From Iphione sp. A-MEVVRFRX5 (taxonomy: Eukaryota): a stretch of 64,000 nucleotides of DNA. The stretch spans positions 58,652,001-58,716,000 of the forward strand of contig OZ320315.1 in assembly GCA_976226885.1 (NCBI GenBank), given 5' to 3'. Of the stretch, positions 1 through 64,000 are shown one piece after another (the stretch's first letter is position 1; every line of letters starts with the position of its first letter). Made by a program: the position numbers and the translations under genes. The notes beneath the pieces were generated by a model. The model saw only the letters and a list, made by a program, of their open reading frames with translations, was not told the DNA's origin and did no database searches.

Positions 1-2675
1 TTGTTTGCAAGGTTAACTCGGATTTTGTGTGACGTTCCTGTTGAGCATCTGTCTCCGGTCCCCGAGCACAAAACACCTTATCTGCTTTTGCCTTCTTTGA
101 TCATAAAAATTCGCTCCAGAAGGTGCTTAAACTTTCTCAGAGTTTCATACTTGACGTTAAGCCATTTGAGGCAGAAGCGAAGCTTGATCTTGATCTTCAT
201 GCCACTCCCAGACATTTCCTCGGTGATTATTATGAAGTTGGATATTATTTCTTCGAACTTGCTGCCGTGGTGTGGTCCCAGCGAGAAATATATGTAAGAA
301 ACAACGAGGTGACCGACGAAGCTTAGGATAAACCGAAACACCGCTGGCCAAACGGAAATCTTTTGTGGCTGCCTCTCTGCTCACATAGATGAGAAGGCTC
401 GGTAAAAGTTGCGGGAGCATGTAATAATGTTTTCATTTGGATAATCCTCAGTTTCGCCTTCAGTTTCTCATGATAGTGATTTGTTCTGACGTTGCATACT
501 TTACCGAGGAAACTAAAAATAAGACCAGAGCATGCAGTTAAGACGACTTTCACTACACCTCACCCCTTACATTCTGCATTTCCAGCCCATGCTTGGGTTG
601 CGTCTCTTCAAAGTGTCAGGTCTTCAGTAAATCAATGAGATTTCTTTAAATATATATTGGTTTAAGCCAAAATATATATCATATGAGTAGTATACATGTA
701 CATATGTTCACGGGATTGTTTTTGGCAATTGCATAAAATGTGTAAACTAGTCGATACCCATTGTTTTAGCAGCATATATAAAAACATCCCATTTCAACAC
801 GTTTACTATATGTTCACATTACCATTGAAATAAACCTAGACTGTAGCATTTAATATGTGCTGATAGCAAAGCTCAATATACATTTGCCCAACCCTCGTGA
901 TAGAAACTACCTATGCCAAAGAATGCTTTGTTCAAAGAAGGATGCAAGTGCATAATTCATGATTGTTTGTGGGTCGTGTAAACAAGAGGGTGCATTGATG
1001 ATGAATGATTAATGAACTCTCAATCTGTATCGGACCATTTATCAATAGAGTTGTTTTTATTATATAATGATCAATTACGGAATTTCAGTACATGCATTTT
1101 GAAAGACTTCAATGACAGGGTCAAAGGTATTTTTCAATGTGACTAGCCGAACCACAGAGTTCACAAAAGGAGAGTGGCAGAGAGAAGGGGTGTTGTAAAA
1201 GTTATGTGTATATATTTAGAGACAAATGTAGAAAGACAGAATGAGAGAATTACAAGGACAATAGAATTGAGGAAATTGATTCTGAATTCGCGTCTATTCT
1301 TTTGCATCCAAAATCAACATCTTGTGCACTTTGTTAGTATCAAGCGTTTGGTTTGGATCGAAAAGTTTTCTCCGCATGGAACAAATATTTGGAAGCTTGA
1401 GTACGCAATGCACATCTACAAATGAGATAACATACAGTTCGCAAAGTTTCATCATGGCCATTACCAGTAGAAAACAAGTTAATACTGGAGTGTTGCATGT
1501 TATTGGCTACATTCTGATTTCACAAAGCTTCAGGGTCCAGGTTGTTAAGGATTCATTTCATCTCCTCCATTTCACATATGATAGTGTTTTCAAGATTGTA
1601 AGGACATCTATGTCTCTTACATATCACGGCTGGTCATTTCCCGACCCACCCCCGGTATTTAAAGGATACTGTTTCGGCCTGCTCAGTTTTACCTAGTGCA
1701 ACAACTTTATCATCATGAGACTTTTAACAAAAGCAATACATGAAGAAGGCTAGCTGATTTGTGTAGCATGTGAAAGGCACATAACCCTCTCCTAAAAGAA
1801 AACAGTTCGAAAAGCAAACATGAGCAAGTCACTCTCGTATTGACCCAGTCTTTTTCCCCTGCGGCATCACCGTTTGCCTTTTTCTCTGGGACCCCCTCCA
1901 TATACAGGTCATTTTACGGCCGTGCTGCTAATGCTTCAAACGTTTTCTTCCTGAAACGTCTGTCTTCTCTTCTCCTTTTACAACGATATAAGTCACCCCT
2001 AGCCCGCCGACAAAGTAACTCACATCTCCTAAACCTCCTACAGGCCTGACTGGCTCTCCAGATGGTTGCCTGTTTCTTCAGCCAACCACACTCTGCGTAG
2101 AAGCCTAAGGTAAAAACAAGGAATATCTACCCCAACACATTTCTGTGCTTACCACATCGGAAATGAGGCATGTCTTAATACATTCACAAGATAAAAATCA
2201 GTGGTGCGAAATAGGCACGATTGCAAGGTGAAAGCGATTTAAAAATGTGTTTGAAATTCGTTAATAGGTGGTCCTTCATTGAAATAATATCACGCATTTA
2301 GTTATTTAGGGCGCTTAGTAGTGAAGAGTGGGTTAGACTAAGGTGTTGACGGTGGAAAAAAGTGTGTGTTGGTTTCTGGTTGGCGTAAGTTTAAAATTGG
2401 AGGTGGCGTGTCCATAAATAGGGTTATCCATGGTGAAAAGGGAGTACAAATCGAGGAAAGGTGCCCGGCATGAAGAGCACTCAAGGGTTTGATTTGTTAG
2501 TGTACACATGGAAATGTATTATGTAATGGGAACTTTTACATCCTTTCCGCACCGTGCTTTTTGTATATTTCATACTCTCCAGCATTTAACACAGTAATAT
2601 AATCCAGCGTAGGACTAAACGTTGGTACTGTTTTGTTTAAAAGATTGTATCCAGAGCTTCCTTTATATTCTGATA

Positions 2676-2802
2676 CACGATAGAACCTCTCTGTGAACGT
2701 TACCATGTGTTTCTTTTCAAAACTCGCTTTGGAGCGTTTTGGAGAGAAGGCCCTACACTAAACAGTAATTCATCCTGTTGTGAAAGAAATGTGGTTCCAC
2801 TG
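2676..2802. mobile_element. Possible degenerate Tc1/mariner (pogo/Tigger-like) MITE
   Basis: The right end reads GGTTCCACTG followed by TA (2793-2804). The left end TA-CACGATAGAACCTC only partly matches the expected CAGTGGAACC inverted repeat. Confidence 0.3.
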
Positions 2803-4624
2803 TATAAATTCGGTCAACTGCATTCTTTTGTAACAACTTAAATATACAATTAATAAATATGTCTTTTTAATAATATTTTACTCTCCAGCCCCCCCCCCCC
2901 CAAAAAAAAATTAATCAGCTGCTAGAGAATATATCCTTTGCCCGCCTGGCGGATAAGGTTCCCCTCGGAAATTCCACCCTCGTCCCTCTCAAAGCTGCTC
3001 CCGCATGAAGCGGCGGGCGATAGTTTCCGGGTATTCTGTTGAGTAGACTTTCGGAGCAGCCGCCTGCGGGCCCTTCCCGCTCGCTCGTCCACCCACTCAC
3101 TCACCAACTCGATAAAGCTGCTGCCCCCATAATCTATCAGGCGCCCTCCCACCGTGTTCGGTTGGCCCGGGTCTTCCCGAGTGCCGACGTAATGCCTTCC
3201 TGCGGGGCCACAGGTAAAGCCATGAGCTGCTCTAAAGTGACGCGCCGAGGTCATTTCCCAATGATCAAACTCCCTGCTCCTTTGTACTCGGAGATCACGC
3301 AAAGTGAACCGTGCCTGCTCGATCAAAGCGCACCAAGCTTGGCAGAATCTCCCGCCGACAATGCAAGCAGCAGCCCCAATGTCCCTTTCGTCCACTTCTT
3401 GTCACCCGTCCGACTTTACCGTTCGTAATAGATAGGGGAACATGCCGTCTCTACCACTTCAAAGGAATGCTTTTTAAAGTGCTCTGCTGTTCTGAGCGAA
3501 ACGTCCAGATTTGTAGACCATCCATGGTTAAAGGTAGATATCGGTGCTATCTCTATTTCCTTTTTTAGGCGGATGTCTTCATTGTGGTTCAACCCTCTTG
3601 CCAGCATTATATGTTTGTGTGCATGCTTGTGTGTGCCTGTGTTTGTGTGGTAAGGACGGTAACACTAAATCTCTTCACTTAAGAATGTTGATCATCAGAG
3701 CATCCTTACGCCCATCTCTCTCACCTCTCTCCAGCCCTCATCTTCTACTCTTCTTTATTTCCTCAAATATTCTTCGCATCTTGCATACCCTCTTTCCCAC
3801 ACTTTTCTCAGTAGTACTAGATCTCTTTGCGGTTCTCCCTACCGAGCCTCTCTTCTTCAGGACGTGGGAGCCATCAGAAAGGTGTTTGTCCTCAGGACGT
3901 CTGTGAAAATGTTGAAGGCGTTGGACGAACCGTTACACAAAACTGTGCCAGGGGCGCATCGGACACGGGGTCTGGTAGACCTTTGCTTATGAACCAGATA
4001 GGTAGTTTAGAAAGATGTGAGGGGTGTGGCGTTTGCCACATCGACAACGCCAACACTTTGGCACGGCTGCATGTCGGGCAACGCTCGGCACCAGTCAGCG
4101 GCACCAGGGCGCCCCATTACTGCCTCCTTCTGTAAGTCAAGTCTCGCCGGGCGTGAGGAGCACAACTCTTCCTTTGGCGTGGTACAGGAGCCGGCAAGTC
4201 ATCCCCCAGGCACTGAGTTAACGGCTCCTGTCTGGCCCAAGGAGAGGTCCCATGAGTAAATGAAATACATCCGCATCGGGAGGCTGTCTGCCATCTGGCA
4301 TGAACAAGTTATTTGCTTCACGAGCTATAACTATTAATCTCATAGCATATTCATGCTTAACAAATTGCCGCACTAACCAAGCAGAAATCATAGTCATACA
4401 TGTATCTTTGTAACGACAAATACTAAATCCAAGGCAAAGAAAAGCTTTGGATTTAAGAAAGTGCCGATTTAACGGCGTAAACTTTGCATGCATTGTATAC
4501 TTGGACTAGTGTGGGCTTTAGACGATTCACTTTAAAAAAAAAATCTCTTATCAGCTGCACGCAAACCATACTACTATTCGGGGGATGGTTTTATTGATCG
4601 TAGCATTAAAAATGATGGCCCTGC

Positions 4625-4638
4625 ACTTAACAAAACTG
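4625..4638 (+). repeat. Left copy of putative 14-bp TSD ACTTAACAAAACTG
   Basis: Identical to 6354-6367; the flanking bases differ on both sides. Confidence 0.7.
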
Positions 4639-4664
4639 CCCCAACCGACCAAACACACAACGTC

Positions 4665-5216
4665 ATGGCAACCCATCTACTAAAATGTGACTTCTGCAAA
4701 GCCTGGCTTAAGAACGAACGAGCACTTCTTAGACATCTCAATAAATATCATCGTGATGCCAAACAGGGTGACATCAAACGGGGTAAGTACCCGTGTTTCA
4801 TATGCCCATCCACATTCACCCGCCCAAGTACGTTGAAAAGACACTCAATTAAACAACACAATTACCTGCATCCATTACCCAAACCCGTCCTAGGCTACGT
4901 GAGACAACCCATCTACAAAAAACCTCTATGGAGAAACAATACAATCACTCCAGAAAATGTGAAATTTAAAACATTGACATTTGTATCACCTTACAGACGA
5001 CGTCGGGCTCGCAAAGATGATACACTCACCGAGAAAACCAACGATACGCACGATTCCGAAGAACAAGCCACGAAAATCGCCCACACCACCCCCTGTGTCC
5101 ACGACCAAAAGGAAGAAGTCACCAGAACCAGACCAGTTAATGAGCATCACACAAAAGATCAAGAAACAAGAATCCACGTCCAGACAGATTATACAACTGA
5201 GTCCTCAGATGTCTGA
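4665..5216 (+). CDS. C2H2 zinc-finger protein, N-terminal part (183 aa as read)
   Basis: ATG in GTCATGG context. Two C-x2-C-x12-H-x4-H motifs: CDFCKAWLKNERALLRHLNKYH (4686-4751) and CFICPSTFTRPSTLKRHSIKQH (4794-4859). Confidence 0.75.
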   Translation: MATHLLKCDFCKAWLKNERALLRHLNKYHRDAKQGDIKRGKYPCFICPSTFTRPSTLKRHSIKQHNYLHPLPKPVLGYVRQPIYKKPLWRNNTITPENVKFKTLTFVSPYRRRRARKDDTLTEKTNDTHDSEEQATKIAHTTPCVHDQKEEVTRTRPVNEHHTKDQETRIHVQTDYTTESSDV

Positions 5217-5868
5217 TCCAACCGTAAGGAAATCTGGACGCCACCTACACCCATCTGCTACACACCCTAGAAACAAACCGAATTCATCAACATCAACCAA
5301 ACCCCAGCCAGGGGGGGTGAACAAACCGACAAGCCAAGATGGTTCAACCCAACCGACGAAGGACAAGACACTAAGCCCAGTACATCTACCGCCAGTACTG
5401 ACTATAAACCTCGAAGAAGATTTAGAGGTAAGCGACAGTGACGAGAGCAGCACACCGGATGATAGCGACGACTCCAGCAACACGTCTAACTCAGACTCTG
5501 AGGAAGACCCATCCGACGTAGTGACGACCACCCAAACGAATGAAGGGATGGCTGACCCGACTGCTATGGACACCAACAACAGCAACACAACAACGGAAGA
5601 AGACCCCCTGGATACAGATGACGGCAACAAGTCCTACCCTGTAGAAGAATACGTCCCACGCCCAACAGAAGCCAGCAGGACCACCACTGCCACATACAGA
5701 CCCAGTGCCAGACACCTGTCTAATTTTACCACACGTGCCACACATGTACCAGCATCTGAAATTATGTATGATTTGTGGAGAATCGTAGGGAAAATAAACC
5801 AAACGGTTGGTGATGATTTGGCCCGGATACTTGTAAGGGAGGGCCTCATAAGACCATTGAGGCAGTAA
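4981..5868 (+). CDS. Ser/Thr/Pro/acidic low-complexity ORF with a short helical-looking C-terminus; probably the +1-frameshifted continuation of the zinc-finger ORF
   Basis: 295 open codons in AT-rich DNA, overlapping 4665-5216 in the +1 frame. It contains an S/D/E tract (VSDSDESSTPDDSDDSSNTSNSDSEED) and ends IMYDLWRIVGKINQTVGDDLARILVREGLIRPLRQ. It also has its own ATG at 5017. Confidence 0.6.
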   Translation: MYHLTDDVGLAKMIHSPRKPTIRTIPKNKPRKSPTPPPVSTTKRKKSPEPDQLMSITQKIKKQESTSRQIIQLSPQMSDPTVRKSGRHLHPSATHPRNKPNSSTSTKPQPGGVNKPTSQDGSTQPTKDKTLSPVHLPPVLTINLEEDLEVSDSDESSTPDDSDDSSNTSNSDSEEDPSDVVTTTQTNEGMADPTAMDTNNSNTTTEEDPLDTDDGNKSYPVEEYVPRPTEASRTTTATYRPSARHLSNFTTRATHVPASEIMYDLWRIVGKINQTVGDDLARILVREGLIRPLRQ

Positions 5869-6240
5869 CAGGCCATTAATTGATTAAAAATGGATTATGC
5901 TCTGAAGTACATCAGAGCTTGATAAGACATTAATTGGTTTATTGCATTTATACGGTTCATCGACTTCCACGTTAGATAATTCACTGATTACACAACGTAA
6001 TAGTTTTTTTAAAAAAAATGTTTAACCGAATTTAAAAGTTGATTACATGTCTTGAGTAAAATGTTAACGTTCAACCAACGGTTGTAACATAAGCACATAT
6101 CACACACCACAGTACAAATGCATCACTCAGTACAACCCACTATTACTTTAGCTGCACTCATTCACACTAAGGGCCTCAACAACCAAGATTACACAAGCTG
6201 CACTTAGAGGCACTTCAATACATAATCCCATCACCTACAC

Positions 6241-6282
6241 AACCCCTGAAGAAGTCACTCACATATGACGAAACGTTGGGTT
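6241..6282 (+). ncRNA. Minimal type I hammerhead ribozyme (Penelope-like-element type)
   Basis: Helix I AACCC (6241-45) pairs with GGGTT (6278-82). Core CTGAAGA is at 6246-52. Helix II GTCA/TGAC encloses the loop CTCACATA, followed by GAAA (6270-73) and a minimal palindromic helix III (AACGTT). Predicted cleavage is after GUU at 6277. Confidence 0.8.
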
Positions 6283-6291
6283 ATTTACGGC

Positions 6292-6297
6292 AATAAA
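6292..6297 (+). promoter_or_regulatory. Polyadenylation signal AATAAA of the ribozyme-ended element
   Basis: AATAAA 10 nt after the hammerhead and about 55 nt before the right TSD copy. Confidence 0.55.
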
Positions 6298-6353
6298 GCA
6301 ACCTAAATCTACATCTGGTCTTCAAGAGTTGTCTGTCTTTTTCTGTACACCAT

Positions 6354-6367
6354 ACTTAACAAAACTG
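6354..6367 (+). repeat. Right copy of putative 14-bp TSD ACTTAACAAAACTG
   Basis: Identical to 4625-4638. Confidence 0.7.
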
Positions 6368-7301
6368 TTGGACCACCGCACAAAGGAGAATGCTCTCAGA
6401 AAACATTAAGCAGGTGACTTATCTTGCTGATCTTGGAAATTGTACCTGTACATATAAAATAAAGCAATATTGTGGCTTAGATCATCTCCTCCATAGATAG
6501 CGAAATGTTTCCCAAATGCCTATTCATATTTTACGTTCCCAATCTGGCGAAGTCCAATATTCAGTGACCTGTGGTGAGTAGGTTGTTTTGGCCATAACCT
6601 TCGCACACTTCCGTGAATATCTGAGAAGGTAAAAATAGCTTCCACTGCGCTATAAATAACTCAGCCCAACTATTTTAAGACTGGCAAACAACATACCTAA
6701 GGCCACTGGTTTAGAATTTTTACAAAATTCGCACCGTACAATATTACTTGAGCGATGGCAGTCTATCAAATAACATATCTACGTGCTCCATCATTTCTTT
6801 AAAACGTTCATGGGTAGGTTCATGTGCATCCGACAGTATTTTTATTGATAGCACTTTCCATTCATCTCATACAGGCTGGAAGGAGACGGGACAACAAGGC
6901 GCCGGAAACCCGAGCTAATATTTTAGCTTCTGTAGAATTTTAAGGGAACGGAGTATACTTATACACTGCCTTTCGAATTTACTGTTGAACTACAAATACC
7001 TCCGTGTAAACGAGACATACTAGAGGAATAAAACCGTTACATCCTAATACAATATGAAGATCTGAGCTTTATATGTAGCCACGCCCTTGTTACACAAAAC
7101 TGGTGATGTGGTGCAACCTCCTTCGTCTGTATGACTGTTTTATACTTGATCAGTGACGAATTGAAAGATAATCCATCGTTCAGAGGATATACACTGTATT
7201 ACGGACAGCCAGTGGTGAAACACGTATCAACCCAAGAGGGGTCCTGGGTGATAAAGTTATAACTACGGAGGAAGTCATTAGCAAATCTTTACCCACAATA
7301 T

Positions 7302-7381
7302 TGCACCAATGGATATGTTCGCGGTGAGGTAAGACGTCTCTGTGCACCAATGGATATGTCAGTGGTGGGTCAGACGTCTCT
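7302..7381 (+). repeat. Imperfect tandem duplication, period 41 bp
   Basis: TGCACCAATGGATATGT...AGACGTCTCT occurs at 7302 and again at 7343. Confidence 0.75.
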
Positions 7382-7899
7382 CCAGACGTAGGCTCCGCAT
7401 ATGCAACTCATGTACTGATATACTTGAAGATATAGCGTGAATATGAGATATTCATGAGAAGAAGGGATATATACATACCTGGTTCCTGATAACAGTGAAA
7501 TAATTCACGGACTAACAGCCTCAGTGATCGATACCATGCTGTTATTTGACCAGTGAAGATCTCACTGCGCCAACAGCACGTATAGTACATACATCTATTT
7601 TTAACACACAAGGGCACACGTAGTTTGACTAAAAATACCCTATACATGTATCTACTATATACAGTCCTTCTCAAATCTGAATTATACGATGTATAAGACT
7701 ATACTAAGGGGCAATGGAATGATCCAATAATACACCGATAAGTTCTACTTCAGAAGTAGGAAGAGAAAGGATATCAGTCCCCTGGATAAGCAACAGAAGA
7801 TTAAAATAGATGAAAAAATAAGTGAAACAGATGATCAGGCTGTTCAAGATCCGGATATGGGATAATTCGTGACCTATGGAGTAGGGATCATGACCTGAA

Positions 7900-10800
7900 C
7901 AACAGGATAGAGGAAATACTGGAAACCTGTAATGATAACACATGTACATGTGTTACGAAAGTTACAGAAATGGCTATAGAGAATAGTGAACGGATATCAC
8001 AGTCCTGTGAAAATGTAATCACAATGAATCAATGTATCGATGACCTAGAAAGGGAAAACGCGGATCTATAGGTAAAAGTTTGTAATATTAGAAGAAAAAG
8101 TGGTTATGTGCAGATCAACGGTTGGAAGACTACAAGCAGCTAGGTGTTTCAATCGTTAAAACAATACTTTTTATTGAACGTTAAGTCTAAATGCCCGGGG
8201 AGGATCCGACGGCAATTGCGCTAGGCCTTTTTGTGTCAATAAGAGTAGTGCATTGTGTAGGGAGGACATCGACTGTGCCTATCGTACCAAAAGACAAAAT
8301 AGCCATGGCATAAAGGGGTGTATAATTATGGAGACAAGAATTAAAAGAACTAATTATGCATGTAAAGAAATTGTTGAAAGGTAAGAATATCTGGATCAAT
8401 CATAATCTTACAAAGACCCCAAAGGATGAACTAATGAGGAAAAAAACGCTGCAGAGAGGAGAGGAGCACCTATATTGGATAATGACACAACCCATACAAT
8501 AAAAAAAGACGAACGCAAGGGAGTCTCTGCTCAACTGACTGAGCCTGTAGCAATCACCAAGTCCACTGTATATCAAGAATACCTAGCTACAGCAAGAATG
8601 GAAACAACTATTAGTAGCACTGCTGAGAATAGGTCGGGCTCTGACCATTCAAAGTTGAGTTTATTTGTGGACTTTGATTAAGGTCACCTCACACCTGGCT
8701 ATGAGTGTGCTCCCTACAGCACAAAGTATAGAATAGCCAAGAAGAATGTAAATTGGAGCTAATCTTTGCTCCAAGAGAAATTCATTCAAGACACGGAAGT
8801 CATTAAATGAACTGTTCTGCACTAGTGGTTGAAATATTGTAATTTTGACCCAAAGGAGTAGTCATACCTTCCTGGGTGTGAATTACTACTGTCATCTTTT
8901 GGTCAGCATACAGAAAGAAATTTAAAGTGCGTCATGAGCATGAAATATAGGCTTCAATTACTTCTGCTAAATACATAATATATAATATTTCACATATAGA
9001 TGATGCCACTCCCATGGTGCTTCCTCTACTGAATAATTTTAGGAGGGATTAATGACATTATAAAACGTCGTTTCTACACATTGCCTGATGGCTTGACTCC
9101 TTGGTCATATGTAACACCTCATTATGCTACCATACGGGAGCATAGTTATCATATTGATTCATTACTGCAAAATGAGGTGTATATTTTTGGTGATACTTTA
9201 GAAAATGTTACTGTGGTGTTCTCTGCAATATTCAGTATGATCTATGACTCCATTGTTCATGCTAATTCACTGATTAGACAATATTGGAACATTGATACAC
9301 AAAAGTGATAATCATCGCTCGAGGGATTGTTACAATTGATTAGCTGGTGAGTGTCATTTAAAGGGAACATATAGTTGTAAGCTATCATAAATGAGATCTG
9401 ATTATATACTTACCCATTGCAATGATATAGTAAATGTTGAGTTATTTACTGGAAGTACATTGTCTCATGAGCTAGATATGACCAGATCAATGTCATTACC
9501 AAAGAATGGTATAGGACATCTGGACTTTCACTGAGAATGATATTAAAGTGTAGCTAAGATCATCACCCACAGGTATTGTGTGGAAATTTTCAATCAATTA
9601 TTACTCAATATGTACTATATTTAGTTGAAAATATAGTGTAGTTGGGGTACCCGATTTTCGCATTTTTAAGGAATTTGTAATGGGTTGTATTGACTTCACT
9701 CTGCAGTCATCATGCGGGCTTATGTACGCCATCCATCTGTTTAGAATTAAGATTTTCATTTTTACTTCATTTCATAGTCCAATTTCATACTATGATTATG
9801 CACTTTATGCATAGTGGTGTTACAAAATTTTTCAATTGCTAGTATGAACTTTGAATGTCTCTGGTGTTTGCTATAGTTTTTTTAATATAAGTTGTATCAG
9901 TGTGCTCTATATTGACCACCACATAGTCCATGAATGTGAATATGCTAAATGTCAGTTCCTCCTAAGTAATTAGACTATAGGATCTCATGTCGAAGTATGC
10001 CTGCAAAAAATTAACAGAACAACTCACTTGCATCACCTGGCACTCATGTACATTAATAGATATAATTATAACTAATATTCCAGACTTAATCTCCTTTGAT
10101 GGAGTAATGCGATAACCCTTGAGTGATCATGATGTCATCACCTGTTTGATAATAACCAAGAAGTTCTGCACAGGAGGAATACAAATAGATTAGGAGCAAC
10201 AAAAAATTCAATGAGAACGAGTATGTCAATAAGGTTACCCCTTACTAAGATGATATTGTTGAAAGGAAACAATCAATAAATTCCAGGTGGGAGGTGGTAT
10301 CTGCCATATTACAAAGTGCCATAATCAGTAGAATCCAAAAAGGAAGAAGAGGATACTATTTCCCAAAAATAGATGGTTTAGTAAAGAACGGAACAATATG
10401 ATAAGGGAGATAAATCAGTTTTTCAAATTGGCTCTTTCCTCACAACAAGTTGGAAGGTTAGTTAAAATACACAATATTAAAACGAAAGGTACTATATGCT
10501 GTATGCACGGCAAAAAGACTACATTATTAGCTAAACCATAGAACATAAATCAGAAAGTAGGAAATATTGCATGTTTATAAAGGATACTCTTTGCTATGGA
10601 CAGAAAAAAACAACTGAAATCACTCTAACACTAGACAAAAAACTGGCAAATTCTTTGGAAATTGCCAACAGGATGCACACATATTCTACCATAATATTCA
10701 TATTCTACCATAATAAGTACAGGGGATCATATGGGCATAGTCAATTAGGAGGATGAGATACAAAAGCACTGTACAGAAACGTTACAGCCATTCGTAACCT

Positions 10801-11900
10801 CAGAAGGCAAAGTGGTAAAAGCATTGAAATCATCCAGTGATAACAAGCTGGCCTTTCTTGGGGATATTAAAGTAAAAAGAGTAAAAACAGTATTTATGAA
10901 AAGTCCAAGAATATTTGTAAAATTATCTAACGATGGTTCCATATAGTAGTACATGTAATTCTTAATCGGTGGAAGATTAGCATAGTACTTCCATTACCAA
11001 AGGTAATACATGTAGAACCATCTAAGATTGAAAAGTACCAACCAATTAATTTACTTAATAAGCTAAGGTTCAAGAAAGGGTAGTCCATAATAACATTTCA
11101 AAGCATTCGGAGGATAATAAAATATTCAGTAAAATCTAATAGCTAAAGGGTAACTTAAAATAATATCGACTAATATGACAATAGAATGTGAGGTACCCCA
11201 TAGATCAATATTAGGTCCATTTTTTGTAATTTTACAAAATTCTCTACCAGAAGTATTTAACTTTCCCATTGTTATGTGTATGCAGGCGATCTTGTGAAAA
11301 TTGCTTCTGGTAAGACCCTAAAGCAAGTTAAAAATACATTATCCAAGATCGTGAGATGCACTAAATCAATGAAAATACTTATGAATGCAAGAAACGACTG
11401 TAGGGATACAATTCCGTTACCACAGAAAATCAAGGGATCAGTTCACTGAGGTAAAGTGTAGGAAAATGAATATCTTGATGGTTTAAAAGGTCAAATATTT
11501 AGGATTGATTCTTGATGAATACCTATCAATGCACTATGATCTAAGATTAATTTCTCACAGAAATGATATGCAACACTGAATCATCTAGGTGGTATGAAAG
11601 TACCTTGATAGGATTAGTACTATTAATATCACGAGGAGTATGGTATTACCAGTGAGTAGTATGCAGTAGCAATCAACACAAATACAGCGTGTAGACCATT
11701 GAATACAATTATATGAGCTAGAAAAAGAGTAGTAAATTGTCCTACAGATATAAAAAAATATTCATTCAAAAGTCCTACAGATATAAAAAAATATTCATTC
11801 AAAAGAGTACAAAAAGATTTTATTGCCCGAAGAGGCAGACACCTCTCATTGTTAGCATATAGGTAGCTAAATACAAAGGTAATGCCGTATAACTCCATCA
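7900..11900 (+). mobile_element. Old, decayed CR1/L2-group non-LTR retrotransposon (LINE); boundaries approximate
   Basis: Collinear degenerate motifs, interrupted by stops and frameshifts. ORF1-like: LERENADL (about 8045) and KKLLKGKNIWINHNLTK (about 8365-8415). APE endonuclease: TLIDIIITN (about 10050) and LSDHDVI (about 10119). RT: WKISIVLPLPK...YQPINLL (10970-11057), VPHRSILGP (about 11193, for VPQGSILGP), YAGD (11279-11290, for YADD) and KYLGLILDEYLS (11493-11528). Confidence 0.8.
11739..11804 (+). repeat. Perfect 33-bp tandem duplication
   Basis: GTCCTACAGATATAAAAAAATATTCATTCAAAA occurs twice (11739 and 11772). Confidence 0.9.
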
Positions 11901-12438
11901 AGTCGAAACACAAAATTCAGAGAAAACATATCTTAAGATTTAACAACCTAGGAGAAAAAGATACAAAGAATCTATGGAATGTATGTATTGGAAGTTATGA
12001 CACAATGTATCACCTGTAATATCAAACTTGTATTATAATAGATTTGAGCAGAAAATTAATGAATTGGGAAGAAATTATGTATTCTCTTTCAGGGTACCAT
12101 AAGAGAATGACATGGAGTTTTGTCTCGGTCATAGTTACTACTGCAGAAACTTTATCCACCTGTTTCTTTGTATGTTCTTACGATGTGTCTATTATTTATT
12201 CAGGACTATATGGGACAATATTGGAAGTGGGACCTTGCTGCCTTCTACATGAACAAAAATTGTACTTATTTAATGATAAGCCTGATATACATGTAATTAT
12301 GATAAACCCATGTTGTTTTGTGCAAAAATGCATATTGGGCGTAAATCAAATATTAAATAGAAAATAGGCAGAAACATGTGTATAGAATATGACAAACGGA
12401 TTAATAATTAATCATACTTTATCTCATTATGTAATTAT

Positions 12439-12714
12439 TGTAGCGTTTCCCGTTACGTAATAAAGACATGACCAAGTATTGAAACAGTAGGGTTTATTCC
12501 TGAGGAACAGCAGTAATGAACAGCACGGTGACCCAGGTCCAACTGACTGGACCCTCCCTGAGTAGCCCCTTATATACCCACCCCTAGGGGGCAGGGGAGG
12601 TGGGGAGTGCAGCACTCCGCACCCCCCCCCCCCGGTGCGTCCTGGTGCCGCACTCCGCATGCAGCACTCAGCACCGGTGGGGCGCCTCCTGGTGCCGCAC
12701 TCCGCAGCACCACA
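12439..12714 (-). repeat. 3' LTR (276 bp)
   Basis: TGTAGCG...CACCACA. Differs from 21783-22054 by one C/T substitution and a C12 versus C8 run. AATAAA on the minus strand at 12493-12498. Confidence 0.98.
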
Positions 12715-12726
12715 CTGCCCCCTCCC
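12715..12726 (-). other. Polypurine tract
   Basis: The minus strand reads GGGAGGGGGCAG immediately before the 3' LTR. Confidence 0.9.
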
Positions 12727-12828
12727 AAAACGGGACTTTGTCCTCAAAGTTCTCAACTGTAACATAGAACAGTTCTAAAGTGGAAGGCAAGCTAACAGTC
12801 AACACTTGGTGGCTCATCGGTGCCAGTC

Positions 12829-14895
12829 CTAGTGGAGGGACACAGTCCACACTTCTTTGAGATTGGCAACCACGCAGTCGCCATCGCGCGCCTGATCCCA
12901 TGTCGTCAGTCTACGCATCGCAGTGCCTCTGGTAAGATTCTCGTACCTCCGAGCGTGCCACCGCATTAGCTCGGCCGAATCTAACTGATCCGACCCGCTC
13001 CGCCTGAATCGGATGCTCTGGTTCAGCGTGAGCTTGACTTGGCGCCCTCCTAATGCCTGGACCTCGGACCGTCCAGAGGCCCGTACGATTTCCCAGCCTG
13101 TGGGCGGTGTTGACTGGCATGAAACAAAGCGCCCCGCGGCCCACACGTAGACCTCCTCAGGCACTCCCGAGTCCTCCGGCGAAGGGGGGGATATGTCCTG
13201 GTAGGACCAGGCCTGGTAGGGGGAGCGCGCGCCTGGCGGTATCCATGGTTGGCCGCCCCCCCGACCCAGGCCTGGCGACGTAACAGGGTGCACGCGTGCA
13301 GTGGGGGAGGCCATCCCCCGTGCCAAATTCGGAAGCGACGCCCGTCTCCGGAGGTGGTGACCTGGAGTCACCCAGCGCTGAGCCGTGTCTTCCGAGGAAC
13401 CGGGACGCAGGGGCCGGTCGAGCAAGGCCTCTACATCCCCGCGGCGGCCTGGGGGTGCAGCTAAGGGCCATCGCAATGGCCCTGCCCCTGGCATGGTTGG
13501 TACTGCTGGTGCCGCCCCCAGTCCTTCCCCGCCACCTCGGGGCGGCGCAAGGGGGGTCTGGACTCCGGTAGGGGCTCCTGGTACTGCCCCCTCCGTGTCC
13601 GCTCCGCCCCTAGGGTCGGGTGGCACGACTTCCTCCGGCCCTACTCCGGCCGGCGTATCCTGAGGCGGTTCCGTTGGTGTGACGACTTCTTCACGCCCCG
13701 TCCCCGGCGTGGTTGGTTGTGCAGGCGGAGTCGTCGCTCTTTGCGTGTCGGACCGGGGAGACACCTGGGGGTCGGGGGTCCCGGTGGGCGCTCCTGGCAC
13801 TGCCTCCCCTGGGCCCGCTCCCCCAGGGCGAACCGTCGGCGACGGTTCTCTCATCCCCCTTCCGGTGGTCCCGGGAGTGGATGGCCCCGCCGGGCCTGCA
13901 GCCACCTCATCGTCATCTGTGGCCGGCTCTCCGGTCGGCGGTGCCTCCCCCGGCGGTGGTGAGCCTGCGGATGAAGGCCGGTCCGGGGAAGCCATCACAT
14001 TCCCCCCTGGGGGTGCCGCTGACAACCCTCCGGTTTCCGAATCGGTATCGCCAGAGGCCTCCAGGGGCTCGTCATCTTCCGCGATTGGGTCCAGTTCACG
14101 AGACGGCTCCTCGGGCACGGTCAGGGTGGGAGTCGCCCCCCCCTGATCCGATGGCACCACGGGTGGGGGGTGGATCAGCGGTCCCAGCCCTCGAGGTTCC
14201 GCTGTTCCCTCTTGACCGGATGCACTGTGCTGAGACAGTCCTGCCAATGTGGCCGCCGCCTCTTCTTCCAAACTGGGGAGCTCGTCCGAGCTTATGTCAT
14301 CCACCCAGAAGGAGGTCCCTAGGGTTTCAGCGAAGACCCTCCTGAGGGGGCTAACCTGGGTGGAGCTCCCTTCTTTAGTGGCTGACCCCGGGGTCGAAGA
14401 AGTGGGTGTGTCGACATTCCTACCGGGTGTGGCTTCCCCCCCTTTGGGGCGGGGCTCGCCCCCGGGTCGTTTCCGCGGCGGCGGGGGAGACTCCCCTGAT
14501 GAGTCGGTGATGACCACCGCCTGGGAGGAAGACGTTTCTTTGGACCAACCAGGTCCCAGGCGGCGGTCCAACTCCTCTTCTGACTCGGTGGCCGAACCCC
14601 GGCCCATCTTGGCTGGTGGTCGCCCGGGTCGCGTTGCTTTGGCCGGAATGGCCTTCCCCTTCCCCTTTCCGGGTGGTCCAGCAGCAGCCTTCCCTTTTCC
14701 TCTCTCGGCTCCGTCTCGACCTTGGTGGCGCACCGCCGCACATCCCCTACCAGGTGAGTACGGGGCATCTGGGGGTTGGGCCGACGGTCCGGGGGAAGTC
14801 TGCGTGGGGGTTCGTCCTGTCCGTTGGCCCGACGGTCCTTCGGCCGACGGTCCTGCGCTTCCGCCCGCTCCGTCGGAGTCCGACTCCGAGTTCAC
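12829..14895 (-). CDS. Long Pro/Gly/Ser/acidic low-complexity ORF with an apparently globular C-terminus, in frame with pol after a single UGA
   Basis: 688 open codons ending about 100 nt before the PPT. It is in the same frame as pol (TGA 14907-14905, then CGG CTA TTC GTG). There is no ATG near its 5' end, and no signal peptide or TM segment was seen. The last about 110 aa (VYVWAAGRFV...EVWTVSLH) are compositionally complex. Confidence 0.7.
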   Translation of the reverse strand: MNSESDSDGAGGSAGPSAEGPSGQRTGRTPTQTSPGPSAQPPDAPYSPGRGCAAVRHQGRDGAERGKGKAAAGPPGKGKGKAIPAKATRPGRPPAKMGRGSATESEEELDRRLGPGWSKETSSSQAVVITDSSGESPPPPRKRPGGEPRPKGGEATPGRNVDTPTSSTPGSATKEGSSTQVSPLRRVFAETLGTSFWVDDISSDELPSLEEEAAATLAGLSQHSASGQEGTAEPRGLGPLIHPPPVVPSDQGGATPTLTVPEEPSRELDPIAEDDEPLEASGDTDSETGGLSAAPPGGNVMASPDRPSSAGSPPPGEAPPTGEPATDDDEVAAGPAGPSTPGTTGRGMREPSPTVRPGGAGPGEAVPGAPTGTPDPQVSPRSDTQRATTPPAQPTTPGTGREEVVTPTEPPQDTPAGVGPEEVVPPDPRGGADTEGAVPGAPTGVQTPLAPPRGGGEGLGAAPAVPTMPGAGPLRWPLAAPPGRRGDVEALLDRPLRPGSSEDTAQRWVTPGHHLRRRASLPNLARGMASPTARVHPVTSPGLGRGGGQPWIPPGARSPYQAWSYQDISPPSPEDSGVPEEVYVWAAGRFVSCQSTPPTGWEIVRASGRSEVQALGGRQVKLTLNQSIRFRRSGSDQLDSAELMRWHARRYENLTRGTAMRRLTTWDQARDGDCVVANLKEVWTVSLH

Positions 14896-14904
14896 GAATA
14901 GCCG

Positions 14905-15729
14905 TCAGCCCTTGTACTCCTGAGGGGCCGGCAAGTTGATGCCTTTCGGGGTCGGAATCAAGGGGAGGGTCCGGGCGCACGTAGTTGATCCCGTCGACCG
15001 CGCTTTCGGGGCCCTGGCGTACGTACGCGGCCTCATCCTGTCTGGGGAGGATGCGGACCCCCCACTGGTCCCTGCTGGGTTGCTCGAAGAGGGCCCGGCC
15101 TCGGAGGCCGAACTGCGGGGCGGCTGGGAAGGCCTCTCCGTCTCCGATGGGGACTCTGCTGACCCCGCCGAGGTGGACGTGGGGGGGCCCTTACTGCCAG
15201 CGGAGCCGCCGGGGGTCGCTGGGGCGGTACGGTCTGTACCCAGTCGACGGCGCGCCCGGCGGGCTGGTCGTCGTGGCGGTCGGGCAGGAACCTCCTCTCC
15301 GGGTTCCGCCTCGTCATCCGAAGAGTCCACCACTTCGGCGCGGAGATCCTTCGTACGGGCTGTAGCCTCTCGCTGGCGCCGCCGGGCTAGGTCAGCCTGC
15401 AGGTCCGCGGGACAGTCCATCGCGACCCCGCGGGTAGGATTGAACCCCGAGAAACGAATGAATTGCACGTCGACCGTCTGGGTCATCTGGAGTGACCCAT
15501 GCACTCCCAGGAGGTGCCTCTTCCAGTCCGTCCGGCGCCGGAAAGCAGTACATTTGCACTCCAGCACCGGGCAAATCCAGCCAAACCCCTTGGGGCAATG
15601 AACTTGCTCCATGTGGCGGCGCAGGTTTTGCCGCTGCTGGAAACCTGTATCACACAGGTGGCACGAGAACGGGGCTGGTGGTGGGGGGGTCGCTCCTGGC
15701 GCGGGTCGGGGTCGTCCTCCTTCTGCCAT
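14905..15729 (-). CDS. Putative separately expressed accessory protein (274 aa; 966 aa with UGA readthrough) with two C2H2 zinc fingers
   Basis: ATG in GTAATGG context at 15729, 11 nt after a strong splice acceptor. CHLCDTGFQQRQNLRRHMEQVH (15663-15598) and CPVLECKCTAFRRRTDWKRHLLGVH (15573-15499). Basic patch PARRARRR. It is in frame with and inside the pol ORF. Confidence 0.65.
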   Translation of the reverse strand: MAEGGRPRPAPGATPPPPAPFSCHLCDTGFQQRQNLRRHMEQVHCPKGFGWICPVLECKCTAFRRRTDWKRHLLGVHGSLQMTQTVDVQFIRFSGFNPTRGVAMDCPADLQADLARRRQREATARTKDLRAEVVDSSDDEAEPGEEVPARPPRRPARRARRRLGTDRTAPATPGGSAGSKGPPTSTSAGSAESPSETERPSQPPRSSASEAGPSSSNPAGTSGGSASSPDRMRPRTYARAPKARSTGSTTCARTLPLIPTPKGINLPAPQEYKG

Positions 15730-18700
15730 TACGCCTGGGCCTAGGAGAGAAAAGGACGAGTTAGACACAACCTCCGATACGCTTGTCATGCGGGTCGCAT
15801 TCCGTTTCAAAGTCCGCAGCGGCCCCACGCCCCCCGCCGCAGTGGCGTGAGGCGGTTGTCCACCCTGCGGCGTACTCAAACTCCGCTGCGGCCTTTCGTG
15901 CGGCCCACTCGACCTATTACCGCTATGCACACAGTGCGGCGTAGTCGTACTCTGCTGCGGCCTTCCATGCGGCCCGCTCGACCTATTACCGTTATTCACG
16001 CAGTGCGGCGTAATCGAACTCTGCTGCGGTCTATAAGGTTTGTTATGTTTACACACCCTCCGCGGCGGCCTAATGCTCACTGATACATCCTGCGGCTTTT
16101 GCTGAATAATTCGTACAACGTGGGTGCCGCTCCTGAACTGTCGCGGACCAACAAGATAAGATGCGGCCCTTTCCTCCCGATTATCGCTCAGCTGCGGAGA
16201 CAAACAGTTCAAATGGACCTGGCTTACCTCGTCTGTGGCAGTTTCGGGCTGAACAGGAGATTCCAAGGTGGTGTTCTCGACGTTAGGGCACAGAGGCAGA
16301 TGGGAGATCGAGTTGACAACGATCTTTTGTGGCGAAAACGGCTCGTGGGGAGATCGGGGGTGCTCGCTTCGGTTGCTAGAGACGCTGCGGGGAACGCGCG
16401 TTGTCGACGTGGCGCCCTCTATGGGAACCGGACGGCTAAACTCCGCAGCGGCCTGTCCGGACTCCGCCCCGCGCTCTGGCGTGGTGCCCCCTGGCGTTTC
16501 ATCTTGCGCTCTGTGCTCGGGCTCTGCAGCAACTCTTGGGCCACCGGGTGACTCCGCAGCGGCCTTCCGGGGGTGTCCTGCCGCTGCGACGGTGACGTCC
16601 CCCAACGCGGGTTTCAATCGATCAGCGTGCACCACTTTCCTGCGCGCACCTCTCCCGATGCGATAGACCACTGCTGACAGCCGATCCTCCACACGCCATG
16701 GCCCTTCCCACCAGCTCTGGAATTTGGGGGACACTCCTTTCTTCCTCAGGGGAGTGAAGAGCCACACACTCTGCCCTACCACGTACTCCTGGGGCCTCAC
16801 TTTTTGGTTGTACCAGTCTTGTCGCAATTCGGCCGCTCGATTCAGCTTGCAAGCCACGCGCTGGTGAGCCTCCCGAACTTCCTCCTCCACCTGGCACGCG
16901 TAGTCTCCTCTCTCTACTGCCGGTTTTTCCGGGTGCCCGTAACGTAATTCCGCTGGCGTGGCCACTTCACGGTACAGGGTCAGCCAATTGGGGGACATGC
17001 CAGTGGTACTGTGGGGGGTGGCCCTGTATGCGGCCATCACGAAGGGCAGCGCTAAGTCCCAATCCGCTTGCCTCTCTTCCCCTAGTGTGGCCAACATGTT
17101 GGCAAGTGTCCTGTTAAAGCGTTCCACCACCCCGTCTGCTTGGGGGTGGTACGGTGTGGTCCTTGATTTTTCAATCCCCAATAACCGCAGCACCTCCCTG
17201 AAGAGCTCGGCCTCGAAGTTCCGCCCTTGGTCGGAATGCAAGGCCCGAGGAGGTCCAAACCGACACACAATTTCCTTGACAATTACCTCAGCAGTCGCTT
17301 GGGCAGTGACTTCAACCAAGGGGAAGGCTTCTGTCCATTTGGAAAAATGGTCCGCCACCACCAGTATGTAGCGGTGTCCCCGCTCAGTCCGCGGAAGCGG
17401 TCCTAGGACATCCGCTGCCACTAGCTCCCACGGTTCGCTCACTTTCCGGTACTGTAGTGGGGCTCGCTTGTTGCGGGGCGGTCCTTTCCGGCGTTGGCAT
17501 GCCTGACACGCTTGTGTCCAGCGCAGAACATCGCGCCGAAGTCCAGGCCAAAACCACTTGGTCTTCAGTGCAGCCCCCGTCTTCTCTGCCCCGAGGTGGC
17601 CACCCAGTGCCCCTTCGTGGGCTTCCAGCCATATCTGCTTCCGCAGGCTCCTTGGGACGTAGGCCTGGTACACCGGTCGCGACGGCTCCTCCTCCCAGCA
17701 CCGCATGAGTACCCCACGTCTGAGGCTCAGCCGCCTGGCTTCGGCACGTAGTTGGCGCTCCTCCCATGACAACCCGGGCTCCAACCCTGGGGGTTCTCTT
17801 CCCTCTTCAAGGGCATCCATGATAGCCGCCACCGACTCTTCCTCCCGCTGGGCTTCGCGCAACTGCGGCTGGTCCTCCGCCGGCGCGAGTGTCACCATGG
17901 CTGCCCACTCCTGCGCTGGCTCCTCTTCTCCCTCCACCCGATGGCACTGCTTACAGCGCTGGCGGGAGAGCCCATCAGCGTTGCCGTGCTTCTTTCCGGG
18001 CCGATGGACGATCAGCAGGTCATGGCAGAAGATTTCTTCTAGCCACCGGGCCAACTGTCCCTGAGGCTCCCGGAAATTGCACAGCCATCGCAGGGAGTCG
18101 TGGTCGGTCCGTATCTCGACCGTACGCCCTCCCACATAGCAACGGAACTTCCGTAACGCGAAGACTACGGCTAATAATTCCCGCCGGGTGATGCAGTAGT
18201 TCCTTTCTGGTCGCGTGAGTGTCCTACTGGCATACACCAAGACCCTTTCCTGCCCCTCCTGTTCCTGAGAGAGCACTGCACCCACGCCCGTGTCGGAAGC
18301 GTCAGTATCCAGTAAGAGGCGTCCCTGCGGCTTTGGGAACCCCAGGATGGGTGCCGACATGAGCCGCCTCTTGAGCTCCTCGAACGCCAACTGACATTGG
18401 TCCGACCACGCGAACTCAGCGTGCCGGTCGGCCAATGCATGCAACGGTGCTGCAATCCTGGCAAATCCTTCTACAAAATTCCGATAGTAGGAGCAGAGGC
18501 CCAAAAACCCTCGCAGTTCCTCCTGGCAGCGAGGCAACGGCCACTCGGCTACTGCCGCCACTTTGGCCGGGTCCACCCCTACTCCTGCTGCGGACACCCT
18601 GTGCCCCAGGTAGGCCACCTCTCGTCGGAACAGTTGACACTTTGAGGCTTTTACGTGTAGTCCTGCCTGCTGCAACCGTTGCAGCACCGATCTTAAGCGC

Positions 18701-20073
18701 TGGCACATTTGCCGCACCGAGTCCCCAAGAACGATGACATCATCCAGATAGACGAGGCACTCCACCCCGATGAGCCCTCGCAGTACTGATTCCATCAGTC
18801 TCTCGAAAGTGGAAGGAGCGTTGCAGAGCCCGAAGGGCATAACCTTGAACTGGTATAGCCCCCTGGGCGTGCACACCGCGGTCTTCTCTGCATCCTGGGG
18901 GTCCATGCGGACCTGCCAGTATCCACTGGCCAGGTCGAGGGCCGAGAAGAACCGACTCCCCTGGAGGGCGTCCAAGGTGTCGTCAATTCGGGGGATGGGA
19001 TAGGCGTCCTTTTTGGTGACCAAGTTCAGCCGTCGGTAATCCACACAGAACCGGGTACCACCGTCCTTCTTTTTCACCAGTACTAAGGGGGAGGCCCATG
19101 GGCTGGTGGAGGGTTCGAGGACTCCCCGCTCCACCATGGAGTCTACTTCCCGCTCCAGCTCCGCCCTCTTCTGCGGAGGAAGGCGTCGCACCCGTTGACG
19201 GATGGGGGGGTGCCCTTGCGTGTCGATTTGGTGCTGCACATCAGGGGTACATCCGAGCGGCCCGCTGGGGGTCTGGAACACCCCCTTGTACTCTTCCAGC
19301 AAGGTGTGTACCATTCGCCGTTCCTCAGCCGACAGGTCGTCCGGAAGGCTTTCCAGCAGCAGCCCCACTGCCTCGGCCTGTTCCTCCTCGATCACTGAAC
19401 TGGCTCCGACCTGGGCGGGGTTCACGTCCTCTACCGGGTGAGCCCACCCCACGTGGGTTCCCCCATGGATGTATGCCTCCTGCGACCCCGGGTTCCACAC
19501 CGGTACCAGCAGCTTCCGTTCGGCTGGGCGCACCACCGCATGCGCCACCCGAAGCCCCGACCGTTCCTCGAACCGCTGGTTGCCCTCGGTCAGAACTCCT
19601 TCTGGCTCCCCCAGCGTTGGTGCCCAAGTGGCTGTCACCCATCCTAGCTGCCCTGCGGCGATGCGATGGTCCCCTCGGGCTGCCAACAGCACCGCTCCGT
19701 CCCCCACGGGCGCGCCCAAGGTCACTTGTGCTCGTAGAGTGTCGACCGTTGCCTCCCACGCGTCCAACCAGTCAAGCCCCAGGATGGCCGGTACTTCCAT
19801 GTCGACTACCCTTGCCCTCACGGGCACCCGGGTGTCACCGAATTGGACTTGACTGGCCACCGTTCCCCTTACTACCAGGGGAGCCCCGTCTACGCCGAAC
19901 ACCCTGGCGTCGACAGGCCCCAGGGTAATGCCTCGCAGGTTGTCAAAGACCCGGCTTGATAGTAGAGAAGCAGATGCCCCGGTATCCACCAGCCAATCGA
20001 AGGTGCAGCCCCCCATCCTTCCGGACAGGAGAAGTCCGCTGCACCCTTGTCGTCGGTGCCCTTGCAGGACCAA
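14905..20073 (-). CDS. pol: Pol polyprotein (protease, RT, RNase H, integrase) with a C-terminal extension of about 560 aa; the frame is open back to the frameshift site at about 20200
   Basis: LVDTGA (DTG at 19986-19978), YLDD (18750-18739), TDAS (18306-18295), HHCC zinc motif (HEGALGGH...CQAC), and DDE triad DVLGP (about 17410), SDQG (about 17230), VERFN (about 17120). GPY/F-like WEGPW...VVHADRLKP ends at about 16610. No internal stops. Confidence 0.97.
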   Translation of the reverse strand: MVLQGHRRQGCSGLLLSGRMGGCTFDWLVDTGASASLLSSRVFDNLRGITLGPVDARVFGVDGAPLVVRGTVASQVQFGDTRVPVRARVVDMEVPAILGLDWLDAWEATVDTLRAQVTLGAPVGDGAVLLAARGDHRIAAGQLGWVTATWAPTLGEPEGVLTEGNQRFEERSGLRVAHAVVRPAERKLLVPVWNPGSQEAYIHGGTHVGWAHPVEDVNPAQVGASSVIEEEQAEAVGLLLESLPDDLSAEERRMVHTLLEEYKGVFQTPSGPLGCTPDVQHQIDTQGHPPIRQRVRRLPPQKRAELEREVDSMVERGVLEPSTSPWASPLVLVKKKDGGTRFCVDYRRLNLVTKKDAYPIPRIDDTLDALQGSRFFSALDLASGYWQVRMDPQDAEKTAVCTPRGLYQFKVMPFGLCNAPSTFERLMESVLRGLIGVECLVYLDDVIVLGDSVRQMCQRLRSVLQRLQQAGLHVKASKCQLFRREVAYLGHRVSAAGVGVDPAKVAAVAEWPLPRCQEELRGFLGLCSYYRNFVEGFARIAAPLHALADRHAEFAWSDQCQLAFEELKRRLMSAPILGFPKPQGRLLLDTDASDTGVGAVLSQEQEGQERVLVYASRTLTRPERNYCITRRELLAVVFALRKFRCYVGGRTVEIRTDHDSLRWLCNFREPQGQLARWLEEIFCHDLLIVHRPGKKHGNADGLSRQRCKQCHRVEGEEEPAQEWAAMVTLAPAEDQPQLREAQREEESVAAIMDALEEGREPPGLEPGLSWEERQLRAEARRLSLRRGVLMRCWEEEPSRPVYQAYVPRSLRKQIWLEAHEGALGGHLGAEKTGAALKTKWFWPGLRRDVLRWTQACQACQRRKGPPRNKRAPLQYRKVSEPWELVAADVLGPLPRTERGHRYILVVADHFSKWTEAFPLVEVTAQATAEVIVKEIVCRFGPPRALHSDQGRNFEAELFREVLRLLGIEKSRTTPYHPQADGVVERFNRTLANMLATLGEERQADWDLALPFVMAAYRATPHSTTGMSPNWLTLYREVATPAELRYGHPEKPAVERGDYACQVEEEVREAHQRVACKLNRAAELRQDWYNQKVRPQEYVVGQSVWLFTPLRKKGVSPKFQSWWEGPWRVEDRLSAVVYRIGRGARRKVVHADRLKPALGDVTVAAAGHPRKAAAESPGGPRVAAEPEHRAQDETPGGTTPERGAESGQAAAEFSRPVPIEGATSTTRVPRSVSSNRSEHPRSPHEPFSPQKIVVNSISHLPLCPNVENTTLESPVQPETATDEVSQVHLNCLSPQLSDNREERAASYLVGPRQFRSGTHVVRIIQQKPQDVSVSIRPPRRVCKHNKPYRPQQSSITPHCVNNGNRSSGPHGRPQQSTTTPHCVHSGNRSSGPHERPQRSLSTPQGGQPPHATAAGGVGPLRTLKRNATRMTSVSEVVSNSSFSLLGPGVMAEGGRPRPAPGATPPPPAPFSCHLCDTGFQQRQNLRRHMEQVHCPKGFGWICPVLECKCTAFRRRTDWKRHLLGVHGSLQMTQTVDVQFIRFSGFNPTRGVAMDCPADLQADLARRRQREATARTKDLRAEVVDSSDDEAEPGEEVPARPPRRPARRARRRLGTDRTAPATPGGSAGSKGPPTSTSAGSAESPSETERPSQPPRSSASEAGPSSSNPAGTSGGSASSPDRMRPRTYARAPKARSTGSTTCARTLPLIPTPKGINLPAPQEYKG
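15741..15764 (-). promoter_or_regulatory. Putative branch point, polypyrimidine tract and 3' splice acceptor
   Basis: The minus strand reads CTAAC-TCGTCCTTTTCTCTCC-TAG|GCCCAGGCGTA-ATG. The branch A (15761) is 20 nt from the acceptor (15741), in otherwise GC-rich coding DNA. Confidence 0.65.
15870..16029 (-). repeat. 69-bp (23-aa) tandem repeat, about 2.3 copies, in the post-integrase linker
   Basis: RPQQSSITPHCVNNGNRSSGPHG / RPQQSTTTPHCVHSGNRSSGPHE / RPQRS. Confidence 0.85.
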
Positions 20074-20161
20074 TCCCCCGGTGGTGGCTCCCGCCAGGGC
20101 TCTGAGATGTTCGGGCAGAGGCGAACCGTCGTGGCCCGGGTCTGCCGCAACTGGTGACTCT

Positions 20162-20205
20162 ACCGCCCGCCCCTCTAGGCTCGGGCGGGCGGTCCCCCGT
20201 TTCCC
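20162..20205 (-). promoter_or_regulatory. -1 programmed ribosomal frameshift signal (gag to pol)
   Basis: Slippery G GGA AAC in the gag frame (20205-20199), a 5-nt spacer, then a perfect 11-bp stem ACCGCCCGCCC/GGGCGGGCGGT with a 10-nt loop containing the gag TAG. The -1 frame reads openly into LVLQGHRRQG...DTG. Confidence 0.9.
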
Positions 20206-21020
20206 GGCTCCGGGGCGGGGGCAGCGGTAGGGGCAGAACCAGAGGCTGTGGCATTAGCCTCTGCTGCTTGGCGGGCTGGGCACTCCCGCTTGAAGTGTCC
20301 GGGTTCGTGGCAGTAGAAACAGGCCCCCTCTGGAGCCCGACGGCGGCCCCGGCGGCTGGGAGTGGCCGGAGGCTGTTCCACCAACTTGAGCAGCAACTGC
20401 TCCACGCGCTCCCACGCCGGCGGGGCTGAGGCTGGCGCAGAGCGATTCGCGGCTACCGATTCTCCCTCCTCGGTGCGCGCGGCATGGACACGAGTGGTTG
20501 AGCCCGTCCCGGAGCGTTCCTTCTTGGCACGGTGGAAGGATTCGGCCAGTAACGCTTCGGACACCACCGACTGGAACGAGCGGGCCTTCGCTTGGACCAC
20601 CCAGCGACGGCTCCGCTCCTCCCTTAGTGCCGACACGAAGGCGTCCCGGCACATGCGGTCCAGCCAGGGTCCTTCTGCTTCCGGGTACGCCTGTCGCACC
20701 AAACGCTCAATGTCCTCCGCGAGCTTCTGGGCGTCCTCGTCCTTTCCCTGCCGCCTCTGCTTGAGTTCCTGCTCGTAGAAGGTGGCGCGGTCGGCCGACT
20801 GGAAACGATTCTTTAAGGCGTCCACGATCCGATCATACGCGCCTTCGGCTGCCACATCGATCCCAGCGGTACGAAGCGCCGACTGCGCCGACCTGCGCAA
20901 GCAGACGCTCAGTTGCAGGGCCTGCTCGGTCCGGTCCCAGCGGTTGGCCCGGGCTACCAGTCCGAAATGGTGTAGGTACTCGGCGAGGGGTACCGACCCA
21001 TCAAAGGTTTCGGGCTTCAC
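20175..21020 (-). CDS. gag: Gag core (capsid-like region and CCHC nucleocapsid knuckle)
   Basis: KPETFDG...EYLHHFGLVARANRW retrotransposon gag-like start and CFYCHEPGHFKREC (20321-20280). This frame has a stop at 21095-21093 and no ATG of its own. Confidence 0.92.
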   Translation of the reverse strand: MKPETFDGSVPLAEYLHHFGLVARANRWDRTEQALQLSVCLRRSAQSALRTAGIDVAAEGAYDRIVDALKNRFQSADRATFYEQELKQRRQGKDEDAQKLAEDIERLVRQAYPEAEGPWLDRMCRDAFVSALREERSRRWVVQAKARSFQSVVSEALLAESFHRAKKERSGTGSTTRVHAARTEEGESVAANRSAPASAPPAWERVEQLLLKLVEQPPATPSRRGRRRAPEGACFYCHEPGHFKRECPARQAAEANATASGSAPTAAPAPEPGNGGPPARA

Positions 21021-21657
21021 ATGGAAACGCCGTGCAGGGGTCGTAGCCGCGGGGGGTTGCCATCGACTGCAGGGCCTCCTGGAGGCCTGAAACTAAGCCC
21101 CGCACCAACTGTCCCCGGTCGTCCTCCCCCTCGGTCCTCGCAGAACTCGGCAAGGTCGTCACGGACCTAGGGCTGCTGTTAGCACTACCATCCGGTTCTG
21201 AACCGGCACCAGGCTCAGCCCGACGCGGTGGTGTAGCGGGTGGCTGGACAGTATCCCGAGCGCCCCTGGGTTGTCTGGCCGACGGTTGTGCTGCCTGCGG
21301 CTGTGTGGCCCCTGGGCCTTGGGGCGCGGCAGGCGGCTGCGCGGCGTTCTCCAGCTGCACGCCCTGCGGCTGGGCGTCTGGTGGCGGCACCCCCCTTGGT
21401 GAAGCGCCCCTGGGTTGTTCGGCCGGCGGTGGTGCTGCTTGCGGCTGGGCCGCCTGCGGTGGGGCCGTCCCTCGGCCCTGTGGTACGGCGTGCGGCTGCG
21501 CTGCATGCGGCTGTGATGCTGCACGCGGCTGTGGTGCTGCATGCGGCTGTGGTGCTGCATGCGGCTGCGCTGCTGCATGCGGCTGTGGTGCTGCATGCGG
21601 CTGTGGTGCTGCATGCGGCGTGCGGCCCAACTGGACTTCATCATCAGAACTCGACAT
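21001..21657 (-). CDS. gag: Pro/Gln/Ala-rich ORF; probable Gag N-terminus separated from the core by a one-base frameshift
   Basis: MSSSDDEVQLG..., about 7 copies of an 18-bp PQPHAA repeat (about 21490-21625). Removing one C from the C6 run at 21051-21056 gives ...LQSMATPAATTPARRFHVKPETFDG. Confidence 0.7.
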   Translation of the reverse strand: MSSSDDEVQLGRTPHAAPQPHAAPQPHAAAQPHAAPQPHAAPQPRAASQPHAAQPHAVPQGRGTAPPQAAQPQAAPPPAEQPRGASPRGVPPPDAQPQGVQLENAAQPPAAPQGPGATQPQAAQPSARQPRGARDTVQPPATPPRRAEPGAGSEPDGSANSSPRSVTTLPSSARTEGEDDRGQLVRGLVSGLQEALQSMATPRGYDPCTAFPCEARNL

Positions 21658-21763
21658 GCTGTCCCACTGGTCCGACTCCCCGGATACTTCCGGTGCGCCG
21701 GCCGGCCAGCGTCGGCGTCCTCTCCCCAACGACTGTCCCCGGCCATGTCCTGCGGTGGGCGAG

Positions 21764-21781
21764 ATCCCACCGCTGCCACCA
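21764..21781 (-). other. Primer-binding site complementary to the tRNA-Leu 3' end
   Basis: Minus strand TGGTGGCAGCGGTGGGAT, 1 nt after the 5' LTR. Its complement ATCCCACCGCTGCCACCA matches, from memory, the 3' end plus CCA of metazoan tRNA-Leu(AAG/TAG). Confidence 0.88.
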
Positions 21782-21782
21782 A

Positions 21783-22054
21783 TGTAGCGTTTCCCGTTAC
21801 GTAATAAAGACATGACCAAGTATTGAAACAGTAGGGTTTATTCCTGAGGAACAGCAGTAATGAACAGCACGGTGACCCAGGTCCAACTGACTGGATCCTC
21901 CCTGAGTAGCCCCTTATATACCCACCCCTAGGGGGCAGGGGAGGTGGGGAGTGCAGCACTCCGCACCCCCCCCGGTGCGTCCTGGTGCCGCACTCCGCAT
22001 GCAGCACTCAGCACCGGTGGGGCGCCTCCTGGTGCCGCACTCCGCAGCACCACA
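21783..22054 (-). repeat. 5' LTR (272 bp)
   Basis: TG...CA termini. On the minus strand TATATAA (21920-21914) lies upstream of AATAAA (21842-21837). Internal repeats GGTGCCGCACTCCGCA occur twice. Confidence 0.98.
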
Positions 22055-22634
22055 TTATCTTGTAAAAGTAAACAGGTAAAGTACTGGATTAAAGCACAAA
22101 GTGTATATCTGTTCAAGAGAAAAAAATGAAAAAAACTATTAGTACATGTACGATTTTCCTGAAAAAAGCGACGTGACCTGTCCTCAAATTTAAACAGATT
22201 GCTATCAATACATTCTACAGTGATGGTACACATCAAAGATCTCCATCTGTATTGTATGTCAGGGTACCGTCAATACGACTCTCAATTATATAGATGATAT
22301 CAATGCCAACGAACTTAAAAGTGTATGCCATCCTGCATTATTCATAAATACAGTACACATCCTAGCCTAATCCTAAAATGAAAATTGAAAGATACTCAAC
22401 ATGACTAGATCATGGGAGATAAAGCAAATTCAAATTCAGTGAAGAATTCCATTCAGCGGCACTATCCTCTTCGGCCCAAATCAGCTTTCCAATCTTACTT
22501 TAGGCCCCAAATTGATTCATTGTGGAGATGTCAGTAGTTGTTTTTGTAGCCCGATCATTGCTCAAACTGCTGGTAACAACTACTATAAGTCCGAAAAGAA
22601 AATTACAGGACTTTTAACAAGTTATATAAACATA

Positions 22635-22810
22635 CAGTGGAGACTCTATTTATGACCATCACTTGGGACCAAGCTCAAGTGGTTGTATTTGCGAATTTGG
22701 CTGTAAATCGATCACAATTTCTATAGAAACTATGATTGTTGTTCCCATCTCAGTTGGTCTCAAGTAGAGAATGGTCGCAAATCGATGTGGTCGCAAATGG
22801 GGTCTCACTG
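22635..22810. mobile_element. Tc1/mariner (pogo/Tigger-like) MITE, 176 bp
   Basis: TA flanks at 22633-34 and 22811-12. Imperfect TIRs: CAGTGGAGACTCTATTTATGACCA versus the reverse complement of the right end, CAGTGAGACCCCATTTGCGACCA. Confidence 0.7.
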
Positions 22811-25800
22811 TATATACAACTAAACATAGATGATTACAATGCAAACTCCATATCTTCTTAGACTATGTTTGTGTAACTGGAAATAATTGGATCACTTGTA
22901 TGTGGTACCAATCCACATCTATGCTTGTCATAATTGTTGGTAATATTGTCTCAGTAACAACTGCCATCATCATTTCCCAGTACAAAATTATTTTTGCTTT
23001 TTTCAATCAATATGGTTAAAATGTCAGTGCCAATTTCAGAAAGTAAAATACAGAGTGTATGGAATAAGCTAATGAAATGGTGGCAAAAAGAGATAATACC
23101 AAAAACAAACCAAAGATGTCAAAATTAATCATGTCGGTAGGCGAACTTTCCAAACGGCATTCGGAAAAAGGCATTTTCTAACAAGGATATGCTGAGCATG
23201 AATAAAGAGTATCACTTTAATGCATGACCTGCGACATTATGATATAATTGTTAAACCATGTAAGACATGTCAACTGGGTAAATGTATTTTGTTTATATTA
23301 ATGTCAATGGCCTAAAGCAACATGCAGATGACTGAAGGTCTTGCCATGCATTACTCGTTTTTATTGCATGCAATGTGATTGAAGGCTACGGTACTTAATT
23401 GTAACAGTGTGTATTCAGAACGCATACATGGGAAAGCACCGTGTATTATTCTATCATTGAAAGAGAAACGATGCTCGAGTGGTGGGAGATGGTGATTCTC
23501 AGCTAGCATCTCATGGACAAGCCTTTCATCATTTTTTGTCATTGATTTATTACGGGTCAAGCCTGAGTGAAAAGGACATTTAATTAAATAGTTTTTTTAG
23601 TATCCTCTGTCCTCATATCAGATATTACCATAAAAAAGAGAACATGAAGCATCATGTATTTCGGGAGGTGTAAAGTTTTACCTCTGGCCGACCTCGGTGA
23701 AAGATCGATGAGGTTGAACTGAGTCAAACATTGACAAAAAAGAGAGGGCGACCAACCAAATGGACGGGCATTCCTAGAGTAGCAGGATATTAATCTACTT
23801 TCCATCTGGTTAAAGTCAAGTATATTTCGCCATCACATATTTAATTCGAACTTGACATAAACTATGCACATAAATTTATGTTCATATAATTTATAGCCAT
23901 TCACTGATGAGCTGGTTTTGTTATCCAGTGGACCTTAGTGAATGCAATAGGTCTAACACCCACTGTTGGAATGCCACTTCTCCTATTGCCATGCATAGTC
24001 CTCCTGTAATTCAGAGCCTTTACATTCACGTTTAAGGGAATGTACACTCTCACATAGGCAATTGATCTATCTCTGGGATGCTTGAACATTGTCCATCCTT
24101 ACTAATCTTTGACTGCTGGAGACACTGAAGCCCTTACGCACTTCCTACCTAGGGAGACGTTTCATTGTTCTGCAAGGATCTGTGACTAATAAATGATTTA
24201 GAGGCTCCAGCCGCCGAAATAAAGTAAAATTGGACACTTTCCAAGCCTCCTAGAAATACATCAATTGTTTGCCGGTTTGCAAATAAATACATATGTTGCT
24301 TCCTTGGCTCTTGCATGGACCCCTCCACAAGTCTTTGACAGATATTTCTACCTGATATCTTGTTCACACACACAGCCTGGGTATTTTTAGACTAAAGTGC
24401 TTGTATACATTAACAGGAATCATATGATGGTTCTTTCCCACTCGACAGCGCTTAACTACCACCACTATCCTATCATAAAACTCCAGTTAATACCAATATT
24501 GCCACCAACACAGCCACTCATAGCAAACTCTCTCGGCGGCTTTTTCAGCACGGTATCCCATCACCCGTACTTCACCCGATTAATACCTAGAAGTAGAAAG
24601 CCTGCATATCTTCCAAAGAGAAGGAGCAATATGCCTATGGGAAAAACATACAGGGCGATAAGCGCCCATGGCATACCTGGAGGACAAGGCCATGTTCCTC
24701 CACACCAACGCTGGGTTAGTTTCGCGTCAGGCAACTAAGAGCCTCTTAGGGGGGGACGCAACAGGAATTGATATGGAACTCTGTGGCGGTGGAGCTACGT
24801 TAGCGATGTTATAAAACGCTTTGTCATATCTATGGTGCTCTACATGTGTATTCCCTCAGGATGTATGTGCAATAGACATTTTAGTCACCGCTGTGGTATA
24901 TTTCCCGCGCTTCGTCGTCTACCGATCAGATACAACTAGAATCTAACCCACACGCTGCTTTTCTTGTGTTTCTTTTCAAAGCAGCTATTATCCAACATTG
25001 TTCCTTTGAGGTTGAAGTTTTGTGTGAGTCTCTGGCTTATATATATATAAATATATGTTGCTTACAATACGCACAACGCCTTCCGTGGACCATCTCTCTA
25101 GAACATTCTTGTTTGAAATACAACTGTACGTATGGTTTGAAGGTACTGTCATCGTTCCTTGTGGTGATTACGTCTTGCGTTATAAGGAAAGTGCACCAAA
25201 CCAGAGCGGCCATTCTCTGTGCATATATATCATTTTCTTTCTTAGCGTGCATATACATTGTTATATTTCGAAGTTCGGCAACGTGCACATACTCGGATTC
25301 CCTGCAAAATGCGTTTGCCCACTTGATACTGTCGTCTTTTAGAAAAAAATACGTGCCCCTCGGGTTTATTCTAATATAAATATTTAGAATGATAAATATG
25401 AAACAGACTTCAAGGAAAAAGTTTCTATACATGTATACATATACATTTACCAGACGCGACCAGCACGACAAAGTAAAACATGTACTTATTAACCCGTGAT
25501 TTATCGCAGTGAAAATAATATATTGACTGAAAGCTTTGGCGGGAAGAACATCGTGAACGTACGATTGATGGTGACTTTGCAAAACAATTAGCAGATCACC
25601 GATAAAAACATTCCCAAGTGCACTGAAAACAATTACTATATTCTGACACAATATTTGATATCTATGCACAACAACCTTTTGGTTGGATAAAAATATTTCC
25701 CAAAGAAGGGATTATCATAAGTTCCGGTCGGATGACTTTCTGCGGTTTTCAAAACCTTATCAGATTTCCACCCCCCCCGCCCTCACAGGCAGGAGAACTC

Positions 25801-27573
25801 GATGGAAAAACTAAAAAAGCAATTAGGGCTAACCGAATACGAACAACATCTCCATGGAAAAGCTGCAACGGTTCTTTTATCATTCTTCTTCTGGAAGTCG
25901 ATTAAATTGCGTGACAAGCAAGCCCCTTGCCCTTTCTAATCTTTGCCGTTTGCACCATTATTTTTTAGAAGCAAGACAGCATCTCTAATCGATTAATATT
26001 TTTTATATAGTAAGTTGACTGGTGTGGGGAAGACTGCCAATTTGTATGAGATGTTACAGCCGGTGACTACAATGAAATTATTGACCATTCTACTGTTGTG
26101 AAAAAACATGTTTGCACCGAACCTCTTATTTGCCTAGCTTTGTTCTCATCGTCTCACATATTTACTCTGGGACGTGCTTTTAAGGCACACATGAAAAGAG
26201 GAAAGACTCTTTCGCAAATGTAACCGTTTTGATAAGATTTGAGCGGAAAGATGCATTTCTTTAAAAAAAACTAGAAGTTTCTTATCATGCCAGTTGCGTA
26301 AAAACTCCTTTCAAGGAAGATGAAATCCTTCGTGTTTGCTGCAGGCTGAGAGCTACCGAGACAGGTTTTCGGGTGGACCGAACCAGCAATACCAGCAAAG
26401 AAAGTGCTGCTGGGCTATAAGCGAGCGGTAGAACGATCCCCTGGTGCACCTGCTGATCATTTACTACGGTAATAAAGCGACTTGGCTCCTCTGGAATACA
26501 CCGTGGGAACGTCGATTGCTGGTTTCCCTCGCGCTACAGGAGGGGTGGAATGGGAACGTTCGACTTGAGGAGGGTTTTATCCCTCCCGCTCGCTGCATCC
26601 TCCTCACATCTCCTCTCATCCATTCTTGCTCCCTGGTGACCCCAGTGACCCGGCGCCTTGGTCTGCCTCACCAAGCCCCACCCTCTTGGTTAGTTGAGCT
26701 GTGCGTCCGCACGCAGGAAACCCCGTTCTGCATTGTAGATATTGGCCAATTACGGTTCTCATTCTCCCATTCTGCAATGTGCTATTCCAATCCTTTTGTT
26801 ATCAATTTTACCTCTGCATTATCGTGGGCCAAACGCTCGTGGTACTTATTCCCTCCAGATTTCCAGCAGAGTCTTGACATCCTGCAGGTTATCGGTACCT
26901 TTTGCGTAAATGGTAGCGCACGTGCATAGAATTGGTGGCACCTGGGGGTTGAAGTGGGTTAGTATCCTGCAGCTCCAGAAGAAATAACAGGCTCTGAGTA
27001 GAGTCAGAACATCACATGTTCATTTACTGACATGTAGTAGCAACGGTGAAAGCATATCAGTGAAAGGTATTTGGACTACTCAACCTACTTCTGTCTATCC
27101 ACATCGACTTTTTCTCAAGACTAGCCAATGTTGAAGTTTCGTTTTCACCTCAATAGTTTCTCCCCTGTGATCATCGTTGTGCTTTGACGTTGTCCTGTCC
27201 TGTAGAGAAAAAGAACTAGACATGTTTCACCACGAAAAAATACAAATCCGTATGATTGGATCGTAAGTTGGAAATAGGACTGTGATCTGATTAAGAAAAG
27301 AGATTTACAAATGTCCTCCCCTCCAATGATCACAGGAGACGCACGATAACGAGGCGGGGTGGGATGGGGTTTGGGGGGATGCTGGTAAACGCTTTAGTAG
27401 AAAGTAATTGGCATTTGGGCAGGCGCAGTTTCCATTGAATGCTGGATCCACCCGAGAAGGGTTTCGTTGGGGTGGGAAGAAGACCAGGTTGGAAGAAAAA
27501 CGAGGAGAAAAAAAAGAAGTAAACGGATGATAGCACATCGGAATGCGGTCGACGTCCAGAGCGTCTTCCACAG

Positions 27574-27834
27574 CCAATGGGAGCCGCTCTTGCGGGTCGA
27601 GACCACTTCCGGTTTATCGACGCATAAATCGGCGAGCTACATTCGTGTGGAAACTGAGTGTGGGTCGTTCCCCGGGCGCGGCTTTAGCCCAGACTATCAG
27701 CCACCTCCCGAACCCGCTCGGGACGCGCGACGTGCTTCGGGCTCAGCTGTAATCGCCAGGGATGTCATAATAGACAGCTGCTGAGTGCTACGAAGGTCTC
27801 GGCGCCTCCTTCAAGCTCGTCCCGTTGATAGTTG
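27574..27834 (+). promoter_or_regulatory. Possible CpG-rich promoter and non-coding first exon
   Basis: CCAAT (27574-78), ETS-type ACTTCCGG (27605-12), a CpG-dense stretch, and a donor-like TTG|GTGAGC at 27834/27835. Motif-only evidence. Confidence 0.25.
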
Positions 27835-30800
27835 GTGAGCAGGGGAGGAGTGTCGGAAGGGAAGTAGGGGAAGGATGAAAAAGTAACCGAGGTTGGCCTG
27901 GGGTGTGAGAGAGGGCGTGAAGATAGCGAGACCCAGTCGTTAAATCCGACAGGATTCGTTGTGATTACAGTTTACAGTCACACAGATGTAACGATTGGAT
28001 CAAAATGATGGTAGGGGACGATTATCTGAATGCTGGAGCTTCCACTAACTTCAGTATGTGTAAGAAAAAAACGATATAATTACTTGACTGAAAATAGAAA
28101 CGTCTGCAACGCACGTACTGGGATAAGCCAAAATACAATGCATCATATGTCAATTAAGTTTAAGAAGCCCTTTTGAGAGGACAATTATAGGCAATTCAGG
28201 CTTTTTGACGGGCTTGTGAAGTTTTGAGGCAAAAGAAGTCTTTTCAGGCTCCGTTAAGTTGGTCTCAAACTGATATGGTCATATCTGTTTCACTCTGTAA
28301 GATGTACGGACGTGTCTATTCGATGATAACCAGCATATGCCTGTATCCAGAAATATTTGATAAGTTTTGACGGCACTCAATCCTTTAATTCATTTCGGTC
28401 ATTTCACGGAGCTCTCTTCCTATGGAAGACTGGGTTCCCCTGTAAGGCCTGCCAGCCATAAACATTGGAATGATGCCGTTTATCTCACAAGTTGCAAGCA
28501 GTCTGACAAGTGCAAGCAGTTTCAGGCTGTGACCATCTTACTGTGCAAGGTATGCCGTTACACTCGAATGTTCCCAACGCAGACTTGCGCTATCATGATA
28601 CTGACTGGGCTACAGATCGTAAAGGCGAAGTGACTATAACCCTGTCTGAGCTACTAAGTTGATGGTATTCACTTCCTAACAAATATCGCTTTTACTACCT
28701 GGGCGTCTGCAAGCAATAAGGTTTAGCAGCTAACCGCAAAACCAGGAAAACCAAACACTTATGGCAAGTTTTTCGGGGTTTGTCTTACATTTAACGAATA
28801 AATTTTCCTATAGAACCTCCTGATTTTTAAGAAAAACTTCTTAACGGATGTATTTCTGAAGCAAAAAAAAAGGAATTTAAAATTTCTCAGTAAATGGATG
28901 ACATTATGTTTGAGCCCTGACACTATCCCAACCGGTTCAGAACCTTAGTGATGCTTGATTCATGTTGAAGCCGGCATATAGCCTAATATAAGGCGTACTT
29001 TGAGGACCACGAGTAAAATCGTGACACTTTTTGGTCGGATTTTTGGGTGATTGAGACACTGTTTTCTTGATTAGCAAGTCATATCGCAGCAAACCACACC
29101 AGACCCCATATGATCTGTCCAGAGGTGTTGACACATCCATTACCACACCATTCGATCACGATGAATGAGCGTCCGATGTAATTTTGCCGGGTAAAGCACT
29201 AATTAATAGAGTTAATTTGGCAGCGTATCTCTGGTATTACATCTGCTCTTCAATCAGTGTGAGACCATGGCCTCATGCGCCCAGTAGACTGCTGATAACC
29301 GGTACATTCTAAATAGCATCAGGATGGAAACGTGCCAATGCCTTTAATGGGAGAAGAGGCGATATGTAGAGAATTCCGCAAGTCATCCCTCACGAATGGC
29401 AATGGTGGTAGGCCGATGAAAGACCGATATAACGGATGTGTAGGCATTGAGTAATTAATTCGACAATAGTCATGGCATGCATGATCTCAAAGCATTTAAT
29501 CTATCACATTTACAAAAGCTACATTACTTATTAAATGAAAGGGGTGGAATATGCTACACCTAGGCAGATTTAATAAATCAGCGAATATAAACGTAAATTA
29601 GACTAGACGGGTAAAGAATGACGTCTGAAAATATAAAGAGATCCGCTCTACTAACAGATGCACTACTGACTAAAAATGCCGACATGGTGGAAGGTTATGA
29701 TCCTCTTTGGCACCAACTAACACGCATCAAAGAAAAAAGGAGGGACATACAGATAAAGCGCGCGCGCACCAGAGGCTGATTTGTTAGCGTTAGATCAGGA
29801 GAGGAGTTACTCACAATCCCTACACTATACCCCGCGCCCCACCGTCATCGACGCAAGCGGCAGGGAGTGCTCCAGAAGACCATATACAGCCACCAAAAGC
29901 TCCACCAAATAGGCGGGGACAGGCCGGCAAGTACAAGCGCACTGTACTAGGAAAAACATGCATTTGCACTCAGAGAGGCATTTTCGCTGAGAGAGGTGAG
30001 ATTGGCGTCTACCCGTCCCTGACCAGTTACCTTAATGAAGCTCAAAACATACGACAGCCGATAGTGTGGCGGGTTCGGTCTCATTTAGCCGGAACAACGT
30101 GCTTAGGGATTGGTCAGACGTCCACATCCCGAATTCCTACGGGTATCTGAAGCTTTCAACAAAAGATTGCTTTCACCGTTGTGGCTTCGCAGATGGCTTC
30201 CAGGAAGGTGCACCAATTAGGACAAAAATATAGCCAAATCGCTCCAGTTATATTGTGCTGAAAGGATAACCAAACACGTCTGCACTTACCTCCAGTCATT
30301 CCCTCAATTTTTTGTTTCTAGTTTGTTCTTTTTTAAATGTGATATTGCTTCTGTCGCGACATTCGATTTACTCACACAGCAGTCATAGTGAGCGACAGCA
30401 GTGTATATCAAAACGTGGCTGAAGGGCTCCACGAATACCGGGCCCCTGAAAGACGGCAAAGTCACTGTTAGCAGATGGCAGGAGTCATCCATAGATCAGG
30501 GACCGGCGCGGCTCTGGGCGTGAAAACACCGAGAGCGTCCGATGATTGATGGGCGAACCGAGTCCAGCATCTACGCCGGTTGACCGCATCCGGAGGTCTG
30601 CAGCTCTGATCAGAGGTGGCACTACCCTAGCCGCACATCCCTTCCCCCTAATGCCACACAAAGAAAGCGGCGGGGCGGCTCTCTGTCACTCGGCCGAGCA
30701 CCCAAGTGTGAACAGGCGTGCCCCTTAAATGTGGATAAGGCACTCTTGGGAAGTCCTCTGTCCACCCTCACGAAATCGTCCCTTCCACTTGGACCTCCTG

Positions 30801-30955
30801 CCACGTAGGCCTAATGGTCTGTTCAGTCCAATATTTCAGGCTGTTCTTACGTTCCTATCCATCACCCATCGATTTCTGCACAGCCCTCAGAATTTTCACC
30901 TTTACGATCGTGAAAATTGAATTCTGTATGCCGATGCTAAATGCCACTGAATATA

Positions 30956-31205
30956 CACAGCCAAAATCATTTTCTTGTCAGAAATAAATATTAAAATAAG
31001 AAAAAAGGTTAAGGTGAGACAAACGCGTTTTTCTCATGAATAATATATTTAACATCATTCTCAAAACATAGACATAGAACAGTTTTCTTATGTAACAGAA
31101 AATTATTCTTATGTTCATTTGCTTGTTTGTCCAAGGGGCAAGAACATTTTTCTTAAATATGAACTAAGAAATATTCTTAATTCACGAAATTGATTTTTGG
31201 CTATG
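30956..31205. mobile_element. Non-autonomous TIR DNA element (CAC-ended MITE), 250 bp
   Basis: TA flanks. The left end CACAGCCAAAATCATTTTCTTG matches the reverse complement of the right end, CATAGCCAAAAATCAATTTCGTG. AT-rich non-coding interior. Confidence 0.6.
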
Positions 31206-33202
31206 TAGATATCAAAGCATACCCAAAACCACTGATTTATATTTACTTTTAAGTCTCCTGGACAAAAACATCCTGCTGCACGCTGCATAAACTACAAGAG
31301 TGTGCTTGTGAGTGTGTATACATTGTGGAGAAGTGTAAAGAGGGGGGGCAGGTGATAGTAGCATATCGTACCACTTGTGTAATTAAATAGGTTTGGCCCT
31401 GATGCTACAATTGATCCGTCGCCTATAATCTGAGCGGCAGCACTTTGTCACCATCCTGCCGAGAAGACTACCTCAAGGTCACCTAAGGAGGTCAATTTCT
31501 ACCGGCAGTATTGACTGCATTATGCCAGGTGTGTCCGGGCTTGGCTAGTAAACATGCCGGCACATGGAGAGGAGGTGGGGTAAGTAATCTGTCAGCTAGT
31601 GCACGTCTCTATGCTCGTCACATTACTAACACCTGCCTACTATTGAACAAATAAAAGGATATCTTGATGGAATGACGCTAGTGAAACTTCGCTCGAGAGC
31701 TGGTATGACTTATAGAGAGCCCTTATTAAAAAAACGGGTAATTGTCACGTGCATGCCACTTATAACAGAGAAGAGAAACCTAGCAGTCGGGCGAAACACG
31801 AATTTAGAAGCGAGAGACACGGCTCATAAACAAGACTCATTGCATGTTTTAGACCATGGCATCTACTTGCTTGGTATGCCCGTTTTCATTATATCTGAGA
31901 AATTTTGCGCGTAGGGCACATACTATTATAGTGTTCTATTTGATCTCTCCAGGAGAAAATGGAAAGAGCTACTAATTATCATTAATTACAGGAACCATGA
32001 GTTTTTTCCTTTTAATAAAGCACGCTGCTAACACGCAATCCTAATGGAATCGATTTGGTTGAAAGGAAATATTCGTGATAGGTGACCATGTGGAGAAACC
32101 AGGATCATAACGCAAAAGGAGTAAAAGAGAAATATTAGAGAGCCACTCTGTGTTTAGATGCCTGCTCGGCATGCATATCTATCCACAGGAGTCGCTGATG
32201 AAGCGTTTGAATTTCCCATGGGACTTGGAGGGATATGTTTATTCACCGAATACTCTCATCCATGGTCGCCATCGGCACGCCCGTGACAGTCGTCCCCAGC
32301 TGGCAAACGCCGTACGCATGGCCTATGATCCGCACCATAGAAAAATAATGTGCAGTTTTTCATGAGCTGAAACATGAAAAAAGGCTCCCAGACATATGTC
32401 CGATTAAAACGATACATCCCCGTGAGAAATACTGTTTTTGACAATAAGTTCCTGTTTGTCGTCCGTGCGTTACCGAGCAGGTTCCTACCTGGCTGTCAAG
32501 TTTGGTGACTGAGCGGTATACATGTATATTACGCAACTAATATAGAACATCCACATGTAATATAAGTGAGGGATATATAGCAAGTTAGGTGTTGTACATG
32601 ATAAATACAGTCGAATTTCGCTATGCCACCGTGCCTAAAAATGACCAAAACAGCCAAACTAGTTCAGAACGAACGCCTTTGTTAACCTATGAAGTATAAT
32701 ACTACAATGCGGCCAGACTGTAAAGTGACCAAACCGCCTGCAATCACATGTCTTAGAGTCATATCGATACAATATTAATATCACAAAGTAGGCAGAGTTC
32801 TTGACACATAGTGTGATCGCAGAGGTCCTTGCTCAAATTGTTTGCTCAAAAAGCTTTTGAAAGGATTTCCATTGTCTAAGGTGTGCGGACCTATAAAGGT
32901 GTTCTTTGCCAGTGTTAGGCCAGCTTTCCATGCATGTGGGGATTGTCTCCGGAGTCCGGACTGCGTGGCGTGGAAATTAATGATTCTATGACTCTCTACA
33001 TGACTCTTTCCATGCATGCGGGTGTGTGGTGCATGGTGAGTGGTGCAGAGAAGTGCGTGCCCAAAAAACAAACCTGGGCCATAAAATTCTCTGGATACGC
33101 ACACCCATGCACCAGTAGGATACGGAGATGGAGGTTTTCAGCTGGATACACAATGTGTATCACATGGTAGATGTTGTGAATTATTTCCTAATTTGCATAA
33201 AA

Positions 33203-33375
33203 ACCTCCATGAAAAACCACACAATTTCCACCAATATGCTTCAACTTCCATGAAAAACTGCACATTTTCCACCAATATGCTTCAACCTCCATGAAAAACT
33301 GCATACTTTCCACCAATATGCTTCAACCTCCATGAAAAACCACATAATTTCCACAAATATGCTTTGACCTCCATG
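33203..33375 (+). repeat. Minisatellite, 41-bp unit, about 4 copies
   Basis: CCATGAAAAACYRCAYAHTTTCCACCAATATGCTTCAACCT repeated. Confidence 0.9.
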
Positions 33376-33409
33376 CATACATATATACATACATACATGT
33401 ACAATGTAC

Positions 33410-33412
<3 letters not shown>

Positions 33413-33452
<40 letters not shown>
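33413..33452 (+). repeat. (CT)20 microsatellite
   Basis: Direct count. Confidence 0.97.
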
Positions 33453-33456
<4 letters not shown>

Positions 33457-34251
33457 CACGTGTACATGGAAAGCACCCCTCCGGAGAGGTGTGGAAACAT
33501 GGCCCATTTTCTGGACATCCCCGCAGTGCACAGAAATATCTGCATACAAGGAAAGCCAGCCTTAATTGAAATGCTTTCACATTGTATTTCCATTAGATCT
33601 AAGGTTTGACCATTTATGTTTTGAATAAATTCGTGAATGTGTTTCAAAGCCACATATTTATTATTTTATTTCCATTAAGTATGGACTCAGACCACAATGC
33701 GACCACAATCACTATTGCAAACACGTGGGTGAAGCATGGAATGGTGGTTGCATAGTGACATTTGACTGTATTCCCATAGCAGGGGTTAATGATGCATAGC
33801 CAAATTAATTGCTGCTATCGGAATATATAAAGCATTAGCCTTTTCAAACAATACTGTATTTAGAATCAGAGTTGCTATACTGATACTGATCCAACTGAAG
33901 CCGAGCCCCCAAAGGGGCCAGTTATGAATTTAAGAGTGGTAAGGCTCTTTATTGATTGTCCTAATACCGATGCTGTAAAATCCAAAAGTAATCTTGATAA
34001 TTATGTACATATTGTCATAGCTTCTAATTATCAGTAAAAGGTGACAGTCAGACATGAGGTAACCAAACTAGTTACACAAAAGCCGAGCTCAATCATAAGT
34101 AAGATACAGCACTTGATTCTTTCGGTAATTCTCTATTAATCTTTTTTTGTGCTGTCATGTTCATGGTAAGATCTTGTGATGTATGTCACTTAAAAAGTGA
34201 ATAAAGCATTCTTGATTCTTGATTAAAGGTGTATATCTCACTTAAAGCAAG

Positions 34252-34274
34252 GAGAGAGAGAGCGAGAGAGCGCG

Positions 34275-34316
<42 letters not shown>
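34252..34316 (+). repeat. (AG)n microsatellite with a pure (AG)20 at 34277-34316
   Basis: Direct count. Confidence 0.97.
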
Positions 34317-34319
<3 letters not shown>

Positions 34320-37300
34320 ACAGGAGAAGCACAAGAGATTACGATCACCTTCACAGATGGTTACAGGAGACACAGTATATGTTACAATCGCCAATACAGA
34401 GGGTTAAAGGAAACACACTCTTGGTAACAGTCACCTTTACAGGTTCCGGGAGGCAAAACAGGTAATAGACACCTATCCAGATGGTTACAAGAGACAAAAA
34501 ACAGGTAAAAATTACCTATACTGAAGGTTACAAAAGGTATACAACACGTTACAGTCACCTAGACAGAAGATTACTTAGTATATCTAAAAATTCAGAAATA
34601 CCCCTGTAACCATAGTCTCTGTGGCTTGGCGGGATAGACTGCTGGCACCCATATAGGCTATGTACTAGAAAGACAGCTCATGCATCTGACAGATTCAAGT
34701 CCCCCAGCAGGAGATGCAGTGAAAATGGTCAGTAGTTATGCATGGACAGCCATGCAATATGTGACATATTTGCTACAGGCCCCATATAGACACAAAATGA
34801 AAAAACATAGCCATTTTCCTGTAATGTAACACAAATAGGCAACTCATTCTTTTCCACGTCGAAGTAATCGCTCGTCGATAACCACGTAACCTATCATCGG
34901 GCTGGCTATTATGTGTCATTGTCAAATGCTACACTGCACGTTAATTGCTACCACTCTGATTAATGTGCTGGCATCAGTCCTGAAACAAAGGCTACAACAT
35001 ATCAGCAACAGTCCTGTCTGTTTGATTTCACGGGGTCGCGCGTTGGTGGCCGAGAACCAGGCCCGCCTCGGCTAAGGGTCGATTTGTAACAGTTGGCCAT
35101 TGTAGCCCGTATAAGTGATACTGCACCGAGATAATCCGTCCAGTGTTTCCCCCCAAAAAGGTGTCTCGATCTGCTCGCTGCTATTTGGTATAACAGCAGA
35201 GACTTTGCCCCGCTGCAATTTAGCTGCGACACGTGACACAAAGGCTGAAAGTGGACCCAGACGTGCAAAGCGGTAGAGTCAAAAGCCATAAAAGGCATGT
35301 TCAAGGGACTGTGATCAAGAGAAAGTCACGCTTTCTTCCAGTCAATATTAGCTCGACCTTTGCAGGAAAATATTGCATGGGTGAAGAACAGCATCCAATT
35401 TTGAGGTCCCAATAGGAATGACCAATATTCTGAGGATTCCTCCTTCGGAATAAATGTAGCAACTTGAAATACCACTTAGACACTATTTGTCGATACAGTG
35501 ATGTTCCACACGCAAATCGGCCGTGTCGATGATAAGAGAGTTGACGGTCTGTCCTGACCTATATCTACCAACAGAGAGAGATTTGATTCTGAGTGCCGAA
35601 AGGAATTAGTGAGCTTCATCGAAACACCAGTGTATTGTCAACATTTCAATCAATAGAAGAATGGCCAGTGTGCACCGTTATCTGTTTCTCTTTAGTCGAG
35701 TGCCTTCGTGTCCGCCATACCACTCCCCAGAAGCTAGGAGATGCATCTACACGGCCATCAGAGGAAGCCTAATTGGCCTCGACTACTGTAAGGCAGATTT
35801 CGAATGGCTAGAAAGTGCACTAAACAGTCAATAGCTGAATTTGCCATCAGTGATGACGATCTAATACTCGCACATGCGTTCACGTCGGTTATGAGTAAGT
35901 TGTCTGATTTGGGAAGGTAGAAGTCTGGACTATGGATGGGGATGGTTAACATTGATCTTTCCACGCGACGGCGAACGCCATGACATTAGCCACTGATGGC
36001 TAGCGGAAGGATACAGACCTAAATGTAGATATCGTCTATTTGAAATATCTGTGCAGCGGTGGCAAATATAAACAGTCATATTTTTAGCTTTCATTGTCTT
36101 CGGTGAGGAATCGATCACTACATGCTATGCTATCGCAATACACTGGCACGCTATCATTATGCATAAACGTACGTTTTATCATGGATTAAAAAAGAACTAC
36201 ATGTAGATATTTACATCGGGAGAAAGTTCACATGCACTTGGATTTGCTAGGTAAAAGGATGTGCTATGTAAAGGTGAAGAATTCGAATACAAAGTTGCTC
36301 TTTAAAGTTTCTTATAAAGGCGTACTCGTGTAGAGCTGTGTGTTACATATGTTTCTCATTACAAGAAGCATTTGTCCATTTTTGCTTGATATGTTCGTCT
36401 AGATGGCCAGACGTCTTGGGTGGTCATGTAAGTAGTCTAGGAAAAGGGTCCTCTGTGCTTGGACGTAGCTTCAGCGATCAGTTGTCGAATGGCGTGTGAC
36501 TGCCCAGTATCACATTGTCGATGTCGTTCCACCTTTATATCTCCATTGGTGGGAAGCATGAGCCCGTCAACCACACCTCATGTCTACCACTAATGAAAAT
36601 ATACTGGTGGTCAGCTGCCAAGTTCTAGCCAGATCCGGCGAAGTGAGATGTTTGTTCTAGCTGATGGACGTCATTCGCATATCATCACGTGTCAGCCGTG
36701 TTAACCGAGCAGTAATAAGCACAAGAAAATAAAGGCATCTATGGTAAATATGATTGATATATAACCGTAATATCAGGTGCCAAGAAAACTGAAAAATTAT
36801 CAACAAAAACACATTAAAACACTCCTCCCACTAAATCTTCGCATGTACATGTATATATATGGCATGGTATTTATCAGAATAAGACCAATTCAGATCGAAA
36901 TCAGCCATGAGGAGTCATATCTCAAGCAATGTTAGCAGAATGTACCCAAAAGGGGACAATTTCCATCCCAGAAACAATATTTCCCCTCCTTCCCCTGCTG
37001 GCACCATTAGCATGGTGCCGACGGGCGACGCCAGGTGAGGTGGCATTTACTCGCGCTTGGACAGAGAAAGGTAATTTGCTGGGCCTCGAGTGAGGCGGCT
37101 GCAGCGAGTTGCTACATTACGTTGAACGCACGATGGGTGGGCGGGTCCACCCATGCCGGCCGCGCTGCGTTGGGCCAAGCGGGTTGGATGGCGGCCTGAT
37201 GAGAGGCTACATTAGCTCTGCTGGCCGCAACATGCTTCGTTACGAAGCCATGTTGACTCAGGCCACCCTGGCTGCCCCATCCCGACGGCGGCCCTATTTA

Positions 37301-40300
37301 AACAGCGCCACCTGGCCACGCCACTGGAGTGAGGTTAATCACAGGTGCACCCGCTGCCGGAAGTGCTTCAACAGCCAGAAAAGGGAAGCGACATGCAGTG
37401 CGATGAAAGAAACGCGAAGAATGGCGTTTTCTCCTGTTTTTAATACTTCTGAAAGTTGAGGCATAGCTGAAGGGCACCCTTCCTTCGTGCGTCGTCTTTA
37501 CAATACATGTATTAAGCCCACGTGGCATGAATAATTTCTCAAGGGCCATACTATCGACTACCGTACAAAGAGGACACTTTGGAAGGTGGTTGCCAAAAGG
37601 CGTCGTTCATGTGGGCCATTTCTGCCGGTAGGCCGCCTCAAATTGATCACCGTTTAAGTGGGAGTGCATATTAGGTTATCGGCAGGAGAGGTCTTACGTG
37701 CACAGGAGTAACCCACCGCATCCACTCGCCTTGCACCGTGTTAGTCTGATCAGGATTCTCACGCAGTTGCCGCTCATATCGCCAAATCTGACCGGATGCT
37801 CAAGCTGGCGGGTCATCCGTTAAAGCCATCTTCAGATGCATAACTGCACTCAAAATTACATTGCAGGTGCTTTGGCCGTGTGCTGCAGTTCCGCCAACGT
37901 CAGCCCAAAGTGACGGTTCTCATCAACTGATGGGCGTGCCAGTAAACGATTAAACTCTAAATTAATTATCAGCCAAACATTCCCTATCAGTCTCATTATA
38001 TATTTTATCTTCCTAAAATACCGTTAAAGGGTAACAAGTGTTAAGCCTATACCTCAGGATACCAATAGTTCTTGTCTCTGTTCCTCTACCTCTTGTCTCT
38101 AGCCTCTCCCTTTTGCTCTCTGTTTTCCTTTCCCTTTAGTCTACATCGACCATACGCACATCAAAAGGTACGGTATTATGCCAGTGGCAAAATAGGCATT
38201 CGTAATGTGTACCTAGGTAGCTCTCTCTATATAGGCAACCTTGCTGCTACTCCCTGTTTTCTCTTCTTATAGAGCACCAATTTTCCGAATGGATTAAGCA
38301 CGTTGGAGACCCCACTAATCTGTGCCCTAGACGGGAGTTATGACACAGTCGGCTGGAGACCAGATCCCGCGTCCAATTCCAGACAGTCTTCCAATAAACA
38401 GTGGAGATAGACCTTGCAGATAGACAACCCCCGTCACGATGACAGGCCCGGCGGCTATGAGCGGGCAGTTTGTTCAGCAGAAAAGACGTCTAGAAGACAC
38501 ACTTCCTATCTTTAAGTTGCCCAAACACCAAACAAAATATAACAAGGAGAGTCAGGGAGATAGAAGAGCCATAAAGAAAATGAAATAGTAAGGAGAAAGA
38601 CAGAACATGAAGATGTCTTACATCAGTAACATACATCAAGCAATTTTTATCACTTAAATCAATTGCATCTACAAGTTCCTCTGACCCAATATATTTAGTA
38701 TGAATCGCTGTTTTTGTTTCCTTAGCTGTAGTGTGAGGATCATTCTGTGCCTTTGCCTCCCATATTTCTCGTAGCGTGCAAGTACAAATGTATTCATTAC
38801 ACATGGAATATGTCCGGTCCGTATCATTTCGATATCATAGCGTTTACACGTATTGTGCAGGTGTCAAAATCTACCTACCGTTCCATCCTTCTAAATTAAA
38901 CAATCAGCGTTGTTGGCATAGGCTTAGACTATTGTTGTTAGAAAAGTTTGGAAAAATTAAGGAAAACGCCCTTTTATCCCAACTAACATTCTTCTATCAG
39001 TTCATTTATATTTAAAATTTATGTAGCTAACCAGATAAATCTGCATGCATAGGAAAGAAGGTACTTGGAGGGTTTCTAAAACAGGAAACTTCCTAATCGA
39101 TAGATAAAACAGCTTTCTGTCTGTGGTTTCATCAACTCAGAACAGAGGCATGTAGTTCAGCCAGGTGGAGGCACCATGCTCTCCCCCTCTTTTCTATTCG
39201 GCCTCCTGTCTGATGTTTTCCCGTCGCACTTACAGAAGTGGACCCTTCAGCCATCGTCTGATCCTCCTCACTACGAAGGTGTGGGGTGCCGTGCGGGGGG
39301 GGGGGTGCAAAATGAGGAGACGGAGCCATAGGCGAGGGAGAGAAAGTACAGCGAGAACGAGAAGGCCTTCACCGACTGACGCCTGTCTTCTATAAGGAAC
39401 GAGTGGCTCCTTATTAAATTTTCAGCCCACCACGGTGCTGAGGGAAGGTTTCTATGGGCGTGATGGCGTGTCTTCGATGCACGTATGACTCAATTCATGG
39501 TGATTAGCACTAGTTTTACGCTCAAGGTGACCTTCGGGTGTTCTGTTGGTAGGCGCTACGTTAACTAGTAGTACATGTGCGTTGTTCTAACACGCGTTAT
39601 TTAGGTGTTGCCGTGGATGACATTCCGCCCACACCCTCATCAGAACAAAGCGTTTGCACCATTTTGTAGCTGACAATTAACGGAGAGTCTCAATGAATGT
39701 AAACACATGAAACAGAATACGTGTACTTACCGACCAGCACCAATGCATTTAGCAAGGATTGTGTAGCTCCTCTGCAATATGTTAGAACATGAACTTCTCT
39801 CACCAGGTAAGGCTGGGTTCGTTCTATTCCCTTCCTGAACGTAGGTGATGTATAAGGACATAACATGGTCGCCGTACATAATACACCTCGTTGGTTGTAG
39901 AGCGTAATTAATGTCAACCGTTCGTTATGAGTTGTTGACTTCTCTACTCGACGCTAGGGGGTGGTCCCTCGGGCGTCCCGAACAATCAGGGCTAAACTCT
40001 GAAGTTGTCCTCACACGTATGGACGCAAATCCTTCAGGTGATAATTTGGAGGCTTTTGTCCAGAACGTTCGCTCGCCACACGGGACAATATTAAATGGGA
40101 AATTAAGACGTAACTTACTCATATGTTCATTCAAGCAAGATTCTCTACGGCACTGTAATTAGTGAAGTATTAGTAAAAGTGCCAGCTGATGGCTCCCCTA
40201 AAGAGCTTGATTAGCTACATACTCATTTGAAGGTGCTTAACCCAATCATTAGCTTGATGTTTCGTAAGTTAGGAAACAGCAAAATACAGGACTGATGTGT

Positions 40301-43300
40301 AATACCCCTATTCCATGCGTTTTCTACGGGAAGTAACATTTCAATTCGTTGGTCTGAAATATTTTTCATTACGATACTTATACTGCCAGTTAGGTTTGAT
40401 ATCTCGTTAAACATTTTTTCATATGACCATGCACAGCCTCGAGTTACAAAGGCCTCCTGATCCATTACTGCAAAAGGGGAAGTACAGTGGTGTCGGCAAC
40501 ACACAGGTAGCACTGAACATGCCCAGACACATTGAAGATTTCTTTCGATATTTTTCATTAGAAGCACGGTGAATGTAATATTGTGCCTGTTTTATGCAAG
40601 TACCATGTAGTTTGCGCTTTTTTGGATGAGAGCTTGCAGTGTGTTAATGGCCTGGCCTCTCATCTTTTGAACTCTCGCTGCTTTTCATGCAGCACACGCT
40701 GCCTGAACATTCCCATGGTCTTGGGCTTCCGTTGGCTTCAAAATTTTAAGGTGTTCTACACATCATGCGCAATTAGCTAAGCGAAATCCGCTGACTAAAA
40801 AGTCAAATACATGACTCAAATTCCCATTCATCTTTCTTTCCCTTGTGTTCCACGAGTCACATTCTACCAGTCTCGCTTCGTAGATATGCCGGCAAAACAC
40901 ATCCACATTCAGGTTTTTTTACAGAAGCAGCAGCAGTGACTTTTTACTCTTGGGAGTGGGATGCCTATATCAAATTGTCTGCTGGATTCGCTGGCCCAAA
41001 TGAACTTTTGTAGTATCGTAAATTCTCGTCGCTTGACATGTGACTTCAGCGGAGCCATAATGCTATCCCCTCGCCGGCCGTTTGGCTAAGACGGGCCCTC
41101 AAGTCGTGCAGACAACCTATGGAAACTGTGCTTTGGGATAGAGAATAAATGACCAGCCATGATAGAGCAGCAGCGCTTGTGACAACGCTCCGGGCCGATT
41201 GTGCTATGGGATTAGGGCAGGGAGTGGCGGGGCTTGGACGCCGGCACTGTCCCCTGCTAATCCCGGTCAGCTTAGCCCTGCATACAGGCGAGAGCCGGCG
41301 ACAGATAGCCGCTCCGTCTTCCCATATGCCACCCTAAGCCTGCCTAAGCACGCCTCGGGCAAGCTGCCACAGCATTACCTCCCGCCCCTGCTCCACTGCT
41401 CTTACCCATGGTTGACCCGTTCAGCAGTAAATGTCTCCAGCTTCTTACAATGATGCGGGAAATCAATTTCGTTTACAGGAAAACCCCACACAGAAAGTTC
41501 TCTTTCTCCTGCTGAAAAAGAAACGATCTATTTTGTGTATCACCAAACACTGCTGTCCGTTACCATGACGCTTCTGCTACTTATGATTAACGTAGAAGAC
41601 CCTGAATAAACTGCTACTTTTGAGAGTTCATTGTCCTTTTTGCGATAGGTCCCCTCAAGGCTATTGCGAAGCATTGGCCCAAAACAGGTTCTCATAAACT
41701 TCGACTCGGGATTGTCAGCCAACTCCTTTTTAAAATAAATTCAAGAAAAAACGTTCGGTTGATTTCCTTCCAAAATTTATCCAAGGAATCAGATAACCGC
41801 TATTTATCTGGGGTGTCTGTGTCAGTCCGAGTGGCTGACTGGAAAGTGGCCAAACGTCTGTAGCAGTGTAGACGAGACAGGGTGAGAACATCGGCCGCAC
41901 ACGCGGTTTGCATGTCGTCGACTCAGTCCGCTATAGGGAAAAAAGTAACGGAAGCCCTGGGTGTTCGTATGTCTATAGAAACCACCTCCATTAAAGAAAG
42001 CATATACCTATATCTAAAACGACGGAACAGTCATGTTCACTGCTACCCTGAACTTTTGAGCCACTCGTTAAAGCCCATGATCTGATTCCATCGAGGTGTA
42101 AATTCAATAGTTAGAAACTAGCAGAGTTTGTCGAGGACAACGCTAGGCATGGCGAGGCGAAAAAAGCGTTTTGTGTTGAATGGAAGTTTCTTTGTAATAC
42201 CACGGAAGATACATACAGGTGCGATCGCTTGTAACTCGAGAGCCAAGAACCTTATGTGGCGTCCGCAGTACAGAAATCGATTGCACCTCTGTTCCCTTCG
42301 CGGAAAGACTGTTAACGTTCGGTAGCAGAGAATACTTTCAGTGTACTAGGTTGCACCTCACCGCATTTTTTTTTTGTTTAAAAGGGCGCTTGTCGACTAT
42401 ATATTGAAAATTTATCTGTTCTAAAATGAAAACCGTTTTATGACAAAAAACAACAAAAACAGGCATTCTACGCAGCAAGTTAGCTGTGTGAAGTTACAAC
42501 CATACCACAATGCATCTAACCTCCTTGTCAATCAATTGTTTGTGGTTGGTGGGCTGCAAGATCACTTTATCGGTGGTAGATGAAATACAGACTGAACTCC
42601 CATTAGTGTGTGGGCATCGGGGAGAGTCGTGTGGTGGGTGGGGGTGGGCGGGGCGAGAGAGCTCAAAGGATCATCGATCATGTATCGATGCCGTCTATAA
42701 ATCCATGCGACATCCATCTTTCCGTTGACTATTTTAGTCACCAGAAGGACTTTGATGTTGCGAAGGGGCGGGTGTCGGTTGTATAGGAGAGGGTGTTGCA
42801 ATGGGGGTAGGGGCTGGGGTGGCTTCGTACAGAGAGTTATTGGGGGTAGGCCTGTGGTGCGGCAACGTAGCAATGTCCTTACAGGCACACACCTAGCTTT
42901 ATTCAAGCTTCAAGTCTGGGGCTGGGTTGGGGGAGGCAGGGAGTCTTCATCTCAACCACAAAGAGCAAGCAGACTTTTGTGGCGATGCTTCTGAATCTTT
43001 TGGTGAATTGAACAATTGCAAACTGTATTGGCTCTTTCAAAATTTATGAAGCATACCCTGCATTCAAACTCATTAAAGTCATCTGTTTCATCAGGTGCAG
43101 TTGCATTCGAATGTTCAATATAAACACCAATATACCTGCATATCACAATGTTTTCTATGGTAATTAGATAGACTGGGCACATCTTTTATGTGATCACTTG
43201 ATTTTTTTCCTAATACATGTATGTCTTTCTCTCACAATAGGAATTCAGCAAGTAACTTGCAGGTTTCACGAAGAATGGAGTGGATAGATGCCACTTTTAA

Positions 43301-46076
43301 GGTATGGTGGACACTGGCACACTAATGGTCAGGATTTAAACGAATCTAACACTGTCCGATTGCTTCTTTGTTAGCTAAGATCAAGACATCGGTATTGTTC
43401 ATCGTTACTTTTCGATTTCGTGTAATTTCCTGTCAGATTACATGTAATAAAATAGTATAAAACGAAAATATTAGTATCAAGCACGTATGCCACTGGTGGA
43501 CAGCACTGAACTCTGAATTTTGATGGATATGGAAAATGTACTTTCAAAACCTATCCTAAGTAGCAGGAGACATTAAGGAAGCATAAAGCATACCCCTTAG
43601 TCACTACCAGCACAGGCACCTATCCTCGTCTGAAACTTCGGAAAGCCCTAGCCATCAAACGAGATCATATAGAGGAGCACAGAGGGCCCAAGATGAAATC
43701 AATTATTCATCGTTGGTGACAGCCTGGGTCAGCAAGGGGAGCTCGCCGCCCAGACGATGGGCCGACTTATCATTCGCCGCCAGGTCCCGCTGATCGCCTT
43801 GCTGAACGGGACGATCGGACATTGCCGATCCACCTTAATGAAGCCAGGGACTGGCTCTGCTTCAGGCCAGTTCTGCAAGAAGGATTTCTTGAGCGCTGGA
43901 AGAAAAATTGGCAGGAATAATGTCTTCGCTCACACTGAAAATAGTGAAGGATGCGTCGAGGGGAGGAACTTTAAATAATCTCTGTTGAAAGAGTTTTACA
44001 ATGCGTGTTGTTTAGCCCATTGAGGCCTGGACTGTATATGAGATAATGTCAATACAGGGCAAGGGTATCTAACTAAACAGCCTCCTAGAGGGCGAGGATA
44101 TTATATAATGATACTATTCCAATATACATATAACGTACATAAAAGATTATGAATTTCTGTCTTTTTCAGGGGAAATCAGATCATTATCAGTGCTTAAAAT
44201 TCTTCCTTTATGGTAAAAGTTACGAAAACTCCAGAAATCCTAAAAGCATATACCTTGATCCGGTGCCTCAAGGCATCATTCGCCCTTTACATAGGAATGC
44301 TTTCAGGCATCATCAGGTTTTAGCCTGGGAATGCCTTCAGGTATCATCCGCCCTTATAGGGCTAAAGGCCGTATTAATCATTGGACTCCATTATGCTGGA
44401 AATATATTGCATAATAGTAATGATCATGCGTTCATATATTTGATACCAAACAAACATAACATATCTATCTTTAAGACATGTCGAAAATGATAGCCATCTC
44501 ACTTCCTGTGACGCAATGCCCGTATTGGTATTTTCTAGACGGGCAATATAGAGACATTGCACAGAAGCGGGCACACGAGACATTAGAATGAAACAGAGAA
44601 ATATCCCTCATTGCAAGAGACCCATGTAGACTTCTGCTTTTAAATCTATGACTTTGATTCGAAAATGATGTCAAAAGAAGTCGGCATAATATAAATATGA
44701 GCCCCGGCATTCCCTGACTATTAAACCTATAAAAGAGAACAGTGTACATAGAAAGTAAAGAACTTGGCATTTCAGGGCTGCGCTTTTGCTTGCGAACTAT
44801 TTCCTGTAGTGAATATTTGATGATGCCGTGCGATAGCAGTTCAGTAAGCCCTGTTAAAATAGGTTGGACTGTAGGTGGGACAAACTGGGCACGGTTCAAG
44901 CGTGCTTAAGAACATATAGCCTTGCCCTGTTGGGCTGATGCCATCCGCTGCAGGTGTGTCTATGGGTGAAAGGGAGGTAGGCGGTGTCTGTGCAATCCAT
45001 CCAGGTGTGCCGAGAGCGCAACAAACCTGTGGTTCACCTTTCATCAGCCGCCCTTTCATCCGTCACACAAAGACCGAAGCCAAATAAATTCATTGCCATG
45101 TTCCAAATCAAACTTCCAGTCCCCTGTTGCGGGAATAACACCGCTTGGATACTTGTATGTTGTGAACTTGGCGTTCCGTACAAATATTCCACATGTACAG
45201 GTGAGTTAGTCTACCACAGAAGTGTACATGTACACTTATTCGAGCTCAATTGTTTAATCAATTTCATCACAGGTGAGATACTTGGAAACAGTGCACAACG
45301 GACGCATCTGGTGCAGAACATAGCTTCATTTAGTAAAAGTTCACGTATTCCCTTTGTAGGCAAAACACCGCTTCACTCGAGCTGACGTTGTCGGGGCATC
45401 ATTAATAAATGTTAGCCAATTAACGCTGACGTCAGAGATCGGAGTGCATTGTATATCCGCCAGCCAAGTCCAAGGCATGCCCTCCGTCCTCACCATGCCA
45501 TGTAGCCACACATTAGGTTTACACAGTGATGAAAATATTATTTGTACTTTGTTCAAAGAGTTGTCACCCAAAAGCTCTAGTAACTGTTAAAAGTTTTGGC
45601 AGATTCGCATGTGACAGCAGTTGGCTCATTTATACTGAAACATCCTACAGGCTATCCTTATCCGTAGAAAGTTGTCAGAAAAGAAACCATTCCTGGGTGT
45701 TGGCATTATAGATTGGTTCTCTGGCAATCACTGAAGGGATTCATCCACCGATTATAATTATCCATCTCCTCCACTGACCAGGTGCCACAACCGAATGAAC
45801 CGAAACACGATGTCTAATCACTAGTGGCCGATTTCTCATTCAGTGACAGACTGACTGAGGGCGTCTGCAAGGTGCCTATCTTGTGAGATGTGTTGACCAT
45901 TCCACCATCTTATCAGTTGGGGTGAGCCTGCTATCTTGGTGATATAGAGATGGTTTATTCATTGTCATCTAGGGATAGATAAGATCTGGAATCCTGAGAT
46001 AGGGTCAGAGGAGTCTTGGGACTAGTATTGACCACATATTTCCACAAAATTCTGCCATTTATTATCATTTCCCCAT

Positions 46077-46342
46077 CATTTACCAGTGTTTATACTTTTT
46101 CCAGTGAAAATTGCCAGTTTTATACTTTTTGCCAGTCAAATTTACCAGTTTTTATATTTTCTTTAGTGACATTCACCAGTTTTTATACTTTTTCCAGTGA
46201 AATTCAACAGTTTTTATACTTTTTCCAGTGACATTTACCAGTTTTTATACTTTTTCCAGTGGCATTCACCAGTTTTTATACTTTTTCCAGTGACATTCAC
46301 CAGTTTTGATACTTTTCCAGTCCCATTTACCAGCTTTTATAC
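46077..46342 (+). repeat. T-rich minisatellite, 31-bp unit, about 8.5 copies
   Basis: CATTCACCAGTTTTTATACTTTTTCCAGTGA repeated with variants. Confidence 0.92.
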
Positions 46343-49300
46343 ACTATATCACACAGCCATAACGTTTTAGTATACAATACAATAGCAGTGACAGGCACTT
46401 GTATTATGTAAGAGGTCTCAGACAGCCCTCGCCTGTTCCTTCTGTGTTGGAGATAAGGTTTTGAATGAGAAATACATGAGAGATAGCAGGAACAGCCAAG
46501 ACAAAGACAGAGATGATAAGTCTGTGATAACGAGAAACCGGCCATAGATATTACTGTTGAGCAAGAAAAACGTTTCCGGTGTGAAGGTTGTGAGATAAAA
46601 ATCACGTTTTTTTTTGTTCGTGTCAATGTATGACGATGAATCAACTTTCTCTCACCAAAACACTGCTCTTTATGCTGATTTTGTGGGTTTAATTAGTAAT
46701 ACCATTTTTAAAATATGTGTGCATTATATAATTATTATATTATTATCTGCACTGTATTGCAGACCATTACCTATTCATCTGATTAAAATATGTTTGCTAG
46801 CCCAGAGAATGATGAAGGTGTATGCTGATCTGAGATCATATCAAGTGTGGGAAATATTTTGCCACTGGTTTATGGCAACCCAACCCGTTTCCTCTTGAAT
46901 TGAAGCCTTGATATAGCAAGCATACAGAAGTATAACCGCACTCATTGAAATGTTGGGGGAGCGACGGTAGGAGTTTTCGGAACTCATCAAGATCTGCGAA
47001 TTCGCTGCATGTTTTCTATGTATACATGTATACACGAAGAACTAATCTGGGAGATGGGAGTGGGACCGAGGTCCACATTCGTCGAATTTATTCTGAAGCA
47101 TGGCGCTCGCGGGATGCCTGCTGTCGGCTCACACACCGGAACCGGTTCCAGGGCACGCCGTAGCCTCTGGTCGCGTGACCGCATGCCTTTCTCTCTCTGC
47201 AGGCCTATCGACTTTCGCAGGCTGGGTCGACCCACTGCGCACCCATTCCGACCGACTGCAGCGTTTTACGGCCGCCCAGGTTTGGCCACAATTTGTATTC
47301 TCGCTGCTGGCTGCTCCCGACTATTCACCTTAGTTCTCAATTACATCAAATCAGGAGCAATTCACTGCGAAAAGGCCTGGGGCTGTTTGCGTTCAGGCAG
47401 CCGGCCCGATATGCTATGTGAGGTCAGTAGTCGCCATGACTTTTTGCGCCGCGATCTTTTTGGTTAGGACAGACATACTTGTGGGAGTAAAAAGGAGATA
47501 CCAGAGAGAAACGGGAAAGGAGAGGGGCGGGCGGCGAGGTTGAGTGGAGAGGGGTAAAAGGTGCAAGAGGAAAGGCAGGAAACGCACCACACACACGGAG
47601 TAACAGATAAAACGTGACCCTTTGTCTTTACCTGACAGTCGGCGGTCCGTTTGCAAACTAAAGAGAGGGGTCTGGTTTTCCAGCGCAATCCACAGCCTCT
47701 ACATAATTCAGACAACTGTCAGGATTATTAGAGAGCATCCGTCAAACTAAAACGGGGCCATATCCTATCAGTGGGACTCAAAAGGCCCGCTTTGTTTTGA
47801 ACACATTCGGAGTTTCTATAATTAATTAACTAATGCTTGCTTTCTGAATGCCATCTATCACTTATATTTGATCTCGAGCCTGCTTCATTCATTTGTAATG
47901 GGAAGGAAGGAGAAAGCTGGCTTTGTATCTATCCTTGCATCTTCTATGATTGATGAGTCTGGTTGGCCATTGCTCTCTTTGACTTTCTATCTTGACGAGG
48001 GACAAAAGTTCCGATGACCAAACCAGCCTTCGTTCGCGTGGGTTAGCTCACTATTTTCATTATATATCTTCATGGCCATGAATACTTGTGTGGAGCATAA
48101 TTCTGCTTGATTCTCGAATTGTGCTAAGTACGTGTATATCTAGAGTTATGACCATTTGCTATTTTCAAAGTCGCCTAAATGTTATCACTAGTCCCCATGT
48201 CCGCCAAGTACGTGTGATCTGCCTTTGTCAGAACATGATATTATTTCTCCCTTTGCTGCTCAGATTCTCAATCTAACGTACACAAGTAGTCTTCGCAGTG
48301 AGTCTGAAATGAGTTTGGAAATAAACTTGCGGCGTTTGAGAACCATACTCGCGTGATAGCTTGCCTGTATTTTCTCGATATAGACATACACTCAGTACAT
48401 GTGGTCGAGTACTCACATAATGTCTACATAATATTGTGCACAGGGTTCTCCGATTCTTATGTCTCTGTATTATTAATGCGTATTCAAGTGTGCGGTATAA
48501 TGCAATAAGCATACTCAACTAACCAATGTAACACAAGTTACTTATTAAGGGGTCTTTTTCATGAAAGTAGCAATTTTTTATTACTGGCAACTAACAATGA
48601 GTATTTCATACTAAAATTGTCCCTTTCTTTACATCGGATATTACGGATATCCTCACGGCATTTAACAGTTTATAAGATCTTGATTACCATTTAACAAATT
48701 AACGGTTGATTTACTCATTAAAAGGTTGACTAACACGGTTAAACAGAACAGGGCATGTCAGCGTTTGACATAATCAGATAACCTACAAACCTGTAAAGGC
48801 GATTGTCCGACCACAGTATCCTCCTATCATGGCTTACGTAGTAACAACTGTGTACAGGCAAAGCAATGCCATTAACTCTTTGTCCACTGGAAGAGCGATA
48901 TTTCTCATTTTATGCAAACATCTGGTTTCTGGTGGATGCAAAGCTTAACCCATTTTTAAATATGAGACAAAAGCGTATACCTTTCAGCTTCTCTCACAAG
49001 AAAAGTTGTAATAAACGTATAGATGAAGTATTTTGTACATGTTAATGGAAAGATTGCGTATAAACACATATACATATAGTATTTAATATATTAAACACAA
49101 ACCAGAAAAGCTAGTACATGTACTTAATTCCATACACATCAGTTGTATCGGCCAGTATTTACTTTCTTTACATTATCGAACACAGTGCACTTGTTTTATG
49201 CTTGATTTCTCACAGCAAGGTGATGTTCTCATAAGTTTTGCTACGGTATTCACCCATGAAAGAAAACGTGTGCCTACGACCTGTTCGCGGGTGTGCGCGA

Positions 49301-52300
49301 GCCACATGTCATTAATTGATTAACTAAGTGGTAGAATTCGCACATTGCACAGCTGACGGCAGTCCTGGAACTGAAGTATGCCAAACAAACAACGGTCACA
49401 GGACTTACCTCCTCTGTGATCCTGCGGATAGAGCTGGGAATGGGCCTTTGCGGATGCGGAGACCATCAAATACTTCACACGGTGATCAATGGGCGAATCG
49501 CCGAACGAGCCACGTTCAGCTGTAGACCTCAGCGGGTGCTTGCCGTGAACCCTCCTCAGCCTACCGGCCTTGACAGGGGGGACTTCAACGTGGCCTTTCA
49601 CTAGTTTATCCGTTGCAGTGCTTCTTCGCGAAGTAAAGAAGTGGATCGCTTATGATAGAATGCCTCTCCTAATACGGTATCCCGATTTGTCTATGTGCGT
49701 TCGTTTTCTCAGTATGAGGAGGTGTAAAGAGCAGGGGAAGTATATACTTATCTGCGGTGACCAGCAGGGTCTCTTAGCCTATTGGTGGTGCCTTCTGTTA
49801 CTTGACTCATGCCAGATCAAATAAAATGACTCATAACCTAGCTATTTGTGTAGCTACATATAGTAATTAGTCGATGTGAGCGAGCGAAGTCTCAGGTTCT
49901 TCCGGTGTGCTATCACATCCTGACGGGTCAGAATGCCCGCAGCGCTCGCGGGCAAATTGCCCGCCCCTCACGGCTGGAGTTGACGCCGAACTCCTCACTA
50001 AATTCCAGACCTCTAACACAAGCTCCGAAGTCCGTGCCTATAGTGTCTATATAGCTTGGAGTCCCGAGATGTGTTCGGTCAAGGCCTCCTTGCGCCTACC
50101 AACCTTCGCGACCATCGGCGAGGAGATCCTTCAAAGCGCGATTATCTCCCAGTATAGTGGCTGTATCGCGAAACAATCTCTGCTGCTCTCCCTGCGTGAA
50201 AAGTACTTTTGTACCCACGCTATATAACTTCCGGTCAGGCTGTGGCATATGACGCCTCTCTCTCCCTCTTCCATGTGGCCCTACTTTGGCTGTGGCTCAA
50301 CCCCTCTACCGCCGGCATTAATAACTCAGGGCCGGGCCTGATCAACAGCAGTAAGCTAGTACCACTAAAGTGATGGGTTAGCGGTTGCTGCGGCGATGGG
50401 GACGGGTGTGCGCAACTTGGCAAGAAGGAGCGATGAAAGGACTGGTGCGCCTCTCTGCCAGGCCGCCAACCGCACTTGGTATAAGGTCGTCAGCGGCGTC
50501 GGTTGCAGGGAGGCAACTGCGGGCAGCAGTCGGGCAATCCCGCCGAATGAGGGGCCTTCTTTGTACTTCTCCTCCTCCTTCTGCTCCAGCGGAACATACT
50601 TGGCTGTAGGTGGGGCCGTGGAGCCGCTGCCACCGCTGCCGCTGCCGCTGCCGCCGCCGCTGCTGATAGAAGAGTTTCTCTTCCAGCTCACTCCCGCCGC
50701 CTCTACCACTACCCCCACCACCGCCACCACCACATTCAGCTGCCTGCCGCACGCGTCATATGACAAACTCGCGCACGATGCTTTAATGATCACCATACGC
50801 TCACCCAGGGGGCGCCACCGTCAACACAGGAATCAGAGGGCTTGACGAACTAGTCAATAGCAGAGGACGTCTCAGCACTCGTGGCTTGATCAGACATGCA
50901 GCGAGGCGTGCAAACAGACCGGCGGTTCCTTTCCACTCATAGCTGATAGGAAAGGAATGAACTCCTAACTAGTAAATGTCTGAAGCGTGTTTGGGCGAAT
51001 TTGTATGGCATTCAAATGAGTTGTGTTGAACGCAGCTGGTGCCTGCTTTACTTGGCGTGACAACCATGTGCCAGAGTATCACTATCACAGACGGATGAGC
51101 AGGCTTATTCTTGTTTTACGAAAAAAATCAGAAAAGGTTGTCCTCTCCAATAAGTTACATATCCCGCTACATGTTTACATGCTAGATAATCACTCATTTC
51201 CGTTGTTAACTACATGTATTTGTAGAAGTATTTTGAAGAGAGGCAATTGCAGGCGAGGATTCGGAAGCGTTATATGGCAGCTACGCGCTTGAACGAGGCC
51301 AATCAGTAGTTTAACAACACCGTCGACACCCTAGTGTGGCTCTGGTCCTTCCGTGCTACTCTCCTCAGATCGATAAAGTGCACTGACCAGTCTACCGACG
51401 GACGTTGTCCCCCTAACCTGCAGCCCAGTCCACCCACCTCTCCCCAGCCCCCGCCTTAGTGACCTGAAGCAAAGACGCCCAGAAGATTGGGTGACTACCC
51501 TATATGGTCAGCCAGTACCCTGCGGATATTCCATGCTACCGTCGGTATTCAATCAGATGATCAAATTAGTGTGGTGATACCTGACTTGGGCCAGGTCGCC
51601 GCATGTGCGAGTGAGACCTGTCTCGTTAGGACTTGCCGCCGTGCTCCTACCATGCAGCCAGGGGGCAGCACGGTGGCACGCTGTGGTGGTGACTTTCTCA
51701 ATACCAGTGAAGTAATGAAGCTAAAGCGGCACGCGCCCTGACATGGTTCAAGCATGCAAGTTCAGGAAACCGGAGAGGACGTGAGACCGGCCTTCTCCCT
51801 GGGTCTAACAATACGCGCTGGGCCGTGTGGGGGCGATGCCAGTAATGACACATAAAACTCAGAGAGAAATATCTTTTAAAAAAAAACAAGAACAGAATTT
51901 CACTGAAGTATTCAATCAGACTAAGTCAGTATATGTACAATGACAAAGGCACGTTCAAGCGTATATTTATCAATGGGAGTGTAGTCTCTATATCATCTTG
52001 GTTGAGTGCATGTACCTCTAATCTACCTACTTTAGCAATGCTGAGGAAAGACATCTCTATGCTTATCATGAGGCATTCGGGCTGACTAAAGTTCTATCCT
52101 GTATTATTTTGGCCAGCCTTTTGCCTATAAATCTATCTTTCTTCCTTATTTGTTTAATATAAATGTCCTTGTGCTGGAAAAAGGTCACCGAATATACATG
52201 AGATGCAGAACAAAGGGTGCAGAGAAGAATGCTTTGCGCCAATATTGACTTAACGAGTCACGATTATAAATCTTAGCTCGCCGCCTCTAGATAGCTGTCT

Positions 52301-55300
52301 TGAACAGTTGGGAGAGAAAAATGTTTTGAATAAGACAATGTTAATTCCGCTTAAAGAAGTGGTGCGTTGCTTCTGCTTCTGCTCCTGCTCTTGTTGCTGG
52401 CAGTGGTGGTGGTCCTCATGGAGGATGCTGTGGTGTTATCTACAGCGGTTTTGTAATGAGTGAGTTCGCAGATATGGGACCGCTCCTGGGAAAGATCCAT
52501 CACCTGGGAGATATTCCTAGCACAGGGAGACACCCTTCACCGTCTCGCGCTCCATCACGCTCCCCACCAGAGCTGCATCCCTACCCAACCCCGATCCGCC
52601 CTCCCTTTTGGCAACTCCAGCAGCCAACTCGTCAGGATTATCGGTGACCACATCGGTGTCCCGATCGGGTGAGGATTCCGACACACCTACTGTATGGTTT
52701 GGGGCGACAGCAACAGCAGGCCGGCCGTCACAAGTGACCGATCGTACCTTGTGCTTGAGATTGACGAGAAACTAAAGGGTCAGAGAGAGTCTTTTCTATT
52801 AGGTGAAGGGGGCAGTGGAGGGAGGTCACAAATTGAGACAGTAAAAAACGCCTTTTCAAAATGTCTTTAAAATGACAAACAGGCTGAGGTACTGCAACAA
52901 AAGTGGGGAGCCGGAAGAGAATGGAGGAGGGAATTTGGATTTTTTGAATAGAAATTCATCGCTAGGAACAGATCAATTCATTGAAAATGCATACGAACGA
53001 CATTTTAAAAGAAATCCACATAAAATCAAAGCGTGGATTATTTCACATTATAAAGAAAGAAAAAGACAATTTCCATCGAATTATGGGGTTAGTTGCTTCA
53101 TCAAATAAAACCGTTTTCGCATAAGCACCATACCGATATACGTCGTATGTGCACGTTATTGAGGAATGAAGCAAGAAGGTGTCGTGACCGAAAGGGTGAA
53201 CATATTTCAGTTTTATTAACTCCATAAATAGGTTACACAATGTTTTGACATTTTATCGAGCATTTGATTGTTAACCAAATAAAAATAATCGCAAAAGACT
53301 AAGAGAAGGAAATCGCATTTTTACAGATGAGAATGTTCCCCAATAAGGAAAACTAATGAAGGACATTCGACTTGATGTTTTAGATCTAGATCATGTCAAT
53401 GTTCAACTAACACAATTACTTCCCAACATTTTATAATAACATTTGTAAATTCATAGACACATGTCTCCTCCTTTCGAGAACCGTTTCCCTTGATTCCTTC
53501 TGCTTGTTTCCCTAGTTGTTTTATTCTCGTCTTTCTCGTTGACTCAACGGATGGCCCAGTTTAAGATTTGCTCTTTCTGTATCAGTTCTGGTATTATCCC
53601 GGTAACAGCTTAGCTTCTTGCATTCTCTCCTTTGTTTTCGATTGAGACATTCAGTCGCTGAACCATGAGTGTTCATGGAAAAACCGTCTTGTCCTGTATT
53701 ATCTTCGGATCGATCATCCTGCTGTGCGGAAGTCGTGAATAAGGAAAAAAGCAAATGAATTAAGCACACCACATGCCGCGTTTTGCATACATGTCATTCC
53801 TGGAAGCAAGGTGCTTTCTTCTAGCATTAGGAGGGACAGTCATTGGGGCTTATTAAGACGCAAGCTTTGTTTCTTGAAATAATTGGCCCGTCTCGTTAGG
53901 CAGACAGTTGCGCGGCCGTAGATTAGTCGGATGGCATGTGATCATGTCACCAAAACACAGTGATCAGACGCTGGCGGAGGGGGAGGTAATTACCGAGGAC
54001 AAGCATCTGTCGAACTCCTCGCCAGAATGACGCACCAAAGGATCAGACGTGCGGATGCGCCCTGTCTGCCAGTTTCTCGAGATCAAAACGATATTGGTCC
54101 CTTCTGTAGGCGGCAGGGTTTGTCCCTTCTGAACCGTCCTCCATCATAGCGGCATAAATAATAAAAATTGGGCCATTTTGACGTGACAACTAGGGGAGCC
54201 GGTCCTCTCGTCTGAAGGTCTGAAGTTCCATTCCCGGCAAGGAAATGTACGTTACGTCCCCCCTTTGGGTGTGCATTCCCTTGCTATAAAATCGTGACAC
54301 CATTTTTCTCCTGGGAGTAGCTCAGCATTAAGACTTTCGTTGGCTGACGTAATCAGTTCCTCACAGGAAACGAATCCCGCAATGTACATCAAATGATCTA
54401 CATATAAGGATTCACAACACGAGTGATAAATGCTTCGTTAGAATGAACATTCCGCATAAAATGTGAGTGCCTCAGAGATGGTGATTGAAGGTTTTCATTC
54501 TACGTCTTCACTTATAATGAAATTCTCCAGACTGTTTGCAACTGAGACAGTGCTTCAATTATGGTGCAGAAAAAATTGAATTTATAGTTTAGAAGCCTCA
54601 GTGAGCGTGTAAAAGGCAGTTTGTGAGACAGTCCGTTGCAGCCTATCATCGACTTGGCCTTGAGGAATCTCTTGAAACATGCAACACTCTTTTCGGTTCG
54701 TGTCCTTACATTGCTTGCAATATATTGCTACACCACAGACTCCTTTCAAGTGATATTATAGGCAAGTGAAAAGGGCCTTCTTCGACTGGCACATCAGTAT
54801 ATGTTGGTATATTGATACAACGGGCACTCAATTTATGGTGGAAACAGTGTGCTGATAGTTATTTTTGTTACATTTAACACTGTGTTTTGTTTTTCCTCGG
54901 GGCCCGTGTGTCTGAGGAAAGATGATAAGGTTGTTATGACGCTTCACTTCAGGCTTAATTTAGCAGTGAAAGTTTATTGATAAACGATAAGTAGAGATTA
55001 GTCCCTCAAAGCACACAGCACTTTCGCGCTGTTTGAAACCTGCAGAAAAATGATCACCCTGGAAACGTACTAGCCCACGGGTTGGGTTTAATGAGACAGT
55101 GGTGCATATCATTTCATCCGTGCAGAGATAATCGATGGACATTGACAAATCTGCTGAGCAACGTAAGCTGATGCAGCGGACTTCAGTTGACGGCGATTGC
55201 AAATAAAGCAGGTTCCGCATGCCTGAATTTCCATATCAGTGGCGAGCAGTTGGAAACATTGTGGAGATTGACAGGGAGTGCCACAAGGTTTCTAGAATAT

Positions 55301-58300
55301 TCATATACATACTTATTATACACATGACTTTACATGTATGTGGAAGAGAAAATAGAAAATATCCAGTTTCATGGGGAGAAATATGATTTACCAAATTTAA
55401 CTAAAATTAAGGTTTTTCTATGAAAACCATGAGCATCATCAGAAAATATGACATAACAAATGGGGATAGTATTGGGATAATTGGGATAGTATTGGCATAA
55501 CTTTCATCAAAACATTTTAATTTTCTCTGCCCCAGCTGTTCCTGATATGTCAGGCCAGCAATACTAAATATTACATTTATCTGTAGTAACGAAAACACAG
55601 ATATCTTCGAAGTTAAGGAATCGATATGGCATGCTATTTGTCCTTTTCTTCACAGTCTCTTTTGTACAGTGCACTTCTTCGAGTGCCTTCTTCATAGGTC
55701 CTAAGATATCGTCATGAACATACATGTTTAAATGAAAAAGAAAATAAATAGTTTGAATTTTAAACATACGAAAAGCAAGGAATTGCATGTACATGGAAAT
55801 GCCCTGAGAACACTTAGTGAAGACCACTTGTCCGAATATTAATTGTAATTTTCTCTCAAAAATGTAAGAATAAATACACGTAAAGTGCCCACTGCCTAAA
55901 TACTTAGTCGATTTGATAAAGGGCTGTTCAGGGGCATTTAAACTATCTGCTATTTGCTACATTCCTCCCCCAGAGTTAAACAGAAAGCCTTATTCACGCT
56001 TGGATGAGATATAATCGTCATAGAAACTCTTACACCTATACAGAGTGTATGTTACAGTTAGTCTACTTGGTTGCGTCCAATCCATGGAAGCCTTTGTGCA
56101 AATTGTTGTGACATTTAATTTTGTTACACTGAGTCTACTCAGTTACTTCAAGGCAAGATATGGATCATACAAATCTAATAGAAACCTCTAGCAGAGGTAG
56201 CAAAATTGTAATGACTTTTAATTCTGTTTAGGTGGGTCTACTCGGTTAGGTCAAGGTAAGTTGTAGAACATAGCAATCCAAAAGACATCTCTGTAATCTA
56301 AGTTCGCTTTCCTTCTTGCCTTTCCAGTTTTACATGGACGTAGGTCAAGTAAAAGAAGATTTGTGTTTCTAGTTACCCGACCAACCCTGATATTGGTGCG
56401 ATTGAAACATTTAATTTTTGTTTTGTGAATACCTTAGGGATGAATAAAGATAGAGACATGCAATACACACCATTCTGTTCCTTGCGCCATTAGTTTTCAT
56501 TTGGCATAGGTGCTATTTAGAACTATAGATTACTTTATGCATTTGTTACTATTTTTCAAGTAGACATTGGCACTGTTGTAGTTGATTGTTATTTTAATTG
56601 AAATGAGCTCAGGATATGGTCATCTCTATAAAATTATACACCGTCATATCATCACTTTTTTAAAAAAGTTATTTACTCTGGAAATTTTATACAATAATTT
56701 GTATGTAGAATATACTTTCCTTGATACTCTTTAACAATGAAATCACATTTACGTGAATGATTGATGTTATAAGGGTTCATCCACACTTATGACATTTTCT
56801 TCAATACTAATCACTTACGGTTGCAATCATGAGAATAATCTGGTCATTCAAACAGTAGCACAGCAGCTTTAGCTCCATGTGCTAATCTTCTATATGCTAT
56901 ATGCGCAGCAGCTTTGCCACATGTGCACATTTTCTGACTATTTATATCAAAAAAGAAAATAATGTTTTTTAATGTTTACAGCTTGTATGCAGTTACATTT
57001 TAAGACTAAATCTAAGACTCATGTTTGTAGTTTTATTTGTATTATGTGCCCAGTTCCGCTCCACATACTAACTTATGATCAGTGTAATTACATCCTGAAA
57101 TAAGGCTTATTATAGAATTGTAAGTTTAAACTGTCTTTACATGGTTACATAGTCCCACGTGTGTTTGGTTTGTTAGTATTCGTTGTGAGCAGCCTCAGCT
57201 CCATATCACTTCTAGATACCAGAAAGTTTTGCATACAGTGGGCTATATATCATTCTTATATTTGATCTTTAACCAGTCTTATATGACAGCTTAAATCTTT
57301 TACCATGTTTGTTCAACATCTTTTTGAAGTCTATCAATTCTAATAGTGTATCTTTAGTCTTCAGTTTTTCCCAAAGTTTCGAATAACTATATTCGATGGA
57401 CTTCCTGTGACCCTCTCTTCATGGTCTGTGCACTACAATATGTTTTCTGTTAGTAAGCCTGGTCAGCCCAAGACCATTTAGTTCTCTATCACTTTCTCTT
57501 GAGGTAGCTAGGAATATTTTTTACAGCAATTGATTACAAGAAGACGATCGTTCAGTTTCATGCCTTGGAATATGCCGCTCTTGTATACTATAGCGATCTG
57601 CAACGGAAAATACCCATTACAAACTGTATAATGGGGACAGCCGCAGGTGTACTGAACCAATATCCAGTGCATTAACGTCGAATATGTCTGACATCCACAT
57701 AGTTTAACTGTTGCAGGATCACCACAGACTCCGAGGCGTACTTTTCCTGTCCGACGATAAAGGTACTGCACGCCGAGAAACCTCTTTATTTACGAGGAAC
57801 AATAAGGAAATAAAAAACTCTTGTTTCTTCCAGTAGAGTCCCCGGGTCATCCTTATCTTTCTTTATCACCTACACACTTTGAGCTTTTATTGCTTGATTT
57901 ACTTTCTCCGAAGCCTCTCAGTGCACACTGAGCAGTCTTTACTAGCACTCACTTCTTGCTGAACTGAAAGGGAGCATTTCTATTTTTCCTTCTGAGCAGC
58001 ACAAGGTGAGACCTTTCTTTCAAATTTGCCGAGATCAGGATATCACACTAAGGTTTTACATCAAATAATCAATCGTACGCACGAACAACTCTTCGAAAGA
58101 ACACATCCTGCCCGCCGTTTTTTTTTCAGAAAGATTTCCTCCTTTAACCATGCTTCTTGGGAGGAACCTTAGCAAGTAGGTCACTGCGCTAGCCATACAT
58201 GTACACTCTCAGAGCCCATGTCCCACCCTCTTCTGGCCTCACTGGGGTACCCAGTTCCATCGCTTCTTCCCCCAGAGGAAAAAGAGCGTGGGACTGGATA

Positions 58301-61300
58301 CGAATAGCAAAGGTATGCAGCTCACCCACAGAAGGTTCCAGTTACAACCCTTTCCTCCCTCAAATGGACTTGTAATAAAGCATCCATATCAACAAACAAA
58401 ATCTGATATTAGATTTGGATGGTCACCAATTAACGTGGCGCTATCTCTTAGGAAAACTATCAGTCCACTCTAGCCCTCTTACAGTGGCATTTAAGAATGT
58501 TTTGCCCCTGTTAAGTCTTGTTTTAAGCGTTGGAGTTTCATGTTAATATGGTTACTTAATTTTACTTCGCATGTCATTTAAAGTTATGTCCTTCGTGAAT
58601 GTATAGGCTTCGTGCAAATGAGAACAGCAACATAGACTTACCCCGCTTTTTGTGAATTATAACTATGCCCTTTATGGTTTACTGGGATCTTCGGAATGCA
58701 GCCCATAGCCAAGGGTGTATCGGGGTATCGTCCGATACTCCTGTACAAACATTACTGCCTACAGATCTTCATAGAGATGAAATCAATTAGTTCCACCCCT
58801 GGAGTACTGGGGGTATCATCCAATACTCCCCACAAAACTTCCCGGCTACAGGGCCTGGAATGTATTACATTTTCACTCGAAGAACATTTGACTTTTTAAA
58901 AATTCTCACTGTTTATTTGAGATTAATCGAAGAAAGCCCTGTGCTATCAAATGGAACAAAGGTATCAATATACTCATCAGTAAAGTACATGCGCCACATT
59001 GATTGCTTTTTTCAAGCAAAAACAATTCAAAATTCAAAACATCTTGGATAACGTATAGCCTTTCTATTACCGATATTTTGAGTTGTGTCATTGATTGAAA
59101 CCTAGGATTGCGTTGTACATCATGCAGGCTCTCTCTTGGCCTGAGGGCTCTGATCACTCCCGTCGATCCCTGCTTGTTCTTGGCCGCCTGCACCAAGCGG
59201 CCAGCACGGTGAAGTGGATGACCAGGGACTTCGGTCGTATTTCTAATATCAAGGGAGAAGTCCCGCCCGTCAGGTCGCCACTTGCCGAGGGGCCGCTACA
59301 CAAGAATGCCTACACGGGAGCCGACGTCTATACAGGGGGCGTTGACACTAATGAGGGGTGGTTTCCACGCAGATCGTGCTCGTTTCTACTCAGGAATAAC
59401 ATCGGCGAGCAGCTCGATCCGTCATAGTGGAGACGGCTATCTTGCCACCCCGCGACTTGCGACACGGACACCCTACGAGGCAGTAATCAAGGCTCCTATC
59501 AAACATCCCAATGCCGGCCCATCTACTGGCAGATCTTGAAGAATTAGAAGAGTGATAGGGGGACAAAACGTATGCTTTTAGTCCTGGTGAGTAAGATGGG
59601 TTGCGTCAAATGAGAATATCTCTTATTAACAGCAGACATAATTTGAGTAGAACAGTACAGAAAAAATAGTAATAGGTAGAACATGCCAAAGGTAGTCTAT
59701 GGCTCTCCTCTACATAAACATCTAACAGTTGCATCCAATGTTATATGCATGTATCTATATACATGTAATGACATTAAATATATGATAATCAGATACAACT
59801 ACGGGTCAAATGACACGGTCGTATAGATTCATGAAGATCAACATCTTAAACAGGAATTGCTAGACAAAATGAAGAAAGAAAATTTGACAGTCCATTAAGA
59901 CCATACTATAACATATATAAACTAGGATAACTGACCCCTTGCCTGCGCCCCCGGATCATGCCTTCATCGTCATTTCATCTGTCATCATACCACATTTTTT
60001 TCTTCATCACCTTGTATATAGTGTACATACATGGATTGTAGATATATTTGTACATAGTAATTAAGAAAATGAAAACTTCAGAATTGTACAATCCTGGCAC
60101 CACACAGGAATGCCAGGTGAAAGAATGGAATAAAAAAAAAAGAATCATCACTTTATAGGAAGGGTTGGTACACTTGTAGATACATACAGGCAGCTGTAGA
60201 CATGTCTCAGTTGACAGTGGTATTAATTGATTTTGTCCCTGCATCTTCTGACCAAAATGACAGTGTGGTGTAGCGTGGTTAACATAATACTACGCATATT
60301 TTTTCGAACCCGCATCTGCAATCAGTCTAAGATCGGCCATAGGGCTCTGTCGCGATGTTTTATCCTTATATTCAGTAATAAAATAACAATGATAGGCACC
60401 ATTTAAGTGTTTTATTAAGATCCGTCTAAAAGAAGGGAACAAATCACATCACACTTTATGTGAAACTAGATTCAGACTATATCAGATGCGGGAAGGCAGA
60501 CCATAACTTTGTTGTTTCCTGTCCCCAGGTGTAAGACATTTTGCGGTGCGTGTTCAAGGGATGGATGACATACGGAAAACATTGTTTTTTATTGGGTTCT
60601 CCCTAAGATAGATTGCATTCCCTTTGCATGTGAATGACCCTCTATATCGTCTGAGCAGTAGTGACATTTAGCCGCAAAGAATTCCAACAAGCATACAGAT
60701 CTTACCGAATTATATATTTGAATGCACTGCTGGCAGTCGGTCCTTTTGGCAACTCTACTCCTCCCCTCATTCAAATTAGTATGAATCCAATGACCCATCC
60801 GCAAACATGTCCTGATCCTCATGTTACACCTACATAGCAGTTGGTTGATACCCTGACACATACTTGTACTATGCCTGGGTCACTAGGCTCGTGCCTTCCC
60901 AGCGGTTTGCCAAGTGTGTCTCTCCCTGCTGGCGTGTGGCAGCATTTGCGTCCTCCCCAATCCGAGCACCGATGGAATCGATCCAATAGATGGGGTTTGG
61001 GTCTGCCCTGGCCATTCCTAAAAGGATCCTGGCGGATGCTTGCACCCACCGACATGTTGATGTTGAAGGCGAGAGACAGCCGACTGTCTCGCACCGCCTA
61101 CTCTCCCGCCCTTATGTCGTCATCACTTTACCACTGAATTATAGACTATGAAGGGAGTAGGATAGAAATACATGAATACACACTATGCTGGCCCATAAGC
61201 CGTTTTGAAACATTCCAGTAATATTGGTCGGCATACGTTGATCCCTTCAGCAGAACCCTTCGATCCTTTCACGAAATTAGCTCTATATTTATCTTCACTG

Positions 61301-62889
61301 AACTGGTAAATCTAATTGTAAATGGTTTCATAATCGAAGCCTACACTTGGTCTTGTTACTAACAAGATGCTATTGTGAATTAGCAGTAAGACATAACTTG
61401 TTCTCATGCCATCCATTATTGACTTCAAAGGGACTTTTTCTAATCGGAAAGGGATGCTCGGAATGTTCTGAGAAATCCAATTTGGATTAGATTATAATTC
61501 CTCTGCTAATGTAGTATTTCCACTTGCTTCACGCAATATTCGTCTTTAGCAGCGAGTGACAACGCCTGAATGGATTCATTATATTCATTGAGGTGGTCCT
61601 TTAGTAGATGGAGGCTCCTTTCAAGTGGTATTGTTTGGTCCCATTAAGACTATTACTCAATTCCTTTTATAACGACAGAAACTGGCAGATCACGTCTATG
61701 TAGGCGTCAGCCCCTCCGTTGTCCATGCTCTGTATCCCTGAAGCCGAAACTCTGAGGAACTCCTGGTACTACCGAGTATATAGCATGAACTGGAAATTAT
61801 GCCTTGGTCCGCATCTTTCCAGACCATCTTACTACAGAATTATATCAGAAACTATCCGACTGTTTTAATGGCAGTTAATTGAGTACAGATATCTCCACGA
61901 TTCGATTTTATCGTGTAAGCTGGGTCATCAAAATGAATTTATGCTATACAAAGATTGCACGCATCTTATCAAGCGACGGGTATCCCCAGCTATGTAAATA
62001 TTGTTTCAAATCGGTTGCTATATGTATCTTATAACACAATTATAACACTTCACATACTGTCGGCCCCCCCTACCGGACCCATCCCTTCCGGAATATCATC
62101 ATAACCGGAGGGTATTTGAATTACCAATTGTTTTTCTCTAAAAATTGTACTATTTAACCGGAGACCCCCTCTCCGTATTCGAACGAAATTTAGCTACATT
62201 TTTGAGCATTTAAAATAGGAAATACACTCAGTTAACTGGACTAGAGCGAACAAAGGAAAAATGTCAGGGAATTTTGACATTTTCTCCATGGAATATGCCT
62301 CAATCTCCATGAATTTTGCCGTTTTTTGTCACATTCTGTATTTAGTGTACAGAGCACGAAGAATATGTAGAAAGGGTGTTCGCCCTGTGCCTATTTTGCA
62401 GGTCTAGTCAAAACATATTTGCCTTTTTTGTATTTATGGACTAGTTGGACATGAGTGGTGGTTGATATGTCTTTGCAGACCGGTGCCACGCTCTAGTGAC
62501 CGTCTTGCTAAGCGGGGTAGTCGCAGGCTTGGTACCGGGATGCGCTATTGTGCCACTGACCTCAAATTTCCAGCCAACCATTGCTTCGGTGCGACGCGTT
62601 CTGAGGCAGCCAAGGACGCCAGTGATTCATCAATCATTTCCTAATACCTCGATGCATAGCGTCGGCAATACCCATCATGGAATAAGCCCTTTGGAATCGG
62701 TAGAAAGGACAAATCCTCGCCTATCGACACGAAACCACACCCCACTGGCTCCGGGGCGCTCCGTCCGTCGCGCGGTCGGCGGTTCCAATTGACATACCTC
62801 AATCCACAGGGCTTCATGATACAGTCCCTCCCAATAACAACAACGAGGTAAAAACACGAACAGAATACGTCAGATACAATTCATCATCA

Positions 62890-62916
62890 GCGCATGCGCA
62901 TCGATACGCCGGAAGT
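62890..62916. promoter_or_regulatory. Possible promoter element pair (NRF1-type and ETS/GABP-type motifs)
   Basis: GCGCATGCGC (62890-99) lies 9 nt from CCGGAAGT (62909-16), beside a CpG-rich patch. Motif-only evidence. Confidence 0.3.
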
Positions 62917-63943
62917 GGACCGACCTCCGGCAGGGATGACATGAGATGAGTCGGAAATAAATCATGGCTCACATCTCTCATAAAAAATATCATTTTTAAT
63001 GTGAGCGGAGACTGCTCGCCTTCATGTTCTTCCCTCAAATACTATGTAATACCCTCTCTTAATAAAATTAATTGAAATGTTTCTCATATACATCCATATC
63101 AATAAATTCCAATTCGATCGCCAGCTCTCGGCAGGGTCTGTCCTTAAATAAGTAGATATTAAGAACAAGTTCCAATAGATTATAATGAAAGAGAGGCCAA
63201 TGCCATTTGAGGTGACATTGTAATATAGAGTAGGGGGAGAGCTTTCAACAAATAGTCCGTGGAGTAATGCTGTGCAGTCAATAACTCTTTCCTCTCTATA
63301 TTTTACCCACCGGCAAAAGTAGTCTCGCAAAGTGGCTGGTGTGTGACTGCTGATGCGGGAAGATCCCACAACCGTCTCTCCGTCGCGTGGCGAGCCGTTA
63401 TGACGGTGCCTTTGAGGCAGTTAGACGCGACAGTCGTTAATGCCCTACACTCTGCTGTCTTAACGAATCATTCCTGTCAACTGATATTCAAAACCTTTCC
63501 TGTTCGCCGAGCTATTTTTGAAGGATGCCTCCAGATAACTAGGACCGAGCACCGGAAGCCTGTTTTCTTTGATAAATACTAAGTGAGGGAAAACCAGGCA
63601 CATTTTGCCTTCTAGAAATGGTCTATGTAACATTGCCACGTATTTTTTTAGATGACTTCAGATCAACCCAAGTGGGAGAAGTCCCTTGCCGTCAAGTGCC
63701 AACCTAGTAAATACATTCTCTGCTGTGTAATCAGAACACAAGTAGCCAACAGTCACATGGGCATAAGATTTATCAACGATGAGTAGATTTCTTTTTTAAA
63801 ACTGCAGACGAGGTGCGACCTAACAAAAACACAACTATATCAAGGATACGGAAAGGCACTGAGTGTCAATTCGGCGCGGCGTCTGTTGGCGTTTGTTGAG
63901 CATTTCCCGTTGGTTCGACATGGAGATGAACAGCTGGGAGGCA

Positions 63944-63971
<28 letters not shown>
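63944..63971. repeat. (AT)14 microsatellite
   Basis: Direct count. Confidence 0.95.
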
Positions 63972-63974
<3 letters not shown>

Positions 63975-64000
63975 GGAGGAAACGAAGGAACTAATCTGCT

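What the first reader, a model, noticed from the sequence alone, without database searches (positions are those of the whole stretch)
4625..6367. TSD-flanked, RT-less retroposon that encodes a C2H2 zinc-finger protein and ends in a hammerhead ribozyme
Seen: an exact 14-bp direct repeat brackets a 1715-bp unit that starts 26 nt before an ATG, encodes two C2H2 fingers plus a long disordered tail, and ends with a minimal hammerhead and AATAAA. Established: minimal type I hammerheads with a palindromic helix III mark the terminal repeats of Penelope-like elements (PLEs). In canonical PLEs the ORF next to that repeat is RT/GIY-YIG, and retrozymes are non-coding. Inference: this is either a protein-coding, non-autonomous ribozyme retroposon mobilised in trans, or the 3' cistron of a 5'-truncated multi-ORF (Terminon-like) PLE. 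I do not recognise either architecture with this cargo.
Basis: partly seen in the sequence, partly recalled or inferred. Interest (0 to 1): 0.85.

Follow-up and report, generated by a model that had tools for sequence, protein, structure and literature searches.

The report
Truncated Penelope element keeping its second gene
This is a front-truncated copy of a Penelope-type jumping gene that has lost its reverse transcriptase but keeps a second zinc-finger gene; that gene has its own intron and promoter-like spacer, which published descriptions of these elements do not mention.

Summary
An exact 14-nt repeat (4625-4638, 6354-6367) brackets a 1715-nt unit that ends in a Penelope-type minimal hammerhead (6242-6281). 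The "zinc fingers plus disordered tail" are two overlapping frames, not one ORF.

The unit is a 5'-truncated Penelope-like element (PLE). Relatives in the same genome read pLTR, ORF1 (RT + C-terminal GIY-YIG), a 135-190-nt spacer, this zinc-finger gene, pLTR.

The new point is that the second gene is split by a conserved phase-1 intron (window 4783-4996, 214 nt).
- The donor G|GTAAGT is fixed at synonymous sites in 25 of 25 families.
- The acceptor is conserved where the amino acids are not.
- Intron length matches the frame offset: 1 mod 3 for +1, and 2 mod 3 in a distant family with +2.
- The retained intron (frame A) and exon 2 (frame B) are both under purifying selection, so two protein isoforms are likely.

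The gene co-diverges with ORF1 and also occurs in PLEs of public assemblies that appear to come from another organism. Splicing is inferred from sequence only; no transcript data were available.

The parts
4625..4638 (.). 5' copy of the 14-nt direct repeat ACTTAACAAAACTG, a putative target-site duplication
   Evidence: Searches show an exact repeat. It overlaps CCTGCACTTAAC (4620-4631), which matches the spacer/pLTR module of related families. This overlap is unexplained.
4639..6353 (+). 5'-truncated Penelope-like element copy: the last 26 nt of the ORF1-ORF2 spacer, the second gene and the 3' pLTR
   Evidence: Homology to full-length L031/L032 starts at 4653/4664 and ends at about 6337-6342. 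No RT or EN sequence is found anywhere near it in the window.
4665..4782 (+). Exon 1 of the second gene: start codon and first C2H2 finger (39 codons plus 1 nt)
   Evidence: dN/dS is about 0.08. The exon ends at the conserved phase-1 donor.
4783..4996 (+). 214-nt phase-1 intron: donor GTAAGTAC, branch-like TTGAC, CACCTTACAG acceptor. If retained it encodes the second C2H2 finger and the ITPxNV(K/R)F motif in frame A.
   Evidence: The donor codons are GGT AAG in 25 of 25 families, while other invariant residues use mixed codons. The TTNCAG acceptor is conserved where the amino acids vary. Intron length is 1 mod 3 in 24 families. Frame-A dN/dS is 0.11-0.18.
4665..5216 (+). ORF A, the retained-intron product: 183 aa with two C2H2 fingers. 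The part after 4996 is not conserved.
   Evidence: After the acceptor, frame-A dN/dS is 1.2-2.7.
4997..5868 (+). Exon 2 (frame B, 289 codons plus stop): basic helix, DPTxRK..RH.HPS block, acidic Ser-rich block (VLTINLEEDLEVSDSDESS), C-terminal helical hairpin
   Evidence: dN/dS is 0.08-0.15. Conserved blocks appear in 14 families. The AlphaFold model is mostly disordered, with helices at 44-60 and 252-280. A profile finds 30 public proteins.
6059..6353 (+). 3' pLTR-homologous tail
   Evidence: 77-80% identical to the repeats at both ends of L031/L032. The 3' terminus is shared with relatives.
6137..6222 (+). Two tandem copies of the (A)AGCTGCACT-N6-8-(T/C)AC(T/C)T module, the same module as in the ORF1-ORF2 spacer of full-length relatives
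   Evidence: repeat family D1; modules at -48 and about -90 from the hammerhead in most tails; spacer.
6242..6281 (+). Minimal type I hammerhead ribozyme motif, with predicted cleavage after U6277
   Evidence: The core is invariant while the flanks diverge. There are 40 distinct copies. They have an extra A between positions 9 and 10.1, G10.1-C11.1 in 37/40, CG at 15.2-16.2 in 37/40, and helix I pair 4 as A-T in 20 versus T-A in 13. These traits match PMC4209133.
6292..6297 (+). AATAAA, conserved in related tails
6354..6367 (.). 3' copy of the 14-nt direct repeat

Best explanation
Window 4639-6353 is a dead-on-arrival, 5'-truncated insertion of an endonuclease-positive Penelope-like element (PLE). 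It was made by target-primed reverse transcription and is flanked by a 14-nt duplication.

The clade has at least 150 scored loci in this genome. Its members carry two genes. ORF1 encodes RT plus a C-terminal GIY-YIG endonuclease. After a 135-190-nt spacer comes a second gene, followed by the 3' pLTR with its minimal hammerhead. The spacer holds CRE-like sites and repeats a module also found in the pLTR.

The second gene has two exons.
- Exon 1 encodes one C2H2 finger.
- A phase-1 intron of about 214-247 nt follows. If retained, it is read through as a second finger plus an ITPxNVRF motif, giving protein A (183 aa here).
- If the intron is spliced out, finger 1 joins the frame-B region, which is about 290 aa, mostly disordered, and has an acidic Ser-rich block and a C-terminal helical hairpin.

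Shown here: the homology, the layout, the truncation, the splice-signal conservation, the match between intron length and frame offset, purifying selection on both readings, and co-divergence with ORF1.

Inferred: that splicing really occurs, that the spacer is an internal promoter for a subgenomic mRNA, and that the proteins serve the element, for example by binding nucleic acid or recruiting host factors. The window copy lacks RT, EN, an upstream pLTR and the CRE part of the spacer. It cannot move by itself, and a single minimal hammerhead is not expected to cleave efficiently.
For: - Full-length relatives L031 and L032 read pLTR, ORF1 (828 aa in L032; Pfam RVT_1 E 3e-10, GIY-YIG E 8e-5), ORF A, ORF B, pLTR.
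- 25 of 30 loci have RT/EN directly upstream, and B is +1 to A in nearly all.
- Donor: G|GTAAGTA in 24 of 24 families here. The codons are GGT and AAG in 25 of 25, against 19.5% and 37% elsewhere in the gene; every other invariant residue uses mixed codons.
- In foreign copies Lys becomes Glu but GTRAGT is kept.
- Acceptor: a Y-tract plus YAG with a CTRAY-like site at about -23 is conserved although the encoded residues vary.
- Intron length is 1 mod 3 wherever B is +1 (214-247 nt). It is 236 nt (2 mod 3) in L072, where B is +2.
- dN/dS values: exon 1 0.08; intron in frame A 0.11-0.18; exon 2 in frame B 0.08-0.15; the same bases in frame A 1.2-2.7.
- Pairwise identity of ORF1 correlates with that of ORF2: rho 0.78 for A and 0.69 for B.
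- The spacer and pLTRs share the CTGCACT module; the CRE-like sites are in the spacer only (none in the 37 tails).
- The hammerhead traits are met.
- Truncation points differ among solo copies.
Against: - No transcript data were available, so splicing and the internal promoter are sequence inferences.
- One foreign copy (L065) has A and B in a single 399-aa frame. A fused protein can therefore exist without splicing.
- The window copy has no close sibling or master copy in the assembly; the best match is 71-74% over the gene.
- The 5' repeat copy overlaps an element-like 12-mer.
- No empty site could be found.
- The biochemical role of the proteins is unknown. Pfam, the Atlas search and the fold prediction give only zinc fingers and disorder.
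Confidence: 0.8

Rival explanations
1. Frame B is reached by programmed +1 ribosomal frameshifting near 4990-5000, not by splicing. This would give one protein with both fingers plus the B region.
For: B is +1 to A in nearly all copies, and the frames overlap. One foreign copy, L065, encodes exactly such a fused protein in a single frame. The second finger is under purifying selection.
Against: - No conserved slippery heptamer is present. What is conserved at the switch point is a Y-tract plus YAG.
- The GGT AAG donor is fixed at synonymous sites about 214 nt upstream, and frameshifting does not explain that.
- In L072 frame B is +2 and the candidate intron is 2 mod 3. A +1 shift cannot serve there.
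Confidence: 0.1
2. The unit is a member of a separate non-autonomous, protein-coding retroposon family. It would be copied from a subgenomic ORF2 transcript and mobilised in trans by PLE enzymes.
For: The copy begins just downstream of the promoter-like module and keeps the whole gene intact with an exact 14-nt repeat. PLEs are known to mobilise intron-containing genes framed by pLTRs in trans (PMC3846280).
Against: No sibling copies exist; the nearest relatives are full-length elements at 71-74% identity. Other solo copies start at the ORF1 stop (L047), inside exon 1 (L062) or inside EN (L058-L060), as random 5' truncation predicts. There is no upstream pLTR.
Confidence: 0.06
3. The copy is a domesticated host gene, derived from the PLE cargo and kept by the host.
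For: Both reading frames, both splice sites and all conserved blocks are intact. The locus is unique in the genome.
Against: The perfect 14-nt repeat and intact non-coding tail with hammerhead fit a recent insertion as well. No orthologue could be examined. Many other element-borne copies are equally intact.
Confidence: 0.03

Closest known systems
Canonical endonuclease-positive Penelope-like elements (Penelope/Poseidon, Neptune, Nematis; Craig et al. 2021, PMC8557442)
   Same: RT with a C-terminal GIY-YIG endonuclease, pLTRs arising from partial tandems, a minimal hammerhead in the pLTR, variable target duplications, frequent 5' truncation, and introns retained in genomic copies.
   Different: These elements are described as having a single ORF. 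This clade has a conserved second gene of about 1.2 kb between the endonuclease and the 3' pLTR. The gene has its own intron and a spacer that repeats a pLTR module.
Pen1_Av and pLTR-framed host genes in Adineta vaga (Arkhipova et al. 2013, PMC3846280)
   Same: Extra DNA sits between the ORF and the 3' pLTR. Intron-containing genes are carried between Penelope repeats with target duplications.
   Different: There the spacers are unrelated host DNA even between copies that are 90% identical, and the genes are host genes moved in trans. Here the cargo is one gene family that co-diverges with ORF1 across many families and into assemblies that appear to come from another organism.
Terminons / Athena (EN-deficient, telomeric, multi-ORF PLEs)
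   Same: A PLE reverse transcriptase with accessory ORFs and hammerhead motifs.
   Different: The relatives here have a GIY-YIG endonuclease, are about 4.7 kb long and are dispersed along chromosomes.
Metazoan non-LTR retrozymes
   Same: The same kind of minimal hammerhead, derived from PLE pLTRs (bioRxiv 10.64898/2026.07.22.740005).
   Different: Retrozymes are non-coding and tandemly arranged. This unit is coding, single, and carries one hammerhead.
Retroviral-type use of one unspliced RNA both as transposition template and mRNA, with spliced subgenomic products
   Same: Genomic copies keep the intron, so the template must be unspliced. Spliced and unspliced RNAs would give different proteins.
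   Different: This is an analogy only. There is no LTR-retroelement machinery, and the second gene seems to have its own promoter-like spacer rather than a shared 5' leader donor.

Membership tests
Penelope-like element (EN+) | RT domain followed by a C-terminal GIY-YIG endonuclease in one ORF | tested here: met
   Met in relatives, not in the window copy itself. L032 ORF1 is 828 aa with RVT_1 E 3e-10 and GIY-YIG E 8e-5. 25 of 30 loci have RT/EN upstream of the gene. Homologues include bivalve, newt and tick PLE-type proteins. The window has none.
Penelope-like element (EN+) | Pseudo-LTRs: the 3' tail is repeated upstream of the ORF | tested here: met
   In L031 and L032 the 260-280-nt tail is present on both sides. 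The junction with the body is shared. The window copy has only the 3' one.
Penelope-like element (EN+) | Window unit homologous to such elements over its whole length | tested here: met
   71-74% nt identity over the gene and 77-80% over the tail to L031/L032. Protein identities are 62-65% for A and 58-64% for B.
PLE minimal hammerhead (Cervera & de la Pena 2014) | Core CUGANGA...GAAA, H17, and an open helix I (type I) | tested here: met
   Window 6242-6281. The core is invariant in related tails while the flanks diverge.
PLE minimal hammerhead (Cervera & de la Pena 2014) | Extra nucleotide between 9 and 10.1, a G10.1-C11.1 pair, and palindromic 15.2-16.2 with no helix III loop | tested here: met
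   An extra A is present. G-C is seen in 37 of 40 copies and CG in 37 of 40. The criteria are quoted from PMC4209133.
PLE minimal hammerhead (Cervera & de la Pena 2014) | Compensatory changes in the helices | tested here: met
   Helix I pair 4 is A-T in 20 copies and T-A in 13. Helix II pair 2 is T-A in 36 and A-T in 2. The copies were picked with a core pattern, so core invariance is partly by construction.
PLE minimal hammerhead (Cervera & de la Pena 2014) | Self-cleavage, expected only as a dimer | not testable with these tools
   This needs in vitro transcription of monomer and dimer constructs.
Spliceosomal intron in the second gene | GT...AG with consensus donor, branch site and Y-tract, conserved beyond coding needs | tested here: met
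Spliceosomal intron in the second gene | Removal restores the downstream conserved frame | tested here: met
   Length is 1 mod 3 where B is +1 (24 families plus L067-L070). It is 236 nt (2 mod 3) where B is +2, in L072.
Spliceosomal intron in the second gene | Spliced junction seen in RNA | not testable with these tools
   No transcript data for this genome were available. The joined exon model was not built or searched.
Non-LTR retrozyme | Non-coding, tandem units each with a hammerhead | tested here: not met
   The unit is coding, single-copy and has one hammerhead.
Terminon / Athena | EN-deficient RT, telomere-associated, giant multi-ORF unit | tested here: not met
   GIY-YIG is present and the unit is about 4.7 kb. 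The loci are spread along many contigs.

The most novel reading that the evidence does not exclude
A widespread clade of endonuclease-positive Penelope-like elements is bicistronic. Besides RT/EN it maintains an accessory gene that is expressed from a pLTR-derived internal promoter. Regulated retention of one intron would yield two proteins: a two-finger protein, and a one-finger protein with a long disordered, acidic tail. The gene would have arisen when a pLTR-framed gene fused behind an autonomous PLE. It would then have been inherited with the element through family diversification and across host species.
Probability: 0.55. Interest if true: 0.7.

Novelty: new variant of a known kind. Interest (0 to 1): 0.6.

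Why it matters
EN+ Penelope-like elements are described as single-ORF retroelements. Their retention of introns is a long-standing oddity with no known purpose. Here an intron sits in a conserved accessory gene where both the retained and the spliced reading are under selection. This gives intron retention a possible coding function and gives PLEs an accessory protein to study. It also matters for annotation: solo copies like this one look like intron-containing zinc-finger host genes and could be miscounted as such. The claim is directly testable with RNA-seq or long-read cDNA from this animal.

Tried and rejected
- Rfam at gathering and at E-value thresholds found no hammerhead family. This is expected for a motif with no helix III loop, so it does not count against the ribozyme.
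- The word-indexed protein search with ORF B found nothing. The exhaustive profile search then found 30 proteins.
- The ESM Atlas feature search gave no usable hit.
- The AlphaFold model of exon 2 had mean pLDDT 57 and was mostly disordered. It was not worth a fold search.
- A short 38-nt intron (AAT|GTGAAA...CAG) was rejected because it gives the wrong frame.
- My first check of the GTAAGT donor failed only because I had placed the acceptor 4 nt too far downstream. It was corrected after the multi-family comparison.
- Empty-site test: both 300-nt flanks are unique in the genome, so there is no paralogous empty site.
- Nested insertion into an older PLE spacer: blastn and an nhmmer profile of 20 spacers find nothing in the flanks or across the flank-to-flank junction.
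- Common origin with the zinc-finger protein of the Gypsy element in the same window: the finger pairs align at 24% identity (E 0.001 for one comparison) and the tail shows no profile similarity. Homology is not shown.
- A fixed subgenomic start site for solo copies was rejected, because truncation points differ.
- The joined exon 1 + exon 2 protein was deliberately not built, searched or folded. The exons were handled separately by reference.
Full report
**Observation.**
The window holds an exact 14-nt direct repeat, ACTTAACAAAACTG, at 4625-4638 and 6354-6367. Between the copies lie 1715 nt (4639-6353). The ATG at 4665 is 26 nt inside the unit. ORF A (4665-5216, 183 aa) has two C2H2 fingers.

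The long 'tail' is a different frame. ORF B (4981-5868, 295 aa) overlaps A and is +1 to it.

Near the 3' end, 6242-6281 reads ACCC-CUGAAGA-A-GUCA(loop)UGAC-GAAA-CG-U-U|GGGU. AATAAA follows at 6292-6297. Rfam gives no hammerhead hit at either threshold, because this motif has no helix III hairpin.

**What the unit is.**
A DNA search of the animal's own genome (1.18 Gb, 89 contigs) found no close copy. It did find relatives at 67-74% identity over the gene and 77-81% over the last 280 nt.

In two of them the 280-nt tail occurs twice, about 4.6 kb apart. The layout between the tails is:
- an ORF1 of 828 aa (L032) with RVT_1 and GIY-YIG domains;
- a spacer of 135-150 nt;
- ORF A, then ORF B;
- the second tail.

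This is the structure of an endonuclease-positive Penelope-like element (PLE) with pseudo-LTRs. ORF1 finds 2055 homologues, including proteins from scallops, a clam, a newt and a tick.

Protein searches with A and B gave at least 150 and 117 scored loci (818 and 1602 candidates). Of the 30 loci fetched:
- 21 have a complete endonuclease and RT directly upstream;
- 4 have a partial endonuclease;
- 5 have none, including the window copy.

The window has no RT or EN sequence near the unit. The solo copies begin at different points:
- L047 at the ORF1 stop codon;
- the window copy 26 nt before the ATG;
- L062 inside exon 1;
- L058-L060 inside the endonuclease.

This is the pattern of random 5' truncation, not of a fixed subgenomic start. 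The 3' end of the window unit coincides with the terminus shared with relatives. It is not Terminon-like, because the relatives carry an endonuclease and are about 4.7 kb long.

**The hammerhead.**
In 40 distinct related tails the core is kept while the flanks diverge. The motif has:
- an extra A between positions 9 and 10.1;
- G10.1-C11.1 in 37 of 40 copies;
- CG at 15.2-16.2 in 37 of 40, which is palindromic with the flanking A and U;
- helix I pair 4 as A-T in 20 copies and T-A in 13.

Cervera and de la Pena list these traits for PLE minimal hammerheads, which they expect to act as dimers and which cleave poorly in vitro (PMC4209133). The window copy has only one such motif.

**The second gene is split by an intron.**
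B is +1 to A in nearly every copy, including families with only 35-50% protein identity. The frame-B reading opens about 20 nt before a spot where the DNA is conserved but the encoded residues are not. That spot is a pyrimidine run ending in YAG (CCTTACAG, CTTGCAG, TTCCAG, TTTCAG, CTTGTAG), with a CTRAY-like site at about -23.

About 214-226 nt upstream, every copy has G|GTAAGTA(C/T) in the Gly-Lys-Tyr codons that open the second finger. It sits in phase 1.

Across 25 families every other invariant residue uses a free mix of synonymous codons. This Gly is GGT in 25 of 25 and this Lys is AAG in 25 of 25, against 19.5% and 37% elsewhere in the gene.

Removing 4783-4996 (214 nt) joins frame A to frame B. 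In 24 families the length is always 1 mod 3.

**Selection on both readings.**
NG86 estimates were made among the window copy, L031 and L032.

| Region and frame | dN/dS |
|---|---|
| Exon 1 | 0.08 |
| Intron, read in frame A | 0.11-0.18 |
| After the acceptor, frame B | 0.08-0.15 |
| After the acceptor, same bases in frame A | 1.2-2.7 |

So frame B is the coding frame from the acceptor onward. The intron is also constrained as protein, which points to two products:
- a retained-intron protein A with two fingers and an ITPxNV(K/R)F motif;
- a spliced protein with finger 1 joined to B.

I did not build, search or fold the joined exon model. Each exon was handled separately by reference.

**Test against frameshifting, using other genomes.**
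A profile of exon-2 proteins from 14 families found 30 proteins in the public representative library. Those I looked up lie on assemblies of sequencing runs ERR14368245/48/49 and on one ENA assembly. Each sits behind a PLE RT/EN ORF.

| Locus | Donor | Intron length | Frame of B relative to A |
|---|---|---|---|
| L067 | GG|GTAAGT | 223 nt | +1 |
| L068 | G|GTGAGT | 217 nt | +1 |
| L069 | G|GTGAGT | 247 nt | +1 |
| L072 | G|GTACGT | 236 nt (2 mod 3) | +2 |

- In L068 and L069 the lysine has become glutamate while GTRAGT is kept.
- L072 is a more distant family. Its donor sits in the same Gly codon and its acceptor is CCTTCCACTCAG. Frame B stays open from that acceptor into the B protein.

Intron length class thus follows the frame offset. 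A +1 frameshift signal cannot explain this.

One copy, L065, has A and B in one 399-aa frame. It also has an in-phase acceptor at 267 nt. This shows a fused protein is tolerated and keeps the frameshift rival alive at about 10%.

**Inheritance and the spacer.**
Across 11 families, pairwise identity of ORF1 (58-73%) correlates with that of A (rho 0.78) and of B (rho 0.69). The pairs are not independent, so this is descriptive. It fits a gene inherited with the element rather than captured repeatedly.

The ORF1-ORF2 spacer is conserved. It has one to several TGACGTCA-like sites, followed by (A)AGCTGCACT-N6-8-TACTTCAG, or a TATA-like run in two families. The same CTGCACT module occurs twice in the pLTR, at -48 and about -90 from the hammerhead.

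Penelope pLTRs are reported to hold the promoter (PMC8557442; PMC3846280). I therefore read the spacer as a pLTR-derived internal promoter for the second gene. That reading is inference.

**The proteins.**
Beyond the fingers nothing is recognised. The exon-2 protein is predicted to be mostly disordered, with a basic helix and a confident C-terminal helical hairpin. Conserved blocks include DPTxRK..RH.HPS and an acidic Ser-rich block after a short hydrophobic run. From general knowledge that block resembles a SUMO-interaction motif; I did not test this. The protein's role in the element's life cycle is unknown.

**Open points.**
- The 5' repeat copy overlaps CCTGCACTTAAC (4620-4631). This equals the spacer module of L045/L049 and the pLTR module of L047. 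Yet the flanks show no other PLE similarity, and the distance to the ATG is about 43 nt too short to be in register.
- This overlap may be chance. It may reflect endonuclease preference for element-like sites; self-recognition by a Penelope endonuclease is reported in PMC11167929. Or it may be a more complex junction.
- The flanks are unique in the genome, so no empty site was available.
- The window copy's own subfamily has no other member in the assembly.

**Comparison with what is known.**
Craig et al. 2021 state that canonical EN+ PLEs have a single ORF, and mention only upstream ORF1s in some lineages. Arkhipova et al. 2013 describe unrelated host DNA between the ORF and the 3' pLTR in Pen1_Av, and intron-containing host genes moved between pLTRs. 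Full-text searches found no description of a conserved downstream zinc-finger gene in PLEs. This covers only the papers I could search.

The intron, the two readings and the spacer module are added here.

**Verdict.**
The window feature itself is an ordinary truncated PLE copy. The architecture it reveals is a new variant of a known kind.

Noticed in passing
window 12829-20073, minus strand: A GC-rich Gypsy-type element. Its 1722-aa pol ORF ends in two C2H2 fingers and is followed by a 688-aa, mostly low-complexity ORF. The finger pair aligns with the PLE fingers at only 24% identity, and the tail shows no profile similarity. The shared layout is not shown to be homology.
   Followed up: partly
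window 4620-4631: CCTGCACTTAAC in the 5' flank is an exact match to the spacer/pLTR module of related PLE families, and it overlaps the 5' copy of the 14-nt repeat. About 0.008 exact matches are expected per window (my estimate; 0.28 with one mismatch allowed). No explanation has been settled.
   Followed up: partly
L032:3698-6184 (-) and L067:201-2216 (+): L032 holds the only uninterrupted ORF1 in my set. It reads RYINDIF at the RT motif where 23 other copies read R(Y/F)IDD(I/V)F. A foreign element (L067) shows the same D-to-N change.
   Followed up: no
L013, L016-L018, L020-L025, L028, L030 (about 100-nt matches to window 6241-6337): Many loci share only the stretch from the hammerhead to the 3' end, at 80-93% identity, with unrelated sequence upstream. 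They are either extremely 5'-truncated copies or other families sharing just this end.
   Followed up: no
L065:688-1887: A foreign PLE in which the two-finger part and the B part form one continuous 399-aa ORF. It still carries the GTAAGT donor and two candidate acceptors, at 223 nt and 267 nt.
   Followed up: partly
L072:3079-4364: A distant foreign family in which the ORF A stop and the ORF B ATG overlap by one base (TGATG). B lies in the +2 frame, and a 236-nt candidate intron restores the frame. A minimal hammerhead with AUAU at helix III lies at 4888.
   Followed up: partly
L047 (own genome C1:122.27 Mb): A solo copy that starts at the ORF1 stop codon. An 11-nt AATTATGTAAT repeat spans both junctions, and about 22 nt of the 5' flank recur in the 3' flank.
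   Followed up: no

What the first reader, a model, noticed from the sequence alone, without database searches (positions are those of the whole stretch)
12829..15764. Gypsy element with a spliced, env-position gene encoding a zinc-finger protein instead of an envelope
Seen: about 870 nt past integrase, still in the pol frame, there is a textbook CTAAC-pyrimidine tract-TAG acceptor. It is followed 11 nt later by a good-context ATG, two C2H2 fingers and basic patches, and the frame runs to about 100 nt before the PPT with one stop. There is no signal peptide, furin site or TM helix. Established: errantiviruses and retroviruses express env from a spliced subgenomic RNA using an acceptor near the end of pol. 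Inference: this element uses the same slot for a probably nuclear nucleic-acid-binding accessory protein (trans-activator, anti-silencing factor or integration tether), which could also be made fused to integrase. I could not identify the splice donor.
Basis: partly seen in the sequence, partly recalled or inferred. Interest (0 to 1): 0.85.

Follow-up and report, generated by a model that had tools for sequence, protein, structure and literature searches.

The report
Retrotransposon's own zinc-finger regulator gene
A large family of young Gypsy jumping genes carries, where related viruses keep their envelope gene, a strongly conserved zinc-finger gene that is likely made from its own internal promoter and likely switches on or shields the element by binding short repeats in the element's own DNA.

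Summary
Observation confirmed. The window holds a young 9.6-kb Gypsy element whose pol frame runs through an 880-nt linker into a 966-codon zinc-finger ORF3. The single stop is private to this copy. Across 70 genomic copies from about seven families, ORF3's finger module and a novel C-terminal domain are constrained like integrase (dN/dS about 0.05), while the linker is near neutral.

The missing donor was found, but not at the 5' end as for env: it lies inside the linker (16228|16227), giving a 487-nt intron kept in 54-56 of 57 copies. ATG-free flanks, a TATA box in one family and fixed-position motifs point to an internal promoter. TGCGG repeats are enriched in both the LTR U3 and the linker, and they are lost in the one clade whose first finger helix changed.

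Best reading (0.55): a foamy-virus-Tas-like or VANC-like self-regulator from a spliced internal transcript, plus a Pol-fused form from unspliced RNA. No RNA data and no binding data exist here. Related Pol-finger fusions occur in public proteins, and this scan noted one earlier in another genome (e1-7276517).

The parts
21783..22054 (-). 5' LTR (TATA at 21920, Inr-like at 21890, poly(A) signal at 21842); U3 holds 5 TGCGG repeats
   Evidence: 98.2% identical to the 3' LTR; 4-bp target-site duplication
21765..21782 (-). primer-binding site (tRNA-Leu-like; the identity is recalled, not tested)
20175..21813 (-). gag, starting at an ATG inside U5; split into two frames in this copy
16611..20253 (-). 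pol: protease, RT, RNase H, integrase with p58-C domain
   Evidence: integrase end set
15730..16610 (-). linker: open in the pol frame, near-neutral protein evolution, 17 TGCGG sites; candidate internal promoter region
16410..16421 (-). fixed-position GAGGGCGCC-type motif about 190 nt upstream of the donor (resembles a CTCF core, recalled)
   Evidence: pattern in 38 of 57 copies
15741..16227 (-). predicted 487-nt intron: donor GAG|GTAAG at 16228|16227, branch point 15764-15760, acceptor TAG 15743-15741
16181..16190 (-). near-invariant intronic nucleotide motif (A/G)GCGATA, role unknown
   Evidence: exact in 54 of 57 copies, 23-41 nt into the intron
12829..15729 (-). ORF3, 966 codons: finger module, long disordered region with conserved islands, C-terminal domain
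15331..15675 (-). two C2H2 fingers plus hairpin and basic helix
   Evidence: (pLDDT 89)
14905..14907 (-). stop codon private to this copy
12832..13209 (-). conserved alpha/beta C-terminal domain of no known family
   Evidence: (pLDDT 85)
12715..12726 (-). polypurine tract
12439..12714 (-). 3' LTR

Best explanation
This Gypsy lineage carries a conserved zinc-finger gene in frame behind integrase, which is likely made as a free protein from a spliced transcript that starts at an internal promoter in the integrase-to-finger linker, and which likely binds the TGCGG repeats in that linker and in the LTR to turn on or protect its own element. SHOWN: a single Pol-linker-ORF3 frame; purifying selection on ORF3; conserved donor, acceptor and ATG; motif enrichment in U3 and linker; loss of the motif in the clade with a changed finger-1 helix. 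INFERRED: the intron is spliced; a start site lies about 150-200 nt upstream of the donor; the protein is nuclear and binds DNA; binding raises expression, either by direct activation (as Tas does) or by countering silencing (as VANC does), which sequence cannot separate. Unspliced RNA would also give a Pol-ORF3 polyprotein of about 2400-2740 aa, because the linker and intron are kept open in the pol frame.
For: dN/dS: finger block 0.04-0.08, C-terminal block 0.044-0.051, integrase 0.03-0.07, linker 0.59-0.84. In 57 analysable copies of 70: donor AG|GTRRG in 56, donor phase 0 in 56, acceptor phase 1 in 54, first ATG after the acceptor in frame with the fingers in 54. In eight distant representatives that first ATG lies 62-371 nt downstream with no ATG between. 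One ATG in 2100 nt of the 150 nt above the donor, against 4.5-14 per kb in other regions. TATA box 187-211 nt above the donor in all 5 K-family copies analysed. No conserved 5' donor and no fixed-position upstream acceptor. TGCGG: at least 2 copies in U3 of 52 of 52 copies with an N3-type finger-1 helix, 0 in 5 of 5 I/J copies. Linker enrichment survives synonymous-codon resampling in 10 of 12 non-I/J representatives; I and J show TGCGT instead (0/300 and 10/300). I/J is nested (sister to the window's clade, support 0.98), so both changes are derived. The finger-2 helix R(-1)/D(3)/R(6) is kept and by the recalled recognition code reads GCG, the core of both motifs. Precedents: foamy virus internal promoter and Tas (PMC12789967); Tor internal promoter in pol (PMC4402516).
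Against: No transcript evidence of any kind. No TATA box in the linker of the window's own family. The helix/motif change is one evolutionary event, so it is a single contrast, and a host factor binding TGCGG would explain the enrichment equally well. I/J U3 has only one TGCGT, no more than family A. The code predicts GCG-GAA; the commonest extension is GCGGAG in families A-E but GCGGC- in G, which has the same three helix residues. K (L119) and F2 linkers are not enriched after the codon control (171/300, 39/300). The finger linker is not the canonical type, and the two-finger model found no structural match above Z 3.5. Splice scores are hand-made, and the sites in 10 of 57 copies were picked by eye after the automatic pick failed. 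The K-family acceptor scores low (14.5-15). Copies are related, so counts are not independent.
Confidence: 0.55

Rival explanations
1. The working form is the Pol-ORF3 polyprotein: the fingers act as an integrase tether or chromatin-targeting module, like the chromodomain of chromoviruses, and the splice sites only tune how much fusion is made.
For: Linker in frame and stop-free in 50 of 57 copies (27 of 32 among those found by DNA similarity; the distant ones were chosen for long frames). 3 stops in the pol frame against 517 and 755 in the other two frames. A 12-residue peptide inside the intron is conserved at protein level among families F, H and K (6-9 synonymous against 0-3 amino-acid differences). 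Public relatives keep the same in-frame fusion.
Against: A tether needs no conserved ATG, ATG-free leader or acceptor; amino-acid constraint switches on right at the ATG. The motif arrays lie in the element, not at target sites.
Confidence: 0.15
2. ORF3 is an RNA-binding regulator like HIV Rev or Cer1 CERV: made from the spliced RNA, it promotes export or intron retention of the full-length RNA.
For: The genomic RNA must keep a strong intron. CERV is a spliced, nuclear accessory protein with exons in the polyprotein frame (PMC10309623). There is an Arg-rich helix after the fingers and a near-invariant intronic motif on one strand.
Against: TGCGG occurs on both strands and in all phases and in U3 upstream of the TATA box, which fits DNA binding. 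Finger 2 keeps base-reading residues.
Confidence: 0.12
3. The intron is removed from the full-length RNA: splicing shifts the frame and ends Pol after the integrase tail, so it is a switch between plain Pol and Pol-ORF3, with free ORF3 made by re-initiation.
For: Intron length is 3n+1 in nearly all copies. In the window's clade the shifted frame stops exactly over the ORF3 ATG (offsets -2 or +1 in 30 of 32 copies).
Against: In distant families the stop lies 164-350 nt before or 214 nt after the ATG, so coupling is not general. No copy lacking the intron was seen among 70 fetched, although spliced full-length RNA could be copied into DNA.
Confidence: 0.1
4. One reading: an env-type subgenomic RNA from the 5' LTR splices across gag-pol to the acceptor.
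For: This is how errantivirus env and Tor3a env are made (PMC12992720, PMC4276936, PMC4402516). Tor3a uses a non-canonical donor that my scan would miss. The gag ATG in U5 would be in frame through a weak U5 GT site.
Against: That U5 site is GC or absent in several copies. The only shared 5' GT is a weak one inside the PBS. The linker donor ranks 1-3 of about 340 GT sites in all 32 copies of the window's clade.
Confidence: 0.07
5. ORF3 is a captured host fragment decaying neutrally.
For: One stop in this copy; 26 of 57 copies are broken in ORF3.
Against: dN/dS about 0.05 between families; 31 of 57 copies unbroken; kept across families at 43-58% identity.
Confidence: 0.01

Closest known systems
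Foamy virus internal promoter and Tas (PMC12789967, passages read)
   Same: A 3'-located regulatory gene predicted to come from an internal promoter, with shared response elements in the LTR and at the internal promoter.
   Different: Host element is a Gypsy retrotransposon with no env; the regulator is a C2H2 protein in frame with Pol; trans-activation untested; no sequence similarity to Tas seen.
Cer1 CERV of C. elegans (PMC10309623; abstract, sections 6 and 15, passages read)
   Same: Gypsy-type element with a spliced accessory protein whose exons lie largely in the polyprotein frame.
   Different: CERV shares exons with gag, has a Cys-loop domain and exports RNA; here the intron lies wholly behind integrase and the protein has classical C2H2 fingers.
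Errantivirus env (PMC12992720, PMC4276936; passages read)
   Same: Third gene between pol and the 3' LTR, entered through a splice acceptor.
   Different: No signal peptide or membrane anchor; same frame as pol with no stop; donor behind integrase rather than near gag.
Oikopleura Tor3b/4b elements (PMC4402516; passages read)
   Same: Third gene from an internal promoter in or just after pol.
   Different: Tor's gene is a membrane glycoprotein and those transcripts are unspliced.
VANC21 of VANDAL21 (PMC8616336, passage read; binding to motif arrays is recalled)
   Same: Element-encoded factor acting on its own element; the motif here contains CpG.
   Different: Plant DNA transposon, unrelated protein; anti-silencing untested here.
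Non-env ORF3s of bdelloid LTR elements (PMC5408684; passages read)
   Same: Non-envelope cargo in the ORF3 slot.
   Different: Those are esterase, exonuclease or membrane proteins in separate frames; no zinc finger is mentioned (0 hits for 'zinc').

Membership tests
Ty3/Gypsy LTR retrotransposon | LTRs, target-site duplication, PBS, PPT | tested here: met
Ty3/Gypsy LTR retrotransposon | gag, then pol in the order PR-RT-RH-IN | tested here: met
   relatives
Errantivirus (env-bearing Gypsy) | ORF3 is a glycoprotein with signal peptide and membrane anchor | tested here: not met
   best hydropathy window 0.68 (1.15 over 31 copies); no env family in Pfam scan
Errantivirus (env-bearing Gypsy) | splice donor upstream of or within gag | tested here: inconclusive
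   no conserved strong donor in 15 representatives; non-canonical donors would be missed; no RNA
C2H2 zinc-finger DNA-binding protein | Cys2His2 ligands and beta-beta-alpha fold | tested here: met
   ligands invariant in 35 of 35; model pLDDT 89; PDB sequence hits are C2H2 proteins
C2H2 zinc-finger DNA-binding protein | canonical TGEKP-type linker | tested here: not met
   linker is G(F/L)GW-type
C2H2 zinc-finger DNA-binding protein | sequence-specific DNA binding | not testable with these tools
   only indirect co-variation
Foamy-virus Tas/internal-promoter system | internal promoter driving the regulator | tested here: inconclusive
   ATG depletion, TATA in one family, fixed motifs; no 5' ends
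Foamy-virus Tas/internal-promoter system | trans-activation of LTR and internal promoter | not testable with these tools
   needs reporter assays
Foamy-virus Tas/internal-promoter system | spumaretroviral genome with env | tested here: not met
   Gypsy Pol, no env; works-like claim only
Cer1 CERV | exons shared with gag | tested here: inconclusive
   no conserved 5' donor or middle exon
Cer1 CERV | required for genomic RNA export; sequence homology | not tested
   CERV sequence not available from the tools used
Chromovirus | chromodomain at the integrase C-terminus | tested here: not met
   no chromodomain family at E<=1
VANC-type anti-silencing factor | loss of methylation at bound motif arrays | tested here: inconclusive
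   CpG/non-CpG transition ratio 1.4 in linker, 1.7 in ORF3, 2.3 in pol, confounded by selection

The most novel reading that the evidence does not exclude
An animal Gypsy lineage has evolved a complex-retrovirus-style circuit on its own: an internal promoter and intron hidden inside the open pol frame make a C2H2 transcription factor that recognises family-specific motif arrays in its own LTR and internal promoter, with helix and motif co-evolving, while the same module also travels fused to integrase.
Probability: 0.4. Interest if true: 0.9.

Novelty: new variant of a known kind. Interest (0 to 1): 0.78.

Why it matters
LTR retrotransposons are thought to rely on host transcription factors, and C2H2 proteins are best known as host repressors of transposons (own knowledge). 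A retrotransposon that encodes its own C2H2 regulator would reverse that picture and parallel the Tas circuit of foamy viruses. The genome supplies a natural test: about seven families with differing finger helices and differing LTR motifs, so binding and reporter predictions are specific. It also shows a gene, a promoter and an intron packed into one open pol frame, which ordinary annotation would record as a long Pol.

Tried and rejected
RNA evidence: no RNA holder was listed for the whole 9.6-kb element; this is no evidence either way, and read laying was therefore not used.

Programmed read-through of the window's stop: rejected, the stop is private. Termination-reinitiation as the general route: rejected. 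A middle exon or 5' donor: not found. Copies that lack the intron: none among 70 fetched; a search with the exon-2 start returned 36 places, all among those already fetched.

Homologue searches: none for the finger region or the C-terminal profile in the word-indexed search. phmmer against 1.84 billion representatives gave 430 hits at E<=0.001; the 150 listed all had their best stretch in the finger region, and it did not list P0246, so these blanks are weak. ESM Atlas: generic C2H2 clusters for the fingers, no usable hit for the C-terminal domain. Pfam and PDB sequence searches on the C-terminal domain were blank. Fold search: best Z 8.2 (rmsd 3.4, 101 aligned) to phage tail-terminator proteins, in the range of common arrangements; Foldseek had nothing at E<=0.001. 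Not taken as homology. The C-terminal domain is not detectably related to the tails of P0246 or P0190. Homodimer prediction for it returned no verdict. Folding at the gag-pol overlap was not above shuffles (z -0.3). The CpG-decay test was inconclusive. The IQ-TREE run did not finish; FastTree was used.

Literature: ten searches found no description of a C2H2 ORF3 in frame with Gypsy pol. Subscription journals, Repbase entries and supplements were not seen and could hold one.
Full report
1. Observation. The window contains a complete LTR element on the - strand: 5' LTR 22054-21783, 3' LTR 12714-12439, 98.2% identical, with a 4-bp target-site duplication, PBS and PPT. One frame of 1782 aa (20253-14908) carries protease, RT, RNase H, integrase and then the fingers. 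After a stop at 14907-14905 the same frame runs 691 aa more and ends 102 nt before the PPT. Branch point, pyrimidine tract, TAG, the 11-nt spacer and the ATG at 15729 are as described. ORF3 has no hydrophobic segment.

2. The family. A DNA search gave 47 matches at 40 places, including the window (48 candidates, 40 scored). I fetched the 39 other places and 30 further elements, chosen by me with a preference for long open frames. LTR pairs are mostly 94-100% identical (two old copies about 85%), so many insertions are recent. Among 34 close copies with usable end markers, 7 have one frame from protease to the C-terminal domain (2366-2447 aa); distant families reach 2742 aa. The window's stop is private: 12 of 13 matched copies read a sense codon there. 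Of 70 elements, 57 had the PBS, integrase-end and finger markers needed for the comparisons below; 13 were dropped. By RT they form one clade (support 0.999) with families A-E (the window's clade), F, G, H, I/J and K (FastTree, midpoint root, 16 own and 88 of 120 public rows).

3. ORF3 is selected. Nei-Gojobori dN/dS on 7 pairs drawn from 10 unbroken copies: integrase 0.03-0.07, finger block 0.04-0.08, C-terminal block 0.044-0.051, disordered parts 0.09-0.42, linker 0.59-0.84. Synonymous sites are near saturation between subfamilies and some pairs gave no value. The two unsaturated pairs agree (fingers 0.056 and 0.076; linker 0.76 and 0.59). Both conserved blocks fold with confidence (pLDDT 89 and 85). 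The C-terminal domain has no known family (see Tried and rejected).

4. The splice sites. The acceptor ranked first among all AG sites of the element in 35 of 37 scored copies, although its sequence differs between subfamilies. Over 57 copies the donor pattern holds in 56, at phase 0 in 56; the acceptor is at phase 1 in 54; introns are 169-538 nt; the first ATG after the acceptor is in frame with the fingers in 54. Both scores are hand-made from general splice knowledge, and sites in 10 copies (F and K) were set by eye. No strong conserved donor exists at the 5' end and no fixed acceptor upstream of the linker donor.

5. Why an internal promoter. An intron that begins about 300-570 nt behind integrase (984-1221 nt in family H) needs a first exon. 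The 150 nt above the donor hold 1 ATG in 2100 nt (14 representatives), against 4.5-14 per kb in the other regions. In eight distant representatives the exon-2 leader totals 1999 nt without an ATG. Family K has a TATA box 187-211 nt above the donor in 5 of 5 copies; only one other copy has a TATA-like string there, and the window's family has none. A GAGGGCGCC-type motif sits 160-270 nt above the donor in 38 of 57 copies (background 0.007 per such stretch; pattern drawn after seeing the data; the likeness to a CTCF core is recalled). (A/G)GCGATA lies 23-41 nt into the intron in 54 of 57 with no synonymous variation. This is a conserved cis-regulatory module in a region whose protein is nearly unconstrained. 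The promoter itself is inferred.

6. The fusion is also kept. The linker is in frame in 53 and stop-free in 50 of 57 copies (27 of 32 in the set not chosen for long frames). It has 3 stops in the pol frame against 517 and 755 in the others. A peptide inside the intron is conserved at protein level in F, H and K. So unspliced RNA is probably translated through the intron. Whether the fusion works as such, or merely avoids a long untranslated tail, is open.

7. What the fingers may bind. An unbiased k-mer comparison picked CCGCA/TGCGG as the top word shared by U3 and linker. It is above expectation in U3 in 12 of 14 representatives and near background in pol. The linker excess survives synonymous-codon resampling in 10 of those 12, on both strands and in all phases. 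The finger-2 helix is nearly invariant and by the recalled recognition code reads GCG. In I/J the finger-1 helix has lost N3 and R6; there U3 has no TGCGG (5 of 5 copies, against at least 2 in 52 of 52 others) and the linker carries TGCGT (6-12 sites against 0-3). I/J is nested among families that keep both, so protein and motif changed on the same branch. This is one event; the U3 side shows loss only; the code fits only the GCGG core (family G departs); a host factor is not excluded.

8. Beyond this genome. Of the best 120 public Pol relatives (of 4418 at E<=1e-100 among 8000 scored), 7 have C2H2-like fingers in frame behind integrase. P0246 and P0190 (about 2315 aa, unnamed ENA records) have the same layout of long linker, Met, two fingers and disordered tail. 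P0246's fingers align to this family's profile (probability 96%). Both fall in a clade with this genome's families (support 0.994), which also holds four relatives with no finger tail on record. The other five have short tails; the four of them in the tree fall in a separate clade. This scan's earlier notes record a Gypsy Pol-finger fusion in another genome (e1-7276517) and fungal elements with a finger-JmjC third gene (e1-9783430, e1-9797214). These are unchecked AI notes, seen after my reading was formed.

9. Comparison with what is known. It is a Gypsy element and not an errantivirus. It works most like the foamy-virus internal promoter with Tas (PMC12789967, passages) but is not a member of that system. 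Cer1 CERV is the nearest retrotransposon precedent for a spliced, in-frame accessory protein (PMC10309623: abstract, sections 6 and 15, passages). Tor3b/4b is the precedent for an internal promoter (PMC4402516, passages), and VANC21 for a self-acting anti-silencing factor (PMC8616336, passage). Env splicing from 5' donors is from PMC12992720 and PMC4276936 (passages). Term look-ups in PMC6238403, PMC8556966, PMC5408684, PMC13524379, PMC13228809 and PMC6431247 showed no such gene (passages only). Ten searches found no description; no supplements were read.

10. Verdict. A real, selected, zinc-finger third gene with a conserved intron hidden in the pol frame. Most likely a self-regulator from an internal promoter (0.55). 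Rivals: integrase tether 0.15, RNA export factor 0.12, Pol-terminating splice 0.10, env-type splice 0.07. New variant of a known kind; interest 0.78.

Noticed in passing
window 21813-21765 (-): gag starts at an ATG inside U5 and reads through the LTR end and the PBS; the N-terminal peptide is kept in all 38 copies shown, and an ATG at that place is seen in distant families.
   Followed up: partly
public proteins P0219, P0243, P0244, P0256, P0257: A separate Gypsy clade has a short in-frame tail after integrase with a Met and C2H2-like fingers. The residues before the Met read like a translated pyrimidine tract and AG. P0256 and P0257 end in a finger pair resembling the Ikaros/Hunchback dimerisation fingers (recalled). 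DNA not available.
   Followed up: partly
window 16191-16181 (-): The codon in front of the intronic motif is CTG, TTG, ATG, GTG or ACG in 56 of 57 copies, always in the pol frame: possibly a start for a longer isoform from unspliced internal RNA, or just a DNA motif.
   Followed up: partly
L015:654-1922 (-): A natural internally deleted copy keeps finger module and C-terminal domain in one 423-aa frame.
   Followed up: partly
L039, L059: Internally deleted copies (5.1 and 5.8 kb) that lost gag and most of pol but keep the linker and ORF3 region; the L039 junction lies in the PBS and is not a splice junction.
   Followed up: partly
L135, L137, L159, L161: RT is nearly identical between I and J while their C-terminal domains differ by about 24%: possible recombination between 5' and 3' halves.
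   Followed up: no
window 15861-15998: 69-nt tandem duplication inside the intron that multiplies the motif.
   Followed up: no
window 33161-33406 and 46047-46347: Tandem arrays of 41-nt and 31-nt units in the flanking DNA.
   Followed up: no
window 4978-5868 (+): 296-codon open frame with no Pfam match.
   Followed up: partly

Follow-up and report, generated by a model that had tools for sequence, protein, structure and literature searches.

A UGA-CGG stop within the zinc-finger ORF3 of a young Ty3/Gypsy retrotransposon from Iphione sp.: a lesion of one copy weighed against readthrough

The retrotransposon and its gag and pol frames

The window (the whole stretch of DNA that was analysed, 64,000 nt from Iphione sp. 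A-MEVVRFRX5, GCA_976226885.1 OZ320315.1:58652001-58716000) contains a GC-rich island of 9.6 kb with an LTR at either end (21783-22054 and 12439-12714). The following features of the element were identified:

21783..22054 (-): 5' LTR, 272 nt, TG...CA (LTR alignment)
21764..21781 (-): primer-binding site (sequence)
21001..21813 (-): N-terminal low-complexity part of gag, its ATG (21813) within the end of the 5' LTR
20175..21092 (-): capsid and zinc-knuckle part of gag (zf-CCHC, E 1.1e-4)
20162..20205 (-): predicted gag-pol -1 frameshift signal (heptamer 20205-20199, 5-nt spacer, 11-bp stem)
14908..20253 (-): pol frame, 1782 codons from stop to stop, with protease, RT, RNase H, integrase, linker and finger ORF3 in frame
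12715..12726 (-): polypurine tract (sequence)
12439..12714 (-): 3' LTR, 276 nt (LTR alignment)

The two LTRs differ by one substitution and by 4 nt in a run of G, and the target-site duplication that flanks them is 4 bp long. The primer-binding site presumably matches the 3' end of tRNA-Leu. In the pol frame, Pfam placed the protease at residues 77-162, RT at 393-553, RNase H at 616-740 and the integrase at 866 to about 1215, and a linker of 316 residues leads from the integrase to the finger ORF3 in the same frame. The two LTRs with TG...CA and their duplication, the order PR-RT-RH-IN, the primer-binding site and the polypurine tract identify the element as a Ty3/Gypsy LTR retrotransposon, and a very young one, the age estimate hanging on a single LTR substitution.

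A slippery heptamer followed a few nucleotides later by a stem is the textbook layout of -1 frameshift signals. At the gag-pol junction such a heptamer precedes an 11-bp stem that ranks, by stability, within the top 0-5% of 147 background windows and has a pair probability of 0.94-0.99; the signal for -1 frameshifting, which the original prediction listed among the features of the element, is well supported at the level of the sequence. Gag itself is broken in this copy or in its assembly. Its ATG (21813) and the capsid region lie in different frames, and the switch falls somewhere from 21092 to 21003, where six C also stand in a row. Of the 49 fetched loci in which a capsid was matched, 46 have an in-frame Met upstream of it, which the window lacks.

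The in-frame UGA and the sequence around it

The features of ORF3 and of the stop codon within it are as follows:

15741..15756 (-): candidate splice acceptor (pyrimidine tract and AG), putatively used, 11 nt before the ATG at 15729
15499..15663 (-): two C2H2-type zinc fingers at the start of ORF3 (zf-C2H2, E 9.1e-5)
14902..14907 (-): in-frame TGA with CGG context, TGA at 14907-14905 (sequence, count of nonsense opportunities)
14873..14889 (-): 7-bp hairpin with a 3-nt loop, not above background (folding, shuffles)
12829..14904 (-): 691 open codons 3' of the TGA, a Pro/Gly/Ala/Ser-rich region followed by a predicted compact domain
12832..13200 (-): C-terminal 123 residues, predicted alpha/beta domain (AlphaFold2, single sequence)

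The minus strand reads GGC TGA CGG CTA TTC at 14910-14896, and the TGA at 14907-14905 is the sole stop in the frame that runs from 20253 to the TAG at 12831-12829; both the letters and the single-stop status were given correctly in the original prediction. The TGA is followed by 691 sense codons (the 688 reported earlier were counted beyond the three quoted), and the first in-frame ATG, at 14607, is codon 100 of these, in line with the earlier remark that none is nearby. Translation from the ATG at 15729 gives 274 aa up to the TGA and, with the stop passed, 966 (274+1+691), the isoform lengths that had been proposed. In 500 base shuffles the longest open run was 460 codons (mean 183) versus the 691 observed; the ORF 3' of the TGA is genuine coding sequence and exceeds chance.

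In the pol frame, Pfam matched a C2H2 finger to residues 1529-1552. In the Atlas, the fingers fell into generic C2H2 clusters and the C-terminal part had no match of 0.9 or more; a finger-profile search gave 10 matches, one of which (P0178) is a clade relative. None of 8000 candidates scored in a sequence search with the 966-residue ORF3 protein. The AlphaFold2 model of the C-terminal residues was compact (pLDDT 72.3, pTM 0.70), and fold searches with it gave no match at E <= 0.001 (best Z 4.3, rmsd 3.6, 73 aligned), an outcome that speaks for neither a known nor a new fold of the predicted domain. Five matches to the C-terminal 123 aa were rejected because they were made up of summed weak similarities to repetitive proteins of bacterial type.

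Two matches to the acceptor pattern occur in 16700-12829, the first ending at 15741 and the second at 14521, inside the downstream frame. A spliced message for ORF3 from the ATG at 15729, via one strong candidate acceptor, is plausible, and a search of 21900-20900 for a donor turned up nothing convincing, the best site agreeing at 6 of 9 consensus positions. The second acceptor-like site would also suit an arrangement in which the TGA is the true end of a short finger protein throughout the family and the 691 codons are either a separate ORF, reached through that acceptor or by reinitiation, or a tail abandoned only recently. Spliced messages are the usual source of ORF3 products in LTR elements (PMC5408684), but the lack of a strong donor weighs against such a separate ORF, and a shared reading frame for both parts would be expected by chance in 1 of 3 cases.

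The frame is open apart from this one in-frame UGA, which could also be decoded as selenocysteine or reflect an altered genetic code of the host, yet this is highly improbable: no SECIS match at E <= 1 was found in 12400-22100 (where three chance-level matches to other families appeared), the stop lies within low-complexity sequence and not at a Cys position of a finger, and the 1782 codons of the pol frame include many TGG-encoded Trp and no other TGA.

The leaky context ascribed to the stop in the original prediction holds in one of its two forms. UGA-CGG is present and is the type II motif (PMC3159437, as far as its available sections go); CUA is the second codon after the TGA, so the site is not a UGA-CUA. 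From the start of the fingers to the end of ORF3, a type I or II leaky context would arise at 3 of the 292 single-base nonsense opportunities, and over the entire frame (about 830 opportunities, including these 292) at 8. A random lesion would show such a context about once in 100 cases, which is the strongest point for readthrough, tempered by selection, since a reader of raw sequence singles out exactly such cases. UGA-CGG was also met at an ordinary pol end, at one of 10 TGA pol stops, where 19 open codons follow (the tally covers 52 loci with sufficient downstream DNA out of 162 fetched).

Structure of the RNA 3' of the stop

The context suggests type II readthrough of the alphavirus kind, either fixed or segregating in the family, by which most ribosomes would release the 274-aa protein and a few per cent would add the 691 residues. 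The window is like Venezuelan equine encephalitis virus (VEEV) and Colorado tick fever virus (CTFV) in the same six letters at the stop and in the open frame downstream. It differs in what follows: VEEV and CTFV have a conserved and required extended stem-loop about 8-12 nt after the stop, and the window has a 7-bp hairpin (14889-14873) that is separated from the TGA by a 15-nt spacer. With UGA-CGG in VEEV and CTFV, readthrough is below 1% when the extended stem-loop is missing (PMC13517186, section 2.5), and the stems described at type II sites in the available part of PMC3159437 have 10-12 or more bp after spacers of 7-12 nt. No extended 3' stem-loop of that size and spacing was found by single-sequence folding.

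The hairpin TCGGAGT-CGG-ACTCCGA of the original prediction does exist, but the support that it was meant to lend falls away, its fold being at background level. The 43 nt from the stop fold with z = -0.24 (72 of 200 shuffles fold equally well), and longer windows from the stop give z = 0.78 and 0.62. The ORF3 region of 2.9 kb holds five separate perfect 7-bp hairpins (seven start positions). Within 250 nt of the stop the longest helix is this 7-bp hairpin; helices as long or longer occur at 64% of 121 background positions, and 92-94% of 842 ORF3 codon positions have a stronger best duplex than the stop has with an arm 3' of it. The mean pair probability of the hairpin is 0.68 when 55 nt are folded, drops to 0.22 with 95 nt and is 0.00-0.02 with 165-350 nt, versus a steady 0.94-0.99 for the frameshift stem. 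All fold tests were made on the single sequence, and their control was this stem of the element itself and not a known readthrough site. Long-range pairing up to 2500 nt from the stop reached 8 bp, a background value (28 positions compared, 89% of them as good), and no Rfam family matched near the stop. For an element as rich in GC as this one, the structure 3' of the stop is of average strength at best. UGA-CGG and the long open frame are both present at the site; we do not file it as a member of type II, the fold tests having shown no extended stem-loop.

Relatives, other families and the interpretation of the stop

The exact pattern around the stop was found in none of the metagenome and viral contigs (0 stretches), and single-protein scans of viral contigs gave no matches. 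Among the best 120 of 5238 matches of a pol search, the top identities were about 56-60%. Three Gypsy elements from ENA assemblies, P0085 (2317 aa), P0048 (2315 aa) and P0160 (2636 aa; from the P0063 cluster), run without a stop from the integrase through a linker and two fingers into a low-complexity tail, with 49-51% pol identity to the window. They are like the window in this layout, in a similar length (737, 883 and 930 aa from the fingers to the end; in the window 944 when read through and 252 when ended at the TGA) and in the shared finger columns, of which 13 are invariant in all four, Cys and His ligands among them; unlike them, the window alone has a stop after the fingers. In a quick RT-RNase H tree (118 of 124 rows, six being dropped for short matches; the rows included no named reference elements such as CsRn1, Mag or errantivirus), the window, the three relatives and four others fell into a 9-row clade with an SH-aLRT of 98. 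The nearest rows to the window (P0021, P0024 and P0137) end just after the integrase.

The long relatives were noticed for their length, which biases the sample toward stop-free forms. In the P0048 cluster 8 of the 11 members, which may be distinct loci or one locus across samples, are open from the fingers to the end, five of them over all 2315 aa. In the P0063 cluster three of nine members end early, at three different places with unrelated residues, which shows that sporadic breaks are common in such families. The tails and C-termini of the relatives are not significantly similar to those of the window, and the position of the stop codon is not alignable. A profile of the three relatives run against 15,006 ORFs did not return the frame of the window among its top matches. 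A C-terminal beta-hairpin motif common to the window and the relatives was considered and rejected, 92, 493 and 440 of 500 shuffles scoring as high.

None of the 162 fetched loci is close to the clade of the window. In 80 metagenome loci, profiles detected no finger ORF3, and one C2H2 motif was seen at the end of a gag-pol frame. Among 82 loci from viral and genome collections, which are mostly retrotransposon-bearing contigs inside bacterial bins, 11 carry a finger ORF directly after pol (Pfam supported it in the three that were tested). Seven of the 11 were seen as DNA with a complete finger ORF3, four of the seven being one family; 2-44 open codons follow their stops. Five of them have both LTRs, and there the ORF lies a short way before the 3' LTR. 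Judged by these sequences, a C2H2-finger ORF3 after pol recurs across several unrelated Gypsy families. Searches of the open-licence literature found no description of such an ORF3, and the text of PMC8220671 and PMC13524379 has nothing on finger ORFs or readthrough.

These families bear on the possibility that the TGA is the true end of a short finger protein. More distant families do have short finger ORF3s, of 155-426 aa, but these adjoin the 3' LTR and have no further long frame, and in the relatives within the clade finger and tail form one frame. We regard a family-wide true end as improbable.

The element shares with bdelloid Ty3/Gypsy families (PMC5408684, in the sections available) the LTRs, primer-binding site, polypurine tract, gag, PR-RT-RH-IN and an ORF before the 3' LTR. 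The bdelloid ORF3s are of env-like, GDSL, DEDDy, coiled-coil and transmembrane types in the same sections, and the word 'zinc' does not occur in the main text of the paper. Unlike those families, the window has an ORF3 of two C2H2 fingers and a low-complexity arm that is in frame with pol.

Retrotransposons with an in-frame stop include the SIRE1-type Sireviruses. In Tca2 of Candida albicans a UGA lies between gag and pol, and its flanks alone directed no readthrough in a yeast reporter (according to the part of that report available), and rice RIRE2 has a candidate in-frame stop at the gag-pol junction as well (PMC2754532, in its available part). The window resembles Tca2 and RIRE2 in having an in-frame stop within the coding frame of an LTR retrotransposon. 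In Tca2, however, the stop is at the gag-pol junction, where the window appears to use a -1 frameshift; its own stop lies 252 residues past the first finger.

Taking this evidence together, we think it somewhat the likelier case that the TGA at 14907 is damage to this copy or to its immediate parent. The weights given to the four readings are judgements and not computed posteriors. The original prediction had named a copy-specific nonsense mutation as its alternative, and the open relatives and the broken gag make that alternative somewhat the likelier. In the clade, Ty3/Gypsy pol continues in frame into a long ORF3, which opens with two C2H2 fingers and goes on through a low-complexity arm to a C-terminal region; ORF3 is probably also made alone from a spliced RNA, with its start at the ATG at 15729. 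In the family of the window ORF3 would most likely be uninterrupted to 12829, and we infer the stop to be absent from its other copies. A germ-line mutation, a reverse-transcription error or a base error of the assembly may have placed the TGA, by chance, before CGG; ribosomes would then end there nearly always and release a truncated 274-aa finger protein, with at most basal leakage.

A lesion is favoured because three clade relatives carry the pol-finger frame without a stop, because none of the seven complete finger ORF3s has a long open frame after its stop, because the downstream fold is ordinary and the hairpin vanishes in longer contexts, because the gag of this copy has a second break, and because UGA-CGG also occurs at an ordinary pol end. 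One LTR substitution predicts about 0.5 nonsense changes in the frame of 7416 nt (range 0.01-2.8), so that a nonsense lesion is often to be expected since insertion. Against a lesion stand the leaky context, with its chance of about 1%, and the position of the stop, which leaves every pol enzyme and both fingers intact, as a programmed stop would; moreover, the stop-free relatives are distant (49-51% pol identity), have tails that do not align with that of the window and were noticed for length, and the nearest rows in the tree do not reach ORF3.

Programmed readthrough is, by comparison with a lesion, a tentative reading. From a low prior, the rare context lifts its odds by a large factor, and the lack of an extended structure, the stop-free relatives and the split gag bring them down again. 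The frame downstream is intact over 691 codons and ends in a domain that is predicted to be compact, no ATG occurs in the 99 codons after the stop, and the LTRs are nearly identical; furthermore, some alphaviruses are in flux over having the stop (PMC3159437, available portion), with which stop-free relatives are compatible. On the other side, the longest helix within 250 nt has 7 bp and not the length of an extended stem, Rfam gives no match near the stop, three relatives of the clade lack it, the precedent from retrotransposons is a stop at the gag-pol junction (Tca2, in the part of the report available) and not inside ORF3, and the copy is demonstrably damaged in gag. That one LTR retrotransposon combines a -1 frameshift, a spliced ORF3 and a leaky UGA, with the other members of the clade making only the long form, is accordingly a proposal that we put forward with some doubt.

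If the stop is read through, readthrough would set the ratio of the short to the long ORF3 protein, and it would take place inside an accessory ORF, apparently without the extended stem that is needed elsewhere; the site would then allow a direct test of whether, in some hosts, the context is enough by itself. Should the TGA be a lesion, it is an ordinary nonsense change in one retrotransposon copy, and the novelty lies in the layout of the element, a C2H2-finger ORF3 that one clade keeps in frame with pol and others carry as a separate ORF. Such a finger ORF3 suggests that the elements may encode a nucleic-acid-binding regulator or a counter-silencing factor of their own.

The gag frame and a possible splice into ORF3

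Four codons past the gag ATG of the minus-strand Ty3/Gypsy element lies a weak donor-like site (21801/21800, minus strand; 5 of 9 consensus positions) which, judged from the sequence, would place the gag ATG in frame with the finger-encoding ORF3 if it were joined to the candidate splice acceptor at 15741/15740 (minus strand); agreement in phase between these two sites has a 1-in-3 probability by chance. The gag frame itself switches at 21092-21003 (minus strand), a stretch that contains a six-C run, and the two LTRs of the element differ by 4 nt in a G-run. Together, these features hint either at errors in homopolymer runs of the assembled sequence or at slippage within this particular element. 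Tandem repeats were found at the following positions of the window:

21290-21643, period 18 nt, within gag
33161-33406, period 41 nt
46047-46347, period 31 nt

The linker between integrase and the fingers

The linker from integrase to the finger ATG (16612-15730, minus strand; about 300 codons) is open in frame, despite a 69-nt tandem duplication inside it (15861-15998) and a CpG level above that of the coding parts. The linkers of clade relatives (related Gypsy elements with the pol-finger layout) are likewise open, at 269-508 aa.

Finger ORFs elsewhere in the window and in other Gypsy loci

Another gene, at 4536-5868 (plus strand), likewise encodes a pair of C2H2 fingers (match to zf-C2H2_4, E 4.2e-7) and a low-complexity tail. 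It is divided between two frames that overlap at 4978-5216; around it, neither a pol match nor likeness to the fetched loci was detected.

Among the fetched retrotransposon loci, the pol stop of L112 (the first in-frame stop past the integrase match, which ends at 6042) has the UGA-CGG context, followed by only 19 open codons. A separate C2H2-finger ORF immediately 3' of pol was observed in 11 Gypsy elements (L085, L086, L087, L089, L092, L093, L094, L095, L096, L121 and L125), five of which have both LTRs (99.5-100% identity). All 11 sit in bacterial genome bins and are probably host DNA.
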